From contig NIVC01001155.1 of NCBI GenBank assembly GCA_002269645.1, positions 45,731 to 109,730 of the forward strand: a DNA stretch of 64,000 bases, given 5' to 3'. Below the pieces are notes generated by a model that saw only the letters and a program-made list of their open reading frames with translations, was not told the DNA's origin and did no database searches. Of the stretch, positions 1 to 64,000 are shown one piece after another (positions within the stretch are counted from its first letter, which is position 1; the number at the start of each line of letters is the position of its first letter). This stretch comes from Macrostomum lignano (lineage: Eukaryota). A program made the translations under genes and the position numbers.

Positions 1-161
1 AGATGAAGATGGGTGTTTTTTTCATGATTATCGATTAATCAATAACGTTTCAAATATTGGTTCATTTGCAATCGTTCGCATGCTACACAAATCTTTAAAA
101 TAAAATTCCAACAAAATTTTTCCTACACTCCTTCAGCGCTATTCGAATTCTGTCTTCCAAG

Positions 162-3100
162 GCGAAAGGTGCAAAGTTTTTGCGCAGCCAACCGCAAGTT
201 GTGGCCACCCTGCAGGTTCGATGGCTCAATATTGCTGCACACTGAGCATTCGACCATAGACAATTGAAGTCAAGGAATAACTCTATACCCTTTTGCTGCT
301 TTTTAACTTCTGCTTCCAGAAGCTGGCCAGCGACCCGGCTGTGTCGCCAGATTTGAGAGAGGAAATTTTGAGCACTCTGGAGTTTTTGAAACCGCTGGAC
401 AAGCCGTTTCCACCGATGGTTGAGGGTAGGCCGCGAGCTTCTCATTTTTATCTGGTTTTAGATTTTCCCTCTATCCAAGATTCCCATGCTTGCTGGAAAT
501 CTCTCACTGACTGCTAAAAATGGAAGTGATTTCAACTCATTCTTTTACTGTCTTAAACCCGCTCTTTCCTTTCTCTGCCCTTTCCTTCTCCTCCTTCCCT
601 TTCCTTTCCTTCTCTTAGTTTCCATTCTCTTCTCTTCTCTTCTCTTCTCTTCTCTTCTCTTCTCTTCTCTTCTCTTCTCTTCTCTTCTCTTCTCTTCTCT
701 TCTCTTCTCTTCTCTTGTCTTCACTTCTCTTCTATTCCATTCTCTTCCTTTAAAAGCATGTTTAAAATTTAAAATCGATCTAGAGAATTCGACCTCTGAA
801 AATTGCAGTTCGAGGTTGCACCGAGCTCAACATTCGCTGGTTAGCAACCGAGCCTAAGAACGAATTTCCGGTCAGCTACGAGCTGCACTGCGGCCAGGGC
901 TTGATCTACAGCGGTGAAGAAACCCAGTATTGCTTGAAGAATTTGAGTCCGGCTACCAATTACGCCTTTCGATTGAGAGTTTGCACGGAGGTGGATAAAA
1001 GTCCTTTTTCTGAGGCCATTATTGCAACTACGGAAGAGGCAGGTGAGTGTTTTTCGAAGGCAGAGTTTGATTACTGGTTTTAGCTGCCAGCTTGAATATC
1101 GAAGAGTTGAGAGGCCAGTTTGATTATTGATTAGTTAGGAGGCCAGTTCCATTATCGATTAGTTAGGAGGCCAGTTCCATTATCGATTAGTTAGGAGGCC
1201 AGTTCCATTATCGATTAATTAGGAGGCCAGTTCCATTATCGATTAGTTAGGAGGCCAGTTCCATTATCGATTAATTAGGAGGCCAGTTCCATTATCGATT
1301 AGTTAGGAGGCCAGTTTCATTATCGATTAGTTAGGAGGCCAGTTTGATTATCGATTAGTTAGGAGGCCAGTTCCATTATCGATTAGTTAGGAGGCCAGTT
1401 CCATTATCGATTAGTTAGGAGGCCAGTTCCATTATCGATTAGTTAGGAGGCCAGTTCCATTATCGATTAGTTAGGAGGCCAGTTCCATTATCAATTAGTT
1501 AGGAGGCCAGTTCCATTATCGATTAGTTAGGAGGCCAGTTTCATTATCGATTAGTTAGGAGGCCAGTTCCATTATCGATTAGTTAGGAGGCCAGTTCCAT
1601 TATCGATTAGTTAGGAGGCCAGTTTGATTATCGATTAGTTAGGAGGCCAGTTCCATTATCGATTAGTTAGGAGGCCAGTTCCATTATCGATTAGTTAGAA
1701 GGCCAGTTCCATTATCGATTAGTTAGGAGGCCAGTTCCGTTAACGATTAAAAGTCTAGCTTAAACATCAGTTTGCCAGCACTGCACCAGTCCCCTTCAAC
1801 TCCCGCAGCACCCAGCAAACCGCAGAATATCCGCCTACTGGCATCAACGGCAACCCAGCTGAAGGTGGGCTGGGACCCCTCAGCCAGCGGGTCAGTTCGC
1901 ACCTACATTGTCTATTGCGATGGCAGGCAGGTGGACTGCACGACAGAGACAACTAGCATTATATCGGGCTTGAGTCCGTGTACTCAGTACTCTATACAGG
2001 TATGTCAAGAAATATTGCCATTAACGTAGTGCTTCAACTTGAATCCTATAATTAAAAGCGAAACAAAATGATTGTTAGTTACTTTACTTTCAAGATCCAG
2101 AAGCTATAACGATACAAACTTCTGCGGTAAATTTCATGGTCGAAAATGATAATTTTCAAGTTTGTTTCTTTGCATGCGTTTGAAGCTGGATTTTGTCTGC
2201 ATCACTTCAGTGTATCACCTCAAGGCTGTATTGAAAAGTTTTTTTACTTTCTACATTCTCTTTGCTTGAAGATTTGACGTTCAACTGTCACAGAAAAGAT
2301 GAAATTGATGTACATGTACTTCTCACTTCATGGAAATTAGAACTATAAGCGCAGTATATGCTATCTCTGTGCATTTAAGTGGAGTAGTCTTCACATTAGG
2401 CTTTAAATTTTAAAAAGAATTTTAAGCCTTTCTATTTAAAGTGTGCATTGAGAGACGAGTGGAAATAGCGGCGATTCAATGTACGTTTGGGGGACGAGTA
2501 GAAGCAGGGGTGGGGGAGTCATTCAATGTACATTAGGGGACGAGTAGAAGCAGGGGTGGGGGAGTCATTCAATGTACATTAGGGGACGAGTGGAAGCAGG
2601 GGTGGATGAGTCATTCAATGTACATTAGAGGGACGAGTGGAAGCAGGGTTTGACGAGTCACTCAGTGTAAATAAAGGACCGAATGAAGGCACAGTTGAAT
2701 CCATGAAATGCAGATTTTTTACTTTAAATTGCTGAGTTTTTTAAGTGTCTCCTGATTTCATTTCTTGTTATCTGTGATCTTATAATCGTTGTTGCTCACA
2801 AAGACACTAGCTAACTAATTTATTAATGTTTTCAGGTATGCGCTTCTTCAAGCAAAGGCAAAAGTGAGCGAGCTGTCCTGCAGGCAACCACTTTAGATTT
2901 GGGTGAGTTGATAAAATTCACAAGTAAATACTGATTTTCAAAGTAGTATATTTCGTTTTGCTCAAATAATTGTCAGGAGCTCATGCACCTCCAAAGCCGC
3001 AAGTGACGGTGCTTGGCAGGCACGAGATGTCGGTTACCTGGGAGATACCGGAGCAGCCTCTCGGCCGCATCAATCATTACAATGTGGTGCTCAACGGAAA

Positions 3101-5497
3101 GAAAGTAGTTTACACTGGCACCGATATGACCTGCAAAGTTACTTCACTGACTGCTGATACCGAATACTTAGTCACGGTAATGCCGATCAGAGAATTATCG
3201 CATTACACTACTCTTAGTAAGCTGATGAAAGCGCAACAAAATAATTCGTTCCTACGCCACTTCAGGTTGTCGTAGTCACTAACGAAGGCAAAGCTGAGAG
3301 TAAAGCCACGAAAAAACGAACAGCTAAGGATGAATGTGAGATTTAAATTTTGAAACCAATGATCATGTTTTAAATGATCCACCATAAGGCTGGGCCTTTA
3401 AGCTTAACTGATTTCTGTTGTTAAAGTTCTTCTGATGTTTTTAAGAAACTTAGGATAGTAAAAGGGTTCACTACGAGACAACTGCACAACTGCAGGGGAA
3501 GCATATTTGAAATTAAAGTTTTTTGTAGGACCTTGGCATTACCTTGCCTTGGGCCTTGGGTGATCAGAGTTTGTAATATTAATAATGTATTGAATAATAT
3601 TTGATTACACCTGCCCCTAATGGGCAGATGTGCAACCGACAGCTCAGCCGCAGCTATTGCGCGGCGCATCTGAAGGCTGCGTACGGCTGTTCAGTCCAAG
3701 GACTGGGGGGTCGCCACTCACACCCTCAATTACCCCAGCTAATGCTGGCACCCATTTTACAGCTGGGTGAACTGAAGAAATGCAGAGTTAAGTGTCTTGC
3801 TGGCTCAATAACACAAATTGTTTCAAGTAGGTCGAGAATCGAACCCCCTACCTTTCACTAGTAAGTCCGATGCTCTAGCCACTAGGCTAACCCCCCCCTC
3901 AGAGTTTGTGCAGCCATCTAAAATATTAATTAAACTGCATTATGTTTCCTACATCGAAATTTAGCCTCTCCAATCCTTGCCAACATGCAGTTGATCCCCA
4001 GAGAGCACCTCTGTGGGCACCGAACAGGCGCTCCTCGCAGACCAGCTTGGCAACTGGTGAACCACCTGCAGGATCCGCAGGGGATAGCGATAACAGGCGA
4101 GGATCTTTGGCTAAGGTGAGACCTGTCTAACTTTCGAGTGATCCAATTAAAATCAGGAAAAAAAACTTTAAAATATACGGAATCATTCGACTCAAACTTT
4201 TGTCAAGATTGAGCAGTCCCGTTCGCTGAAGCCGCTAGCTGAGAAATCGGACACTTCACCTCCTGTGGCGGCTCCGCGACGGCGATCTCTGCCGCAGGCG
4301 CCGGAACCGAAGGTGAGACAACAACTGACATGGCTGGTTTACCGTCATTTCACTGTGGAATTCAGCAAAGTAGCCGGCGTCGTAGTTTGTTAACCATCAC
4401 TTCAATGGACGTTTTATGACGTAAACTTACCAGAGCTTGTACAACAGCATGTTCAATAGATATCATAGCATGTTCAATAGATATCATAGCATGTTCAATA
4501 GATATCATAGCATGTTCAATAGATATCATAGCATGTTCAATAGATATCATAGCATGTTCAATAGATATCATAGCATGTTCAATGGATATCATAGCATGTT
4601 CAATGGATATCATAGCATGTTCAATAGATATCATAGCATGTTCAATGGATATCATAGCATGTTCAATAGATATCATAGCATGTTCAATGGATATCATAGC
4701 ATGTTCAATAGATATCATAGCATGTTCAATGGATATCATAGCATGTTCAATAGATATCATAGCATGTTCAATAGATATCATAGCATGTTCAATAGATATC
4801 ATAGCATGTTCAATGGATATCATAGCATGTTCAATGGATATCATAGCATGTTCAATGGATATCATAGCATGTTAAAACAGACACCACAGCATCTCCATCT
4901 TCATACACACGTCAATCGTTAATTTCAATCCAGATACTCCGAGAGATCCGGGAGCCTCGCCAGGTGACCAGTCTGGCCCCAACCACCCTGGTGTTGGACA
5001 GGTTCGGCTCTGAGGGCGGCAGCCACCTGCGCCGAGTCGGCAACGAGGAGGTCCGCGCCTCGGCTCACCTTAGCGAGCGTCCGCGACCTCAGCCGCAGCC
5101 TCTGTCTCCGCTGCCGCCGACTCCACCGCTGCCAGACGTTGAGGCGGAACCTTCGCCGCCATCGCCGACGCCAGGATCTTCTTCGACAGCGTCTGACACT
5201 GGCAATCTCGACGCGTCAGCGAGCGCCGCCGTAGCTGCAGTTGCTGCCGTAGCTGCAGTTGCTGCCGCAGCTGCACCACAGCTGTCCAGCATGGTGAAGA
5301 CTCAGCAGCAGTCCAACTTATTCTCATCGTCGATGAAACCTCGAAGAAACGCCAAAACCGAGCTGGAGCCGCTGTCCATCGGAGATGTGCGGCAACCCGC
5401 TCAGCAGCAGCAGCAACCGAAGAGGCAGCGCGTTCGACCACCGAATCGTCGACGAAAATCGCAAGAGTCAGTGTGGCTTCAAAGTAGATCACTGTGA
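162..5497 (+). CDS. Multi-exon gene (5' end not located, probably upstream of window) encoding three fibronectin type III domains and a Ser/Pro/Ala/Gln-rich disordered tail
   Basis: GT-AG exons with consistent phases: 162-215, 320-425, 809-1042, 1809-1999, 2836-2902, 2977-3176, 3266-3335, 3991-4115, 4208-4312, 4934-5497. FN3 signatures: ELNIRW...YELHC...LKNLSPATNYAFRLRV; PSKPQNIRL...LKVGWDP...GLSPCTQYSIQVCA; PPKPQVT...MSVTWEIP...LTADTEYLVTVVV. The 3' end is uncertain because GTGAGT at 5494 may be a further donor. Confidence 0.85.
625..720. repeat. (CTCTT)n pyrimidine microsatellite in an FN3-gene intron
   Basis: Uninterrupted TCTTC/CTCTT pentamers. Confidence 0.95.
1109..1740. repeat. 28-bp minisatellite AGGCCAGTTCCATTATCGATTAGTTAGG, about 22 units, intronic
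   Basis: Head-to-tail units read directly; first unit degenerate. Confidence 0.95.
2475..2670. repeat. About 46-bp tandem repeat (TTCAATGTACATTAGGGGACGAGTAGAAGCAGGGGTGGGGGAGTCA), about 4 degenerate units
   Basis: Direct reading. Confidence 0.85.
3590..3898 (-). mobile_element. tRNA-derived SINE (tRNA-like head, conserved-type core, 3' stem-loop, AT-rich tail)
   Basis: Minus strand reads GGGGGGGTTAGCCTAGTGGCTAGAGC (A box), GGGGGTTCGATTCTC (B box), then GCAAGACACTTAACTC...TTCACCCAGCTGTAAAATGGGT (resembles CORE/V-type SINE cores), a CTGCCC-ATTAG-GGGCAG hairpin and an AT-rich tail. The cloverleaf stems do not pair. Confidence 0.75.
4445..4872. repeat. 21-bp minisatellite CATAGCATGTTCAAT(A/G)GATAT, about 20 units, intronic
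   Basis: Direct reading; source of the AMISIEH/SMFNRYH artefact ORFs. Confidence 0.95.
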
Positions 5498-5520
5498 GTT
5501 TTGCTAGCTAAATTCTGGTT

Positions 5521-6790
5521 CTGAGTGAGATGTGGCTTTGAGTTCTGGGTGAGATGTGTCTTTGAGTTCTGGGTGAGATGTGTCTTTGAGTTCTGGGTGA
5601 GATGTGTCCTTGAGTTCTGGATGAGATGTGTCTTTGAGTTCTGGGTGAGATGTGTCTTTGAGTTCTGGATGAGATGTGTCTTTGAGTTCTGGGTGAGATG
5701 TGTCTTTGAGTTCTGGATGAGATGTGTCTTTGAGTTCTGGATGAGATGTGTCCTTGAGTTCTGGGTGAGATGTGTCTTTGAGTTCTGGGTGAGATGTGTC
5801 TTTGAGTTCTGGGTGAGATGTGTCTTTGAGTTCTGGATGAGATGTGTCCTTGAGTTCTGGGTGAGATGTGTCTTTGAGTTCTGGGTGAGATGTGTCTTTG
5901 AGTTCTGGATGAGATGTGTCTTTGAGTTCTGGATGAGATGTGTCTTTGAGTTCTGGATGAGATGTGTCTTTGAGTTCTGGGTGAAGATGTGTCTTTGAGT
6001 TCTGGGTGAAGATGTGTCTTTGAGTTCTGGGTGAGATGTGTCTTTGAGTTCTGGGTGAAGATGTGTCTTTGAGTTCTGGATGAGATGTGTCTTTGAGTTC
6101 TGGATGAGATGTGTCCTTGAGTTCTGGGTGAGATGTGTCTTTGAGTTCTGGGTGAGATGTGTCTTTGAGTTCTGGATGAGATGTGTCTTTGAGTTCTGGG
6201 TGAGATGTGTCTTTGAGTTCTGGGTGAGATGTGTCTTTGAGTTCTGGGTGAGATGTGTCTTTGAGTTCTGGATGAGATGTGTCTTTGAGTTCTGGATGAG
6301 ATGTGTCTTTGAGTTCTGGATGAGATGTGTCTTTGAGTTCTGGGTGAAGATGTGTCTTTGAGTTCTGGGTGAAGATGTGTCTTTGAGTTCTGGGTGAGAT
6401 GTGTCTTTGAGTTCTGGGTGAAGATGTGTCTTTGAGTTCTGGATAAGATGTGTCTTTGAGTTCTGGATGAGATGTGTCCTTGAGTTCTGGGTGAGATGTG
6501 TCTTTGAGTTCTGTGTGAGAAGTGTCCTTGAGTTCTGGGTGAGATGTGTCTTTGAGTTCTGAGTGAGATATGGCTTTGAGTTCTGGGTGAGATGTGTCCT
6601 TGAGTTCTGGGTGAGATGTGTCTTTGAGTTCTGGGGTGAGATATGTCTTTGAGTTCTGGGAGAGATATGTGCCATTGAGTTCTGGGTGAGATGTATCTTT
6701 GAGTTCTGAGTGAGATGTGTCATTGAGTTCTGGGTGAGATGTTGTCCTCGAGTTCTGGAGTGTGATATACTTTTGAGTTCTGGTTGAGTT
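5521..6790. repeat. 24-bp minisatellite GAGTTCTGG(G/A)TGAGATGTGTCTTT, about 50 units
   Basis: Direct reading; 25-bp variant clusters near 5980-6065 and 6345-6425. Confidence 0.95.
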
Positions 6791-7444
6791 TCAACTTTTA
6801 GTTCTTTGGTTTTACAGACGGAGTTTCTAGGGCACGTGTTTCTAGAATAAATTCCATGTCAGCTAACGCATTGGTGGCCTGTTTCACTATTTACAGCACA
6901 ATGATTGATGCCAGCTCGTGGTTAAGTTTCAAAAAAGTTATTGGGTCAGTCAGTAAATTATAACAAATCTTTCTAAAAAAATAATTTATTTTTTATCTAT
7001 CTTCCGCTATCAGAACTGAATTTTTAGTTTCTTAGTCTTTTCAAACTTTGCATCGCTTTGAACTTGCTGCTACTTGCTAAATGATTTGAAATTCTGTTTA
7101 TTGATTAATTTTTTTACTATCACATTCGTATTTGTCAGGAACAATAAACTTTACCATTCCATAAAAAATTTCAATCAGTGTGAACAGAAAGCTAGCAAAA
7201 GACACAGACGACGGCGGTTCAAACGACAACGACGGGTCGGATGCTTTTGGAGGTCGACAGGTCGACTCAGCGACAAATTTGTCTGGCGCTGATGGCGCTA
7301 ACATCGTCGGCGGTGGAGGACTGCTGAGTTTGAACTCTCGGTCAAGCACTGATAGGTGAGATGTTGTGCCACTGTGGTGTGACGGGTGCTGTGGAGGATA
7401 CATGTAAGTGCTATGGGGCGGTCGGTGCTTTGGGTAGTGAGTGC

Positions 7445-7730
7445 TATGGGGTAGTGGGTGCTATGGGGTGGTGGGTGCTGTGGGTGGTGGGTGCTGTTGG
7501 TCGGTGGGTGCTGTTGGTCGGTGGGTGCTGTTGGTCGGTGGGTGCTGTTGGTCGGTGGGTGCTATGGGGTGGTGGGTGCTGTGGGTGGTGGGTGCTGTTG
7601 GTCGGTGGGTGCTGTTGGTCGGTGGGTGCTGTTGGTCGGTGGGTGCTGTTGGTCGGTGGGTGCTGTTGGTCGGTGGGTGCTATAGGGTGGTGGGTGCTGT
7701 GGGGTGGTGGGTGGTGTGGGGTGGGGTGGT
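7445..7730. repeat. 17-bp GT-rich minisatellite, left half (GGTCGGTGGGTGCTGTT / GGGGTGGTGGGTGCTGT)
   Basis: Direct reading; abuts the LINE 5' end. Confidence 0.9.
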
Positions 7731-7768
7731 ACCGCGCCCCTTTGAGGGTAGCCCACCAACCTTCTATC

Positions 7769-9319
7769 ATGGCCTTCGAGCCGTCTATGGATAAACAAGC
7801 TATTTCTAGGGACGGGGACCCTTCTAAACCCCAACCTCAGTCCGAAGGACCGGCCGGCCCTGCTGGCAGATCCCAACCGACTGATTCAACTGTGGCAAAG
7901 GAAGGACCGGCTGGCTCTGCTGGCAGATCCGACCAGAGCTACCAAACTCAAAATACCCAAAGACCTGCCAGCTCCGCTGGTGGATCTAAGGGAACCGCGA
8001 GCTCTGAGCCTAAAGGACCGGCCAAATCTGGCAGATCCGACGAAGCTCAGCGGGCTCGGCTTGAGCGCAAACGCGCTAAACAACGCGCCAAAAGGCAGGC
8101 CAAGAAGGGAGCTGCGGGGGCCAAAGCGGCGGCGTCCACCATGGATGCTGAAGCGACTGGCGTCCCAAGGCAACCAGACGGGCCGGCCGGTGGAAGCTCC
8201 GGTAGTTCAGCGGCGGCGCTCCCTGGAGATGCTGCTGCGGCTGCTGAGGCCGAAACCACGGCGCAACAAATGGCCACTGCCAACAAGGAGGTTCCTTCGG
8301 GAGCTACCTTTGCGGCGAAGGCCAAGGCCAAAATCCCGGGAGTGATCATCCAAGGTCGCGACCAGGACTGGACCACTGATCAGCTTCAAAAAGTGTGGAG
8401 TGCTGTTGACTCCTATCTGATTGAGCTGACTGTCGAGGAGGGAATCTCCATCGGCATTGAGCGGATGGTGCTGCGAAGCACATTCGTTCTTATTGCTCCT
8501 AGCAGCGAGGAGGACGCTCGGCAGCTGCTCCAGCGGCTACCGACGGTCTCCTTGGATGCTGATCTTGGCGGAGCTCTTTTTCTTCGCGAGGGCCAGCGTC
8601 CAAAGACGATACCCTATGTGGTTTTCGTCCCTGCTAAGAGCACCGCAGCTGGACCAGACGTTATTCGCCGGGTCCTACTGCGTCTGAACCCCGACCTCCC
8701 TGCTAGTGGACTGGTGTATCACCGCAAAGTCCGCAGGGGGGAGACGGGCAACTCAATTGTCCTCGGCCTTTCCAGCACTTGGGCGAGTCGGTACCCTAAT
8801 GGATCCTCTTTCCAGTTGGGTGCCCTCAAGCTCAAGATGCGCCGAGGAAAGTCTGCCAAAGGGAAGGCTTCTGCCAACCCCGGCATCTCCGGCAAGAGCG
8901 GGGCGCAGTCTAAGGCCCAAGGAAAGGCGCAAGCCGATCCCAAAGCCAAAGCTGCGTCTCGCCCCTCTGCTAGCAGCAGTTCGGCGACCGCGGTAACGGC
9001 TCCGGCCAAGCCCCGGGAACCAAACCTGCCAGTCGGAGAAGGAGTTGAGGACGAGGCCGGGTCTTCGGAATCCGAGCTCTCCTCGGCCACCCTGGTGGGG
9101 TCTGAAGGTAAAGATGCAGGTGAGGAAGCTTCCTCCATCCTGTCATCGGAGCCTGAGGACTCTGCTGGGGGGCCGGTGGGGGTGAGGAGGCCATGGACGT
9201 CGACCAACTCCCATCTCCAGTCAAGCCCCAGCGGCCTGGGACGAGGACGATCTGTTGTCCAAGTCTCCTTGATGGCCCTGGGCTCTAGCCAGAAATTGCA
9301 TTTAATACAGTATGACTAA
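7769..9319 (+). CDS. LINE ORF1 (gag-like, Ala/Ser/Gly/Lys-rich, no CCHC knuckle seen)
   Basis: First ATG inside the element is at 7769 (MAFEPSMDKQ). The upstream part of the track ORF is minisatellite. The C-terminus is probably distorted by small indels near 9180-9235. Confidence 0.75.
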   Translation: MAFEPSMDKQAISRDGDPSKPQPQSEGPAGPAGRSQPTDSTVAKEGPAGSAGRSDQSYQTQNTQRPASSAGGSKGTASSEPKGPAKSGRSDEAQRARLERKRAKQRAKRQAKKGAAGAKAAASTMDAEATGVPRQPDGPAGGSSGSSAAALPGDAAAAAEAETTAQQMATANKEVPSGATFAAKAKAKIPGVIIQGRDQDWTTDQLQKVWSAVDSYLIELTVEEGISIGIERMVLRSTFVLIAPSSEEDARQLLQRLPTVSLDADLGGALFLREGQRPKTIPYVVFVPAKSTAAGPDVIRRVLLRLNPDLPASGLVYHRKVRRGETGNSIVLGLSSTWASRYPNGSSFQLGALKLKMRRGKSAKGKASANPGISGKSGAQSKAQGKAQADPKAKAASRPSASSSSATAVTAPAKPREPNLPVGEGVEDEAGSSESELSSATLVGSEGKDAGEEASSILSSEPEDSAGGPVGVRRPWTSTNSHLQSSPSGLGRGRSVVQVSLMALGSSQKLHLIQYD

Positions 9320-12300
9320 GCTCCACGCTGCCAAAGGAGCGACATTCTGTCTGCAAATTAATTTACAGCATTGCGTATCTGCGTCAGTAAATCTGATGAA
9401 GATTGCTGAGCTGTACAGGCCAGGCCTCATCCTGATCCAGGAACCCTGGATGCGCAACGGTAAGTTGCCCAACATTCCCTCTGGCTACTCTGATTTTTAT
9501 GTGTGTGGCCCGGGGAACAGTCGCCCTAGAGCGGCTATCCTCGCTGCTAGCCATCTCCAGGCTTGGCTGAGGACTGATCTCTCTGATGGAGACCTTTGCG
9601 TCATCCAATCTAATCATTTCTCTCCGCGTACGTGTCTTGTTGCCTCGGTTTATATCCCAGGCGACAGAGACCCTGCTCCTGAGAGTTTACTGCGCCTCGC
9701 GCAGTACTGCGAGTCCCAGAACGCTGAGCTGTGCTTAGGGGGCGACCTCAACGCGCACCACAAGCACTGGGGCTGCAAAGATACCAACACTAGAGGAGAG
9801 GAGCTTCTGGCCCTCATTTCTAACACAAACCTCATGCTCTGCAACCGCGCAGCACTCCTACCTTTAATAATGGCAGATGGACTGAGGTCCTCGACGCCAC
9901 ACTCGTTACCCCAAGACTCTTTGACAGAGTTGAGGAGTGGAGAGTCTGATCTGAGGAGCCCTCCCTGTCTGACCACTGCTTTATCGCCTTTAACATCGCG
10001 GACACTAAAACCCAGTCTCCGATCACTTGGAGACGCAATATCCGCAACACTGATTGGGCGGCCTACAAGGCTGCCCTTGATCTGCACCTGCAGGAACTCA
10101 CGGACTTACGTCCGATTGAGACCTGCGAGGATGTGGATCATATGGCTGAGACGCTGACAGGTTGCATTATTGAAGCCTACGAAGCGGCTTGTCCTGCTCG
10201 CGCCTACAAAGGCAAGACCTCGGCGCCGTGGTGGAACCCGGAGCTGGGGAAACTCAGGCGGAAGGCCAAAAGCCTTCATCGCCGTGCCATGAAGACCGGA
10301 AACCCGGAGGACATGGAGCTTTTCCGGCAAGCCTCCCGCAATTTCAAATCTGAAGTGCGCAAGGCCAAGGAATGTAAGTGGCGCCAATTCTGCAATGAAT
10401 TGGATCAAGACAGACCTACTTCTAGGCTTGTCAAGGCCCTTACAATGGACAAAATGTCCAAATTAGCCATGATCAAAAAAGATGATGGCTCTCTTACTAA
10501 AGACCCTGAAGAAGTGCTTCAGCATATGCTTAGCACATTCTTCCCGAGGGTACCTACTGCTAGACCGGAGCCCAACCATTCGATGGATGGAGCCACCCTA
10601 GCGGCGGGCATTGTCACTGAAGACCTAATCGCTCGTGCGGTCAGAACCTTCAAACCCTTCAAATCTCCTGGACCTGATGGTATCTACCCTGTTCTCCTTC
10701 GTGAAGCAGCCAAGATACCCTCGTTCCTGAGACTCACCCGCAATCTTATGCGGGCCTCTATCCAGCTGGGATACGTTCCCAAATGCTGGACTGAAGCTCG
10801 GGTAGTCTTTATTCCCAAACCTGGGAAGGGTGACTACCAAAGCGTCAAGGCCTTCCGGCCTATTAGCTTAACGTCAGCAATGCTTAAGCTCACTGAGAGG
10901 CTTATTCTCTGGCGGCTGCTGTCCTGCGAGCTGACAGCGATGCCCCTCAGCAATAATCAGCACGCCTTCCGTACCGGGAGGTCGACTGACAGCGCCTTGC
11001 ATGCGATTGTCGAGAAGATTGAAAGGGCGGTACTGGGTGACGGTTACGCTCTGGCTCTCTTTCTTGACATTGTTGGCGCCTTCGACAACGTTATCTTTGA
11101 AGCGTTTCAGAGGCCCTTCAAAATCGCAAAGCTCATGCTACCCTCATACGGTGGATCATGTACATGATCTCCAACCGTACGGTCACTGCCCAACTTCTTG
11201 GGCAAACTGCCTCCACCAGAGTCTGTAAGGGTGGACCCCAAGGCGGAGTCCTCACCCCGACGCTCTGGAACCTGGTCATGGACGCTCTTTTGAGTGACTC
11301 CCGACCCGACCCCGTCTTCAAAGTCGGGTATGCTGATGACGTCACGGCCATTGTGGCAGGAACGTCTCCCAGCACGCTCAGGGATCTGATGCAGAGCTTT
11401 ATCCGCAAAGCAGAATCCTGGGCCAATGACAATGGTCTGGAACTCTCTGAGCCCAAAACCGTTGCCATTATGTTTACCAGCAGACTACGCTGGAACATAC
11501 GTCCTCTGCAGCTCTACGGCAGAGATATTGCCTTCGCGCACCAGACCAGATGTCTCGGGGTCATACTTGACCACCGGCTCAACTGGTCCTCCCACGTGAA
11601 AGCAAAAGCCAAGCGTGCCTCAGCCATCCTGGCCCAGCTCCGACGAGCACTTGGCACTTCTTGGGGTCTATCCCCAAAGCGGCTTTGGTGGATCTATACT
11701 TCCGTAGTTAGACCTGCCATTACGTACGCCTCTGTTGTCTGGGTTAGCGCTACCCAGGTCAAAAGCCATGCAGACCTGCTCAACACGATCCAAGGCAGAG
11801 CGTGTAGGCTCATCTGCAACGCCACCAGGTCCACGCCCTTTGCTGGCATGGGGGCCTTCCTTAATCTTCCGCCTCTTGACCTCTTCATCAGGGGTGAGGC
11901 GGCTAGAACGACGCGGCGTCTAATTGATGCCGGCGTCAAATTCATTTACATGAGAGCACCTGCTAAGCGGAACCTTGTCCCGCATAGCGATCTGTGCCTC
12001 AACTTTCTCAACGAGTGTCAGGCCAATCGCGTCTTCACCGATGGCATTGCCTCAACGCTCAACCTGAGACAGCGCTACTCCGTAGCTATCGACTCGCGCG
12101 ATAACATCAATGACCAATGGAACCCTGGTGAGCTTCATTGCTACACCGACGGTTCTAAGCAGTCAGCCAACACCGGCTTTGGTGTTGGAATCTTTCTGAA
12201 CGGGAGGGTCATCGCTACCCACGCTCAATACACTGGGGTCAACTCCAGTGTTTTCCAAAATGAAGTTCTGGCCATCAGCTCCTGCACTGCAGAGCTTCTC

Positions 12301-13050
12301 GCCACTGGCGTTACTGGTAAGAACATCATTTTCCATTCGGACAGCCAAGCTGCCTTGCACGCCATCAGTGGCTGCAGCACCAACTCTGCTACAGTCCTCG
12401 ACTGTATCAAACTCCTCAACATGTTGGGTTCCGCCAACAAAATTACCCTTAAGTGGGTTCCGGGGCATGTGGGGATCCGAGGAAATGAGTTGGCTGACAC
12501 CCTTGCAAAAGTTGGTGCCTCCGGCTCCTCTCTCGGCCCCGAACCTCTTGTCCCGATTCCTGGCTGTGTCATCGACTCGCGCATCAAAGCGTGGATCAGG
12601 ACTCAGCACCGCTCGACTTGGGCGAACCGCACGAACTGCAGGCAATCCAGAGGCGCTGTCCCTCAGCCCTCTCACCAGCTCCGGAAGCTCCTCTTGCGCC
12701 TCTCGCGCAGAGACATCCGGGCTGCCACCATGACCCTCTCTGGTCACGGCTGCTTCTCCAGGCACCAGTACCTGCAGGGCAACGCCACCAACGCCACCTG
12801 TAGCTTCTGCAACTCAGGTGACGAAACCGCTGAGCATTTCGTCAGCATCTGTCCCGCCTTCACGCGGGCCAGACTCACTTACCTCGGGCCACACACATCT
12901 ATTACTGAAGCGTGCAAACCCGAAAACTTTAATCAGCTCATGCGCTACCTTCGGGCCACCCGCAGGGCTGAACTCTCCTTTCCAGAGAGCACCATAGCTG
13001 CTGGCGACACTGGGGGACCTCCCTGGGCGGCGCCAACCCTCCGTCCATAG
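9312..13050 (+). pseudogene. LINE ORF2: AP endonuclease, reverse transcriptase, RNase H and C-terminal CCHC; two frameshifts and one stop
   Basis: GGDLNAHH (APE); KSPGPDGI, FRPISLTS, FLDIVGAFD, GGPQGGVLTP, GYADD (RT); YTDGSK, SDSQAAL, WVPGHVGIRGNELAD (RNase H); CSFC...ETAEHFVSIC. Frame breaks near 9849 and 11113, and a TGA near 9948 in the restored frame. Confidence 0.9.
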
Positions 13051-13143
13051 CGACGCGTCGGCCGTTCAGGGACTAGCGGAATGGGCGCCCGCGCCTTCCC
13101 GCTGTGTCCCCTTCGGGACAGCCCTGCAGCTAAGTCAAAGTCA

Positions 13144-13495
13144 GGGGTGGTGGGTGCTGTGGGGGTGCGGGAGCTGTGGGGTGGTGGGTGCTGTGGGGTG
13201 GTGGGTGCTGTGGGGGTGCGGGAGCTGTGGGCTGGTGGGTGCTGTGGGGTGGTGGGTGCTGTGGGGGTGCGGGAGCTGTGGGTGGTGGGTGCTGTGGGGT
13301 GGTGGGTGCTGTGGGGGTGCGGGAGCTGTGGGTTGGTGGGTGCTGTGGGGTGGTGGGTGCTGTGGGGTGGTGGGTGCTGTGGGGGTGCGGGAGCTGTGGG
13401 GTGGTGGGTGCTGTGGGGGTGCGGGAGCTGTGGGGTGGTGGGTGCTGTGGGGTGGTGGGTGCTGTGGGGGTGCGGGAGCTGTGGGGTGGTGGTGC
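13144..13495. repeat. 17-bp GT-rich minisatellite, right half (GGGGTGGTGGGTGCTGT / GGGGGTGCGGGAGCTGT)
   Basis: Direct reading; abuts the LINE 3' end. Confidence 0.9.
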
Positions 13496-14559
13496 GCACA
13501 CGCTCACAAAAGAGCTAATTTCTATATGCAATCAGATGTACGAGTATATTAAAGATAGCAGTGATATCCCATTTCGAATGTTATATGGGAACGAATTTTA
13601 AGAAACTAAAAAGTAAATGCTAGTTTTATGATTACTGGGTTAATTTTTGCTTGATAAACAGTGCCAAGAACTCTAGCAAACCCATTTAGTTTTAAAGATT
13701 TTAGCCAGTTTTCGGCTAATTCTGTTGAACTTTCATCCAGACAGGAATATTTATACCTGTGCCGCCAACGAGTGTTCGCCATTTGGACGATGGGGCTTCT
13801 GTGGTGGCTTCTCAGATTTTAAACATGAAGGTTTTCAGTTCATCTTCCATGTCTGTGTGGCCACTTTTACTTTCAGTGCCCTGCAGTGGAGCTTTCTAAT
13901 TGTTTAAAAGCTCGAAGCGATCTTTCGTACTGACCCAACCCAGGTCCCTTCCATAGACTTCCAGGGGATTGACGTCATACAATGTTGACTTAATGTCAAC
14001 TTTAGACAGTAGAATAGAATCCAAACAGGATCTCAAGGATCACTCATCATTTTCAAAGTTATCTTTTGTCCTTACGCTCGTAGCATATATCAGTCAGTGC
14101 TGTTGTGCACCAAGTGTCTCAGTGGTTTTATGATTTGACTGTTTTAACTTCATCATGGAAACCAATTTAGCGTCTCGGAGTTTCCAATTCAACCAACTGG
14201 TCCGACAAGTAATCAAGATTTTGTTTTCAATCCGCAGATTCAAAACCAACCTAGCCATCCTGAGCAGCAAGTCGTACGCCGCTCTCGCCGGAGGTCAAGC
14301 TGGACAACGAGTCGGAGCCAACCAGGCGGACAGCTGGATCAACCGGGAGGCCACATCGACTGGGGCTGTTGGACGGTTTAATCGACAGAGCACCTTGGTT
14401 AGACTGGGTGAGTTGATTGTCTGAGTGTGAATAGTGATAGGGCATTGTTCTGGGGCGTCACCACCGGGGGACAGGGGGGCCCCAGTAAAAGCTATGGAGA
14501 GACATGCCAATGCTTTGTACCCCCAAGCCTCAACTTGCGACTCGTTGCTAAACTCAATA

Positions 14560-15170
14560 ATTTTGCTTTAGGGTGCCAAAATGAGTGCCTGCGGCGCTAA
14601 AATGAGTGCCTGAATGCGGCACCAAAATGAGTGCCTGCAGCGCCAAACTGAGTGCCTGAATGCGGCGCCAAAATGAGTGCTCGAATGCGGCGCCAAAATG
14701 AGTGCCTGCGGCGCCAAAATAAGTGCCTGAATGCGGCGCCAAAATGAGTGCCTGAATGCGGCGCCAAAATGAGCGCCTGCACCGCCAAAATGAGTGCCCG
14801 AATGCGGCGCCAAAATGAGTGCCTGCGGCGCCAAAATAAGTGCCTGAATGCGGCGCCAAAATGAGTGCCTGCGGCGCCAAAATGAGTGCCTGAATGCGGC
14901 GCCAAAATGCGCGCCTGCACCGCCAAAATGAGTGCCTGCGGCGCCAAAATGAGTGCCTGAATGCGGCGCCAAAATGAGTGCCTGCGGCGCCAAAATGAGT
15001 GCCTGAATGCGGCGCCAAAATGAGTGCCTGCGGCGCCAAAATGAGTGCCTGAATGCGGCGCCAAAATGAGTGCCTGCGGCGCCAAAATGAGTGCCTGAAT
15101 GCGGCGCCAAAATGAGCGCCTGAATGCGGCGCCAAAATGAGTGCCTGCCTGCACCGCCAAAATGAGTGCT
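14560..15170. repeat. Minisatellite of mixed 21- and 25-bp units GCGGCGCCAAAATGAGTGCCT(GAAT)
   Basis: Direct reading. Confidence 0.92.
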
Positions 15171-16267
15171 AGCCACACCGATTCCCAATATAATGTAGAA
15201 ATTTAGTCATGTACATGTAGAATTTTTGGCTTTTTCTCCACCCACCATAAAATCCATGCCGAAGCCTCTGGAATTGTTTCTCAGTTTCTACCGTTTTGAA
15301 TGAATGCTGATTTTAACATTCGTGTAACTTTATGAGCAGTTAATGCAATTTTTGGTAAAACAATATAGAACCTTCAAAAAGTCCTAAATGCATTACCGTC
15401 ACTAACATGCGTCTTGTGTAAAAGGGAGCAGCTTTGATTAGCGATACGTTCTATAACAAAGCTCTGAGCATCCAATGACACCCACAATTACTTGGTCAGT
15501 GAAGAAGACTTAGGTGATGAAAGTTAAAAAACTTTTTTAAAAACTATTGAGTAAACATCACTATTCCTAGATGTATACGTCACTAGATGATTACAAACTA
15601 CGTAACACAGAAGTGAAAGAGATTAACAAATCCCATGTTTATCGATAATTATTTTTTCAGGCGGAATCAATCGCGAACGAAGCGTTATGCAGACGAAACG
15701 CATGGACTTCCCATTAAAAAGTCAGCCTCAATGATCTGACCGTAGTTAAACAAATATAAGTGTACATTTAAGCTACGAGTTGCACTACTTTTGTTTGTAC
15801 TTGTGGTTTTTATCGATTTTTCCAAACAGCTGCTGAGTAAATTGCCGTTTCTGTACTGCGAATTTGGCACCATTAAGCAAGTACAATTGGCTCAATCCTC
15901 TTTTCAAATTGCGAGTAGCTATTTATAACAAACAGTTTGTAATAAGTGTGTACTACCTAGCTATATTTGCAGACAATATTGTTTTATGTTATTTGTGTTT
16001 TATGCAATTGCATGATTATTTTCAGTTCGTTTGAATTTCGAATGGCACCATCATTGACCTTTTTTCTGTTATTTTTTTCTTTTCATACACAAATCCGTGC
16101 TGAGAAAATAAACTGGTGCGTCCACTTGTAATCTAATGACTCGTTTCATCCATTACGTACCTTCTGACTTGAGATTTTTCCTACATTTGCGCGATGTCAT
16201 CTTTAGCTACAGATGGTCTGAAATTTCAAATTTATTTAGCGGTCTAGCTCAAGGCCACAAATCAATT

Positions 16268-16320
16268 GTTCCAAATGGGTTGAGAATCGAACCCCCGACC
16301 TTTAAGTCGTGAGTTCTTTT
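16268..16320 (-). mobile_element. Remnant of the same tRNA-derived SINE family (B-box region)
   Basis: AAAGGTCGGGGGTTCGATTCTCAACCCATTTGGAA matches AAAGGTAGGGGGTTCGATTCTCGACCTACTTGAA of the copy at 3590-3898. Confidence 0.55.
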
Positions 16321-17317
16321 GATCATCATTAAACACAGCAGATGCGGCAGAAACGCTTTTTAGGTTCAGCGAGTTTCTGTTATTATTGAATAGATGCAGT
16401 CGATAATAACTCGTGAATGTCATTAACAATCGTAACGACTTCATTAGTGGCTAGGATATTAAGTTGTGACGTGCTTGTACGAGTCGTATTTTGCGTCTTT
16501 CCAGACGCCATTTATATTCCTCAGTGCATCTATACTGGTAAATAATTCATGAAAACGGGCCCTAACACAAGAACTTTGCAGTTTGCAGGATGGACCAAGT
16601 GTCATGGTCATCTGGTGGCAGTAGTTACTCCATCTGACGGCAGTTAGTTTATCCTCTCGACTTTGATTGCGCCTTCCCTTCTGGGCCGACGATAGGCATG
16701 GGCATCCTTCAATTAAATTCTTGCATAGCTAAGCGGAATGCAAGATTTGCGGGAGTCGAGAGCGGTAGGCGATGCCACCCAGTCAACGAGAAATAAGCTA
16801 TTCCCTTCAACTCCGCAAGTTTTATGCCATACCGGAGATGACGCTATGATGAGAGCAGCTCTCTATACTGACTGGAGTGGAAATGCCTGGAAGCTAATTA
16901 TTTATTTATCAGGTGTGTACGAGCGTCTCTTAGCCGCATCCCCTAACGATGCTGCTGGCAGCAACCCAGCCTCCATATCCAGTTGATTATAGCATGGGCA
17001 ACTGTTTGGCCTTAACGCAGCTCAACTATGCCTACCTGCTCCGATCTGACAGCTGCTCAGACTGCTTGATGAGTCCGTGCTGTTCGCAACCAGCTAGCTA
17101 AACTGCAATAATTGATTTAAAAAAATTGTTAGCCCCGACTGGAGCACCAGCTCATGTGACGATAATAGCGTGACAATGAGTCAGACACCGTTGATCTCAA
17201 ATCATGAGTTGAGGCGAGTTAATTAAACTGACTATTTTTAGCCCCCTGAGTAAACTGGCCATAACATGTTTACGCTGCTCTAAACCCTATGGCAAACCAG
17301 CTATCTATTCTATACAT

Positions 17318-17385
17318 CAGAAGTCGGCAAACTTTTTACCTCAAGGCCCAGATAGAAAATACAGCTCATGGCTGCGGGCCATGGA
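17318..17385 (+). mobile_element. 5' terminus resembling hAT/Charlie-type non-autonomous elements
   Basis: CAGAAGTCGGCAAACTTTTT...AAGGCCCAGATAG...GCGGGCC resembles, from memory, MER58/MER5-type ends; no matching 3' TIR found. Confidence 0.45.
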
Positions 17386-17394
17386 AATGCAATG

Positions 17395-17548
17395 AGAGAG
17401 GAAAGTAGAAAGGACAAAAGATTAGAGGTGAGATGAGATGAGAGAAAATGGGAGAGTAGAGAAGGGAGAGAGAGGAGAGGAGGGGAGAGGAGAGACGGGG
17501 AGAGGAGAGAGAGAGAAGAGGAGAGACGGGAAGAGAGGATAGAGAGAG
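17395..17548. repeat. GA-rich polypurine tract
   Basis: Nearly pure A/G run. Confidence 0.9.
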
Positions 17549-17908
17549 CCAGCTATCTAGTGTATACAATATACATCGATTTATATTAAAAAGAACTGAA
17601 CAAAAGACGTTGATAAAGCTTTTGTCAATATAGGATGATAGATTTTTTCTGTTCTGCTGTTGCGATGCCTCAATTCGCGGTTAGGCATTCAACCTTAGAC
17701 AAGGAAAAACTTCATTTGAATATGTTTTTTTTTCACGGGATTTACGGGTATTTGCCAAGTGTTTTTTGTTTAACTTCAATGTGTTTATACTACTCGAAGG
17801 TTATAGTTATATTATTATTCCTTCCAAGTCTATCAGTAGTTAGTTATTCTTCAACGGCGAACCGGTCAGTCGGGAGAATTCCGCACTTTTGACAGCCCGG
17901 CGACTCGA

Positions 17909-20900
17909 TCACTGGTTGGAGTTGCCGAGGAAGCCGGACTGGACCAGGCGGCCGAACAAGGCGTAGGCCTCGCGGTAGGCCTCCTCGGGCATGCCATCCA
18001 GGATCAGGTCGATGACGCGGCCGTCCTTGGCGTACTCGAGCGTGAGGATTAGCTTCTCGGTCTGTTCGGAAGTCAGATGCACCTTAGCGGCGTAGTCGCG
18101 CACGTTGGGCTCCTCTGTAAAATGGAAAGGACTTAGTTTGCGCCTAAAAGGCTGACTGTTCGGTTCTAATAAGCTTCAGAGCTCAAGTCCGGGTCAGAGG
18201 AATGGGTAAAAGTTTCAGATGGGGTATCATAGGCAGAGACATATAGTCAAGTCAAAACTCACTTCAGGAGACACCCCACTGACATCAACCGTTGTGGCGG
18301 GCTTAAGGCCCTACTCGCACCATTTAAGTATCGTTTCTAATGGCCAGATTTTGTTAAAAGATTTATAAGCTCGAAGTTGAACGTGACATTGGCGGCTGTT
18401 CGTAGATCTATGGTTTTTTATTCACAAATGACTGGACTCAAATGATACGGATAGACTAAACGGTTAATCGGCATGCACGATCCAACATCCAACCAGTCTT
18501 AATTAATTAACTATAACTAGAGCAAGCTTAGTACCAAGATGAGCAACTAAATTATTAACTACTACCAATTTTCACGATTGAAGGTCCTGAAGAGTTCTAC
18601 GGTTGGCGATGATTGCTGATAGAAACTGAAAGGAACATCAAAATTTTGTTTCTTTTCTGCTTGAATCTCGGCTCAAATTTGACCGGAAACGAATAACCTT
18701 TCGAAGAACTTCTTGTTGCTACCGGGAATTAAAAAAACGTTTCCATCATTCTAGTCAAGCTTCCGCAAACTCACCGGTAAGCAGTTTAGCCAGCTCATTC
18801 GGAGTCCCTTCGCCAAGGACGCCGGGGATTAGCCAGTTATGAAAGCGTTGAATAAAGCCGGCGAGGATGACGCTAGCGGGTCGGTCCTCTGCAAGGTTTG
18901 GAAGCAGTAGGATAGTTTTGCCTTAATGCTCGTAATAATAATGTTCACTAGAAGGTTGTGGACACCCTAGCGCAACGCTTTAGGCGAACTCGTCGGACAA
19001 CCAGCGCTGAGGCACATACAAGCGCGCCAATACCCGTACGAAGGCACGCACTCACACACATGCTCACACAGGGTGTACAGTGGCCCTGAAGTTCTAATCG
19101 TTAGGCGTGTACACCCTCTAAGCCTCATTGGTGTGAATTGAACGACAACCCGACCTTACTAACTTTCGTGCACAAGCGCCGAACGAATGCGACCGCGAAC
19201 AGAATCGAACCAGATGTCGTGATGGCTCGAGAGTCAGACGCGTTTACCCCTCTTGATTAAGATGATTAAAATGGCAAGCCTAACTGGGAAATTTTAGTAC
19301 AATCCGACTCTCAAGTACGTCTCAAGTCTCAAGTGACTCTCAGCATTGGATCGTACTCGTAGTGATTCTTATGCTAGCTTGACGTTGCTTTGCTTTGTAA
19401 AATATTTTTTAAATGTTCATCATAAAGCTAAAAGTTACAGAAGCCAATTGATCGTGGGAAACTGGGATCACTCTGCAAAAACAGGGCCACTCACTGGCGG
19501 TGCACAGAGCGCTGTCCTCGTCGTATCCGTCGATGCAGTCGCTACGGCCGTCGCAGATGAAGGAGAAAGCCAGGCACTGGCCGCTCTTGCAGGGCCAGGG
19601 TGCAGTTTTCGGACAGTCGTTGCCAGCCGGGTTCCCTGATGTTTGAGGATTAATGTTGTAATTAAGCACTTTTGAACCTCTGTGGTGTTCTAGTAGCAAG
19701 TCATGGACAGACCCAAGGACTGCAATGGGGAAATCATCGTTCAAGGACCGCTAAAAGTATGCGGAGGCAACACGGGCTCCACCATAATTGACTACCGCTA
19801 ATTGACAGCTTAGCTAGTTGACTGACATTAACTTTGTACGAGCGTATACCTTATTTAATAAAGCCTGGTATCCAGGAAACTAACTGACAAATTTCTCACA
19901 AGCTCATTACTCTTGTTCTTTATCAAGCCAATATCAGACCAAGCACGGACACTGGTCTCTTACGGCTGCTGGAAAGTACCAAAGTGTAATAAAGTTGTCA
20001 ATTTGTGACAAAGATCGGAAAAATCGTAATTCAGCATTCCTTTTTAAATTGAGGCCAGTAAATTTCAGCAACTTTCAGTGCCTCGATTTTCATTATGAAG
20101 ACGCACTTTTGCGAATCAAGTATAAAAAAGATATCGATCTTTCGAGGTTGATTTTCTTGATGGCTGATTAGAAAGCGAAGCTGTATAGATGTCTGATGGA
20201 GCCGAACGAAGCTCTAAAAGTGAGAATAAATTCCATTTTTTACTTCAAAATCTTAGCTGGATATAAAAAATACCTGAGAAGACAGTCAGACGGAAGTAAT
20301 TTCTATCAGTTTTTTCTGATCTTTCCTGTGTACTTTTTATATCCGATAGGGGTTCCGCTTCAGTTGCTAGGGGCATTAATTCTGTAACTAAGGGTGCTAA
20401 TTCTATTTGTAAGGAATCAATTCTGTTACTAGAAGTATTAATCTTGTGCTGGGGTCACAAATTAAGTTGCTAGGGTCACACATTTAGTTGCTAGGGCCAC
20501 AAATTAAGTTGCTAGGGGCACATATTTAGTTGCTAGGGCCACAAATTAATTTGTTAGAGGCACACATTTAGTTGCTAGGGCCACAAATAAAGTTGCTAAG
20601 GGCACACATTTAGTTGCTAGGGCCACAAATAAAGTTGCTAAGGGCACACATTTAGTTGCTAGGGCCACAAATTTAATTGCTAGGGTCAAAAAATTAGTTG
20701 CTAGGGTCAAAACTTTAGTTGCTAGGGGCACAAATTTAGTTGTTAGGGTAAAAAAATTAGTTGCTAGGGCACAAATTTAGTTGCTGGGTGTTATGTCTTC
20801 TGCTCCGACGTGGAGCTGCTACATTTAAGTAAGAAGACAACGGTTCGCTTAGGGGTTCGAGCTATCGTATTGCTCCGGTAGTTACGAACTCCTTTTGGGA

Positions 20901-23900
20901 TTCATGTTGTAACTAGCTCGTACTTTATTATAAAATAATAGGTTGTGCCTAAGACAACAAAACATTGGGCTTGGGGGCATACTCTGTGTCTTCTCTGTTA
21001 ATATACAACATTCCCCCCTTTTGTCAATAAAAAGTTGCATTGTCAGTTATCCGGAATTATTCACTGTAATGCAACCGATCCGGTTTTTTCAATTTGCTTC
21101 GATCCCTCAGTATCCTTGTGCCCACGCCTTCTGCTCCAGAGTCAGCGTCATCCTGGTCTGTGTCCGCTGTCTGAGATTCTCCTCGGCTTGGCACGTCTTG
21201 GACCGGTTGAGTTGATTCACTCTCTCGCCGCTCTTTCTCGGTGGTAGTTTTGTCGCTCTGAACTCTCCTAGGATCCTTCAGAATAGGCGGTAGGTGATGA
21301 GCCTCCGGCTTGTTCTGTCCAGGTAATTCTGCACTGACAATTTGGTCGACGTGTCGCTTCCAGACTTGTCCGTTGACCAACAGTCTATAGGACAGCGGTC
21401 CTGTGCGGGCGATCACCTTGGCAGAAATCCACCTGTTTTCTCGCTCCCTTCTGAAGTCCAACGTCAGAACTGAGTCTCCTTCTTGAAATTCTCGAATAGT
21501 TGATCCTCTCTCTATTTGTCGTTCAGTGACATCCGTCTGCTTGTTCAACACTCTTGAGTAAGCATCCGGCTTAAGAAAATCCAACCGTGTCCTGCGACTG
21601 TAGCATAACATCATCTCTGCTGGTGTTCTACCGGTTGTTGAATGAGGTGTACTGCGATAGCGAAACAGAAAGTTCTGCATGCTCAAGATTGGATCACCGT
21701 GAGTCTTAATTCCTGCTTTGATAGCAGACTTTGCTGTTTGCACCATTCTTTCACTAAGTCCGTTGGTACGCGGATGTCCAACAGCTGTCAAAATCTGTCG
21801 GATGTTATTCCGCTCTAGGAAAGTACGGAACTCAGCTGAGCAGAACTGGCTTCCATTGTCACTCAACACTTGCTGTGGGATGCCAAATCGTGCGAAAGTT
21901 TCTCGTAGACATTCTATCGTCCTGTTGGTAGTTGCGTGCTTCATGGGAAAGATCTCAACCCATTTACTTGTTGCATCGACTATAACAAGCCAGTAGTATC
22001 CATGAAATGGTCCCATGTAGTCCAGTTGAATTCGAGTCCAAGGCCTTTCTGGCCAGACAAGAGGCTGAACTGGTGCTTGTGCAGGCAAATTCCTTTGCAG
22101 CTGACAGCCTTCACAACTATGGACTAGGGCTTCTATAGCCTTGTCGATTCCTGGGAACCATACATGCAGTCTAGCTATGGATTTCATTGCAACAATTCCT
22201 GGATGTCCATCATGAAGCAGTTCTAACACAACCTGTTGTAAGCTTCTTGGAATAATTACTCTTACTCCCCAAAATAGCACACCTTGCTCAATGCAAAACT
22301 CGTTCCGCTTCCTGAAGTACTGTTCCAGCTCTTGCTCACAGGTATCTGGCCAACCATTTTGACAGTATCGAACAACTCTCTGAAGCTGTGAATCTTTCTG
22401 TGTCTCGGTTCGTATTGTTTCTGCGTTGACTGGTAGCATTTCTAGCCTGACCTCCAAGACACGATCAACCTTGCTGATATTACCAGGCACTGGGAGACGT
22501 GAAAGTGCGTCAGCATTCGAATGATCCTCTGTTCTTCTGAATTTGATGGTATACTGATGGGCAGAAAGCAACACGGCCCAGCGCTGAAGTCTGCTTGCTG
22601 CTATGCTAGGAATGTCCTTCTTATCTCCAAAAATGGTCAGTAGGGGTTTATGGTCAGTCACCAGTATAAAATGATGTCCAAAAAGATATTGGTGAAATCT
22701 TTTAACTCCGAATACGATGGCCAGCGCTTCTTTCTCTAGTTGAGAGTAGTTGATCTCAGGTTTTGTTAGAGTTCTCGAAGCAAATGCTACAGGCCTTTCC
22801 TCGCCATTGGGCATCAAATGTGAGATGACACACCCGATTCCATATTTGGAGGCGTCCGTTTGCAATACAAGCTGCTTCTTAGGATCAAAATGAGCCAGAA
22901 CACGCTCAGAAGTTAGAGTTGCCTTCACTTTCTCGAATGCTGCCGAACACGCCTCACTCCAATGAAACTCTGCGTCTTTGTGCAATAGTCTGTTGAGAGG
23001 TACCAGTATTGATGATAGGTTTGGAATAAACTTTCCATAATAGCTGATCATTCCTATCAAGGAACGAACCTCTGACACGTTAGTTGGTGTTGGAGCTTCA
23101 TGAATTGCCTGAACTTTCTCTTTCGAGGGATGGATTCCCGATTCATCGATAACGTAGCCCAAGAATTCAATTCTATTTAGACGGAATTCACACTTTTTCC
23201 GATTCAAATGCACACCGTGAGCTAAAAGACGTTCTAATACAGCTTCCAGTCTTTTGTCGTGGTCTTCCAAACAACTGCCGGATACAAGAATGTCGTCTAT
23301 ATAGACAACCACTTCCAAGCCTTGTAAAATTTTCTCCATCGCTTCTTGAAATTGCACAGGGGCTGATGCCAGACCCATTGTTAGTCGCTCGTATTGGAAC
23401 AAACCCAGATGTGTGTTAATTGTAGCAAACTTTTTGCACGAATCCTCCAGTTCCAGTTGTAAAAACGCTTGCGAAATATCCAATTTCGAGAAGACTCTTC
23501 CACCATTAAGAGTTGCGAAAATTTCTTCCGGTTTCGGCAGAGGGTACTTGTCAACCTCCAATTGGGGATTAACGGTTCTCTTAAAATCAGCGCAAATCCT
23601 TACGGATTTTCCATCGCGCTTCAAAACTGGGACAATCGGAGATGCAAAGTCTGATGCGCTCACTTTTTTTTATTATGCCTTGAGCTTGCAAATTCGCCAG
23701 CTCCTCTTCAATGAGGCTTTTGATCGCAAATGGCACCGGTCGACTCTTACAAAACTTTGGAATGAAGTTTTCTTTCAACAGTATTCTGGCCTTTAACCCT
23801 TTGATAGTGCCAAGGCTTTCAGCAAACACTTGATCATACTTCTTCATTAACCGCTCGATAGGTGGAACCAACGTTGTTGTTTTCACATGGGCAAATTTGC

Positions 23901-26518
23901 TCCAGTCAATTTTCAACGAAGAGAGCCAGTCCCGACCTAGAAGATTCACTCTGTCTCCCTTCACAACAAGCGCAGTTAGTTGATACTGTCTTTCCTGATA
24001 GTTAGTTACGATAACAGTAGCTTCGCCCAGAACTGGTATGAGATGATCTGTGTAACTTGACAGTCTAACATTAGATTTAGACCACCTTAAGCCAATTTTC
24101 TTGCCAGTATTTTCGTTAATAAGGGTCTTGTCTGCGCCAGTATCCAGTTGGAAATTTACAAAATGCCCATTTATATTTAACTCGCACATATACGGTGCTG
24201 ATCCACTAAAGCCAGCCATTCCTGTAGCACCCACAGTCCTGATCTCGGAATGCTTGTCTCGACCACTGCAGTCCGAACCCTCACTTTCTGACTCACTGTC
24301 GAAATTCCGCGCGTAATGCACCTTACCGGACTTCCCACGTTTTGAAGAGTTGAATCGCTTCGACCTGCCACTTCCAGACTCTTTTGCCTTGTCCTTTGTA
24401 CGGCATGCATCTCTAAGATGTCCTACTCGGCCGCATTTGCTGCACGTTTTATTCCTATATGGACAGCTCCTTGCCCAATGATCCTTCGCGTTACAGCGGA
24501 AACATCCATCTTGGGCGCGGCTCCTTTTCCCATGTTGAGCTGCAGTTGATTGCTTGTTAGTTTCCTTCGAGAAATTGACACTATGACCGACTCCTGTGGC
24601 GGAGGTGATAGTCACGACTCCTCGCTCTGCTGCTTCTATCGCAGTCGCTAGCGTTAATGCACCCGACAGGGTCAGTGTCTCTTCTTGTAGCAATCGCTGC
24701 TGGATGAGCCTGTTCCTGAGGCCAACGACGAACCTGTCTCTCAGTGCCTCCTCCAGGAACTTGTCAAAACCACACGTGGCTGCCAACCTCCGCAGACTTG
24801 CAACAAAGTCACTCACTGTTTCTCCTTCGTGTTGGACTCTGCTGTGGAAGTTGTACCGCTCGACGACAATCTTCGGCTTTGGGTTGAAGTGTTCCCTCAG
24901 TGTCTTCACTTGTTCGTCGTACGCCACATCCTTTGGCTTCTTAGGCGATAGCAGGTTGCGTAGCAATTGATAACAGTCATTGCCTATCACTGTGATCAAG
25001 CTCGCTCGCTTTTGTGCCTCCTCGGTCACTTTATTCACGACGAGAAATTGTTCTAGCCGCTCTTCGTAGGCTTCCCATTTATCCGGTTTAGCCACGTCAA
25101 ACTCGCCGATTTTTGTACTCGTCGCCATTGTTATGTCTTCTGCTCCGACGTGGAGCTGCTACATTTAAGTAAGAAGACAACGGTTCGCTTAGGGGTTCGA
25201 GCTATCGTATTGCTCCGGTAGTTACGAACTCCTTTTGGGATTCATGTTGTAACTAGCTCGTACTTTATTATAAAATAATAGGTTGTGCCTTAGACAACAA
25301 AACATTGGGCTTGGGGGCATACTCTGTGTCTTCTCTGTTAATATACAACACTGGGGCACAAATTCAGTTGCTAGGGGCATACATTCTGTTACTAGGCGCA
25401 CCGATTCAGTTGCTAAGACCGCCAATTTAGTTACTATGGTGACCAAATTCAATTTTTAGGATCGCCAATCCAATCAAAACGCTTACGTGCGAAGAAGGCA
25501 GGTAAATATCAAAGGTGTTAGACAGATTCTTAGCATGTTAATAGCAGTATCACACACTTTAAAAAATTCATTCGAAAACTTGTAAACATATATATGTGAC
25601 GCAGAAAGTGCATCAAATATTAGACCTAAGCAGGAATGTTTGTATGTAGACTGATTATTGAATGGTTTAATTTTCAGCCTTTTAGAGAAGTTTGGTGGAT
25701 TTTGGCTTTGTAAATGAAGATTTCAAAGAGTAAAAAAGCTTTGCGTACTAAATTTGCTACTTATGAACCGTTTTTTTATTCTCCTCGTCTACTTAATTCT
25801 TCCAACGCTAACCATTCAAAAACAGTCAATTTTGTTATAATGAAATTCTGTTAAACTCACTCTCGGATACATAATGGAACAACCTGAAAAACTCTCATAT
25901 CTTTTCTTAAGAACAATAACATTAACAAATTTATAATCATTTTTGCAACACTTGAATAAAAGTTAAATTACAAAGTCATACTTTTTTCGATTTATTACCA
26001 ATACCGCATATTATAGCATAATATTCATTTTAAGTTCATTATATCACAGCTTACAGTGTCCCGTTGTATCTGAAATTTATCAAACGATCGATCGTTATTG
26101 TATACTTTAAAGAAAAATAGAATTAGGTAAAACAAAAAGTCTAATTTAAATTGCCAGAACTGTGCACATTAAAACCGCTAACTTTACTGTTTTAATTCAA
26201 GTTTTATTTTTTCTATAAATTAATATATGCAAGTAGTATAGGCATGGGAAATATGGTAAAGGATGGGCTTTCTGAGAAAATCAGTTACTAACAATGAAAA
26301 GATACACCGGAGTTTTTGTTTTACCTTTCTTTACCAGAGGCTGTCGGTAACCAGTGACGCTTGCTAGAAGGATCAGCAGTACCACGGTTGCTATGGTGAT
26401 GCCTGTATCGGTGCCTAGAATAATTGAAATCGTTAAGAGATACCTTCAGTAATACTACTTCTATTATTGAAATTTATTTAATATAATGAATTTAATAAAC
26501 GACTGCATTACCTTTCAT
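17909..26518 (-). CDS. Secreted LDLa-domain neuropeptide-like precursor, prohormone-4/IDLSRF-like family, 185 aa, 5 coding exons
   Basis: Exons 26512-26518, 26325-26414, 19495-19635, 18775-18888 and 17909-18114, all with phase-1 GT-AG junctions, total 558 nt. Protein: MKGTDTGITIATVVLLILLASVTG (signal) YRQPLVKK GNPAGNDCPKTAPWPCKSGQCLAFSFICDGRSDCIDGYDEDSALCTAKDRP...RLVQSGFLGNSNQ. The DGYDED..LCTA..RP and LV..GFL motifs match the prohormone-4 pattern as I recall it. Confidence 0.88.
20440..20788. repeat. Degenerate ~21-bp minisatellite (ACAAATTTAGTTGCTAGGGCC), continuing at 25351-25450 beyond the Gypsy element
   Basis: The same unit occurs on both sides of the LTR element. Confidence 0.85.
20789..21010 (-). 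repeat. 3' LTR (222 bp)
   Basis: Differs from the other LTR at one position by eye (GCCTAAGAC vs GCCTTAGAC). Confidence 0.97.
21011..21022 (-). other. Polypurine tract AAAAGGGGGGAA
   Basis: Immediately precedes the 3' LTR on the minus strand. Confidence 0.9.
21057..23663 (-). CDS. Gypsy Pol: RT, RNase H, integrase (HHCC, DDE)
   Basis: VVYIDDILV, QTDASKYGIG, TDHKPL, LHDGHPG...CEGC, LDYMGP, SDNGSQF, NGLSERMV. Confidence 0.95.
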   Translation of the reverse strand: MSASDFASPIVPVLKRDGKSVRICADFKRTVNPQLEVDKYPLPKPEEIFATLNGGRVFSKLDISQAFLQLELEDSCKKFATINTHLGLFQYERLTMGLASAPVQFQEAMEKILQGLEVVVYIDDILVSGSCLEDHDKRLEAVLERLLAHGVHLNRKKCEFRLNRIEFLGYVIDESGIHPSKEKVQAIHEAPTPTNVSEVRSLIGMISYYGKFIPNLSSILVPLNRLLHKDAEFHWSEACSAAFEKVKATLTSERVLAHFDPKKQLVLQTDASKYGIGCVISHLMPNGEERPVAFASRTLTKPEINYSQLEKEALAIVFGVKRFHQYLFGHHFILVTDHKPLLTIFGDKKDIPSIAASRLQRWAVLLSAHQYTIKFRRTEDHSNADALSRLPVPGNISKVDRVLEVRLEMLPVNAETIRTETQKDSQLQRVVRYCQNGWPDTCEQELEQYFRKRNEFCIEQGVLFWGVRVIIPRSLQQVVLELLHDGHPGIVAMKSIARLHVWFPGIDKAIEALVHSCEGCQLQRNLPAQAPVQPLVWPERPWTRIQLDYMGPFHGYYWLVIVDATSKWVEIFPMKHATTNRTIECLRETFARFGIPQQVLSDNGSQFCSAEFRTFLERNNIRQILTAVGHPRTNGLSERMVQTAKSAIKAGIKTHGDPILSMQNFLFRYRSTPHSTTGRTPAEMMLCYSRRTRLDFLKPDAYSRVLNKQTDVTERQIERGSTIREFQEGDSVLTLDFRRERENRWISAKVIARTGPLSYRLLVNGQVWKRHVDQIVSAELPGQNKPEAHHLPPILKDPRRVQSDKTTTEKERRESESTQPVQDVPSRGESQTADTDQDDADSGAEGVGTRILRDRSKLKKPDRLHYSE
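23587..25128 (-). CDS. Gypsy Gag with two CCHC knuckles, aspartic protease and start of RT
   Basis: CFRCNAKDHWARSC, CSKCGRVGHLRDAC, FQLDTGAD, LLGRDWL; frame is lost at an A8 run at about 23664-23671. Confidence 0.92.
   Translation of the reverse strand: MATSTKIGEFDVAKPDKWEAYEERLEQFLVVNKVTEEAQKRASLITVIGNDCYQLLRNLLSPKKPKDVAYDEQVKTLREHFNPKPKIVVERYNFHSRVQHEGETVSDFVASLRRLAATCGFDKFLEEALRDRFVVGLRNRLIQQRLLQEETLTLSGALTLATAIEAAERGVVTITSATGVGHSVNFSKETNKQSTAAQHGKRSRAQDGCFRCNAKDHWARSCPYRNKTCSKCGRVGHLRDACRTKDKAKESGSGRSKRFNSSKRGKSGKVHYARNFDSESESEGSDCSGRDKHSEIRTVGATGMAGFSGSAPYMCELNINGHFVNFQLDTGADKTLINENTGKKIGLRWSKSNVRLSSYTDHLIPVLGEATVIVTNYQERQYQLTALVVKGDRVNLLGRDWLSSLKIDWSKFAHVKTTTLVPPIERLMKKYDQVFAESLGTIKGLKARILLKENFIPKFCKSRPVPFAIKSLIEEELANLQAQGIIKKSERIRLCISDCPSFEARWKIRKDLR
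25118..25127 (-). other. Primer-binding site TGGCGACGAG, complementary to the 3' end of tRNA-Ser(GCU)
   Basis: One nt after the 5' LTR; metazoan tRNA-Ser(GCU) ends in CUCGUCGCCA. Confidence 0.8.
25129..25350 (-). repeat. 5' LTR (222 bp)
   Basis: Direct repeat of 20789-21010. Confidence 0.97.
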
Positions 26519-26762
26519 TGCTAAAAGTTTACTTATAGCTGTCAGTGGGTTGCAGTTTCCGAGTATTGAAACTATCAGCTTTGTCGTAGGTGAGATGGCT
26601 CAGCATTTTCATTCCGTATCATATATCAGCCTGCAACGATATGGACTGCCATTCTGTTGGCAACTGCACTATTGGCTGTTCCACATCATTGGCTGATGTC
26701 TGATAAAATTTAAATTAACGTGCTGCTGTAAAAAAGCTATATAGAATAATAAACCAATCATA

Positions 26763-28793
26763 AACCAGGGGCTTTAGCACCAGGGGCTTTAGCACCAGGG
26801 GCTTTAGCACCAGGGGCTTTAGCACCAGGGGCTTTAGCACCAGGGGCTTTAGCACCAGGGGCTTTAGCACCAGGGGCTTTAGCACCAGGGGCTTTAGCAC
26901 CAGGGGCTTTAGCACCAGGGGCTTTAGCACCAGGGGCTTTAGCACCAGGGGCTTTAGCACCAGGGGCTTTAGCACCAGGGGCTTTAGCACCAGGGGCTTT
27001 AGCACCAGGGGCTTTAGCACCAGGGGCTTTAGCACCAGGGGCTTTAGCACCAGGGGCTTTAGCACCAGGGGCTTTAGCACCAGGGGCTTTAGCACCAGGG
27101 GCTTTAGCACCAGGGGCTTTAGCACCAGGGGCTTTAGCACCAGGGGCTTTAGCACCAGGGGCTTTAGCACCAGGGGCTTTAGCACCAGGGGCTTTAGCAC
27201 CAGGGGCTTTAGCACCAGGGGCTTTAGCACCAGGGGCGCCAGCACCAGGGGCGCCAGCACCAGGGGCTTTAGCACCAGGGGCTTTAGCACCAGGGGCGCC
27301 AGCACCAGGGGCGCCAGCACCAGGGGCTTTAGCACCAGGGGCTTTAGCACCAGGGGCTTTAGCACCAGAGGCTTTAGCACCAGGGGCTTTAGCACCAGGG
27401 GCTTTAGCACCAGGGGCTTTAGCACCAGGGGCTTTAGCACCGGGGCTTTAGCACCAGGGGCTTTAGCACCAGGGGCTTTAGCACCAGGGGCTTTAGCACC
27501 AGGGGCTTTAGCACCAGGGGCTTTAGCACCAGGGGCTTTAGCACCAGAGCTTTAGCACCAGAGCTTTAGCACCAGGGGCTTTAGCACCAGGGGCTTTAGC
27601 ACCAGGGGCTTTAGCACCAGGGGCTTTAGCACCAGGGGCTTTAGCACCAGGGGCTTTAGCACCAGGGGCTTTAGCACCAGGGGCTTTAGCATCAGGGGCG
27701 CCAGCACCAGGGGCTTTAGCACCAGGGGCTTTAGCACCAGGGGCTTTAGCACCAGGGGCTTTAGCACCAGGGGCTTTAGCACCAGGGGCTTTAGCACCAG
27801 GGGCTTTAGCACCAGGGGCGCCAGCACCAGGGGCGCCAGCACCAGGGGCTTTAGCACCAGGGGCTTTAGCACCAGGGGCGCCAGCACCAGGGGCGCCAGC
27901 ACCAGGGGCTTTAGCACCAGGGGCTTTAGCACCAGGGGCTTTAGCACCAGAGGCTTTAGCACCAGGGGCTTTAGCACCAGGGGCTTTAGCACCAGGGGCT
28001 TTAGCACCAGGGGCTTTAGCACCGGGGGCTTTAGCACCAGGGGCTTTAGCACCAGGGGCTTTAGCACCAGGGGCTTTAGCACCAGGGGCTTTAGCACCAG
28101 GGGCTTTAGCACCAGGGGCTTTAGCACCAGAGCTTTAGCACCAGAGCTTTAGCACCAGGGGCTTTAGCACCAGGGGCTTTAGCACCAGGGGCTTTAGCAC
28201 CAGGGGCTTTAGCACCAGGGGCTTTAGCACCAGGGGCTTTAGCACCAGGGGCTTTAGCACCAGGGGCTTTAGCATCAGGGGCGCCAGCACCAGGGGCGCC
28301 AGCACCAGGGGCTTTAGCACCAGGGGCTTTAGCACCAGGGGCTTTAGCACCAGGGGCTTTAGCACCAGGGGCTTTAGCACCAGGGGCTTTAGCACCAGGG
28401 GCTTTAGCACCAGGGGCTTTAGCACCAGGGGCTTTAGCACCAGGGGCGCCAGCACCAGGGGCGCCAGCACCAGGGGCGCCAGCACCAGGGGAGCCAGCAC
28501 CAGGGGCGCCAGCACCAGGGGCGCCAGCACCAGGGGCTTTAGCACCAGGGGCTTTAGCACCAGGGGCTTTAGCACCAGAGGCTTTAGCACCAGGGGCTTT
28601 AGCACCAGGGGCTTTAGCACCAGGGGCTTTAGCACCAGGGGCTTTAGCACCAGGGGCTTTAGCACCAGGGGCTTTAGCACCAGGGGCTTTAGCACCAGGG
28701 GCGCCAGCACCAGGGGCGCCAGCACCAGGGGCTTTAGCACCAGGGGCTTTAGCACCAGAGCTTTAGCACCAGAGCTTTAGCACCAGGGGCACC
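26763..28793. repeat. About 2-kb array of a 15-bp unit AGCACCAGGGGCTTT (about 135 units) with GCGCC variants
   Basis: Direct reading; source of the LKPLV artefact ORFs. Confidence 0.97.
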
Positions 28794-29658
28794 AGCGGTG
28801 GTCATTTTTGTCACCGCCCCCCTTATCCTTCTGTATTATGCACTGCATGGTTACGGCTGGTACGCAGTTATGTATCTGATAACTAAGGCCATCATAAACC
28901 AAATCAAGCTTTTGAGGTTTCAAGATAAAACTTAAAACGAGACAGGCTCACCAAAAAATCGGATCCGCGGAATTACCGCTAGCTTTTGCACTGCCGTTGT
29001 TGAATGGTTGCTCAAGAACTTCATCTATAACAAAACAAACGAATGAAGAAACGTTGGTTCAGGTAGTGCTGTGACGGAAAGATTTTAAGCTATCGTTTGT
29101 CTTCAAAGTCTTGTCCTATCATTTTTCGAAATCTTGCTTCAAGGAGCACAAGAAGATGACTGCAATATGAATGCTGACCTATCATATTTCTGGCTTTCCC
29201 TGAAAACTTTTCAGCCAGTTGAAAAGAGAAGAAAGACCCAACTGCAATGGGCTGCCGCATACCGTGAAGCTAAGTTCGCTGCATTTTCGGAACCAGCAGT
29301 GTGCAGCAAGACGTGAAACCGAGCCTGCAGCTGGAATGGAGGATGATGTTGAGTAGTTTCCGCAGGACCTCTAAAAACTGTTAGAACAAGGAGAACTAAA
29401 GGTGCGACACTCGCGTTTCATGGGAAAAGTTTTATAGGCCACTTTAGATAAATATTTTGCTGGATACTACCGCCTTGCAATTAACATTCATTTATTTATT
29501 TACAGATTCTACGAGTACACGGCTAATCGAATCCTTCGAAGAGTTAGAAATGGAGTTTAAGGCACGCAACTAATTTTAGATACTAATACATACCTTGTTG
29601 GAAAAAATGTGTTGCCTTAAAACCTCTTCCACACTGATGCCTTTGGGTCTCACTCACG

Positions 29659-32134
29659 CAAGTGACGGATGGTACGCATAGCGTACCATAGACTATTTTG
29701 TGGCCGCAAAAATTTTGACAGCACACCCTCAAGTGCCGGCTAGGCGGGACTTTTCGTTCTTTGACTATTTTTCTTTCTATACGAGCGGCTTCCTATTTTA
29801 CAGCGTTTATACGACCGTAATCGTTTCATTTCGATCTTTAATTCACAGCTCCACCGATTGACCGTCTGGTTTGTGTGTTTCTTTATTCCCGTTATTGTTT
29901 CTTTTTCCTGTGTTACCTACTTTATATACTATTTTCTGTACGAGTATTATACTTTTTTAGTGTGCTTTCCATTTGTGTATATATCCTATTTGTAACGCTT
30001 TATTAGGCTGTATTACATTGCTGTACATTATAAGTTATTTAAATTAGAACTTTTTGTATCAAATATGGCCATGCAGTTTATTCGTCAGGCTCTTGTGGGT
30101 CTTCGTGGTGGGCCAGCTGAGGTCTCGAGCGATTCTGACGACGGTTCCGACGACGAGATTTCAGAGGACGAATCTATGGATGAAGATGTGACTGAAGAAC
30201 AAGGCGATGATGCTAAAATGCAGTGGCGAGGCGTGACTGAGGAGACGGATACACGAGAAAGCGCTGATGTGGAATTTTTCGGTGTTGAAGGCCTGAATCA
30301 TGGACTTCATGTTCCCGCCGACGTTGAGAATGGAGTCGAAAGTTTCTTTTCAATGTTCGTTACTGATGATCTATTGCAAATGTTGTGCAAGTTTACTAAT
30401 GCTAGGGCATGGGCCGAGGTGCATTCATGCGAAGAAGATGGTCTTGGTCAAATGCCTGCAAGGTTGTCAGCTTGGCGCGACTGCACAATTTCCGAGATGA
30501 AAAAGATGCTAGCCATAATCATGTACATGGGTGTCGTCAAAAAGCCTGACATGCGTGCATATTGGTCCACTGATGAGTTTTACGGCAGCAGTCTGTTTCA
30601 AGGCGAGTTTTGCATCGCTCATTTTCAAGCAGTATATTCCCAAGAAGCGGGCTCGCTTTGGAATAAAGACATACTGCCTCGTGGACGCCAAAAACGGCTA
30701 TCTCTGGAACATACTGATTCATTCAACACCGGATGAAAATGCTCGTTTCGGAGAGGGCCTGGGCTGCGCTGAACTCAGCATAACTGAAAGAATTGTTGTT
30801 GAGCTCATGCAAGATCTTTTCGGCTTAGGCTACCAAGTACTCACTGATAGTTTCTTCACGTCAATCAGACTTGCCAGTTTTCTTCTCGAGAAAGGCACCA
30901 CAATCACCGGTTCAGTCCAAGCAAACCGAGGCATCCCAGCCTCGCTTAAGACTGCTAATATTCCAGCTCCCGGCTTTCGCTTCATGCGTAAAGGTGATAT
31001 CCTGGCAATAAAAATGACCGACAGGAAGGCAAGTGGGGTCAAGACTTTGCATCTCCTCGACACTCACGGTGTTGCCGGCTCGGTCGAGCGACAGACCATC
31101 CGCCGCGGAGGGCTAGTGCAGCTGGTTAGAAAGCCTACGAGCGTAGCGAACTACACCAAATTTATGGGAGGAGTCGATAGACTGGACTCGTGTCTTCAAC
31201 CGTACCACCCTAACAGGAAGACATACCGATGGCATCAAAAGTTAGCGCTCCATCTGATGTTTCAACTGGTGCACAATTCGTGGGTTGCCTACCGAATTTC
31301 AGGTGGATCCCGGCCTTTTCTGCGATTTTTGGAAACCTGCATCACTTGGCTATTGAGAAGCACGGGCCCTGGGAAGTTGCGGTGCATGCGGACGACGCCT
31401 GCTACACACGCTGGTGACGGACACTTCCCTTCGAAGCTCCCATCTACCCTGGGCAATCCACGTCCGTCTAAGCGCTGTCGCGTCTGCTATAGAAATGGAG
31501 TATCAAAGCGCACAGTGACCGTCTGCAAAGGTTGTGTGAATCAGCCGGGACTGTGCATTGGAGACTGCTTTGAGCAGTGGCACGTTTAAGTGCAGTCCCC
31601 GTTTCTTGTGAATCCTCAGCCAATTTTCAGAGTTTGCACACGTTTGCGCAACTTATCCTGTCTGTACGAAACTTAAGTATATATTGTTGTTTCTTCTTCT
31701 CGTTCTAATGTCAGATATGGATTAGATATTGTAAAAGTTGTAAAATTGTGCTAGCCATTCACACTGAATGACATCAGACAATTTAGTTATCTGATAAAAT
31801 TACAAGTGCTTATGAGTTCCAGGTAGCTCGTATGGGATCGAAACACAGGAAAAAAAATCTTCGAAACTTCAAATATCAGTTCTTTTTTCCATACCTCCTC
31901 TGCAGAAAATTGTGTTAAGTTTCTCGTGTTTTTATACTTTTCTAGACTGTTCGATTCAAATTATATGCCTTTATTTGTTCCAGTTTTTATAGCAAGAAAT
32001 TGTTGAGAAATTGTTTGATAAATTATGTTATTTCTATAGTATTTAACAATAAAAAGCTTTTAATAAAAAACTAGAAAGCCACGAGTTAATTGACTCGCTA
32101 ATCATGGCGTGCATGGCGTACCATCCGTCACTTG
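29659..32134 (+). mobile_element. piggyBac-like DNA transposon, internally deleted
   Basis: Perfect 19-bp inverted repeat CAAGTGACGGATGGTACGC (29659-29677 and 32116-32134) around a PGBD-type transposase; exact termini unclear and no TTAA TSD found. Confidence 0.8.
30065..31589 (+). pseudogene. PGBD4-like transposase with a frameshifting deletion that removes the first catalytic Asp region
   Basis: KQYIPKKRARFGIKTYCLVD, TDSFFTS, FMGGVDRLD, C-terminal CRVC...CKGC...LC...CF..WH. YWSTDEFYGSSLF joins directly to FKQYIP at about 30600, and the usual xIDE motif is absent. Confidence 0.85.
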
Positions 32135-32895
32135 TAAGTGTGTGTTCTTGCGGCTAGGATTTCTGCAGGCTTATAGATTATTTCCATAGATTTTAAGTGT
32201 TGCGTCCTTCTACTTTAGTAGTACATGTGTGAGAAGACAAGAATTACCTTAGGTAGATAGCACGGTGGGAGCTTGCAGAAAAAAAAACTTAGGCTCTTTT
32301 GGCAAGAAAAGTATTGCAGTTTTTTATCTCTGCGCTCAACGTACAGTCTATGCAATCGAAGAGCCCAAAAATTAGAGCACTTACCTATAATCATCAGTTA
32401 ACTAAATATAGAGAAAATTTATTTTAAATGACGAAGTTCAACCAAATTTATTGACCTCCATGCAGTTTACTACTTATAGCAGCAGGTTACCTAGCAGCAC
32501 CAAAACTATTTTCAAACGTAGTTCATAAGTTTACTTTAACTTTGCACTTTTTTAGTCCAGGAGCTTATGCACTCTTGTGAGGAAACATTTTTAGCTTCCC
32601 CATCCTAGTTGGCTCTCAAATGCTAAGTATATTTACCAGGATTTCGAAATCAAGCATTTCAAGAGATTGTTTCCAGCGACGCGCAGTTCGAATGGACGCG
32701 CAGTTCGAATGGACGCTGGCTGAGCCTTCGACTACTGGCGATGTTGTGACTGACTAAATGTCACTGGAATCTACGACTGAATGAAACTCCAACAGAGGCG
32801 TGTTTTCTAGTGGCTAAAAGTTGACAAAAGCCATGGCCATTAGGCCAAGTGATCAGAAACAACTTCGGCATTGCCTACATGTATTTAGAAGGGAA

Positions 32896-33338
32896 GCGAC
32901 GTTTGCCAGCCGACATTTGCCAGCCGACGTTTGCCAGCCGAGGTTTGCCAGCAGGATATTTGCCAGCCGAACTTTGCCTGCCGGACGTTTGCCTGCGGCA
33001 CGTTTGCCAGACGACGTTTGCCTGCCGGAAGTTTGCCAGCTAAAATTTGCTAGCCAATATAAAGCCAGTCAGTGAAAAACTTGATACTGAAATATTCCCA
33101 GTTTAGTCGTCTGGCAAACGTCGGCTGGCAAACGTCCCGCAGGCAAATGTCCGGCAGGCAAACGTCGGCTGGCAAACGTCGGCTGGTAAATGTCGGCTGG
33201 CAAACGTCGGCTGGTAAATGTCGGCTGGCAAACGTCCCACAGGCAAACCTCGGCTGGCAAACGTCCCGCAGGCAAACGTCGGCTGCCAAACGTCGGCTGG
33301 CAAACGTCCCGCAGGCAAACGTCCCGCAGGCAAACGTC
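32896..33338. mobile_element. Foldback/MITE-like element: inverted arms of 14-bp subrepeats (GACGTTTGCCAGCC) around a ~65-bp AT-rich spacer
   Basis: Arms 32896-33040 and 33107-33338 in opposite orientation; termini CGACGTTTGCC...GGCAAACGTCG. Confidence 0.75.
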
Positions 33339-34562
33339 GTAGACCCTTATATAAGTATTTTTAGTATTTACTCGTATTTTTAGTAAAATTTGGGTTGATG
33401 GTGGAGTCCCTTTCAAGTAATTTGAAGAATTGATTCAGAGACTACATCGTATCAGGTCGTATCAGGTTGATTTTATACATGTATAGCCACGCCGCGTGCA
33501 TGCGAATGCGGTGGAACTCAGCCACAATCGATTTAAGCGATCAATCTGACCTGCTTATCTAACTAATAAGCCTTTAAATGTTAAATTTTGGACTTAAGAA
33601 ATGCACAGAGACTACACTTGGCCTTGAAGGCACGTGTTTTGTGAGTGCACTTGCAAGAAAGGGAAAGAGAGGACTTGGAGGGACAGACAGGGCGTCACCC
33701 TGTCTCGTCCTAGCCGCGGTCTGCAGGCCGAACTATAATATAAATAAATAAACTATATGGAGAGAAGATTTTCTCCACTTCTCCTGCTCCCCAGATGTAA
33801 CACATAATTTCCGGTGGCTTCTGAAGGCCTCTCACCAACATGAATGTCTGCTACCCTTCTGTCACGATCGACAGAGGCCTTAAATCAACAGAGACAAGGC
33901 TTTGTAATTTACAGTGTACTGTGGCTCACAGTTGGTCCAAACCAAACAGCAATAGCAAAGAGAGATCTTTTCTTTATATAGTCAATATATTTACAGTCCA
34001 TCCTGCAGACCGGCAAGGATAGCTCTCCGAATGAGATTGAGAACAGACCCTGGGATCTGTGTACATGTTTTTTGTTTTCAGCCTTTATATTGTTATTGAA
34101 TGCGTGTGCCGCACAGGTTTAAACTGGTTAGCAACAAAGGAACCCGAACGGAGGAAATATTGATTAAAAATGAGTGACAGCGTTGCAGAAAAGTACTCAG
34201 AAGAATAATGAAAAATTTAGGTAGCAAACTAAGGTAAACCAAATAAATTTGCTAATTTAACGACGAAGGGCTACATAAACGAGCAAACGTCAATACGGCT
34301 CGTACTTGGCCTTGATAAATGACCTAACATGTATTCGATGAGTTAACTTCAAAGTGACAAACAAGTACTCGTATGGAGTAAAATGGCTTTAAAGACTCAA
34401 AAATCAACCTGACTCAATCGACTTCTTCACAGACTCGATCAATCTTTTCAGAAGCTTTTTTGAAACTCCAGCTGGATATACTCGTAAAATAGTTGGAAAA
34501 CGACAAAGAAGACAGGATTCTAAGTATAGGCTTCATCAGCAACTGTCATACCGTTTTGTCTT

Positions 34563-35845
34563 TACAACAGCAACAACAAAAAGGCGCAGTTAGCGTCACA
34601 GGGCGCGTCTAAGGTCCAGGTGGCGAACGAACGCCAACGCCGGCCGAATCCGGGCCGCCAGCGTCAGCCAGCAAGCAGTCGACGAAAAGCCGAGAGCGCG
34701 CCTGTCCCCGCCGGTAGGGTGCCTGCAGTGTCGGCAGCAGCATCTCCTGCACAGGTAGCGGGCAGTATGTCTCGGCGCGGATGATATGGCCTGCCAGCTG
34801 GAGTCACCGACGGCGCAGCAGGTCGCTTGGACGGAGCAGACCGGCCGGTTTTACAATACCGCGTTGGTCACTCGCTCGTAGCCGATCTTGAAGACGTCCG
34901 CGTCCAGGTTTCAATGTTGTACAACAGGACGGTTTCAACCACCGCCTGGAACAACGCCGCCCTCTGGCGGTCAGGTGGCCTCGGATTGCAGAACTGCCCC
35001 CGCAGAACGGAAGGCAGCCCAGGCAAGCCAGGAACCAGACCGCCGAGGCAGACAAACTGCTGACAACACGAGAGCTCCGCCACCTGTCCATCAGCGCATT
35101 GGTACAAAATCACAGCCTCGATGTCGTCCGGCACGCAGAGCACGACATTTTTCTGCATGTTGACCACCAGGCCGACACCACCAGGTCGACAGCAACTAGT
35201 AGCTTGTCCAGTTGTCGCTGGGTGCCCTCGACAGTTGAGGACAGCAGGGTGAGATCGTCGACGTAGCCAAGCACGCTGAGCCGTCTCTCCGGTTGACGTC
35301 GACCCACGCACCGCCGCAACAGAAAGCCGTCGTCGTTGGTAGGAAGAGCGATCCACACAACATCCAGTCAAGCACCAGAACGAATAGAACGGCGCAAGTG
35401 TATCTCCGAAGCGTACCCCGGAGGATGTCTCAAAGAAGTCCGATTTTTGTCTCAAAGAAGTCCGATAGGCCGTCCGGTGTTGAAACAGCAGCTTTCGTAT
35501 CGTAGTACATCGCCATGATGGCAGAAATCAGCTGCTCTGGCACGTTGTATGCACGGAGCACCTTTGGAAGCACGGACCTGACGACCGAGTCGAACGCCTT
35601 CTTGAAATCTATGAAGAAGACAATCAGGATCGATTGGCGCGTCCGCGTTTCCTCGATGACTCGCCGAAGAGCTAGGATCTGCGTCACTGTGCCACGATGG
35701 GGCCGGAAGCTGTACCACTTAGGACGTAGGAACGGATCCAGCACGGGCTGAAACCGCGTTAACAGCATCCGTTTGAACAACTTCGCAGCGCAGCGGCGGA
35801 TACTTTGATGCTCCTCAAGCTTTGTGGTGCCCGGCTTCTTATAGA
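34563..35845 (-). mobile_element. 5'-truncated, decayed RTE-like LINE with a short (TTG)n tail
   Basis: DFKKAFDSV, GVRFGDTLAPF, LGYVDDLTLL, GHIIRAETYCPLPVQ..RRGQARS; 3' end resembles that of the copy at 58080-59337. Confidence 0.85.
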
Positions 35846-35999
35846 AACTTCACATATATACTAATGGAAATCTGAAAAAATTAGGGAAGGGAAGGGCGAC
35901 ATTTAAGGCTACCCCACAAGCCTTTTGCTAGCCAAAAAGTTTCGTGCTTTTTACTTAGCTAATAAGTAGGCTACAGTAGATTCAATTAGCTAGAACTTG

Positions 36000-36232
36000 T
36001 CGTCTGGCAGTTGTCGGATGACAGTTTTCCGGCTGGCAGATTTTCTCGGCTGGCAATTGTCGACTGGCAATTGTCGACTGGCAGTTGTCGGCTGGCAGTT
36101 TTCCGGCTGGCAGTTTTCTCGGCTGGCAGTTGTCGGCTGGCAGTTGTCGGCTGGCAGTTGTCGACTGGCAGTTGTCGGCTGGCAGTTTTCCGGCTGGCAG
36201 TTGTCGGCTGGCAGTTTTCCGGCTGGCAGTTG
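36000..36232. repeat. Single arm of 14-bp subrepeats GGCTGGCAGTTGTC, related to the 32896-33338 foldback
   Basis: Shares GGCTGGCA and the arm-start GTCGTCTGGCA with 33107 onward. Confidence 0.75.
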
Positions 36233-36299
36233 GGGTGCTCCCGTAACAATCTGCGGAAAGTCTTCAATCACTGTGACATCTGCTCTAAGACCTGCAGAG

Positions 36300-36900
36300 T
36301 TCTACCACGCTGGCCTGGCTCACTAAATCGGTTGCCAACTACATTGTGGTCGCCAAGCCCGGCTACTTTTAGAGAGACGGTATCCCCTTGGCGCATCGTG
36401 ATTTTGGGGGGTCCCACAAGGCAGCAAGCTGTATTAGCCCTCTGTTGTTCGCATTTTACCTAAAGGATCTCCAGCACCGGATCCGCCTACCACTATCACG
36501 TACTGGATACGCCGACGAACTGGCCGCGACCTTGACCTCCGGTATGAAAATCGAGAGAAAGCTTAACGGCTACTTGGATCGACTGGTCCCCTTCCGGGAA
36601 AAGAAAAAAGCTCTACATCTCAACCAATAAATTCCGGTAACTCTGTTTACTGACATAAGGATCAACAACATACTTCTACCGATCACCACGTACCCGAAAA
36701 TCTTTGGGATGACTCTGGACCCTAAGCTTACTTTCGAACGGCACAGTACGCTCAGCGCCCAAAGGGCACGTACGTGCAACAGTGTTCAGAGCTCTCACCG
36801 CCTGGGGCTGCGATAAGGAGACGGGCGGGCCCAACACACATGTGAAGTGTGAGCCGCAATCGACAACATGCCAACTACCGATCTTCTCTCTTCTCTCTCA
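36300..36900 (+). mobile_element. Decayed RT 3' fragment of an I/Jockey-group-like LINE
   Basis: GVPQGS..ISPLLF, GYADELA, K.FGMTLDPKLTF, then a CT-rich 3' region; several frameshifts. Confidence 0.7.
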
Positions 36901-37497
36901 CCTTTTCCCATCGCATCTCTCATCTCGCCTCTCTTCTGTAAACTCTCATCTCCTCTTTATTCTTCTCTCTCCCCCCGTTCCCTCACCTTTCCACTCTCAT
37001 CTGGGTGGGTCTGGGTTGGCCCGGATTGGTCCGCCCCCATTGGGGAGTTTCACTTTCATATCAAGAGTATTCCCTGCTCAGGCTCAGCTGCCCTGCCTCG
37101 CTTATGCAAGCAACTTTTTTCTGTTCATTTTATTCGTCATTTTTTAATCATTGAGCTTGTAGAATTCGAGTGCACTAAATATATTCGGTTTTTCACAGGG
37201 GCATGTTCTCCCTTCCTTCGCCTGCCACGCCTTTGCTGCGCCCTTGCCTTTCTTCCTCCTTTCTTGCCTTTTGTCGTTCGTTAAAAGTACGTTACTGCAA
37301 TTCGGAAGAAATACTTTGAAGCGTTATACCTTCTCCAGTGTTCTTTTCCAAGAATTTTGCTACAATATAGCCATTTCGTACATTTCATGGTACTTGCTGG
37401 GTTCCCGTCGAGGTTCTGATCCCTAGCAGCTCTCTGATCAAAATTCAGAGACGATTGGACTCAGATTCTCGACTACTCGGTCGCTGAGACCTGCTGA

Positions 37498-40242
37498 ATG
37501 GCCGGTGTCGAGTGTCACTCAGGCTGGTTGCCTGAAGTCAATTGCGACAGTCGAGAGATCGAGAGAATTCTGAAAGAGCTACAAAATACAAACAATACAT
37601 GGATGAAAGGTTTCTGCCAGCTTGCTATTGCCCACCTGTATACTCTACCTGGCTTCTGTAATTTGACTGAAGCATGGAAGGCTCTGAATTCCGCCAGTCA
37701 GCCAGACGAAGAGGTAGAACATAACTTATTTACCCTACCGACCATTGACATTCGATTTCTTGCCACAGCAGTGAAACTAAGGCTTGAGAAAATGCAGCTA
37801 GGACACCCATCTAAGCACGAAGATTTAAAGAATGAATTAACGACTTTATGGGCAGCTCAGGATGAGTCGGTGAAGGCGACTTGCTTGGTTGCCAAAGGCT
37901 GGACGATGCACTGGTTTGCAGTCGGACCGCAGCGAGACGAAGTTTTGAAAGTGTGCCACAAAGCATTAAAGGATGCTCAAAAAAAATTAGCCACTATACC
38001 TGATGCTGCTGATCAATTGAGTCATGTAACATTTCTCTGTCTGTTCGAGCTGGCTTGTACATTTTTCCGACGGCGAAAAGATGAGCAGAAAATTTTTCAG
38101 GAAGAACTTGACCTGTGGACTACTTCCAAAATGTTATATGATGAAAACGAATGGAATCACCCGCTGTTTGAGCTTGAATTTCACAGGGCCGTCGCCTCCA
38201 TTCCGCTGTACTTTGATGACTGCAGAACTTTCGCCGATGAGAAGTATTGTGAAATCATGAATAAGTCTAGCTTGTTGAATCAACTCTTTGAAGCTTATTG
38301 CACTCTTCCGGAAATCTACGACGTGCTGAAGAAACAAAAAAAGGCAGAGATTTGGCACAGGATTTCGAAACTAAAGTAAGTAAATTGCTGGAAGAGGGAA
38401 CCAATTTCAACGAATGCGCGATGCGTAAAAGATTTTTGCGTCGAAGAATCGTGGCAGCTGATCTAGAGGACGCGATCGACATGCTCAAAAGTGAAGAGAA
38501 CGAGTACTGGTTTGCCAATAGACTCATCATGCTAGAATTAAAATTGTATTTTGCTGATGAATCGATGTTCTCTTCTTGATTCGTTGAAAATTTCATGCAA
38601 CGCTTCGAGTCTCTCTGCATTAATATTCCACTGAAGGCTTCAAAATTTCGCTTGAAAAAAGGCATATTTCTGTTGAAGTGCGGCAGAGTCAAAGAAGGAA
38701 TGCACAGCCTCACCTGGGCAATGAACGACTATCTGCATTCTCCGTTAAGCTTTGAGCCTTCTAACTTTGTTAAGCTAAAGGATGCAGAGTCGTTTTTGAA
38801 GGATTCTGGATCTGATTTTTATCTGATTTGGATTGAAAGTCAGTTTAAAACTGATTTTAAGACTTACCACGTCGATGACTCTATTCAAAAGTACCGGACT
38901 GAGTTCACAAGGAAAGATCTGACGAACGAACATCGCCATTTCATCAGTGAGCACATCGGAAGGCTGCTGATGCAGAAGTCGCAGTTTGAAAAGGCGGAGC
39001 AAATGTTCAGGTCTCTGCCTGACGCACTAGAGCACAAAAACGCAATGATTGCTGACTCTCTCTTGTGCCAGGCGGAGATTTTGTTGAGCGGTGATGACGC
39101 CACAGAAGTTTGCAAGGCCAAGCTACAGGAGTTTAAAGCACACCCAGATAATGCAGTTTACATAACCAGCATCGGGATGCGGCTGTACCTGCTGAACGAG
39201 TGTGCAAAGCTGGGCTGCAGAGACGCCATTCAAGAGGCGCTGCTTCTGCTGGAGGACATCCGGAAGCAGAGTGGCAGAGGTCACTTGTTGCAGCAAGCTC
39301 CAAACCATTTGTTCGTGCACAGCACTTGCGTTTACGAGTTCTGCTCCCGGCTGCTTCAGCTGAGAGAGCAGGGCTTCCAAATTGAGCGAAGAAAAAGCTT
39401 TGTAGATTCTAGCGGTGACCAGATGGGTGACATGCTAGACAAAGTAGAGCAAATCTTGGCCACTGAGTTGTATCCAAGAAAAATTCGACTGAAAATGACA
39501 CAGCTGGGCTTGAAGTATGAATCAGTAGAGGAAATGCTTCAGAGTCCCGAGGCTGAGCGCAGCATTTGGCACACGCTGGAGGAGTCCCGAAAAGCACTCG
39601 ATAGCTTCTGGGCTCAATTCGTCTCTAAATTGGAGAAGCAGGAAGTTGTCTCCGAGTCGAAGAGCGTTCCGAGATATTACCCATTTGCCCGCCATAGGCG
39701 GGCATCAGAGATTTGCTGTGTGACAACTAAGTCATCATTACCTACATTTGCAACACAGAATTGCCTCTTATATGTGGCTTGTAATCCAACATGCTCAATT
39801 AAATTTAGACACGTGGCCTCAGGAGCTGCGAGCACTGATTGACCGAATCCAGCCTCAGCCACAGCCGAGGCAACAGCAGCAGCAGAGACCATCCCAGCCG
39901 TCTTTTCGCTCTCCTTCGCAGCATGAGGCGCTGGCGGGGATTAGGGATCGGGATGCTTTCTACTCAACACAACATCAAGGAAGTTGGCGGTCAGCAATGG
40001 GTCAGTGCAGGGCTGCGCCATCTGCTGCTAAAGGTGAGGACGCTCTTGACTCATCACAACAGCAAGGAAGTTGGCGGTCAGCAATGGGTCAGCGCAGGGC
40101 TGCGCCATCTGCTGCTGAAGGTGGGGACGCTCTTGACTCATCACAACAGCAAGGAAGTTGGCGGTCAGCAATGGGTCAGCGCAGGGCTGCGCCATCTGCT
40201 GCTGAAGGTGGGGACGCTCTTGACTCACCGCAACAGCAATGA
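37498..40242 (+). pseudogene. Copy A of the helical/TPR-like gene; zinc-finger exons deleted
   Basis: ORFs 37498-38379, 38298-38579 and 38595-39842; homology to copy B breaks at 39697 and resumes at 39704 (B 54244); terminal exon from about 39810 carries 87-bp repeats. Confidence 0.75.
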
Positions 40243-40535
40243 AGTCGGCCGCAAACAACATCAGGTCAGCAGAAGGACAAAATTCGCGACACAGAGAAGT
40301 CAGAGGGCCAGCAGAGCACTAAAAGCAACGGATTTGAGGATCCCCCTGAAGACGAAGGATAAGCAATGCTTTAAAATGACTGTCTTTGCTGAATTTTTCC
40401 TGACTACTAAACTTGTACTTCCCCAAACTTCAGCGAATGATTATTCAGTAAAGCCACTGATTCAAAATCAGGCGTCCAATTTAAGGTAGCTAGCTAATCG
40501 TTAGCTGCAGCTTAAGGGCAGCGCAGCTTTGTCTT

Positions 40536-40551
40536 AATAAAATTCAATAAA
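40536..40551 (+). promoter_or_regulatory. Two AATAAA poly(A) signals downstream of copy A (single equivalent at 54974-54979 in copy B)
   Basis: Conserved position about 300-370 nt after the stop in both copies. Confidence 0.55.
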
Positions 40552-40562
40552 ACACTGATTAA

Positions 40563-41804
40563 CAGTAGGAATACCAAGCCATTTTTCCGCCCGTCGAACT
40601 ATCAAGGGGGGGGGGAAATTTCCCCCCCCTGACAATTTTTTTTGCTGCGCCGGAACGGAGCAACGCAGGCACACGAAATTCAAGAACACGGGCTAACTTT
40701 TTGTTGCGCACCTTCTCAAACAAGAATCAAGTCGCCAGCCCTCCGGACCGTCGAGATATTCGACGATTCTGCCAGAAGGTCGGATTTTTCCCATAAGCGC
40801 TAGTGTATTCAGTACACCCCTGTGCGCCAATCAGCACTGCGCCTCAGTGCAGCCTTGCCAAGTCTCCAAATTTCATCAGCACGTCGACCACATGTGTCTG
40901 CATCAGTTCTGACTTCGTTGGTCACTAGCCTTCACCCAGGTGGAGCTTCTGGACCCTCAACAGCTGTGGCACCAGGTGACTATGGACACCCTGATGCGGA
41001 TTTCTCTAGTTTCGCCGATCAAGCCTCGACAGTGGGCAAGAATCAACCGTCAGACATTCTCAGCTAGTCTCTCAAGCATTCCGTCATCATCCCGACGCAT
41101 CAGGTGTCCTTGCTCACCTCGTGCCACCTGTTGAAGGTGCCGACGGTGTCGGGGTGATGACTGAAGGCTCCAGAGACTGGCTGAGAATGTCTGACGGTTG
41201 ATTCTTGCCCACTGTCGAGGCTTGATCGGCGAAACTAGACAGATTCTTATCAGGCTGTCCATAGTCACCTGGTGTAATGTGTTGAAGGAGCCGACGGCGT
41301 CGGGATGATGACGGAATGCTTGAGAGACTAGCTGAGAATGTCTGACGGTTGATTCTTGCCCACTGTCGAGGCTTGATCGGCGAAACTAGAGAAATCCGCA
41401 TCAGGGTGTCCATAGTCACCTGGTGCCACAGCTGTTGAGGGTCCAGAAGCTCCACCTGGGTGAAGGCTAGTGACCAATGAAGTCAGAACTGATGCAGACA
41501 CATGCGGTCGACGTGCTGAGGAAATTTGGAGACTTGGCAAGGCTGCACTGAGGCGCAGTGCTGATTGGCGCACAGGGGTGTACTGAATACACTAGCGCTT
41601 ATGGGAAAAATCCGACCTTCTGGCAGAATCGTCGAATATCTCGACGGTCCGGAGGGCTGGCGACTTGATTCTTGTTTGAGAAGGTGCGCAACAAAAAGTT
41701 AGCACGTGTTCTTGAATTTCGTGTGCCTGCGTTGCTCCGTTCCGGCGCAGCAAAAAAAATTGTCAGGGGGGGGGGAAATTTCCCCCCCCTTGGTAGTTCT
41801 ACTG
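40563..41804. mobile_element. 1242-bp palindromic non-autonomous DNA element inserted at TTAA
   Basis: TTAA|CAGTAG...CTACTG|TTAA; ~490-bp inverted arms (about 40605-41097 and 41297-41790); absent from copy B, whose empty site reads CTGATTGATG at about 54995. Confidence 0.9.
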
Positions 41805-41962
41805 TTAATGACATCAACCAAACCTAACCAAAATGTACTCACGACTTGATCAGACCCGGATCTCCCACTGTATTCTATCAATCTGGTCGTTCTATATTCG
41901 TGCGTTGGATTAAATTTGGCATACAAAGTGAACAAAAGGCCAAGAAAAGCAAAATTCAATTG

Positions 41963-42275
41963 GGCCTGGCCATAGACTGCAGACACGTATTTATTCCTCA
42001 CTTGGGCCCAGCCATAGACTGCAGACACGTATTTATTCCCCACTTGGGCCTGGTCATAGACTGCAGACACGTATTTATTCCCCACTTGGGCCCAGCCATA
42101 GACTGCAGACACGTATTTATTCCCCACTTGAGCCTGGCCATAGACTGCAGACACGTATTTATTCCCCACTTGGGCCCAGCCATAGACTGCAGACACGTAT
42201 TTATTCCCCACTTGAGCCTGGCCATAGACTGCAGACACGTATTTATTCCCCACTTGGGCCCAGCTATAGACTACA
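41963..42275. repeat. 42-bp minisatellite GCCATAGACTGCAGACACGTATTTATTCCCCACTTGGGCCCA, about 7 units (copy A)
   Basis: Direct reading. Confidence 0.92.
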
Positions 42276-44099
42276 CAGAAGTATTTTTGCCTGGCGCAGT
42301 AAACCTCCAATGCTTAAATAATATTTTACTTTTTTTAACAGCTTTTTATCGGCTAGTCTATATTTACAAATATATATATGTGATGCAATATTACGTAATA
42401 ACCTTTAGTCCTCCACTATGTAGCAAGCGCCGCACAGTCTGTACTTAAATTTTTAGTTTTTTAGATTTTTAGATTTTTAAAAAGTTGTATTAAAGCACGA
42501 AACAGTTAAAATCTGGTTTTATTTTTCGAGTCTCCGGTTTAAAGTTTGTACTTTTTTTCGAAACTTTCGCTGGTCAAGCCAGTTTGTGGCAGTTTTTTAA
42601 AACCGTTGAAATTTGTTTTGATTTTTCCAGTCTCTGGTTTACAGTTTGTGTTTTTAGGTAGGTTTGTCAGTCAAGCCGTTTTTGGCAATCAATCACTAAC
42701 AATTAATTAATCCATAACTGTGAAATATCCTTTAACTCACTCCAAGCTTTAGCCCTTATTTATGGACTAATAGGTGTCAGGGTTAATAAGTGTTGTTTAA
42801 CTGATTATGGCTGTGGATAATTTTATGCTACTATTATTATTTTGCTCGTATTATATTATAACTACTATTTTATGTCTAGTCAGTTATCCTCAAGATTTTA
42901 ATATGCATACTAATTATTCATATAAACTAATATATCGATATATGAGGCTACCGCTATCCCCATCCGGATATGTCTGTCTCTGTCTACCTGTGTCGCAACG
43001 CTTATTGCGCAGCGGGAAAGGCACTTCAACATAAAGAGTCTAATATTGACGTTTTGAATTTTACTTTTGAAGCGACAGTATTACTGTAACCCTGAAGACG
43101 AAGAAAAAGAATGCCTTAGCTAGTTAGAGATTGTGTTTGCTGAATTTTTCCTGTCTACTAAAATTTTACTTGCACTTTAGGTTATTTGCCTAAATCTGTG
43201 GAATAGCTTCCCAAAATCTAAGCGAATGATTATCCAGTTAAGCCACTAAATAATAATTCAGACGTCAAATTACAATAGCTAACTTTTTGGCAGTTTTTAG
43301 AACATTTAAAATCTGTTTTCATTTTCTAATCTCTGCTTTACAGTTTTCCTTTTTCGCTACTTTTGCCATTCTAGCCAGTGTTTATGGCAGTTTTTAAACA
43401 CTAATAGGTGGGCAGGGTTAATAAGTGTTGCTTCACAGATTATGGCTGTGGATAATTTTTGGCTACTAATATTTTTATCATCATATGATTATCATCATCA
43501 TATTAATTATAAACTAATATATCGATATAAGGTTAACGCTATCCCTATCTGGATATGTCTACCTGTGTTGCAACGCTTATTGCGCAGCCGAAAAAAGCTT
43601 CAACAGAGTCTAATATTGATGTCTTGAATTTTACTTTTTAAGCAACAGTATTACTGTTGGTAGTACTACAGTAGCAGTAGTACTTCGCCCCTTCAACTGC
43701 ACACACTTGTGCTTGCTGATCAACGTCAGCAAATGCACTCTGTTGGAATGAGGTCCTTCCCAGCTGCTTCACAAGGATGTAGTGAATGTGTCGTCAGTGG
43801 AATGTCCATGCAAGATGTCTTCGAGCTATCGTAGATTCTCACTTTAAGATTTGTATCCAGTGCCTGTTCAACACGATGATGTCCTCTTGGTTCCATTGTT
43901 GTTTCTCTCATAGCTCGTATTAGGACTATATAAATATCGGATTGTGAGCTCTATATCTTACAATTTCTCGTGCCGGATTCGCGCCAGTCGCCACAGCCTG
44001 ATGAGCAGTGATGAATTGAGTTAGAAGCTGCTGGACGAGACTATGGATGTGCCATCATTTGATTTTGCCCACAGATACTAGAAGAACAACAATTGTTGT

Positions 44100-45110
44100 T
44101 CTAGTATCTGTGATTTTGCCTATTAATTGGCCTTGTTTGTTCTGATGTTCAATCTGTCTCGTGCCGCGGTGGAGTACTTGCTTCGACTTCTTATTCGAAT
44201 GGGTGTCAATGTTCCACCGTCTTTTTACCTATTAATGAAAGAAAATAGGCAGTGCGGCCCCTGTAGTGTCGCTATACCTGCGATGGTACTTTTTCTTACA
44301 TGCATGTCCATTCGATAGCACATCAAGTTTTAGATAAATCGTTGCTTTGCCTTAACGCACTGCCTGTTGAATCATCTGCCATTGTCATTGATGCCCTTAT
44401 TAATATCGACGGATTGCCTCTTTGCAAGAGCATGCAGTTCTGCGTCTCTTCGGCCCATGCTAATCCAGTTTGAAGGCTCTCATATTTCCTCTTGCTTTGT
44501 TCTATGGGTTTTCGAAGCCAAAGGTAGATAAGTACCTGAACAATTTTGTCAACGAAGTCCTTCTGTTGAGGCAGACTAGGTTTGAGTATAATGGTAAGCT
44601 TTTTAAGTTCGGTCATCTAACGTTCATTTGCGATGCTCCTGCGCGTGCTTTTATACAATGTATCGCTGTTCATACCTCTGCTAACGGTGTGACTATTGCC
44701 GAGTCATCGCCAAGAAAGAAAACAGTCGGATGCATGGTTTTCCCTATGTCCGTTTCTGCATCTAGAGAGGATGCTAAAAAAGAAGAAAATAACCAGCAAA
44801 GATTGTCGCAGCTTTGTAGCATTGCATCCCTGTTGACTGATTTCCCAGTAGACTATCAGCATTTCGTTTGTCTTGGAATTTTTAGGCGTCTGTGCAAGTT
44901 TTATTTTCAAAGCGTCAAGTCCTTTCGTCTTCGTTGTCGTATTTCAGTGCTCAGCTAACTGCATTTTCTGACAGTATCGCTGCTTGCAGTAAGTATTTTC
45001 CCTGTGAGTACTCCGAGGCGATTGGACAAGGAGCTGAGCAGCTATAGAAGCAACTGAATCTCGCTCTCTCATTCTTTACTGTGGCCCTTTTCTGTCCAAG
45101 GTCCTACTTG
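44100..45110 (+). pseudogene. Decayed CACTA/EnSpm (CMC)-like transposase fragment
   Basis: NIDGLP, LALFYG.SKP, FICDAPARAF, DYQHFVCLG motifs across several broken frames; no TIRs located. Confidence 0.7.
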
Positions 45111-45709
45111 CCTGCCCATACTTTGAGCCTTTTCTCATTCTACACTTTGCCTTTTTTGTCTTTACTTCCCATCAACTTAATCACTTGCACCAGCAGGCAG
45201 CCAGTGCCATTCAGTTGTTTGTTTTTCAGGAACGTGAGTTGTTTGGTTCTGGTTCCATTTTCTACAATTTTCATATTCTTTTGCATATTTTTGACTTTGC
45301 CTAGCGTTATGGGCCCTTGGACAGTTATTCAAATTTTTGTTTTGAAAACTACCTGGGAAGATTGAAGCGAAGAATCAGGCAAGTTTGAGGCATCTTTAGT
45401 CATGTCAATAGGCAAGTTGTGGCACTCAGAGAGTTGGATTAAGATAAGCGTGATCAGCGGCAATTTTTCCATAAGACCTCTGCACCAGACAACTGCTCAA
45501 ATGGGTAAATGCGTAAATGGCATGTACGTTTTGATTGATTTCATTAATGGTGATGGAACTGTCACTGGATCATCTCTCTTGTATTTCAGCGGGACTTGTA
45601 TGTTTACCCGCATAGCTCTCGTATCCTTAATATTGGCGTTTACGCACTTTCGCGGTCCAGAATTACGGGTGTACCACAGGGAAAGGCTATTACTTTTTCG
45701 AAGTTAGCC

Positions 45710-46025
45710 AGAAATTTTCTTCAGGAGGGATAGGCCGCCCCTACATAGAAATTTTCTTCAGGAGGGATAGGCCGCCCCTACATAGAAATTTTCTTCAGGA
45801 GGGATAGGCCGCCCCTACACAGAAATTTTCTTCAGGAGGGATAGGCCGCCCCTACATAGAAATTTTCTTCAGGAGGGATAGGCCGCCCCTGCATAGAAAT
45901 TTTCTTCAGGAGGGATAGGCCGCCCCTACATAGAAATTTTCTTCAGGAGGGATAGGCCGCCCCTACATAGAAATTTTCTTCAGGAGGGATAGGCCGCCCC
46001 TACATAGAAATTTTCTTCAGGGAGA
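45710..46025. repeat. 37-bp minisatellite AGAAATTTTCTTCAGGAGGGATAGGCCGCCCCTACAT, about 8.5 units
   Basis: Contiguous units without spacers. Confidence 0.95.
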
Positions 46026-46151
46026 ATAAGCCACCTCTATGGAGAAAAACATACTTCAAAAAACATTTTTAGACTTTTCGGGAGGTGCATCCCCCGGATA
46101 GCCCCCTCGCTGTCGGGCTTGATGTTTCCTGTTTCTTTCTTCGGGTGGGTT

Positions 46152-46920
46152 TCACAACCGCTAAACTTCACAACCGCTAAATCTCATCTACTTTCACAAC
46201 CGCGAAACTTCACAAACGCTAAAATTTTTGCACTTACTTTCATATACAACAGTCTTTTTAGCGGTTGCGAAGTTTCGCGGTTGTGAAGTTTCGCGGTTGT
46301 GAAAGTAGATGACATTTAGCGGTTGTGAAGTTTCGCGTTTGTGAAGTTTAGCGGTTGTGAAGTTTCGCGTTTGTGAAGTTTAGCGTTTGTGAAGTTTAGC
46401 GTTTGTTAAGTTTAGCGTTTGTTAAGTTTAGCGTTTGTTAAGTTTCGCGTTTGTGAAGTTTAGCGTTTGTGAAGTTTAGCGTTTGTGAAGTTTCGCGTTT
46501 GTGAAGTTTAGCGTTTGTGAAGTTTAGCGTTTGTTAAGTTTAGCGTTTGTTAAGTTTAGCGTTTTGAAGTTTCGCGGTTGTGAAGTTTAGCGTTTGTTAC
46601 GTTTAGCGTTTGTGAAGTTTAGCGTTTGTGAAGTTTAGCGTTTGTTAAGTTTAGCGTTTTGAAGTTTCGCGGTTGTGAAGTTTAGCGTTTGTTAAGTTTA
46701 GCGTTTGTGAAGTTTAGCGTTTGTGAAGTTTAGCGTTTGTTAAGTTTAGCGTTTGTTAAGTTTAGCGTTTGTTAAGTTTAGCGTTTGTGAAGTTTAGCGT
46801 TTGTTAAGTTTAGCGTTTGTGAAGTTTAGCGTTTGTGAAGTTTAGCGTTTGTGAAGTTTAGCGTTTTGAAGTTTCGCGGTTGTGAAAGTAGGTGATTTAG
46901 CGGTTGTGAAATTTCGCGTT
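46152..46920. mobile_element. Asymmetric foldback element of 16-bp subrepeats (AAGTTTAGCG(G/T)TTGTG)
   Basis: Short left arm (46152-46225, CACAACCGCTAAACTT), ~35-bp spacer, long expanded right arm. Confidence 0.7.
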
Positions 46921-47581
46921 TGCGAAAGCAACCCCTTTCTTCTAGTAGTCTTTTGGCATTGTTCTGCGAATCTTCAAATTATTTATATAGTGCCTTGCGT
47001 TGGAATTGGAAATTGTATTGGTAAAGTTGATATTACGACTGGCGACTCGTATAAACCACGCATCGTACCCTATGGTTTTCAATGCACTGGATTCAAATAA
47101 TTCAACCAATCGTGAAAAATCAGGGGCACCTGATTGATACAATTTTTAGGACAAATTGTTTTTCTTTTTTTAAATTATCGAGTTTTTTTTTCTAGTAGTA
47201 AAATTAGAAAGTAGAAAGAGCGATTCAGTTGTACGATATAAAATTGGTTTTTAATGCAGACGTATAAAACCCAAGGAGCTGCAGCTAGGGAAAGCAGCAA
47301 TTGCTGTATGGTGCACTTAAAAGCAGGCGGCTCGAGGCCGGCGCGAGCGCTACTAGCTGCGATTGGAAAGCGGCTAGGCTTCGGCCCGTCTGCGATTTTC
47401 TGCTACACGTAGCAGGCGGCCCAGCAGCATTCCTCGGCGCATGCCGCCCGCAGCTGCTACGCCAACCGCTACGTAGTATGCTACCCGCCTGCCTGAGTCA
47501 AGGTCTGGCGTCTGCTTCTCCACAGCCCCACAATGGCATATCTCAATCATTGTGGGCTGGCCCGAGCTAGCGGGAGCCCAC

Positions 47582-47624
47582 CCAAGGATTCCTCTATAAC
47601 TTCTAGTTATAGAGGAATCCTTGG
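47582..47624. other. Perfect 20-bp inverted repeat with 3-nt loop
   Basis: CCAAGGATTCCTCTATAACT-TCT-AGTTATAGAGGAATCCTTGG. Confidence 0.95.
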
Positions 47625-48144
47625 CCCACCCCACCGTGGAGCGGACCGCACTCGCGGGTTATTCTTAGCGTGGGATGGTCTCCGCTAGCTGGCGGCCATA
47701 AACTGCATCTGTCTCTGTGTCGCGGAGGTGGGCGGGCGTCTTTTGGAGGGGCTTTTATTTTTGCCCCGGGCAGCTCAGACCCGGCTGCTTAGTTTCGCTC
47801 TTGAACACGCAATTTTTCCTTCGACTTCATTTGTCCTTTTTAATCCCCAAACCTATCGAAATTGAGAGCAATAAATATATTCGATTTATCACCGGATAAC
47901 CTCCTTCCTGTCCTTCCTCGGCGTCGTTCGCTAAAAGTACGTTACTGCAATTGGGAAGAAAAAAGTGTTACCTGTCCCCCTTTTCCAGTGTTCTTTTCCG
48001 AAAATTTTTCTACAATATAGTCAGGTTGTAAATTTCAGGGTACGAGCTTGCTAGATTCCTGGCGAGGTTTCAGTCACTAGCAGCTCAAAATTCAGAGACG
48101 ATTGGACTCAGATTCTCGACTTCCCGGTCGCTGAGACCTGCTGA

Positions 48145-51100
48145 ATGGCCGGTGTCGAGTGTCACTCAGGCTGGTTGCCTGAAGTCAATTGCGACAGTCG
48201 AGAGATCGAGAGAATTCTGAAAGAGCTACAAAATACAAACAATACATGGATGAAAGGTTTCTGCCAGCTTGCTATTGCCCACCTGTATACTCTACCTGGC
48301 TTCTGTAATTTGACTGAAGCATGGAAGGCTCTGAATTCCGCCAGTCAGCCAGACGAAGAGGTAGAACATAACTTATTTAACCTACCGACCATTGACATTC
48401 GATTTCTTGCCACAGCAGTGAAACTAAGGCTTGAGAAAATGCAGCTAGGACACCCATCTAAGCACGAAGATTTAAAGAATGAATTAACGACTTTATGGGC
48501 AGCTCAGGATGAGTCGGTGAAGGCGACTTGCTTGGTTGCCAAAGGCTGGACGATGCACTGGTTTGCAGTCGGACCGCAGCGAGACGAAGTTTTGAAAGTG
48601 TGCCACAAAGCATTGAAGGATGCTCAAAAAAAATTAGCCACTATACCTGATGCTGCTGATCAATTGAGTCATGTAACATTTCTCTGTCTGTTCGAGCTGG
48701 CTTGTACATTTTTCCGACGGCGAAAAGATGAGCAGAAAATTTTTCAGGAAGAACTTGACCTGTGGACTACTTCCAAAATGTTATATGATGAAAACGAATG
48801 GAATCACCCGCTGTTTGAGCTTGAATTTCACAGGGCCGTCGCCTCCATTCCGCTGTACTTTGATGACTGCAGAACTTTCGCCGATGAGAAGTATTGTGAA
48901 ATCATGAATAAGTCTAGCTTGTTGAATCAACTCTTTGAAGCTTATTGCACTCTTCCGGAAATCTACGACGTGCTGAAGAAACAAAAAAAGGCAGAGATTT
49001 GGCACAGGATTTCGAAACTAAAGTAAGTAAATTGCTGGAAGAGGGAACCAATTTCAACGAATGTTCGATGCGTAAAAGATTTTTGCATCGAAGAATCGTG
49101 GCAGCTGATCTAGAGGACGCGATCGACATGCTCAAAAGTGAAGAGAACGAGTACTGGTTTGCCAATAGACTCATCATGCTAGAATTAAAATTGTATTTTG
49201 CTGATGAATCGATGTTCTCTTCTTGATTCGTTGAAAATTTCATGCAACGCTTCGAGTCTCTCTGCATTAATATTCCACTGAAGGCTTCAAAATTTCGCTT
49301 GAAAAAAGGCATATTTCTGTTGAAGTGCGGCAGAGTCAAAGAAGGAATGCACAGCCTCACCTGGGCAATGAACGACTATCTGCATTCTCCGTTAAGCTTT
49401 GAGCCTTCTAACTTTGTTAAGCTAAAGGATGCAGAGTCGTTTTTGAAGGATTCTGGATCTGATTTTTATCTGATTTGGATTGAAAGTCAGTTTAAAACTG
49501 ATTTTAAGACTTATCACGTCGATGGCTCCATTAAAAAGTACCGGACTGAGTTCACAAGGAAAGATCTGACGAACGAACATCGCCATTTCATCAGTGAGCA
49601 CATCGGAAGGCTGCTGATGCAGAAGTCACAATTTGAAGAGGCGGAGCAAATGTTCAGGTCTCTACCTGACGCACTAGAGCACAAAAACGCAATGATTGCT
49701 GACTCTCTATTGTGCCAGGCGGAGATTTTGTCGAGCGGTGATGACGTCACAGAAGTTTGCAAGGCCAAGCTACAGGAGTTTAAAGCACAGCCAGATAATG
49801 CAGTTCACATAACCAGCATCGGGATGCGGCTGTACCTGCTGAACGAGTGTGCAAAGCTGGGCTGCAGAGACGCCATTCATGAGGCGCTGCTTCTGCTGGA
49901 GGACATCCGGAAGGAGAGTGGCAGAGGTTACTTGTTGCAGCAAGCTCCAAACCATTTGTTCATGCACAGCACTTGCGTCTACGTGTTCTGCTCCCGGCTG
50001 CTTCGGCTGAGAGAGCAGGGCTTCCAAATTGAGCGAAGAAAAAGTTTTGTAGACTCTAGCTGTGACCAGATGGGTGACATGCTAGACAAAGTAGAGCAAA
50101 TCTTGGCCACTGAGTTGTATCCCAGAAGAATTCGACTGAAAATGACACAGCTGAGCTTGAAGTATGAATCAGTAGAGGAAATGCTTCAGAGTCCCGAGGC
50201 TGAGCGCAGCATTTGGCACACCCTAGAAGAGTCCCGAAAAGCGCTCGATAGCTTCTGGACTCAATTCGTCTCTAAATTGGAGAAGCAGGAAGCTGTCTCC
50301 GAGTCTAAGAGCGTTCCGAGATATTACCCATTTGCCCGCCATAGCTGTGATCTGAAAAGCAGCACTGAAAGCTTTTCAAACATTTTCAAAAACAATTGGA
50401 GCGATCAAGCAAAACTGTTTACTTCACTACTTCAAAGCTTGAAAAGCACAATTGAATGCCTCGACAAGGCTAAGGAGGAGGGACACGAACTTAATGAATG
50501 CTTGAATGCTCTGGAAAATATTGACGAAGCTAAGTTAAAAGATGAAGTATCAGATGATCAGCTAAACGATTTCAAACATAAACTGGAGAAGCTCAAGAAA
50601 TTTCGCAACACTGCGACAAGTTCCGCATGTAGTAGTCAGTCAAAGCAAGCAGGCTCAATCGACAGGCTTAGAAATTCCAGTGAGAAATTTAACGAAATGC
50701 TACAGAAACCATTCCCACTCGCGTTTCGAGCGAATGACGAAGTCTGTAAATGGATGATCCGGAAGGAAGAAGCCATTGATTCTAACCAAGGTTGTTGGCA
50801 TGTACACTGGTGCAACGAAGTCAACTCAGATAAGCACGATGAGCAGGTTAATCTTGCCAAATTCAACGAAAAAATAAAAAAAAGATTTAATCAGAAGCAG
50901 AGTGGGCCAGTAGATGTTCTGGCTTTGGCTCATTACGCTGCGGAATTCGCTGAAGAGGCCAGGCTCGTTCTCGAAGAGTACACGGTAAGTTTTTCTTAAT
51001 TCTATTTTTTTAAGAATCAAAGTAACTGTTTTGATTAGACGTTGTAAAATGGAGATCATCGAACAAAGATGATTCAAATGCTGTTTTTAAGCTCTTTTCG

Positions 51101-54100
51101 ATAGTGTAGCAGGTGTAATTTTACTTATTTGTTCCATCTCGCAATTTCCACTAAATGCCACCAAGTTGTAGCAGATTTATTTGTTCTGCCTAATTGAATC
51201 ACTCCGTTTGTTACGAGCGTATGACTCTTTTCTAGAAAATTTCCTGATTCACTAGATTTCTTTGGTAAGACACTGTTCTAAATTCATAAATTAAGCCCGA
51301 AATTACAGCGTTTCCGGGGACCAAGGGTGTCCGGCGGCGAGCCTTAATACCTAATATTTGTCTGTCTTCTAATGCCTAATAATTAACATCTAATCTTATG
51401 GCCTTCTTAATACCCCTTGAGCCTGTACGGCTTTATCTCTACTACTGGGTCTGTACGACCTCTATTGCCTGTACGGCCTTTTCCCTACTTCTGGCATAAG
51501 AAATGAATAAGCAAAGATCATGTCTCAGCAGAAATTTCCTTTAGCAAAAGAGGCAAGCTAGGAACAAACTGGAGCTTGCCCAAGTTAGCTGGTTTTATTT
51601 TCATGCCAGGCGAAGCTTTTATATAATAAACAGAGGGGGTGTGGGGTGCATCGTAATTGGCGGGGACAACTTAAAACAAAATTAGATAAGAATTTTAGCA
51701 AAACTAGGATTTATAAAAAATAATACTGTATAAAACAAAGGATTTCTGATTACTTGCTAAATTACATTCGCATGTAGCTACTTATAGTAATACAATGGGG
51801 ATTGGCCAGACCCTACATCAATAGCAAAAGCAGACGTTTGAAATATTTTGCTAAGCTTTGACGTTAGCATAAACTTAAATTCACTTAGAAGCTCGGCTGA
51901 AAATATAAAATACGGATTCTATTCCACTTTTTCTATTTTTAAATTTTAGAGAACCGAAAGTAGTGGGGTAAAAAAATTGCTGACATTTGCAAACATTTAA
52001 TTTTCCGACAGATCTATAAAACTCGGTTTACAACCAATATACCCTGTATCATAAAACTAAATTCGATTTGCAGTACCCAGAGTTAACCATTCCAACGAAG
52101 CCAGACGCCATCGGTGAAAACTTCGAGTGGAGCCTTGTCTGCTACTCGTGTGCTCAGCCGAACGACGTCCTGCGCAGCAGATGGAGCCGCTTGCAGAATG
52201 ATTGTGCCAACTGTGACAAGTGCATTCTTTTGGTCAGAGAGAAGGCCAGTGCGGCACCAAGTGACGTTTGGCAGCGTGTCCGACCCAGACCAAGGAAACT
52301 CGTCAAGCTGGACATGTGCAGGAGGTACAGCGACATCAAATCCTGCAACGGCTGCAAGCGTTCTGAATGCGACTTCGCCCATGGAGACGCGGAGCTGCGG
52401 CTGTGGGAGCTGGAGAGAATCGGCAAGTTCTCCTTCAACAAGCTGCTGGAGTCCAAACGATCAGCTGGGTCAGAACTGCCGCTGATTCTCTGCGAGCGAC
52501 CTGCGGTCGAAGGAGGCTCGGAGCTCCAGATTGTCTACACGGGTCCGGAGTCGCTTCCCGCCAGACTCCCTACTGGGAAAGCACAAAATTCCTGCTATTC
52601 GCTCTGCAACTCGCTACTTGAAGGAACTGAGTGCCAGCATCAAGGCATATGCTTCAGTGCACACTGTGCTGAGGAGGAGCAGCTGTGGAACATCATGCAA
52701 CAGAAAAGAGGTAGAATCGAGATGCTTACATAATCCTAATCTTTACGTTATAGCTCGTAATATTGAATAACATAGAGTTAAGGCTCGTGTTACAATTCAT
52801 TAACTCTTTCAGATAATTGGCCCGAACATCTGGTTTTAAGAATCGACAAAATCGAGCCCGAACTCATTGGCTGGAGCCTCGAATCGAGCTGCGACTACAT
52901 GTACAAGCTGACCTGCTACAGGTGCTCCGAATCACTGGATCCTCTGAGAAGCAGATTCAAGCTGAAGGAAACACAGAACTGTGAGCGGTGCGACCAGAGC
53001 ATCCTGCTGGTCAGATCGAAGAACAATCAAATCAACAAGTGGCAACGCATCCGAGACAGACAAGGACATCTGGTCATATGTGATCTCTACCAATCAAACA
53101 AATGCAGGCGCTCCGAATGTGACTTCGCTCATGGCGATATGGAACTGAAGCTGTGGAAGCTGGAGAGAATCGGCAAGTTGTCCTTCGACAAGCTACTGAA
53201 GTCCAAACTGCCGCTGATTCTCTGCGAGCGGCCTGTGGTCAAAGGAGGCTCGGAGCCCCAGATTGTCTACACGGGTCCGGAGCCGCTTCCCGCCAGACTC
53301 CCTGAGAAACGTAAAGATTTCCACACTCTTTGCAACTCGCTGTTTGAAAGAAAAGAGTGCCCACAATACAAGTATAATCGCGGCAACTGCTTCTATGCTC
53401 ACTGTGCCGAGGAAGAGCAGCTGTGGAACATATTGCGAAAGAAAAGGGGTAAAATAATCATATTTATATGCTATTAGAGTACGTTTTTAACCTTCGCCAT
53501 TCTCTCTTCGTAAATTAGAACCATGGTTTGGACCATATAGATCTTATATTCCCTAGATAGGCCACTTTGTATGGCGTAAATAGAGAAAGCGCGACCGCTG
53601 TTTTTCGTCACTTGTGCGAAAAAGCCGACATGGGTTGCTTAAATTTTGAGTTAAGTAGCTTAGGGACACAGACGCTATTTTTGAGAATTTAATAGAACTT
53701 CTCATGAATTTAATAAAAAGCTACTCAATCAAACTATGAATTGTGCATGTACTGCAGAGACAACGGACGAAATTGAGTTCAGTAGTTGATTTTCGCGCTG
53801 TCGCGAGTTGCAAATGTTTTTACATTAGCTTTTATGGCCACATGAGTGGTTAATGAGTGGCCCATCTTGTGTATATATGATCTTTGGTTTGGACCCATGA
53901 TTGATTTGAGTGCGCATTTTAGCAGTGTGCATTGTAACACGATATAAATGTGTAAAAGCGTGCATTAAACGCTAAAAGCGTGCTTAAATGGCTCGTGATC
54001 GCGTATTGGCTGGAGTCATTTAATGTACGAGAAATGTATATCGTGTTACAATACAACTCAAGACTTGGTTTTTCTGGCTTAAATGTCTAGGTCACGAGTG

Positions 54101-54603
54101 CGCACTGTGCTCAAAACCAAGTATTGAATCCTATATTCGGCTGTAAAGGTTTTGATAAGCGGAATTTTCATCTATGGATCATCCTGTCAAATAGGGTCTC
54201 ATTTTGAATTGCAGAATTGTATGCGAAAATTGTATCTTTAGCTATCAGAGATTTACTGTGTGCCAACTAAATCATGTTACCCTTCCCATATAATCTGTCT
54301 ATATTAGACGCTGTTTTCTTGGCCTCTACCTACATGTACAAAATGCAATACAGAGTTACCTCTTACGCTCGTATCCAACATGCTCAATTAAATTTAGAGA
54401 AGTGGCCTCAGGAGCTGCGAGCACTGATCGACCGAATCCCGCCTCAGCAACAACCGAGGCAGCAACAGCAGCAGAAGCAAGGAAGTTTCGGAACTGAACA
54501 ACATTCCTTCGGAGGATGCGGCGCCCACAGGGCCAGCAACAGCAGATCAGAGCGGGGCTGCGCGGTAGGTCAGGATGCTCCTTGCTCAACGCAACAGCAA
54601 TAA
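48145..54603 (+). CDS. Copy B: long helical/TPR-like region plus two ZC3H7-type CCCH zinc-finger modules and a Gln-rich tail (about 1445 aa if both lesions are bypassed); may be a pseudogene
   Basis: Exons 48145-50984, 51950-51967, 52074-52710, 52813-53448 and 54398-54603 with consistent phases (0,0,1,1). Motifs WQRVRPRP...C...CDFAHGDAELRLWELER and C...C...C..AHCAEEEQLW occur twice. Frameshift at 48984-48990 and TGA at 49224-49226. Confidence 0.72.
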
Positions 54604-55121
54604 GGAACTTGGCGGCCGGCAACATCAAATCAGAGCGGGACTGCACCATCTGCTGTAGGTCAGGCTGCTTCTTACCCACCACAACAGCAATGAAGTCGGC
54701 CGCCAGCAACATCAGGTCAGCGGAAGGACAAAATTCGCGACACAGAGAAGTCAGAGGGCCAGCAGAGCTCCAAGAGCATCAGATTCGAGGATCTCCTTGA
54801 AGAGGAAGGATAAGCAATGCTTTTAAAAGACTGTCCTTGCTGAATTTTTCCTATCTACTATACTTGTACTTACACTTAAGTTATTCGTCTAACTCTCTGA
54901 AACAGCTTCCCGAAATTGAAACAAATTTTAGCGCACAAGGGCCGCTAAAAAGGAATCCGCGCAGTTTTGTCTTAATAAAATCAAATGAAACTCTGATTGA
55001 TGAAATCAACCTATACCTAACAAAAATGTGCTCGTGCCTTGATCAGATCCCTCATTTGTGCGATGGATCAAATTTGGTCTACAAAGTGAACAAAAATCTA
55101 AGAAAAGCAAAATTCAATTTG

Positions 55122-55455
55122 GCCCGGCTATAGACTACAGAAACGTATTTATTCCCCACTTGGGCCCGGCCATAGACTACAGAAACGTATTTATTCCCCA
55201 CTTGGGCCCGGCCATAGACTACAGAAATGTATTTATTCCCCACTTGGGCCCGGCCATAGACTACAGAAACATATTTATTCTCCCCTTGGGCCCGGCCATA
55301 GACTACAGAAACGTATTTATTCTCCCCTTGGGCCCGGCCATAGACTACAGAAACGTATTTATTCCCCACTTGGGCCCGGCCATAGACTACAGAAACATAT
55401 TTATTCTCCCCTTGGGCCCGGCCATAGACTACAGAAACGTATTTATTCCTCACTG
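55122..55455. repeat. 42-bp minisatellite GCCATAGACTACAGAAACGTATTTATTCCCCACTTGGGCCCG, about 8 units (copy B)
   Basis: Direct reading; paralogue of 41963-42275. Confidence 0.92.
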
Positions 55456-58079
55456 GCGCAATAAAGCTTCAAAACTTTATAAAGTTTTATTTCTTTTATC
55501 AGCCTTTTTATCGACTTGTCTATATTTGCTAATCTATATTCGTGATCTGCAATATTACTTAATTACCTTCAGTCCACCACTATTATAATAATTAAATAAG
55601 CGCCGTGCAGTCGGTACTTTAATTTTACATTTTTTCATTTTAAAAATTGTATTGAAGCACGAAACAGTTAAAATCGATTTTTATTTCTCGAGTCTCCGGT
55701 TTACAGTCTTTGCCTTTTTCGGTACTTTTGCTAGTCAAGCCAGTTTATGGCAGGTTTTTAAACCGTTGAAACTTTTTCCAGTCTCTGGTTTACAGTTTGT
55801 GGTTTTCTCGCGGTAGGTTTGTTAGTTAAACCATCTTTGCAATTACCAGTTTATTAACCATAACTCATAATTGCAATATCCTTTAAACTCCCTCCAAGCT
55901 TTTGCCGTTATGTATGCACTAATAGGTGGCAGAGTTATTAAGTGTTGCTTCACAGACTATGGCTGTGGATAATTTTATGCTACTAATTTTTTATCATCAT
56001 AACTTTTCCATATCTTCTCGGCTATCCGCAAGATATTTATATGCATATTAACTATAAACTAATACGTCGATATATGAGGTTAACGCTATCCCCATCTGGA
56101 TATGTCTACCGGCCTGTGGGGCTACGCTTATTGCGCATCTGAAAAGAAGCTTCAACAGAGTCTAATATTGATGTCTTGAATTTTACTTTTTAAGCAACAG
56201 TATTACTGTTGGTAGTACTACAGTACGAGCTAGCAGTAGTACTTCGCCCCTTCAACTGCACACGCGTGTGCTTGCTGATCAACGTCAGCAAATGCACTCT
56301 GTTGGAATGAGGTTCTTCCCAGCTGCTTTACAAGGAAGTAGTGAATGTGTCGTCAGTGGAATGTCCATGCAAGATGTCTTCGAGCTGTCGCAGAGTCACT
56401 CTTAGACCTGCACCCAGTTTCCGTTGAACACGATGATGCACGTGCTTTTTTCTATTGCTGAAGTTCTATCATAGCTCGTATTATATAAATATCGGCTTGC
56501 GAGCTTCAGATATAGAGTTTTCTAGTGCTCAACAAACTGCGACATGTATATAGTAGTCTCAGAAAGAATATAATTGAGTTACTACACATTTCATAGTATC
56601 TTGAAACTGTTGCTCAACTTGATCCAACTCGTCCAGAAAAGTCTGTCGACCTGTGGCTTCTTGCCGAAAGAGTGCGTCATAGAATGCATTGAGCAGCTTC
56701 ATTTTATGTGCTAGTCGTGTTCTGTAGTGGCTGCACCGGATGCTTTGAGCCGCTGCTCCGCCTAATGATTGATGGTCATGACTTCGTATTGAAAAAACGT
56801 TCGAGACGTTCTCACCAAGATGAAGGTCACAAGGTCACCACATCAGGCCCTTGCCGAAAGCCATGGCCACATGGCAATGCCTTCGCATACGTAGGGATCC
56901 GTCAGTGAAGCTACGCGTTGGAATGGTGCACTTTGATGTATTGACGACTGTGACGATATGGGGGAGTGGGAGTAAGCGCGTGCTCTCAGCAATAAGCTCA
57001 AAGGGTAATGAATTTATCACAGTTTAAACTCGTTGCACCTTTTATTGCCTCAGCTCGGATAATCATGCAGGTGCAGCGGTGGCAATTTGAGATGGTGTTG
57101 AGCCTATCGTAGGGGGTAGATGGGTACGGATGGCTCGGCAGATGCTACTGTTCTGTTGCACGAAGGAAAAAGAAATCAGAGAACGAGCCTATCTATTTTG
57201 AAGTTTCGCAATCCAGGTTCTGGTTTTAGGCGTCCTTGGCTCAGCGCTGTGACCAAATGAAGGGATATAGGGCTGTTTACGCGGGTTTGTGCCAGACGTG
57301 CACTATAAGAACAAAGAGATAGAATATTCTTACTCCGCGCGCTGGGCGGAGGGGTTTTATTTTAGCATTAAAAAACTGGACCGCAACATTGTGTTCCCCA
57401 TAGTTCGCATATTTGTGCTTCCATTTATTTTGGCCTCAACCGACCGCTGAGTTAGTTTAGGGTGGCCCTGAAAAGGGCCGTTTGACTTTCCAGTCACCTC
57501 TTAATACACAATAGCTAGTCTGCAGCTGGTGCAGTCGGTGCAGCCGGTCCCGCATTGTCTTCAGCTCAAACGCCGCTGGACCAGACGAAACACGCGTAAG
57601 CGATGCTGAATCGGATGATATCCGTGTAGATCCACTGGACCGTCTGTGGAGAGAGCTCCCATGCAGGCAGGCGCAATGTCTCTCATTTGTGCAGAGCATC
57701 ACTTAATTAGCGCACCGATGACATTGACAACATGCTTGGTCCAGCGGCGTAGATCATGCGTGAGCGTTACGACTCGTACAGTTCAAGGACGACTGAAAAA
57801 ATCTATATATCTACTTACCTACTTCAAGCAATCTAATTAAGTAGTCCTTAAAGCGTTTCACCTAGGCATTTTGTTTCTTGTGGGATTTCCTTTCTATAGA
57901 TGGTGTCTCGCATGCTCCACCACTTCCGCTTTCTGGTGAAAATAATGGCCACCGTCGTCTTGGCGGTTGCTAATTTATAGTGAGGCAATGTTGGGTGGCC
58001 CCAATGTTGGGGCGAACTGCTGCATCAGGTTAATTCCGGAGAAAGCTGGTGTTCAGGGCCACTGAAAAAAGCTGCGACA

Positions 58080-59294
58080 TCCGCGTAACCGCGCGGCTCT
58101 GATGATGCTGCTGGGGGCGTCAACCGTCAGGAGTTCGTCGTCGATCACAAGATTCCAGAGCGCAGAAATCACTGCCTGTCTGGCAGAGCGACCCGACCAT
58201 CAGGCAGTCGCGGCTCAACATCGAGCGACTCGGCAGAAACCGGCGGCCCGGGGGCGACGCTGAAGACGCGTTTGAGCGAGCAAGCCGCTGTCGACAACGC
58301 CGCCAGGTCCATCACTGCAGCCGGCCCTGACGTAAAGAGCCGCGCAGTGTGGACGGCCGTCCGGACTCTGACGGAGAGCAAAAAGCGCGTGGCGCTGAAT
58401 CTGGCCGGCGACACCCCGGAGGAGCGCAGGAATGAATTGCGGACTTCTTCGCCGGCATCGTGAACGCACCCGCCTGGACTGTCGCGCACATCGTGCCGAT
58501 GACAAAGAAGGCAAGAAAAACGCGGAAAGAAGACCACCGCAGGATTTCGCTGATGTCCGGCACCGCGAAGCTCTTCAACCGGCTGCTGCTCGATCGTCTG
58601 CAGTCGGTGCTGGACCCGTACCTGCTGTACGAGCTGAACGGATTCCGGACCCAACGCGGTATAGTGACAGTGGTACAGGGCACTCGGCCGTGTCATCAAG
58701 GAGGCGCGCCAGATCGACAGGTCTGACCTGACCTGACCTGACATGCCGCGGCGCAGACGGGCAGATGACCAAGCTCGCACGCTTCCAGCGGTTCACCTAC
58801 CTCGGCGGTCTGGTGCCTCACGTGGAGGAAGCCCTCGGCTTGACTGTTGCAGGCAGTGTTCGAAACCGTCCTGCTCTACAACCCCGAGACGTGAACGCTG
58901 ACGGCTACGCTGGAGCGGCAGACTCAGCGCACTCAGGGCTGCTCCGCGCGGTCTTTCGAGCTGACGAGAGCGTCGGGACCGAGGCCCTGAGTGATCGGGC
59001 CAAGCTGCAGCGCCCGTACATCATCCTGCGCTGGCGGCGACTTTATCTGGTGGGCCACGTGATCCGGGCTGAGGGCTACTGCCCCCTATCTGTTCAGGAC
59101 GTCTTGCTGCTCACCATGCAGGGCCCGCTCAGGCGGGGTCAGGCCCAAACCCGTCGATACGTGGACTGCCTCCTACGCGACGCCGGGGTGCCCGACACTG
59201 CCAACGGGGTGGACTTCGTCCACTCTCAGGCTCTGCGGCGCGCCATCTGACGCACCCTGCTCTGTGACTTTGATTGCGGGACCGCGTGTTTTGT

Positions 59295-59328
<34 letters not shown>

Positions 59329-59337
59329 ATTGTTGTT
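58080..59337 (+). mobile_element. Internally deleted RTE-like LINE with (TTG)n tail; 5' boundary approximate
   Basis: AVWTAVRTLT, RRISLMSGTAKLFNRLLLDRLQSVLDP, FTYLGG, GHVIRAEGYCPLSVQ..RRGQAQ; RT core missing; TTG run at 59290-59337. Confidence 0.85.
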
Positions 59338-62300
59338 AAAGTTTTGGAGGGTTTATAGGTGTCGGCAGCAGCTGCACCCAAGGTGCTGCGTGGGGCATTA
59401 CTCGAAAGGGTGCCGCGGTCTCTCGGTCGGTGGCCGGAATGATTTGCTCAGGGTACTCGCCAATAGGAAAGCTTGATGAGAAGAGCAGCTTGAGAGTCCT
59501 GAGTGGTTGTGGCATAGTTTCCATCTATGCACATGTAGGAGAGAGTTGCACTGGACGAGGATAACAGCTGGTAGTAGCATAAAATTATGCCAGTCATTAT
59601 CAGCTAAGCAATCCACTTATATAACCTGCCCCATTAATTATTGCATATATAGGGGCTAAAGCTAGAGGATAGTTCAAAGGATATTGCATAGTAATGGGTT
59701 AATCAACTGGTAATAACTGCTATAAACTGCAGCTTGACTTTTGGACCTCCCGAAAAAACAGTTCTTGAATATTGATAAAAACGCAAACTGTAAACCAGCA
59801 ACTAACGAAACGAAATTGAAAAAAGGATAAAAATTCTTGGGCTGGCGACAGCTGAAGTCAGTCTGTGCGCTTCATCACTTATCGATTTTTCTTGTTTCAC
59901 TGCCCTGCTAGAGGGGCTGGTGGACTGGCGGACCAACTGGATCAAAGGTCGCAGCTCATGACAACTACTCAGGATCAAGTGAGAATGCCAATGTAGTGAG
60001 TCGCTAGTTTAGTTAGGCGCCGCACTAGTCAGCTGTTGCCCTCGCCCTCGCCCCAGGCTTCTGTCTGCCGCTGGGCAGTTGCCTGTCCCTCCCGTCTGTC
60101 CTCTGGCCTGTCCTCTGCCCGTTTGCCTGTCTGTCTGTTTGTCCTCGTCTGCCCCTTTTGTTTCGTTTTCCCTTTTTGCAGTGCCCAGACAGCTTGGTCT
60201 GGCCTGTCTCTGTTTCGTTCTCTGTTTGGCATCTCCAAATTTGGAGTGCCGTTCTGTTTTCCGGTCTCACGGGCACGAGTGCCTTCACATGTGGGCCTTT
60301 TCCCCTTGTCATGTGAGCCAGTCACATGACAAGGCCTTCTTCCTTCTTTAGTCGAAAGTGCAATGATTTCATCATTGTACGCCGGGCTCGTGTTTATGGG
60401 GAGATCACGTGCGCCCGGACCCCTGCCTCCTCTGAGGCAGAACCGCGCTTGTTTGTTGCTAAAAAAAGTAACAGAGTCACTCTTGACTCTCAGCGGGGAT
60501 CTTTCGTGGTATGGTGCAATCGATCCTCCCTATAAAGGCAGCCCCTCTCTTGGCTTGGCTCAGTCAACCGGCTTTCTCTCCTGTTTTCGAGCCCGAGATT
60601 TTCTCAGTTCAAGCCTCTAAGTTTGTGTGCCAAGTTTGCGCTTAAGTTGAACTCCAAGACTCCCGACTTTGCGTGTGCCTGCTTCCGTTGCTCCTGCTAT
60701 CAATTAGCAGGCCAGCTCAGATCGCCCGAAGCTAGCACTTTCGCTCTCACCCCGCACCAGCCCGGCAGGGACTGCTGACGCCTGACGGTGGGCACCTCTG
60801 CGCCAGAACTGCTAAATCTGCACGAAGTGCGAGTCTCTTTCTCTCGTCTTAGTTATTTGCTTCTCCAAGCTCAGCACCTCACCGAAGGCTGCGACTCTGC
60901 GAAGCTGGTGGCAGCACTACCAACGCTACTAGATCAACCGGAGACTTCCCAGAAGAGCTCAAGGTAGGCAGCTCACGTGACTGATTGGGAAGCAAAGAGT
61001 AACAAATACTTCACCAACAGGATAACAATTTCTGCACTCTGAACCCTGCTGGTAGTCAAAGCTTAAATGTCATCCAGCAGTTGAGTTGCGATAACGTTAT
61101 TGATAATATCATAAAAGCTGAGTTTTATTCTAGCATAAATGTACATCTTGGGTTGTTGCACGCGGTCAATAATTCATGTACGCAGTGAGACGGTAAAACT
61201 TTTTGCATGCGTTCTGTAGCCTTTACATATAAATGTTTTATTACACCATTATTTTGCCGTTAAAAACCATGCCTTATATTCGTAATCCATTGCACAACTT
61301 ACTCTTTTGTAAAAAAACTTATATACTCGTACAACTATTTCTTTTATATATATACTAAATCATTTATTATTCGCTGTTTCCAGTATAATGCACATCCAAT
61401 AATAAATTTATCTTAATACGCTCGTACAGTACGTGCGCCATTAGACCAAAAATACGTTCAGTTAGGGACGTACAGACTCTCCCCCAAACACCTGCCTATC
61501 CCCCGGTTGAACAAGCGTGTGTCTTCCCCCGTCCCCCTTCTCCAGACGTTCACCCAGGTGTACTGCCTTATCCCCAATCTAGACGTTTTGTCTATCCCCT
61601 GGCATTTGCCTATCCCTTTACTCGTACCCCTTTTAAACACACCTTTATCCATTAGGCGCCTTGCCTCCTTATTTCCTCTGGTATTCTGCCATTCCCCATC
61701 CCCAAGTCCTTTCCCCCATCATAATGATGGGTTTCGGCCTTTTCGGCCCCTTTCGGGAAGCCTTCGGGCCTCAGGTCTCAGAAATAAATCAATTAGAGTC
61801 CTGGCCCCCACTCCTGTCAGATGGTCAGCCCCATGGTAGCTTGATCGTGTGGCGAGCAGTCTAGGTCCTATGGCTAAGAGAGGGACAGCGAGAGACAAGC
61901 AGGGAGAATTTTGAAGGTAGAGATCAGCTAATCCGCAGATTAACCAACCCGCTGCCACCAGCCCGTGCGTCCTGGCTCACCAAACCGGAACTTTCGAAAT
62001 CGGGCTTCCGACTAGAGGGGGCATAGCACTTACCTGCCAACTAGTGTCTTTTTGCTGTCAATCTCGAAGTCATAGCCGATGATAAGGGACACTGCTGGGA
62101 CTAGATCGCATTGGCCATGCAGGTACAGAGGGGACTTGTGCAGGGGATTCTTGCAGTGGCGAGACTATGGGGTAGCTACATGTACTATTCCATTGCTAAA
62201 TACGAGGAATTGTACTTTTGGCCTTCAACGCGCCAACTAGCCTCTCATAGCGCTGATGATAGGCTAACTCGAACATCGGAGACCGCATGATTCATTACCC

Positions 62301-64000
62301 GAGCCGCTTGGCAAACCTAGAGTGCACAAAGTACATCTCTGGCGCCGATTTGCACTATTGGCAATTTTGCTCACTGATTTGATAGATTGATCGACTGAGA
62401 ACCGCCTTGCCATTGGTCCACTGTTGACCGGCGCCTACTAGCTTAGCTACTCATCTGAGCCATCGGCGAACAAAGAAATAAAACCGATAAAAATAACTGT
62501 CAGATTTAACCTTCTCCTTAGATCACTTCACTCTTCAGATCGAATTGGAGTTTCAGACTACTAGCAGTATTATTGAATGATTTCTGCCTCAGCAACAGCA
62601 CTACTGAACAAAATGAGCAAAAGTATGCGCCTAATTCAGCTACTGAAACAGGGGACAGATAAGGAATCACCCAATCAAGCAAGTCTAGGTAGCCTCTCAC
62701 CCAACCAATCAGAAACTCAACAGCCGGAGACCAGGTAATCCACAGTGACCGAATCGGCTTAGTGCTACGCAGCTGTAGACCCGGGATGATGCTGATGTCA
62801 CAACCTTCGCAGATAGCTAGCAGGTGATGATCTTAACCTTGATGTTCGCTGCTGACGACCGGGGAATTCGTCCTTGATGATGATGGGGGGGGAGTCGCGA
62901 TCCGGGGATCAAGAGACGACGGTCGAGCTCCGGGAGGTCTAAGTTAGGCCAAAGTCCTAGGAGGTTACCGGGGTTTGAGGTCCGAGCGGGCCAAAAACAC
63001 CGGTTTAAATAGCCGCCAACTGGACCGCAATTTGTTATAATGCAACACCTTGACGCTGATTGGCTGAGCCGATTTGTTATAACTGACGTCGAATTTTCTG
63101 ATTGGCTGAGCTTGTTGCCACCCAAACTCACGTGACCAGAAGATCTTATCAGTTCCCTCATGGCCATAAAAATACGACAGGTGCGGTCATAAATCACTCA
63201 AAATCGCTATATAATGATTTATGACCTTTCGCGTAGGAATGACAAAAATTAATGAAAAAATATGCATTAGAAAGATCTTATTAAGTAGAAAGTGAAGAGA
63301 AATCGCTAATCGCTAATCCGAAAGTACTTTTAGGAGTAAAACGCATAGCTGTCAAAGCTGTCAAACGCCTGAGTGAACACGAACAATAGGCCCTTACCTC
63401 ATAAATCTGATGGCCTGTCAAAAATGATGAGAAAAAAGCTACCGCCCGCATCCTCTGGCGCCAGCCTCAGCATTGAGTGAGGCGCAGGTGGCTGTCAGAC
63501 GTGCTCAAAAGCAATGATTCATGACCCCAAAAGCAGCAAAACACCGCGCCTATTTTATTATAACTACAAGTATGGCCGATTCATATGGCTACAAAAGTCC
63601 TACTAGTATGAAGTCTAGAAAAGTTACATAAAAAGAAGAAAAATGCTCATAGCCTGCTGTTAGTAGGCTAGCAAGTTTGGAACCCATGTGCGAGCGTGAA
63701 ATTTGGAAAAAAGTGCGTCCTCATCAATAACTTGATAGTATCGATTTATTCCCCCAGCCCAAAAGGTCCGTAACAAATTGGTGACTCAGCGGTGGAATTC
63801 CATTTATACTCCCCATAACCCTATAACAAATCGGTGACAGCTGTAAGATTAATAAATTCAATATTTCCCCCAGAACTTTCCCCTATAACAGTAGAAGCAT
63901 TCACTTTTAGAAGCTCACAAGTATATAAATCGCTAACTTGGCCAGTTTGGGTATCGCTCATTGCGCTCACTTTATATGTATATCGTGATTACTCTTTGCA

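Follow-up and report, generated by a model that had tools for sequence, protein, structure and literature searches.

The window, a 64,000-nt stretch of the Macrostomum lignano genome (contig NIVC01001155.1 of assembly GCA_002269645.1), carries on its forward strand a four-exon gene and, upstream of it, a truncated tandem copy of that gene (Table 1). When spliced, the four-exon gene gives a product that aligns gaplessly with the UniProt model A0A1I8J6S6 (P0063) at 99.45% identity, and several near-identical gene models are found at other loci of the M. lignano genome. The sequence-only reading had called the source an invertebrate, and it is indeed a flatworm; its view that the architecture was undescribed holds for the literature, in which no paper describing a flatworm IFIT-related family was found, but UniProt already contains partial gene models with this architecture, named as uncharacterised 'C3H1-type domain-containing protein'. 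Literature searches also returned nothing on invertebrate IFITs, on the M. lignano gene IDs, or on CCCH genes in Macrostomum. A Pfam search of all ORF pieces of the gene, with E values up to 1, gave neither TPR, CCCH nor any other family. Look-ups of the exact products (P0001, P0002, the 293-aa ORF, and a 585-aa ORF) in transcript and genome gene calls gave no record, and no NCBI (BOX15) transcript-based protein was found for the subfamily of this gene. In a word-indexed protein search, the repaired N-terminal 360 aa had no match and the finger modules matched M. lignano models only. Among the paralogue models, none was found to combine an intact N-terminus with the fingers, and no intact full-length fusion turned up. 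The window is also rich in retrotransposons and satellites and contains a piggyBac-type element.

Table 1. Features of the gene and of its tandem copy (positions are those of the window)
Feature	Position	Strand	Description
Gene	48145-54603	+	Four exons joined by GT-AG splice sites; stop codon ends at 54603
Exon 1	48145..50984	+	2840 nt, 947 codons coding, homologous to the family throughout; IFIT-related N-terminal region, TPR-like helical middle, conserved C-terminal domain; frameshift and stop inside
Exon 1 donor	50985		GTAAGT
First ATG	48145	+	Start of MAGVECHSGWLPEV...
First reading frame	48145..49026	+	293 aa, contains the IFIT-related N-terminal region
Degraded IFIT motif	48157-48174	+	ECHSGW
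A7 run	48983..48989	+	Frame shifts -1 relative to all homologues; context CA_AAA_AAG
In-frame TGA	49224..49226	+	Within homologous coding sequence; Arg at the same position in P0002
Downstream ORF, exon 1 part	49242..50984	+	From the first ATG past the TGA; 1073 codons, unbroken through exons 2-4
Family-specific C-terminal domain	50676..50984	+	About 85-100 aa, pattern ..W..W..VNSDKH...AHYAAEFAEE..
Exon 2	52074..52710	+	ZC3H7/HELZ2-type module
Exon 2, CxxC..CxxC	52140-52214	+	
Exon 2, WQRVRPRP	52269-52292	+	
Exon 2, CCCH finger and ELRLWE	52317-52382	+	
Exon 2, second finger	52605-52664	+	Canonical C-x8-C-x5-C-x3-H
Exon 3	52813..53448	+	Diverged second copy of the exon 2 module pair
Exon 3, CxxC..CxxC	52914-52991	+	
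Exon 3, WQRIRDRQ	53040-53063	+	
Exon 3, CCCH	53079-53132	+	
Exon 3, second CCCH	53331-53402	+	
Exon 4	54398..54603	+	Short Gln-rich tail (WPQELRALIDRIPPQQQ...), then the stop codon
Truncated tandem copy	37273..40420	+	N-terminal part that has the frameshift and stop of exon 1, then a deletion and an exon-4-like tail

When exon 1 was translated with its reading frame repaired, residues 4-938 of the 947 codons aligned with residues 10-880 of the M. lignano protein P0006 (BLASTP E 3e-28; phmmer E 1e-18, whole library), and the proteins that match it end to end form a small family of 870-1060 aa from M. lignano and a few other eukaryotes. The pentapeptide CHFTW, located in the loop that connects the first two N-terminal helices, is reported to be invariant in IFITs (PMC11462223). 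Members of the family begin with ECHFTW (P0006 and P0058), ECHFKW (P0011 and P0014), or ECPFSW (P0028); the window copy reads C-H-S-G-W at residues 6-10 (48160-48174), with two of the five positions altered. Among 177,635 PDB sequences compared with the family profiles, only IFIT5 (E 4e-6) and IFIT1 (E 4.5e-5) were significant, the next matches having E values of at least 0.009, and both alignments were in register from the N-terminus, including the non-TPR N-terminal helices. After the motif had been deleted from the profile, IFIT5 was still matched (E 8.3e-4) in an unchanged register. The hhalign probability of the family against IFIT was 96.1%, and P0006 and IFIT5 share 27.6% identity over 170 aa in a pairwise alignment. 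The sequence of the window copy alone gave no match to the IFITs; its link to them is transitive, leading from the window copy to the family (E 1e-18) and from the family to IFIT. Scanning JGI metagenomes with the alignment of the family gave no match. Taken together, the profile comparisons show that the N-terminal resemblance is a real but distant homology at the level of the family. The IFIT-like start of the sequence-only reading is thus borne out by the relatives, among which paralogues carry LECHFTW, and not by the window copy itself.

The AlphaFold model of the 293-aa frame is all-helical (pLDDT 71.9), and Foldseek matched it to generic TPR and 14-3-3 structures in the PDB, none of them significantly (best E 0.21); IFIT5 had the top TM-score (0.48) and the lowest rmsd among these matches, at a non-significant E of 0.93. 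For the middle and C-terminal region (six sequences), the AlphaFold model reached a pLDDT of 39.5 and was unusable. The flatworm family shares with IFIT5 (PDB 3ZGQ/4HOQ) and IFIT1 (PDB 4HOU) the (E)CHFTW motif at the same N-terminal position, about 160 collinear residues past the motif that include a KGWALLKFG-like segment, an all-helical TPR-like fold, coding sequence that lies nearly entirely on one large exon (the interrupted 2.84-kb exon 1 in the window; 3.1 kb in P0006), and tandem, apparently gene-converting paralogues. In contrast, IFITs are proteins of about 470-490 aa with nine TPRs and a closed clamp on the RNA 5' end; the flatworm core departs from this in being twice as long, with 870-950 aa (947 in the window copy) against about 480, and the family further has an extra C-terminal domain and appended putative RNA-binding modules. 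Because the IFIT similarity spans only the first ~170 of the 947 N-terminal residues, the earlier term 'IFIT-like solenoid' overstates the relationship. In the profile alignment, Lys150 of IFIT5, an RNA-contacting residue, pairs with Cys, Ser, or Trp in the family, and at Y156 several members have Tyr; most pocket residues fall outside the alignable region.

Exons 2 and 3 each encode a WQR(V/I)R...CDFAHGD.EL.LWE module in which all Cys/His ligands are kept. Their matches are frog, caecilian, and fish ZC3H7B proteins, with E values from 5.5e-11 to 6e-7, a snail HELZ2 that carries RNB, helicase, and OB_HELZ2 domains (P0009, E 1.9e-12), and a multi-module flatworm protein (P0007, E 6.7e-18); within ZC3H7B, the two exons match residues 393-515 and the later repeats. 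In the PDB, weak matches were obtained to a ZC3H7A finger (2D9M, E 0.023) and to the TTP and TIS11d fingers. The spacing C-x8-C-x5-C-x3-H is exact in the second finger of exon 2 and variant in the other three, and Pfam zf-CCCH did not reach E 1. A close relationship between the fingers of HELZ2 and those of ZC3H7 has been published (PMC10516660). Judged by their sequence, the modules belong to the ZC3H7A/B and HELZ2 type, as had been proposed for the C-terminus.

With ZC3H7A/B (RoXaN), the gene shares a composite module made up of CxxC...C/HxC, an 'LLV/LLAR' strand, W-x-[KR]-[IV]-R-P-x-P, a CCCH finger, and an E-L-x-x-W helix, which is present three times in ZC3H7B and twice here, as well as a TPR region N-terminal to the fingers. 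However, the N-terminal regions are unrelated: BLASTP and phmmer detected no similarity between the 947-aa region and the ZC3H7B N-terminus, that is, the ZC3H7-type three-TPR domain was not matched. The JAZ-type C2H2 finger, present in P0010, P0013, and P0020, is absent from the products of exons 2, 3, and 4 (Pfam, E up to 1), as is the long disordered linker from the gene, and an extra canonical CCCH finger follows each module. HELZ2 is an interferon-induced helicase and RNB exoribonuclease, and the N-terminus of the snail protein P0009 contains three copies of the same finger module. Two UPF1-like helicase domains flank RNB in HELZ2, whereas the 48145-54603 gene is without helicase, OB, and RNB domains; Pfam searches of all its pieces found no HELZ2-type helicase or RNB domain.

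Exon 1 ends in a family-specific domain that is predicted to form four helices. It matches P0011, P0012, P0014, P0017, P0019, P0024, and P0028 and has no match in the PDB or Pfam. A HEPN-like reading of this domain was dropped because its conserved N-x-x-K-H motif is without the Arg at the Rx4-6H position. Most of the uncharacterised M. lignano paralogues (BOX15_Mlig030191g2, P0006; Mlig006963g3, P0058; Mlig019237g1, P0012) and of the related ORFs in the ENA assemblies ERZ25074608 and ERZ26859043 have the full-length core of the window gene, consisting of an ECHF(T/K)W start, which P0012 lacks, a helical body, and a REHxI..W..W..VNxDKH..AHxAAEFAEE C-terminal domain, and each is likewise encoded on one long exon or ORF (a single ORF in P0011 and in P0014; L001 has a second paralogue 4 kb downstream). 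Unlike the window gene, these proteins are intact and without CCCH modules; RGG repeats form the end of P0006 and P0012, whereas the C-terminal domain is the last part of the others.

The sequence-only reading had placed the IFIT-like part on one very long exon of about 2.8 kb. Exon 1 has this length and is homologous coding sequence throughout, but it is not open, being interrupted by the frameshift at the A7 run and by the in-frame TGA. The paralogues read through both sites, and a tblastn alignment of P0006 passes directly across the TGA. Both defects recur in the upstream copy, where the A7 run is identical (38336-38342) and the same TGA lies at 38577-38579. All combinations of GT-AG introns that would remove the frameshift, the stop, or both have poor splice signals and lose conserved residues, for example KGIFLLK. 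With exon 1 broken in this way, ordinary translation cannot yield the full fusion protein here, and the locus probably no longer makes it. Both defects are in the first quarter of the gene; 3.2 kb spread over four exons are intact, and the splice sites are canonical.

The tandem pair with domain loss that had been reported at this locus was confirmed. Positions 37273-39697 are 96.6% identical at the nucleotide level to 47923-50344, after which the upstream copy jumps from the equivalent of 50344 to the homologue of 54558 onward. The equivalent of 50345-54557 (4.2 kb) is deleted, and because of this jump the upstream copy is without the remainder of exon 1 and without either finger exon. Its tail (39748-40242) is homologous to exon 4, as is the tail of the paralogue P0005/P0066. 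The two copies show a gene-conversion pattern: they differ at 5 sites across 48125-49500 and at 33 across 49500-50344, and their 5' flanks are about 20% diverged. In the shared part 3' of the stop, 15 changes are synonymous and 18 non-synonymous (dN/dS 0.31); 15 of 33 compares with about 7 synonymous changes expected under neutrality, and the downstream part of the gene is under constraint. Between exons 2 and 3, dS is 0.75 and dN/dS is 0.44, with the zinc ligands retained.

We consider it fairly probable that this is a lineage-specific flatworm gene which arose by domain shuffling, that its IFIT-like start has been severed, and that, if it is expressed, a 1073-aa protein is the most likely product. 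The ancestor would have been a 'long IFIT-related' protein encoded on one large exon, with an N-terminal subdomain homologous to the CHFTW-bearing start of vertebrate IFITs, a long TPR-like helical body, and a four-helix C-terminal domain. It may have gained a finger module of the ZC3H7A/B or HELZ2-N-terminus type as extra exons, the finger-module exon then duplicating in tandem; other branches of the family carry RGG repeats in the position of this module. Because RGG repeats occupy the same position in those branches, the helical core is most likely an RNA-acting platform and the appended modules would give it RNA affinity; its targets are likely to be RNAs of the cytoplasm, plausibly those of viruses or transposons. 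A 1-nt deletion in the A-run and a probable CGA-to-TGA nonsense mutation would have cut off the N-terminal 360 codons, and a gene-conversion tract may have copied both defects between the tandem copies, of which the upstream one would be a truncated relic. The product initiated at ATG 49242 would comprise the helical middle, the C-terminal domain, two finger modules, and the Gln-rich tail, without the IFIT-like start. The data show the homologies, the exon structure, the two defects, the duplication, and the constraint on the downstream part; RNA binding and the identity of the product are inferred, as is the RNA sensor of an immune gene family proposed earlier, and any immune role is conjecture.

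Both copies could instead be dead pseudogenes in a repeat-rich region, the intact downstream ORF being too young to have decayed. The presence of the frameshift and the nonsense codon in both copies, the loss of 4.2 kb with all fingers from the upstream one, the retrotransposons, piggyBac-type element, and satellites that fill the window, and the absence of the exact product from transcript and genome gene calls and of a BOX15 protein for the subfamily are all in keeping with such decay. We nevertheless think it unlikely, since the defects are confined to the first quarter, the four exons of the remaining 3.2 kb keep canonical splice sites, synonymous changes exceed the neutral expectation 3' of the stop, every zinc ligand is kept in both modules, and the genome has several near-identical gene models at other loci. 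That the gene is intact and yields a full fusion of ~1430 aa strikes us as distinctly improbable. The frameshift would then stem from a homopolymer error in the assembly or from a programmed -1 slip, and the TGA would be a readthrough codon or an error. The heptamer A_AAA_AAG does fit the slippery form X_XXY_YYZ, the shift is exactly -1, and the N-terminal region of the window copy (20-26% identity to its relatives) is no more diverged than the rest of the protein. Long-read assemblies make homopolymer errors, and the A-run frameshift could be a systematic error of this kind. However, programmed -1 frameshifting at the A7 run was rejected, as no RNA structure was found 3' of the slippery site (z 0.31) and a stop follows, and for the full fusion recoding or an error would have had to occur twice, independently, at sites 240 nt apart. 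The TGA, a substitution where long-read errors are typically indels, is present in both copies. P0006 (residues 1-1036) lies on one intact 3.1-kb exon in the same assembly, GCA_002269645.1; long ORFs therefore do survive that assembly. No database protein contains the N-terminus of the window copy.

It is very hard to reconcile the data with an ordinary flatworm ZC3H7 orthologue (TPR plus CCCH) whose IFIT resemblance is generic TPR similarity, although TPR proteins often cross-match and ZC3H7A/B also have an N-terminal TPR region together with these finger modules (10.1101/2025.04.21.649502). The 947 N-terminal residues are unlike the ZC3H7B N-terminus, the JAZ-type C2H2 finger is missing, and a separate M. 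lignano protein, P0007, is closer to ZC3H7 in layout. Moreover, the PDB chains include TPR proteins such as LapB, yet only IFIT5 and IFIT1 were significant, in register even without the motif. ZC3H7 orthology was rejected.

Both the architecture of the gene and its relationship to IFITs are of real interest. The origin of IFITs has been placed in jawed vertebrates (PMC3688568), and they are said to be absent from invertebrates (PMC3688568; PMC11462223); the flatworm proteins, which have CHFTW and align collinearly with IFIT subdomain I over about 160 residues, bear on the claim of a jawed-vertebrate origin. An IFIT-related start and ZC3H7/HELZ2 fingers occur in one gene; therefore, three vertebrate RNA-directed antiviral or regulatory lineages meet in one invertebrate architecture. 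The 48145-54603 locus exemplifies it less well, since its IFIT-like part is cut off. Flatworms, to our knowledge, have no interferon system. As a speculative extension, which we hold with low confidence, an IFIT-related family may predate vertebrates, with longer members that repeatedly gained RNA-binding add-ons (ZC3H7/HELZ2 fingers and RGG repeats), survived in flatworms and a few other invertebrates, and serve in interferon-independent surveillance or repression of viral or transposon RNA. If true, the RNA-clamp module at the N-terminus of IFITs would date back to early bilaterians instead of jawed vertebrates, and flatworms would offer a tractable model for the ancestral function of this module; should the homology hold structurally, its origin and ancestral function would become testable in the genetically tractable Macrostomum. 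ZC3H7A/B have been reported as chordate-only (10.1101/2025.04.21.649502), a claim on which the ZC3H7/HELZ2-type modules found outside chordates, in the flatworm and the snail, also bear.

The window is eukaryotic, and all close protein matches come from the flatworm Macrostomum lignano. It carries a four-exon gene with GT-AG borders at every intron, whose spliced product from ATG 49242 is 1073 aa long. This product aligns without gaps to the UniProt model A0A1I8J6S6 at 99.45% identity, indicating that gene predictors had already joined its exons; the existing models are all fragments, and their sole name is "C3H1-type domain-containing protein".

Features of the window and family ORFs on two eukaryotic ENA contigs (L001 and L002, in contig coordinates)
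Feature	Position	Strand	Details
Exon 1	48145-50984	+	four-exon gene
Exon 2	52074-52710	+	four-exon gene
Exon 3	52813-53448	+	four-exon gene
Exon 4	54398-54603	+	four-exon gene
652-aa ORF	7361-9319		upstream of non-LTR retrotransposon; no Pfam match
Non-LTR retrotransposon	9312-13050	+	APE-type endonuclease 9312-10157; reverse transcriptase and RNase H 10133-13050
Gypsy-type LTR retrotransposon	20789-25350	-	gag with zinc knuckle and aspartyl protease 23587-25128; RT, RNase H, integrase 21057-23663
PiggyBac-type transposase	30065-31589	+	DDE_Tnp_1_7 and its zinc finger
Tandem satellite arrays	1064-1749, 4446-4892, 5518-6788, 14572-15169, 26764-28796, 41957-42286, 55115-55454		periods roughly 15 to 42 bp
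Family ORFs, L001	6001-8610, 11374-11664, 12666-14610		tandem with fragment and second paralogue
Family ORF, L002	6001-8643		single ORF

The N-terminal 947 codons belong to a family of long helical proteins. A phmmer search with the sequence after frame repair was run exhaustively over 1.84 billion representative proteins and returned 40 matches, and a scan of JGI metagenome contigs found no members; the family is rare. The M. lignano paralogue P0006 (BOX15_Mlig030191g2), encoded by a single 3.1-kb exon, is collinear with the entire N-terminal unit (4-938 vs. 10-880), while partial alignments were obtained with the M. lignano paralogues P0058 and P0012 and with six ORFs in ENA assemblies (P0011, P0014, P0017, P0019, P0024, and P0028). 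In both ENA loci fetched (L001 and L002, from assemblies ERZ25074608 and ERZ26859043), one uninterrupted ORF encodes the family protein, and G+C is 38%, compared with about 50% in the single M. lignano locus fetched. Family members consist of an N-terminal region opening LECHFTW, ECHFKW, or ECPFSW, an extended helical body with weak TPR matches, and, at the C-terminus, a conserved domain of roughly 85 aa (REHxI..W..W..VNxDKH...AHxAAEFAEE), for which no relatives were found in PDB or Pfam. The sister branches P0006 and P0012 end in RGG repeats in place of zinc fingers. The P0006 repeat is long and built of GRGGSEHF units; that of P0012 comprises hundreds of residues of RGGGAGGRGRGGSH units.

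The sequence-only reading proposed an IFIT-like N-terminus, which holds for the family but not for the window copy by itself. Searched against all PDB sequences, the full-length family profile had IFIT1 (4HOU) as its sole significant match (E 4.5e-5), and one restricted to the N-terminal 415 residues matched IFIT5 (3ZGQ and others; E 4e-6, next match E 0.13), in register over residues 14 to 174. The CHFTW motif, which sits in the loop behind the first helix, is reported to be invariant across all IFITs (PMC11462223). With the motif removed from every sequence, IFIT5 remained the sole match (E 8.3e-4) in an unchanged register. Comparison of the family with IFIT1 and IFIT5 fragments by hhalign gave a probability of 96.1%, and P0006 is 27.6% identical to IFIT5 across 170 residues. 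In contrast, the window copy has CHSGW as its motif and, alone, does not match IFITs; the family's similarity ends at about residue 170. IFIT5 Lys150, an RNA-contacting residue, is not kept in the family alignment. The AlphaFold model of the first 293 residues of the window copy is all-helical (pLDDT 71.9, pTM 0.71). Foldseek with this model gave no significant match, only helical-repeat proteins below significance; IFIT5 had the top TM-score (0.48) and the smallest rmsd, but with E 0.93, making weak structural evidence for the likeness. We conclude that the N-terminal subdomain of the family is homologous to IFIT subdomain I and that the family lies outside IFIT proper.

The C-terminal modules proved to be of the ZC3H7/HELZ2 type, as had been proposed. 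Exons 2 and 3 each encode, in this order, CxxC...CxxC, ILLVR, and WQR(V/I)R(P/D)R, followed by a CCCH finger with an ELxLWE helix, a conserved linker (LPLILCERP..QIVYTGPE..LPARLP), and a second CCCH finger, spaced exactly C-x8-C-x5-C-x3-H in exon 2, with AEEEQLWN after it. The first part of the module matches ZC3H7B from frogs, a caecilian, and a killifish, with E ranging from 5.5e-11 to 6e-7, and the N-terminal end of a HELZ2 homologue from a snail (P0009; E 1.9e-12) with RNB, helicase, and OB_HELZ2 domains. The relatedness of HELZ2 and ZC3H7 fingers has been published (PMC10516660). The snail protein, from Batillaria attramentaria, is 3172 aa long and has ZC3H7/HELZ2-type modules at its N-terminus. 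This part also matches the M. lignano multi-module finger protein P0007 (1474 aa), in which exon 2 has its counterpart in the last module together with the linker and the final finger. Exons 2 and 3 (dS 0.75, dN/dS 0.44, every ligand intact) are, on this divergence, old duplicates. ZC3H7B has three such modules. No similarity to ZC3H7B was found in the N-terminal region of this gene and no JAZ-type C2H2 finger was found in the gene, so it is not a ZC3H7 orthologue.

The composite gene thus joins an IFIT-related long helical protein to ZC3H7/HELZ2-type fingers. The RNA-binding appendages or relatives are of three independent kinds, which suggests an RNA-directed function for the helical core. 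ZC3H7, HELZ2, and IFIT all work on cytoplasmic RNA, and two of the three, IFIT and HELZ2, are induced by interferon and act against viruses or transposons, which makes a role in foreign-RNA handling plausible. No published description of this flatworm family was found in the literature searched; since automated annotation uses "IFIT-like" names in some invertebrate genomes, we regard ours as the first only provisionally. IFIT origin has been placed in jawed vertebrates, with invertebrate counterparts not found (PMC3688568; PMC11462223), and ZC3H7A/B have been called chordate-only, with no relatives outside chordates (2025 preprint 10.1101/2025.04.21.649502). Against the latter statement, the flatworm P0007 and snail P0009 sequences indicate that the ZC3H7/HELZ2-type module clearly predates chordates. 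The value of these results rests in the family-level finding, of which the window copy is a damaged example.

Homologous coding sequence runs throughout the 2840 nt of exon 1, in keeping with the sequence-only reading of one very long exon (about 2.8 kb), yet its frame is broken twice. The frame opened by ATG 48145 closes at 49026; homologous translation resumes in the −1 frame at an A7 run (48983-48989), and this frame contains a TGA (49224-49226). P0006, P0011, and P0014 align to both flanks of the A7 run with unbroken sequence, and at the TGA the paralogue P0002 has Arg and a tblastn alignment with P0006 passes through. Among all GT-AG introns able to mend the frameshift or the stop, none was credible, each having poor splice signals and losing conserved residues. 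Judged from these interruptions, the IFIT-like start is cut off from the remainder at this locus.

The predicted tandem pair with domain loss was borne out. Positions 37273-39697 are 96.6% identical to 47923-50344, after which the upstream copy jumps to the homologue of 54558 onward (about 80-87% identity), so that it lacks both exons encoding fingers as well as the end of exon 1. The A7 run and TGA are identical in both copies. The copies differ at 5 positions over 48125-49500 and 33 over 49500-50344, and their 5′ flanks are about 20% diverged. Such uneven divergence is the pattern of a gene-conversion tract across the N-terminal part, which accounts for the shared defects. Beyond the stop, the part shared by the copies has a dN/dS of 0.31, with 15 synonymous and 18 non-synonymous changes (neutral expectation about 7 and 26), indicating that this part has been under constraint. 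Read most economically, the locus would make the 1073-aa ORF product, if any, with the upstream copy left as a relic. The main rival to this reading is a pair of fully dead pseudogenes. A lesser alternative is an intact gene masked by recoding or an assembly error: the A-run context, C-AAA-AAA-G, formally fits a −1 slippery heptamer, but no RNA structure was found downstream of it (z 0.31) and the TGA would still follow, and −1 frameshifting was rejected.

The window also carries several mobile elements and repeats. The reverse transcriptase/RNase H part of the non-LTR retrotransposon is divided among adjacent frames, and the 652-aa ORF may be its ORF1. Direct repeats of 222 bp (20789-21010 and 25129-25350, 99.5% identical) flank the gypsy-type element, and the piggyBac-type transposase, lying in two overlapping frames, is probably degraded. 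Between the gene copies is a 500-bp inverted repeat (40596-41098 and 41297-41799, arms 98% identical and about 200 bp apart), possibly a foldback or terminal-inverted-repeat element. An array with a 42-bp period is present 3′ of both gene copies and therefore belonged to the duplicated unit.
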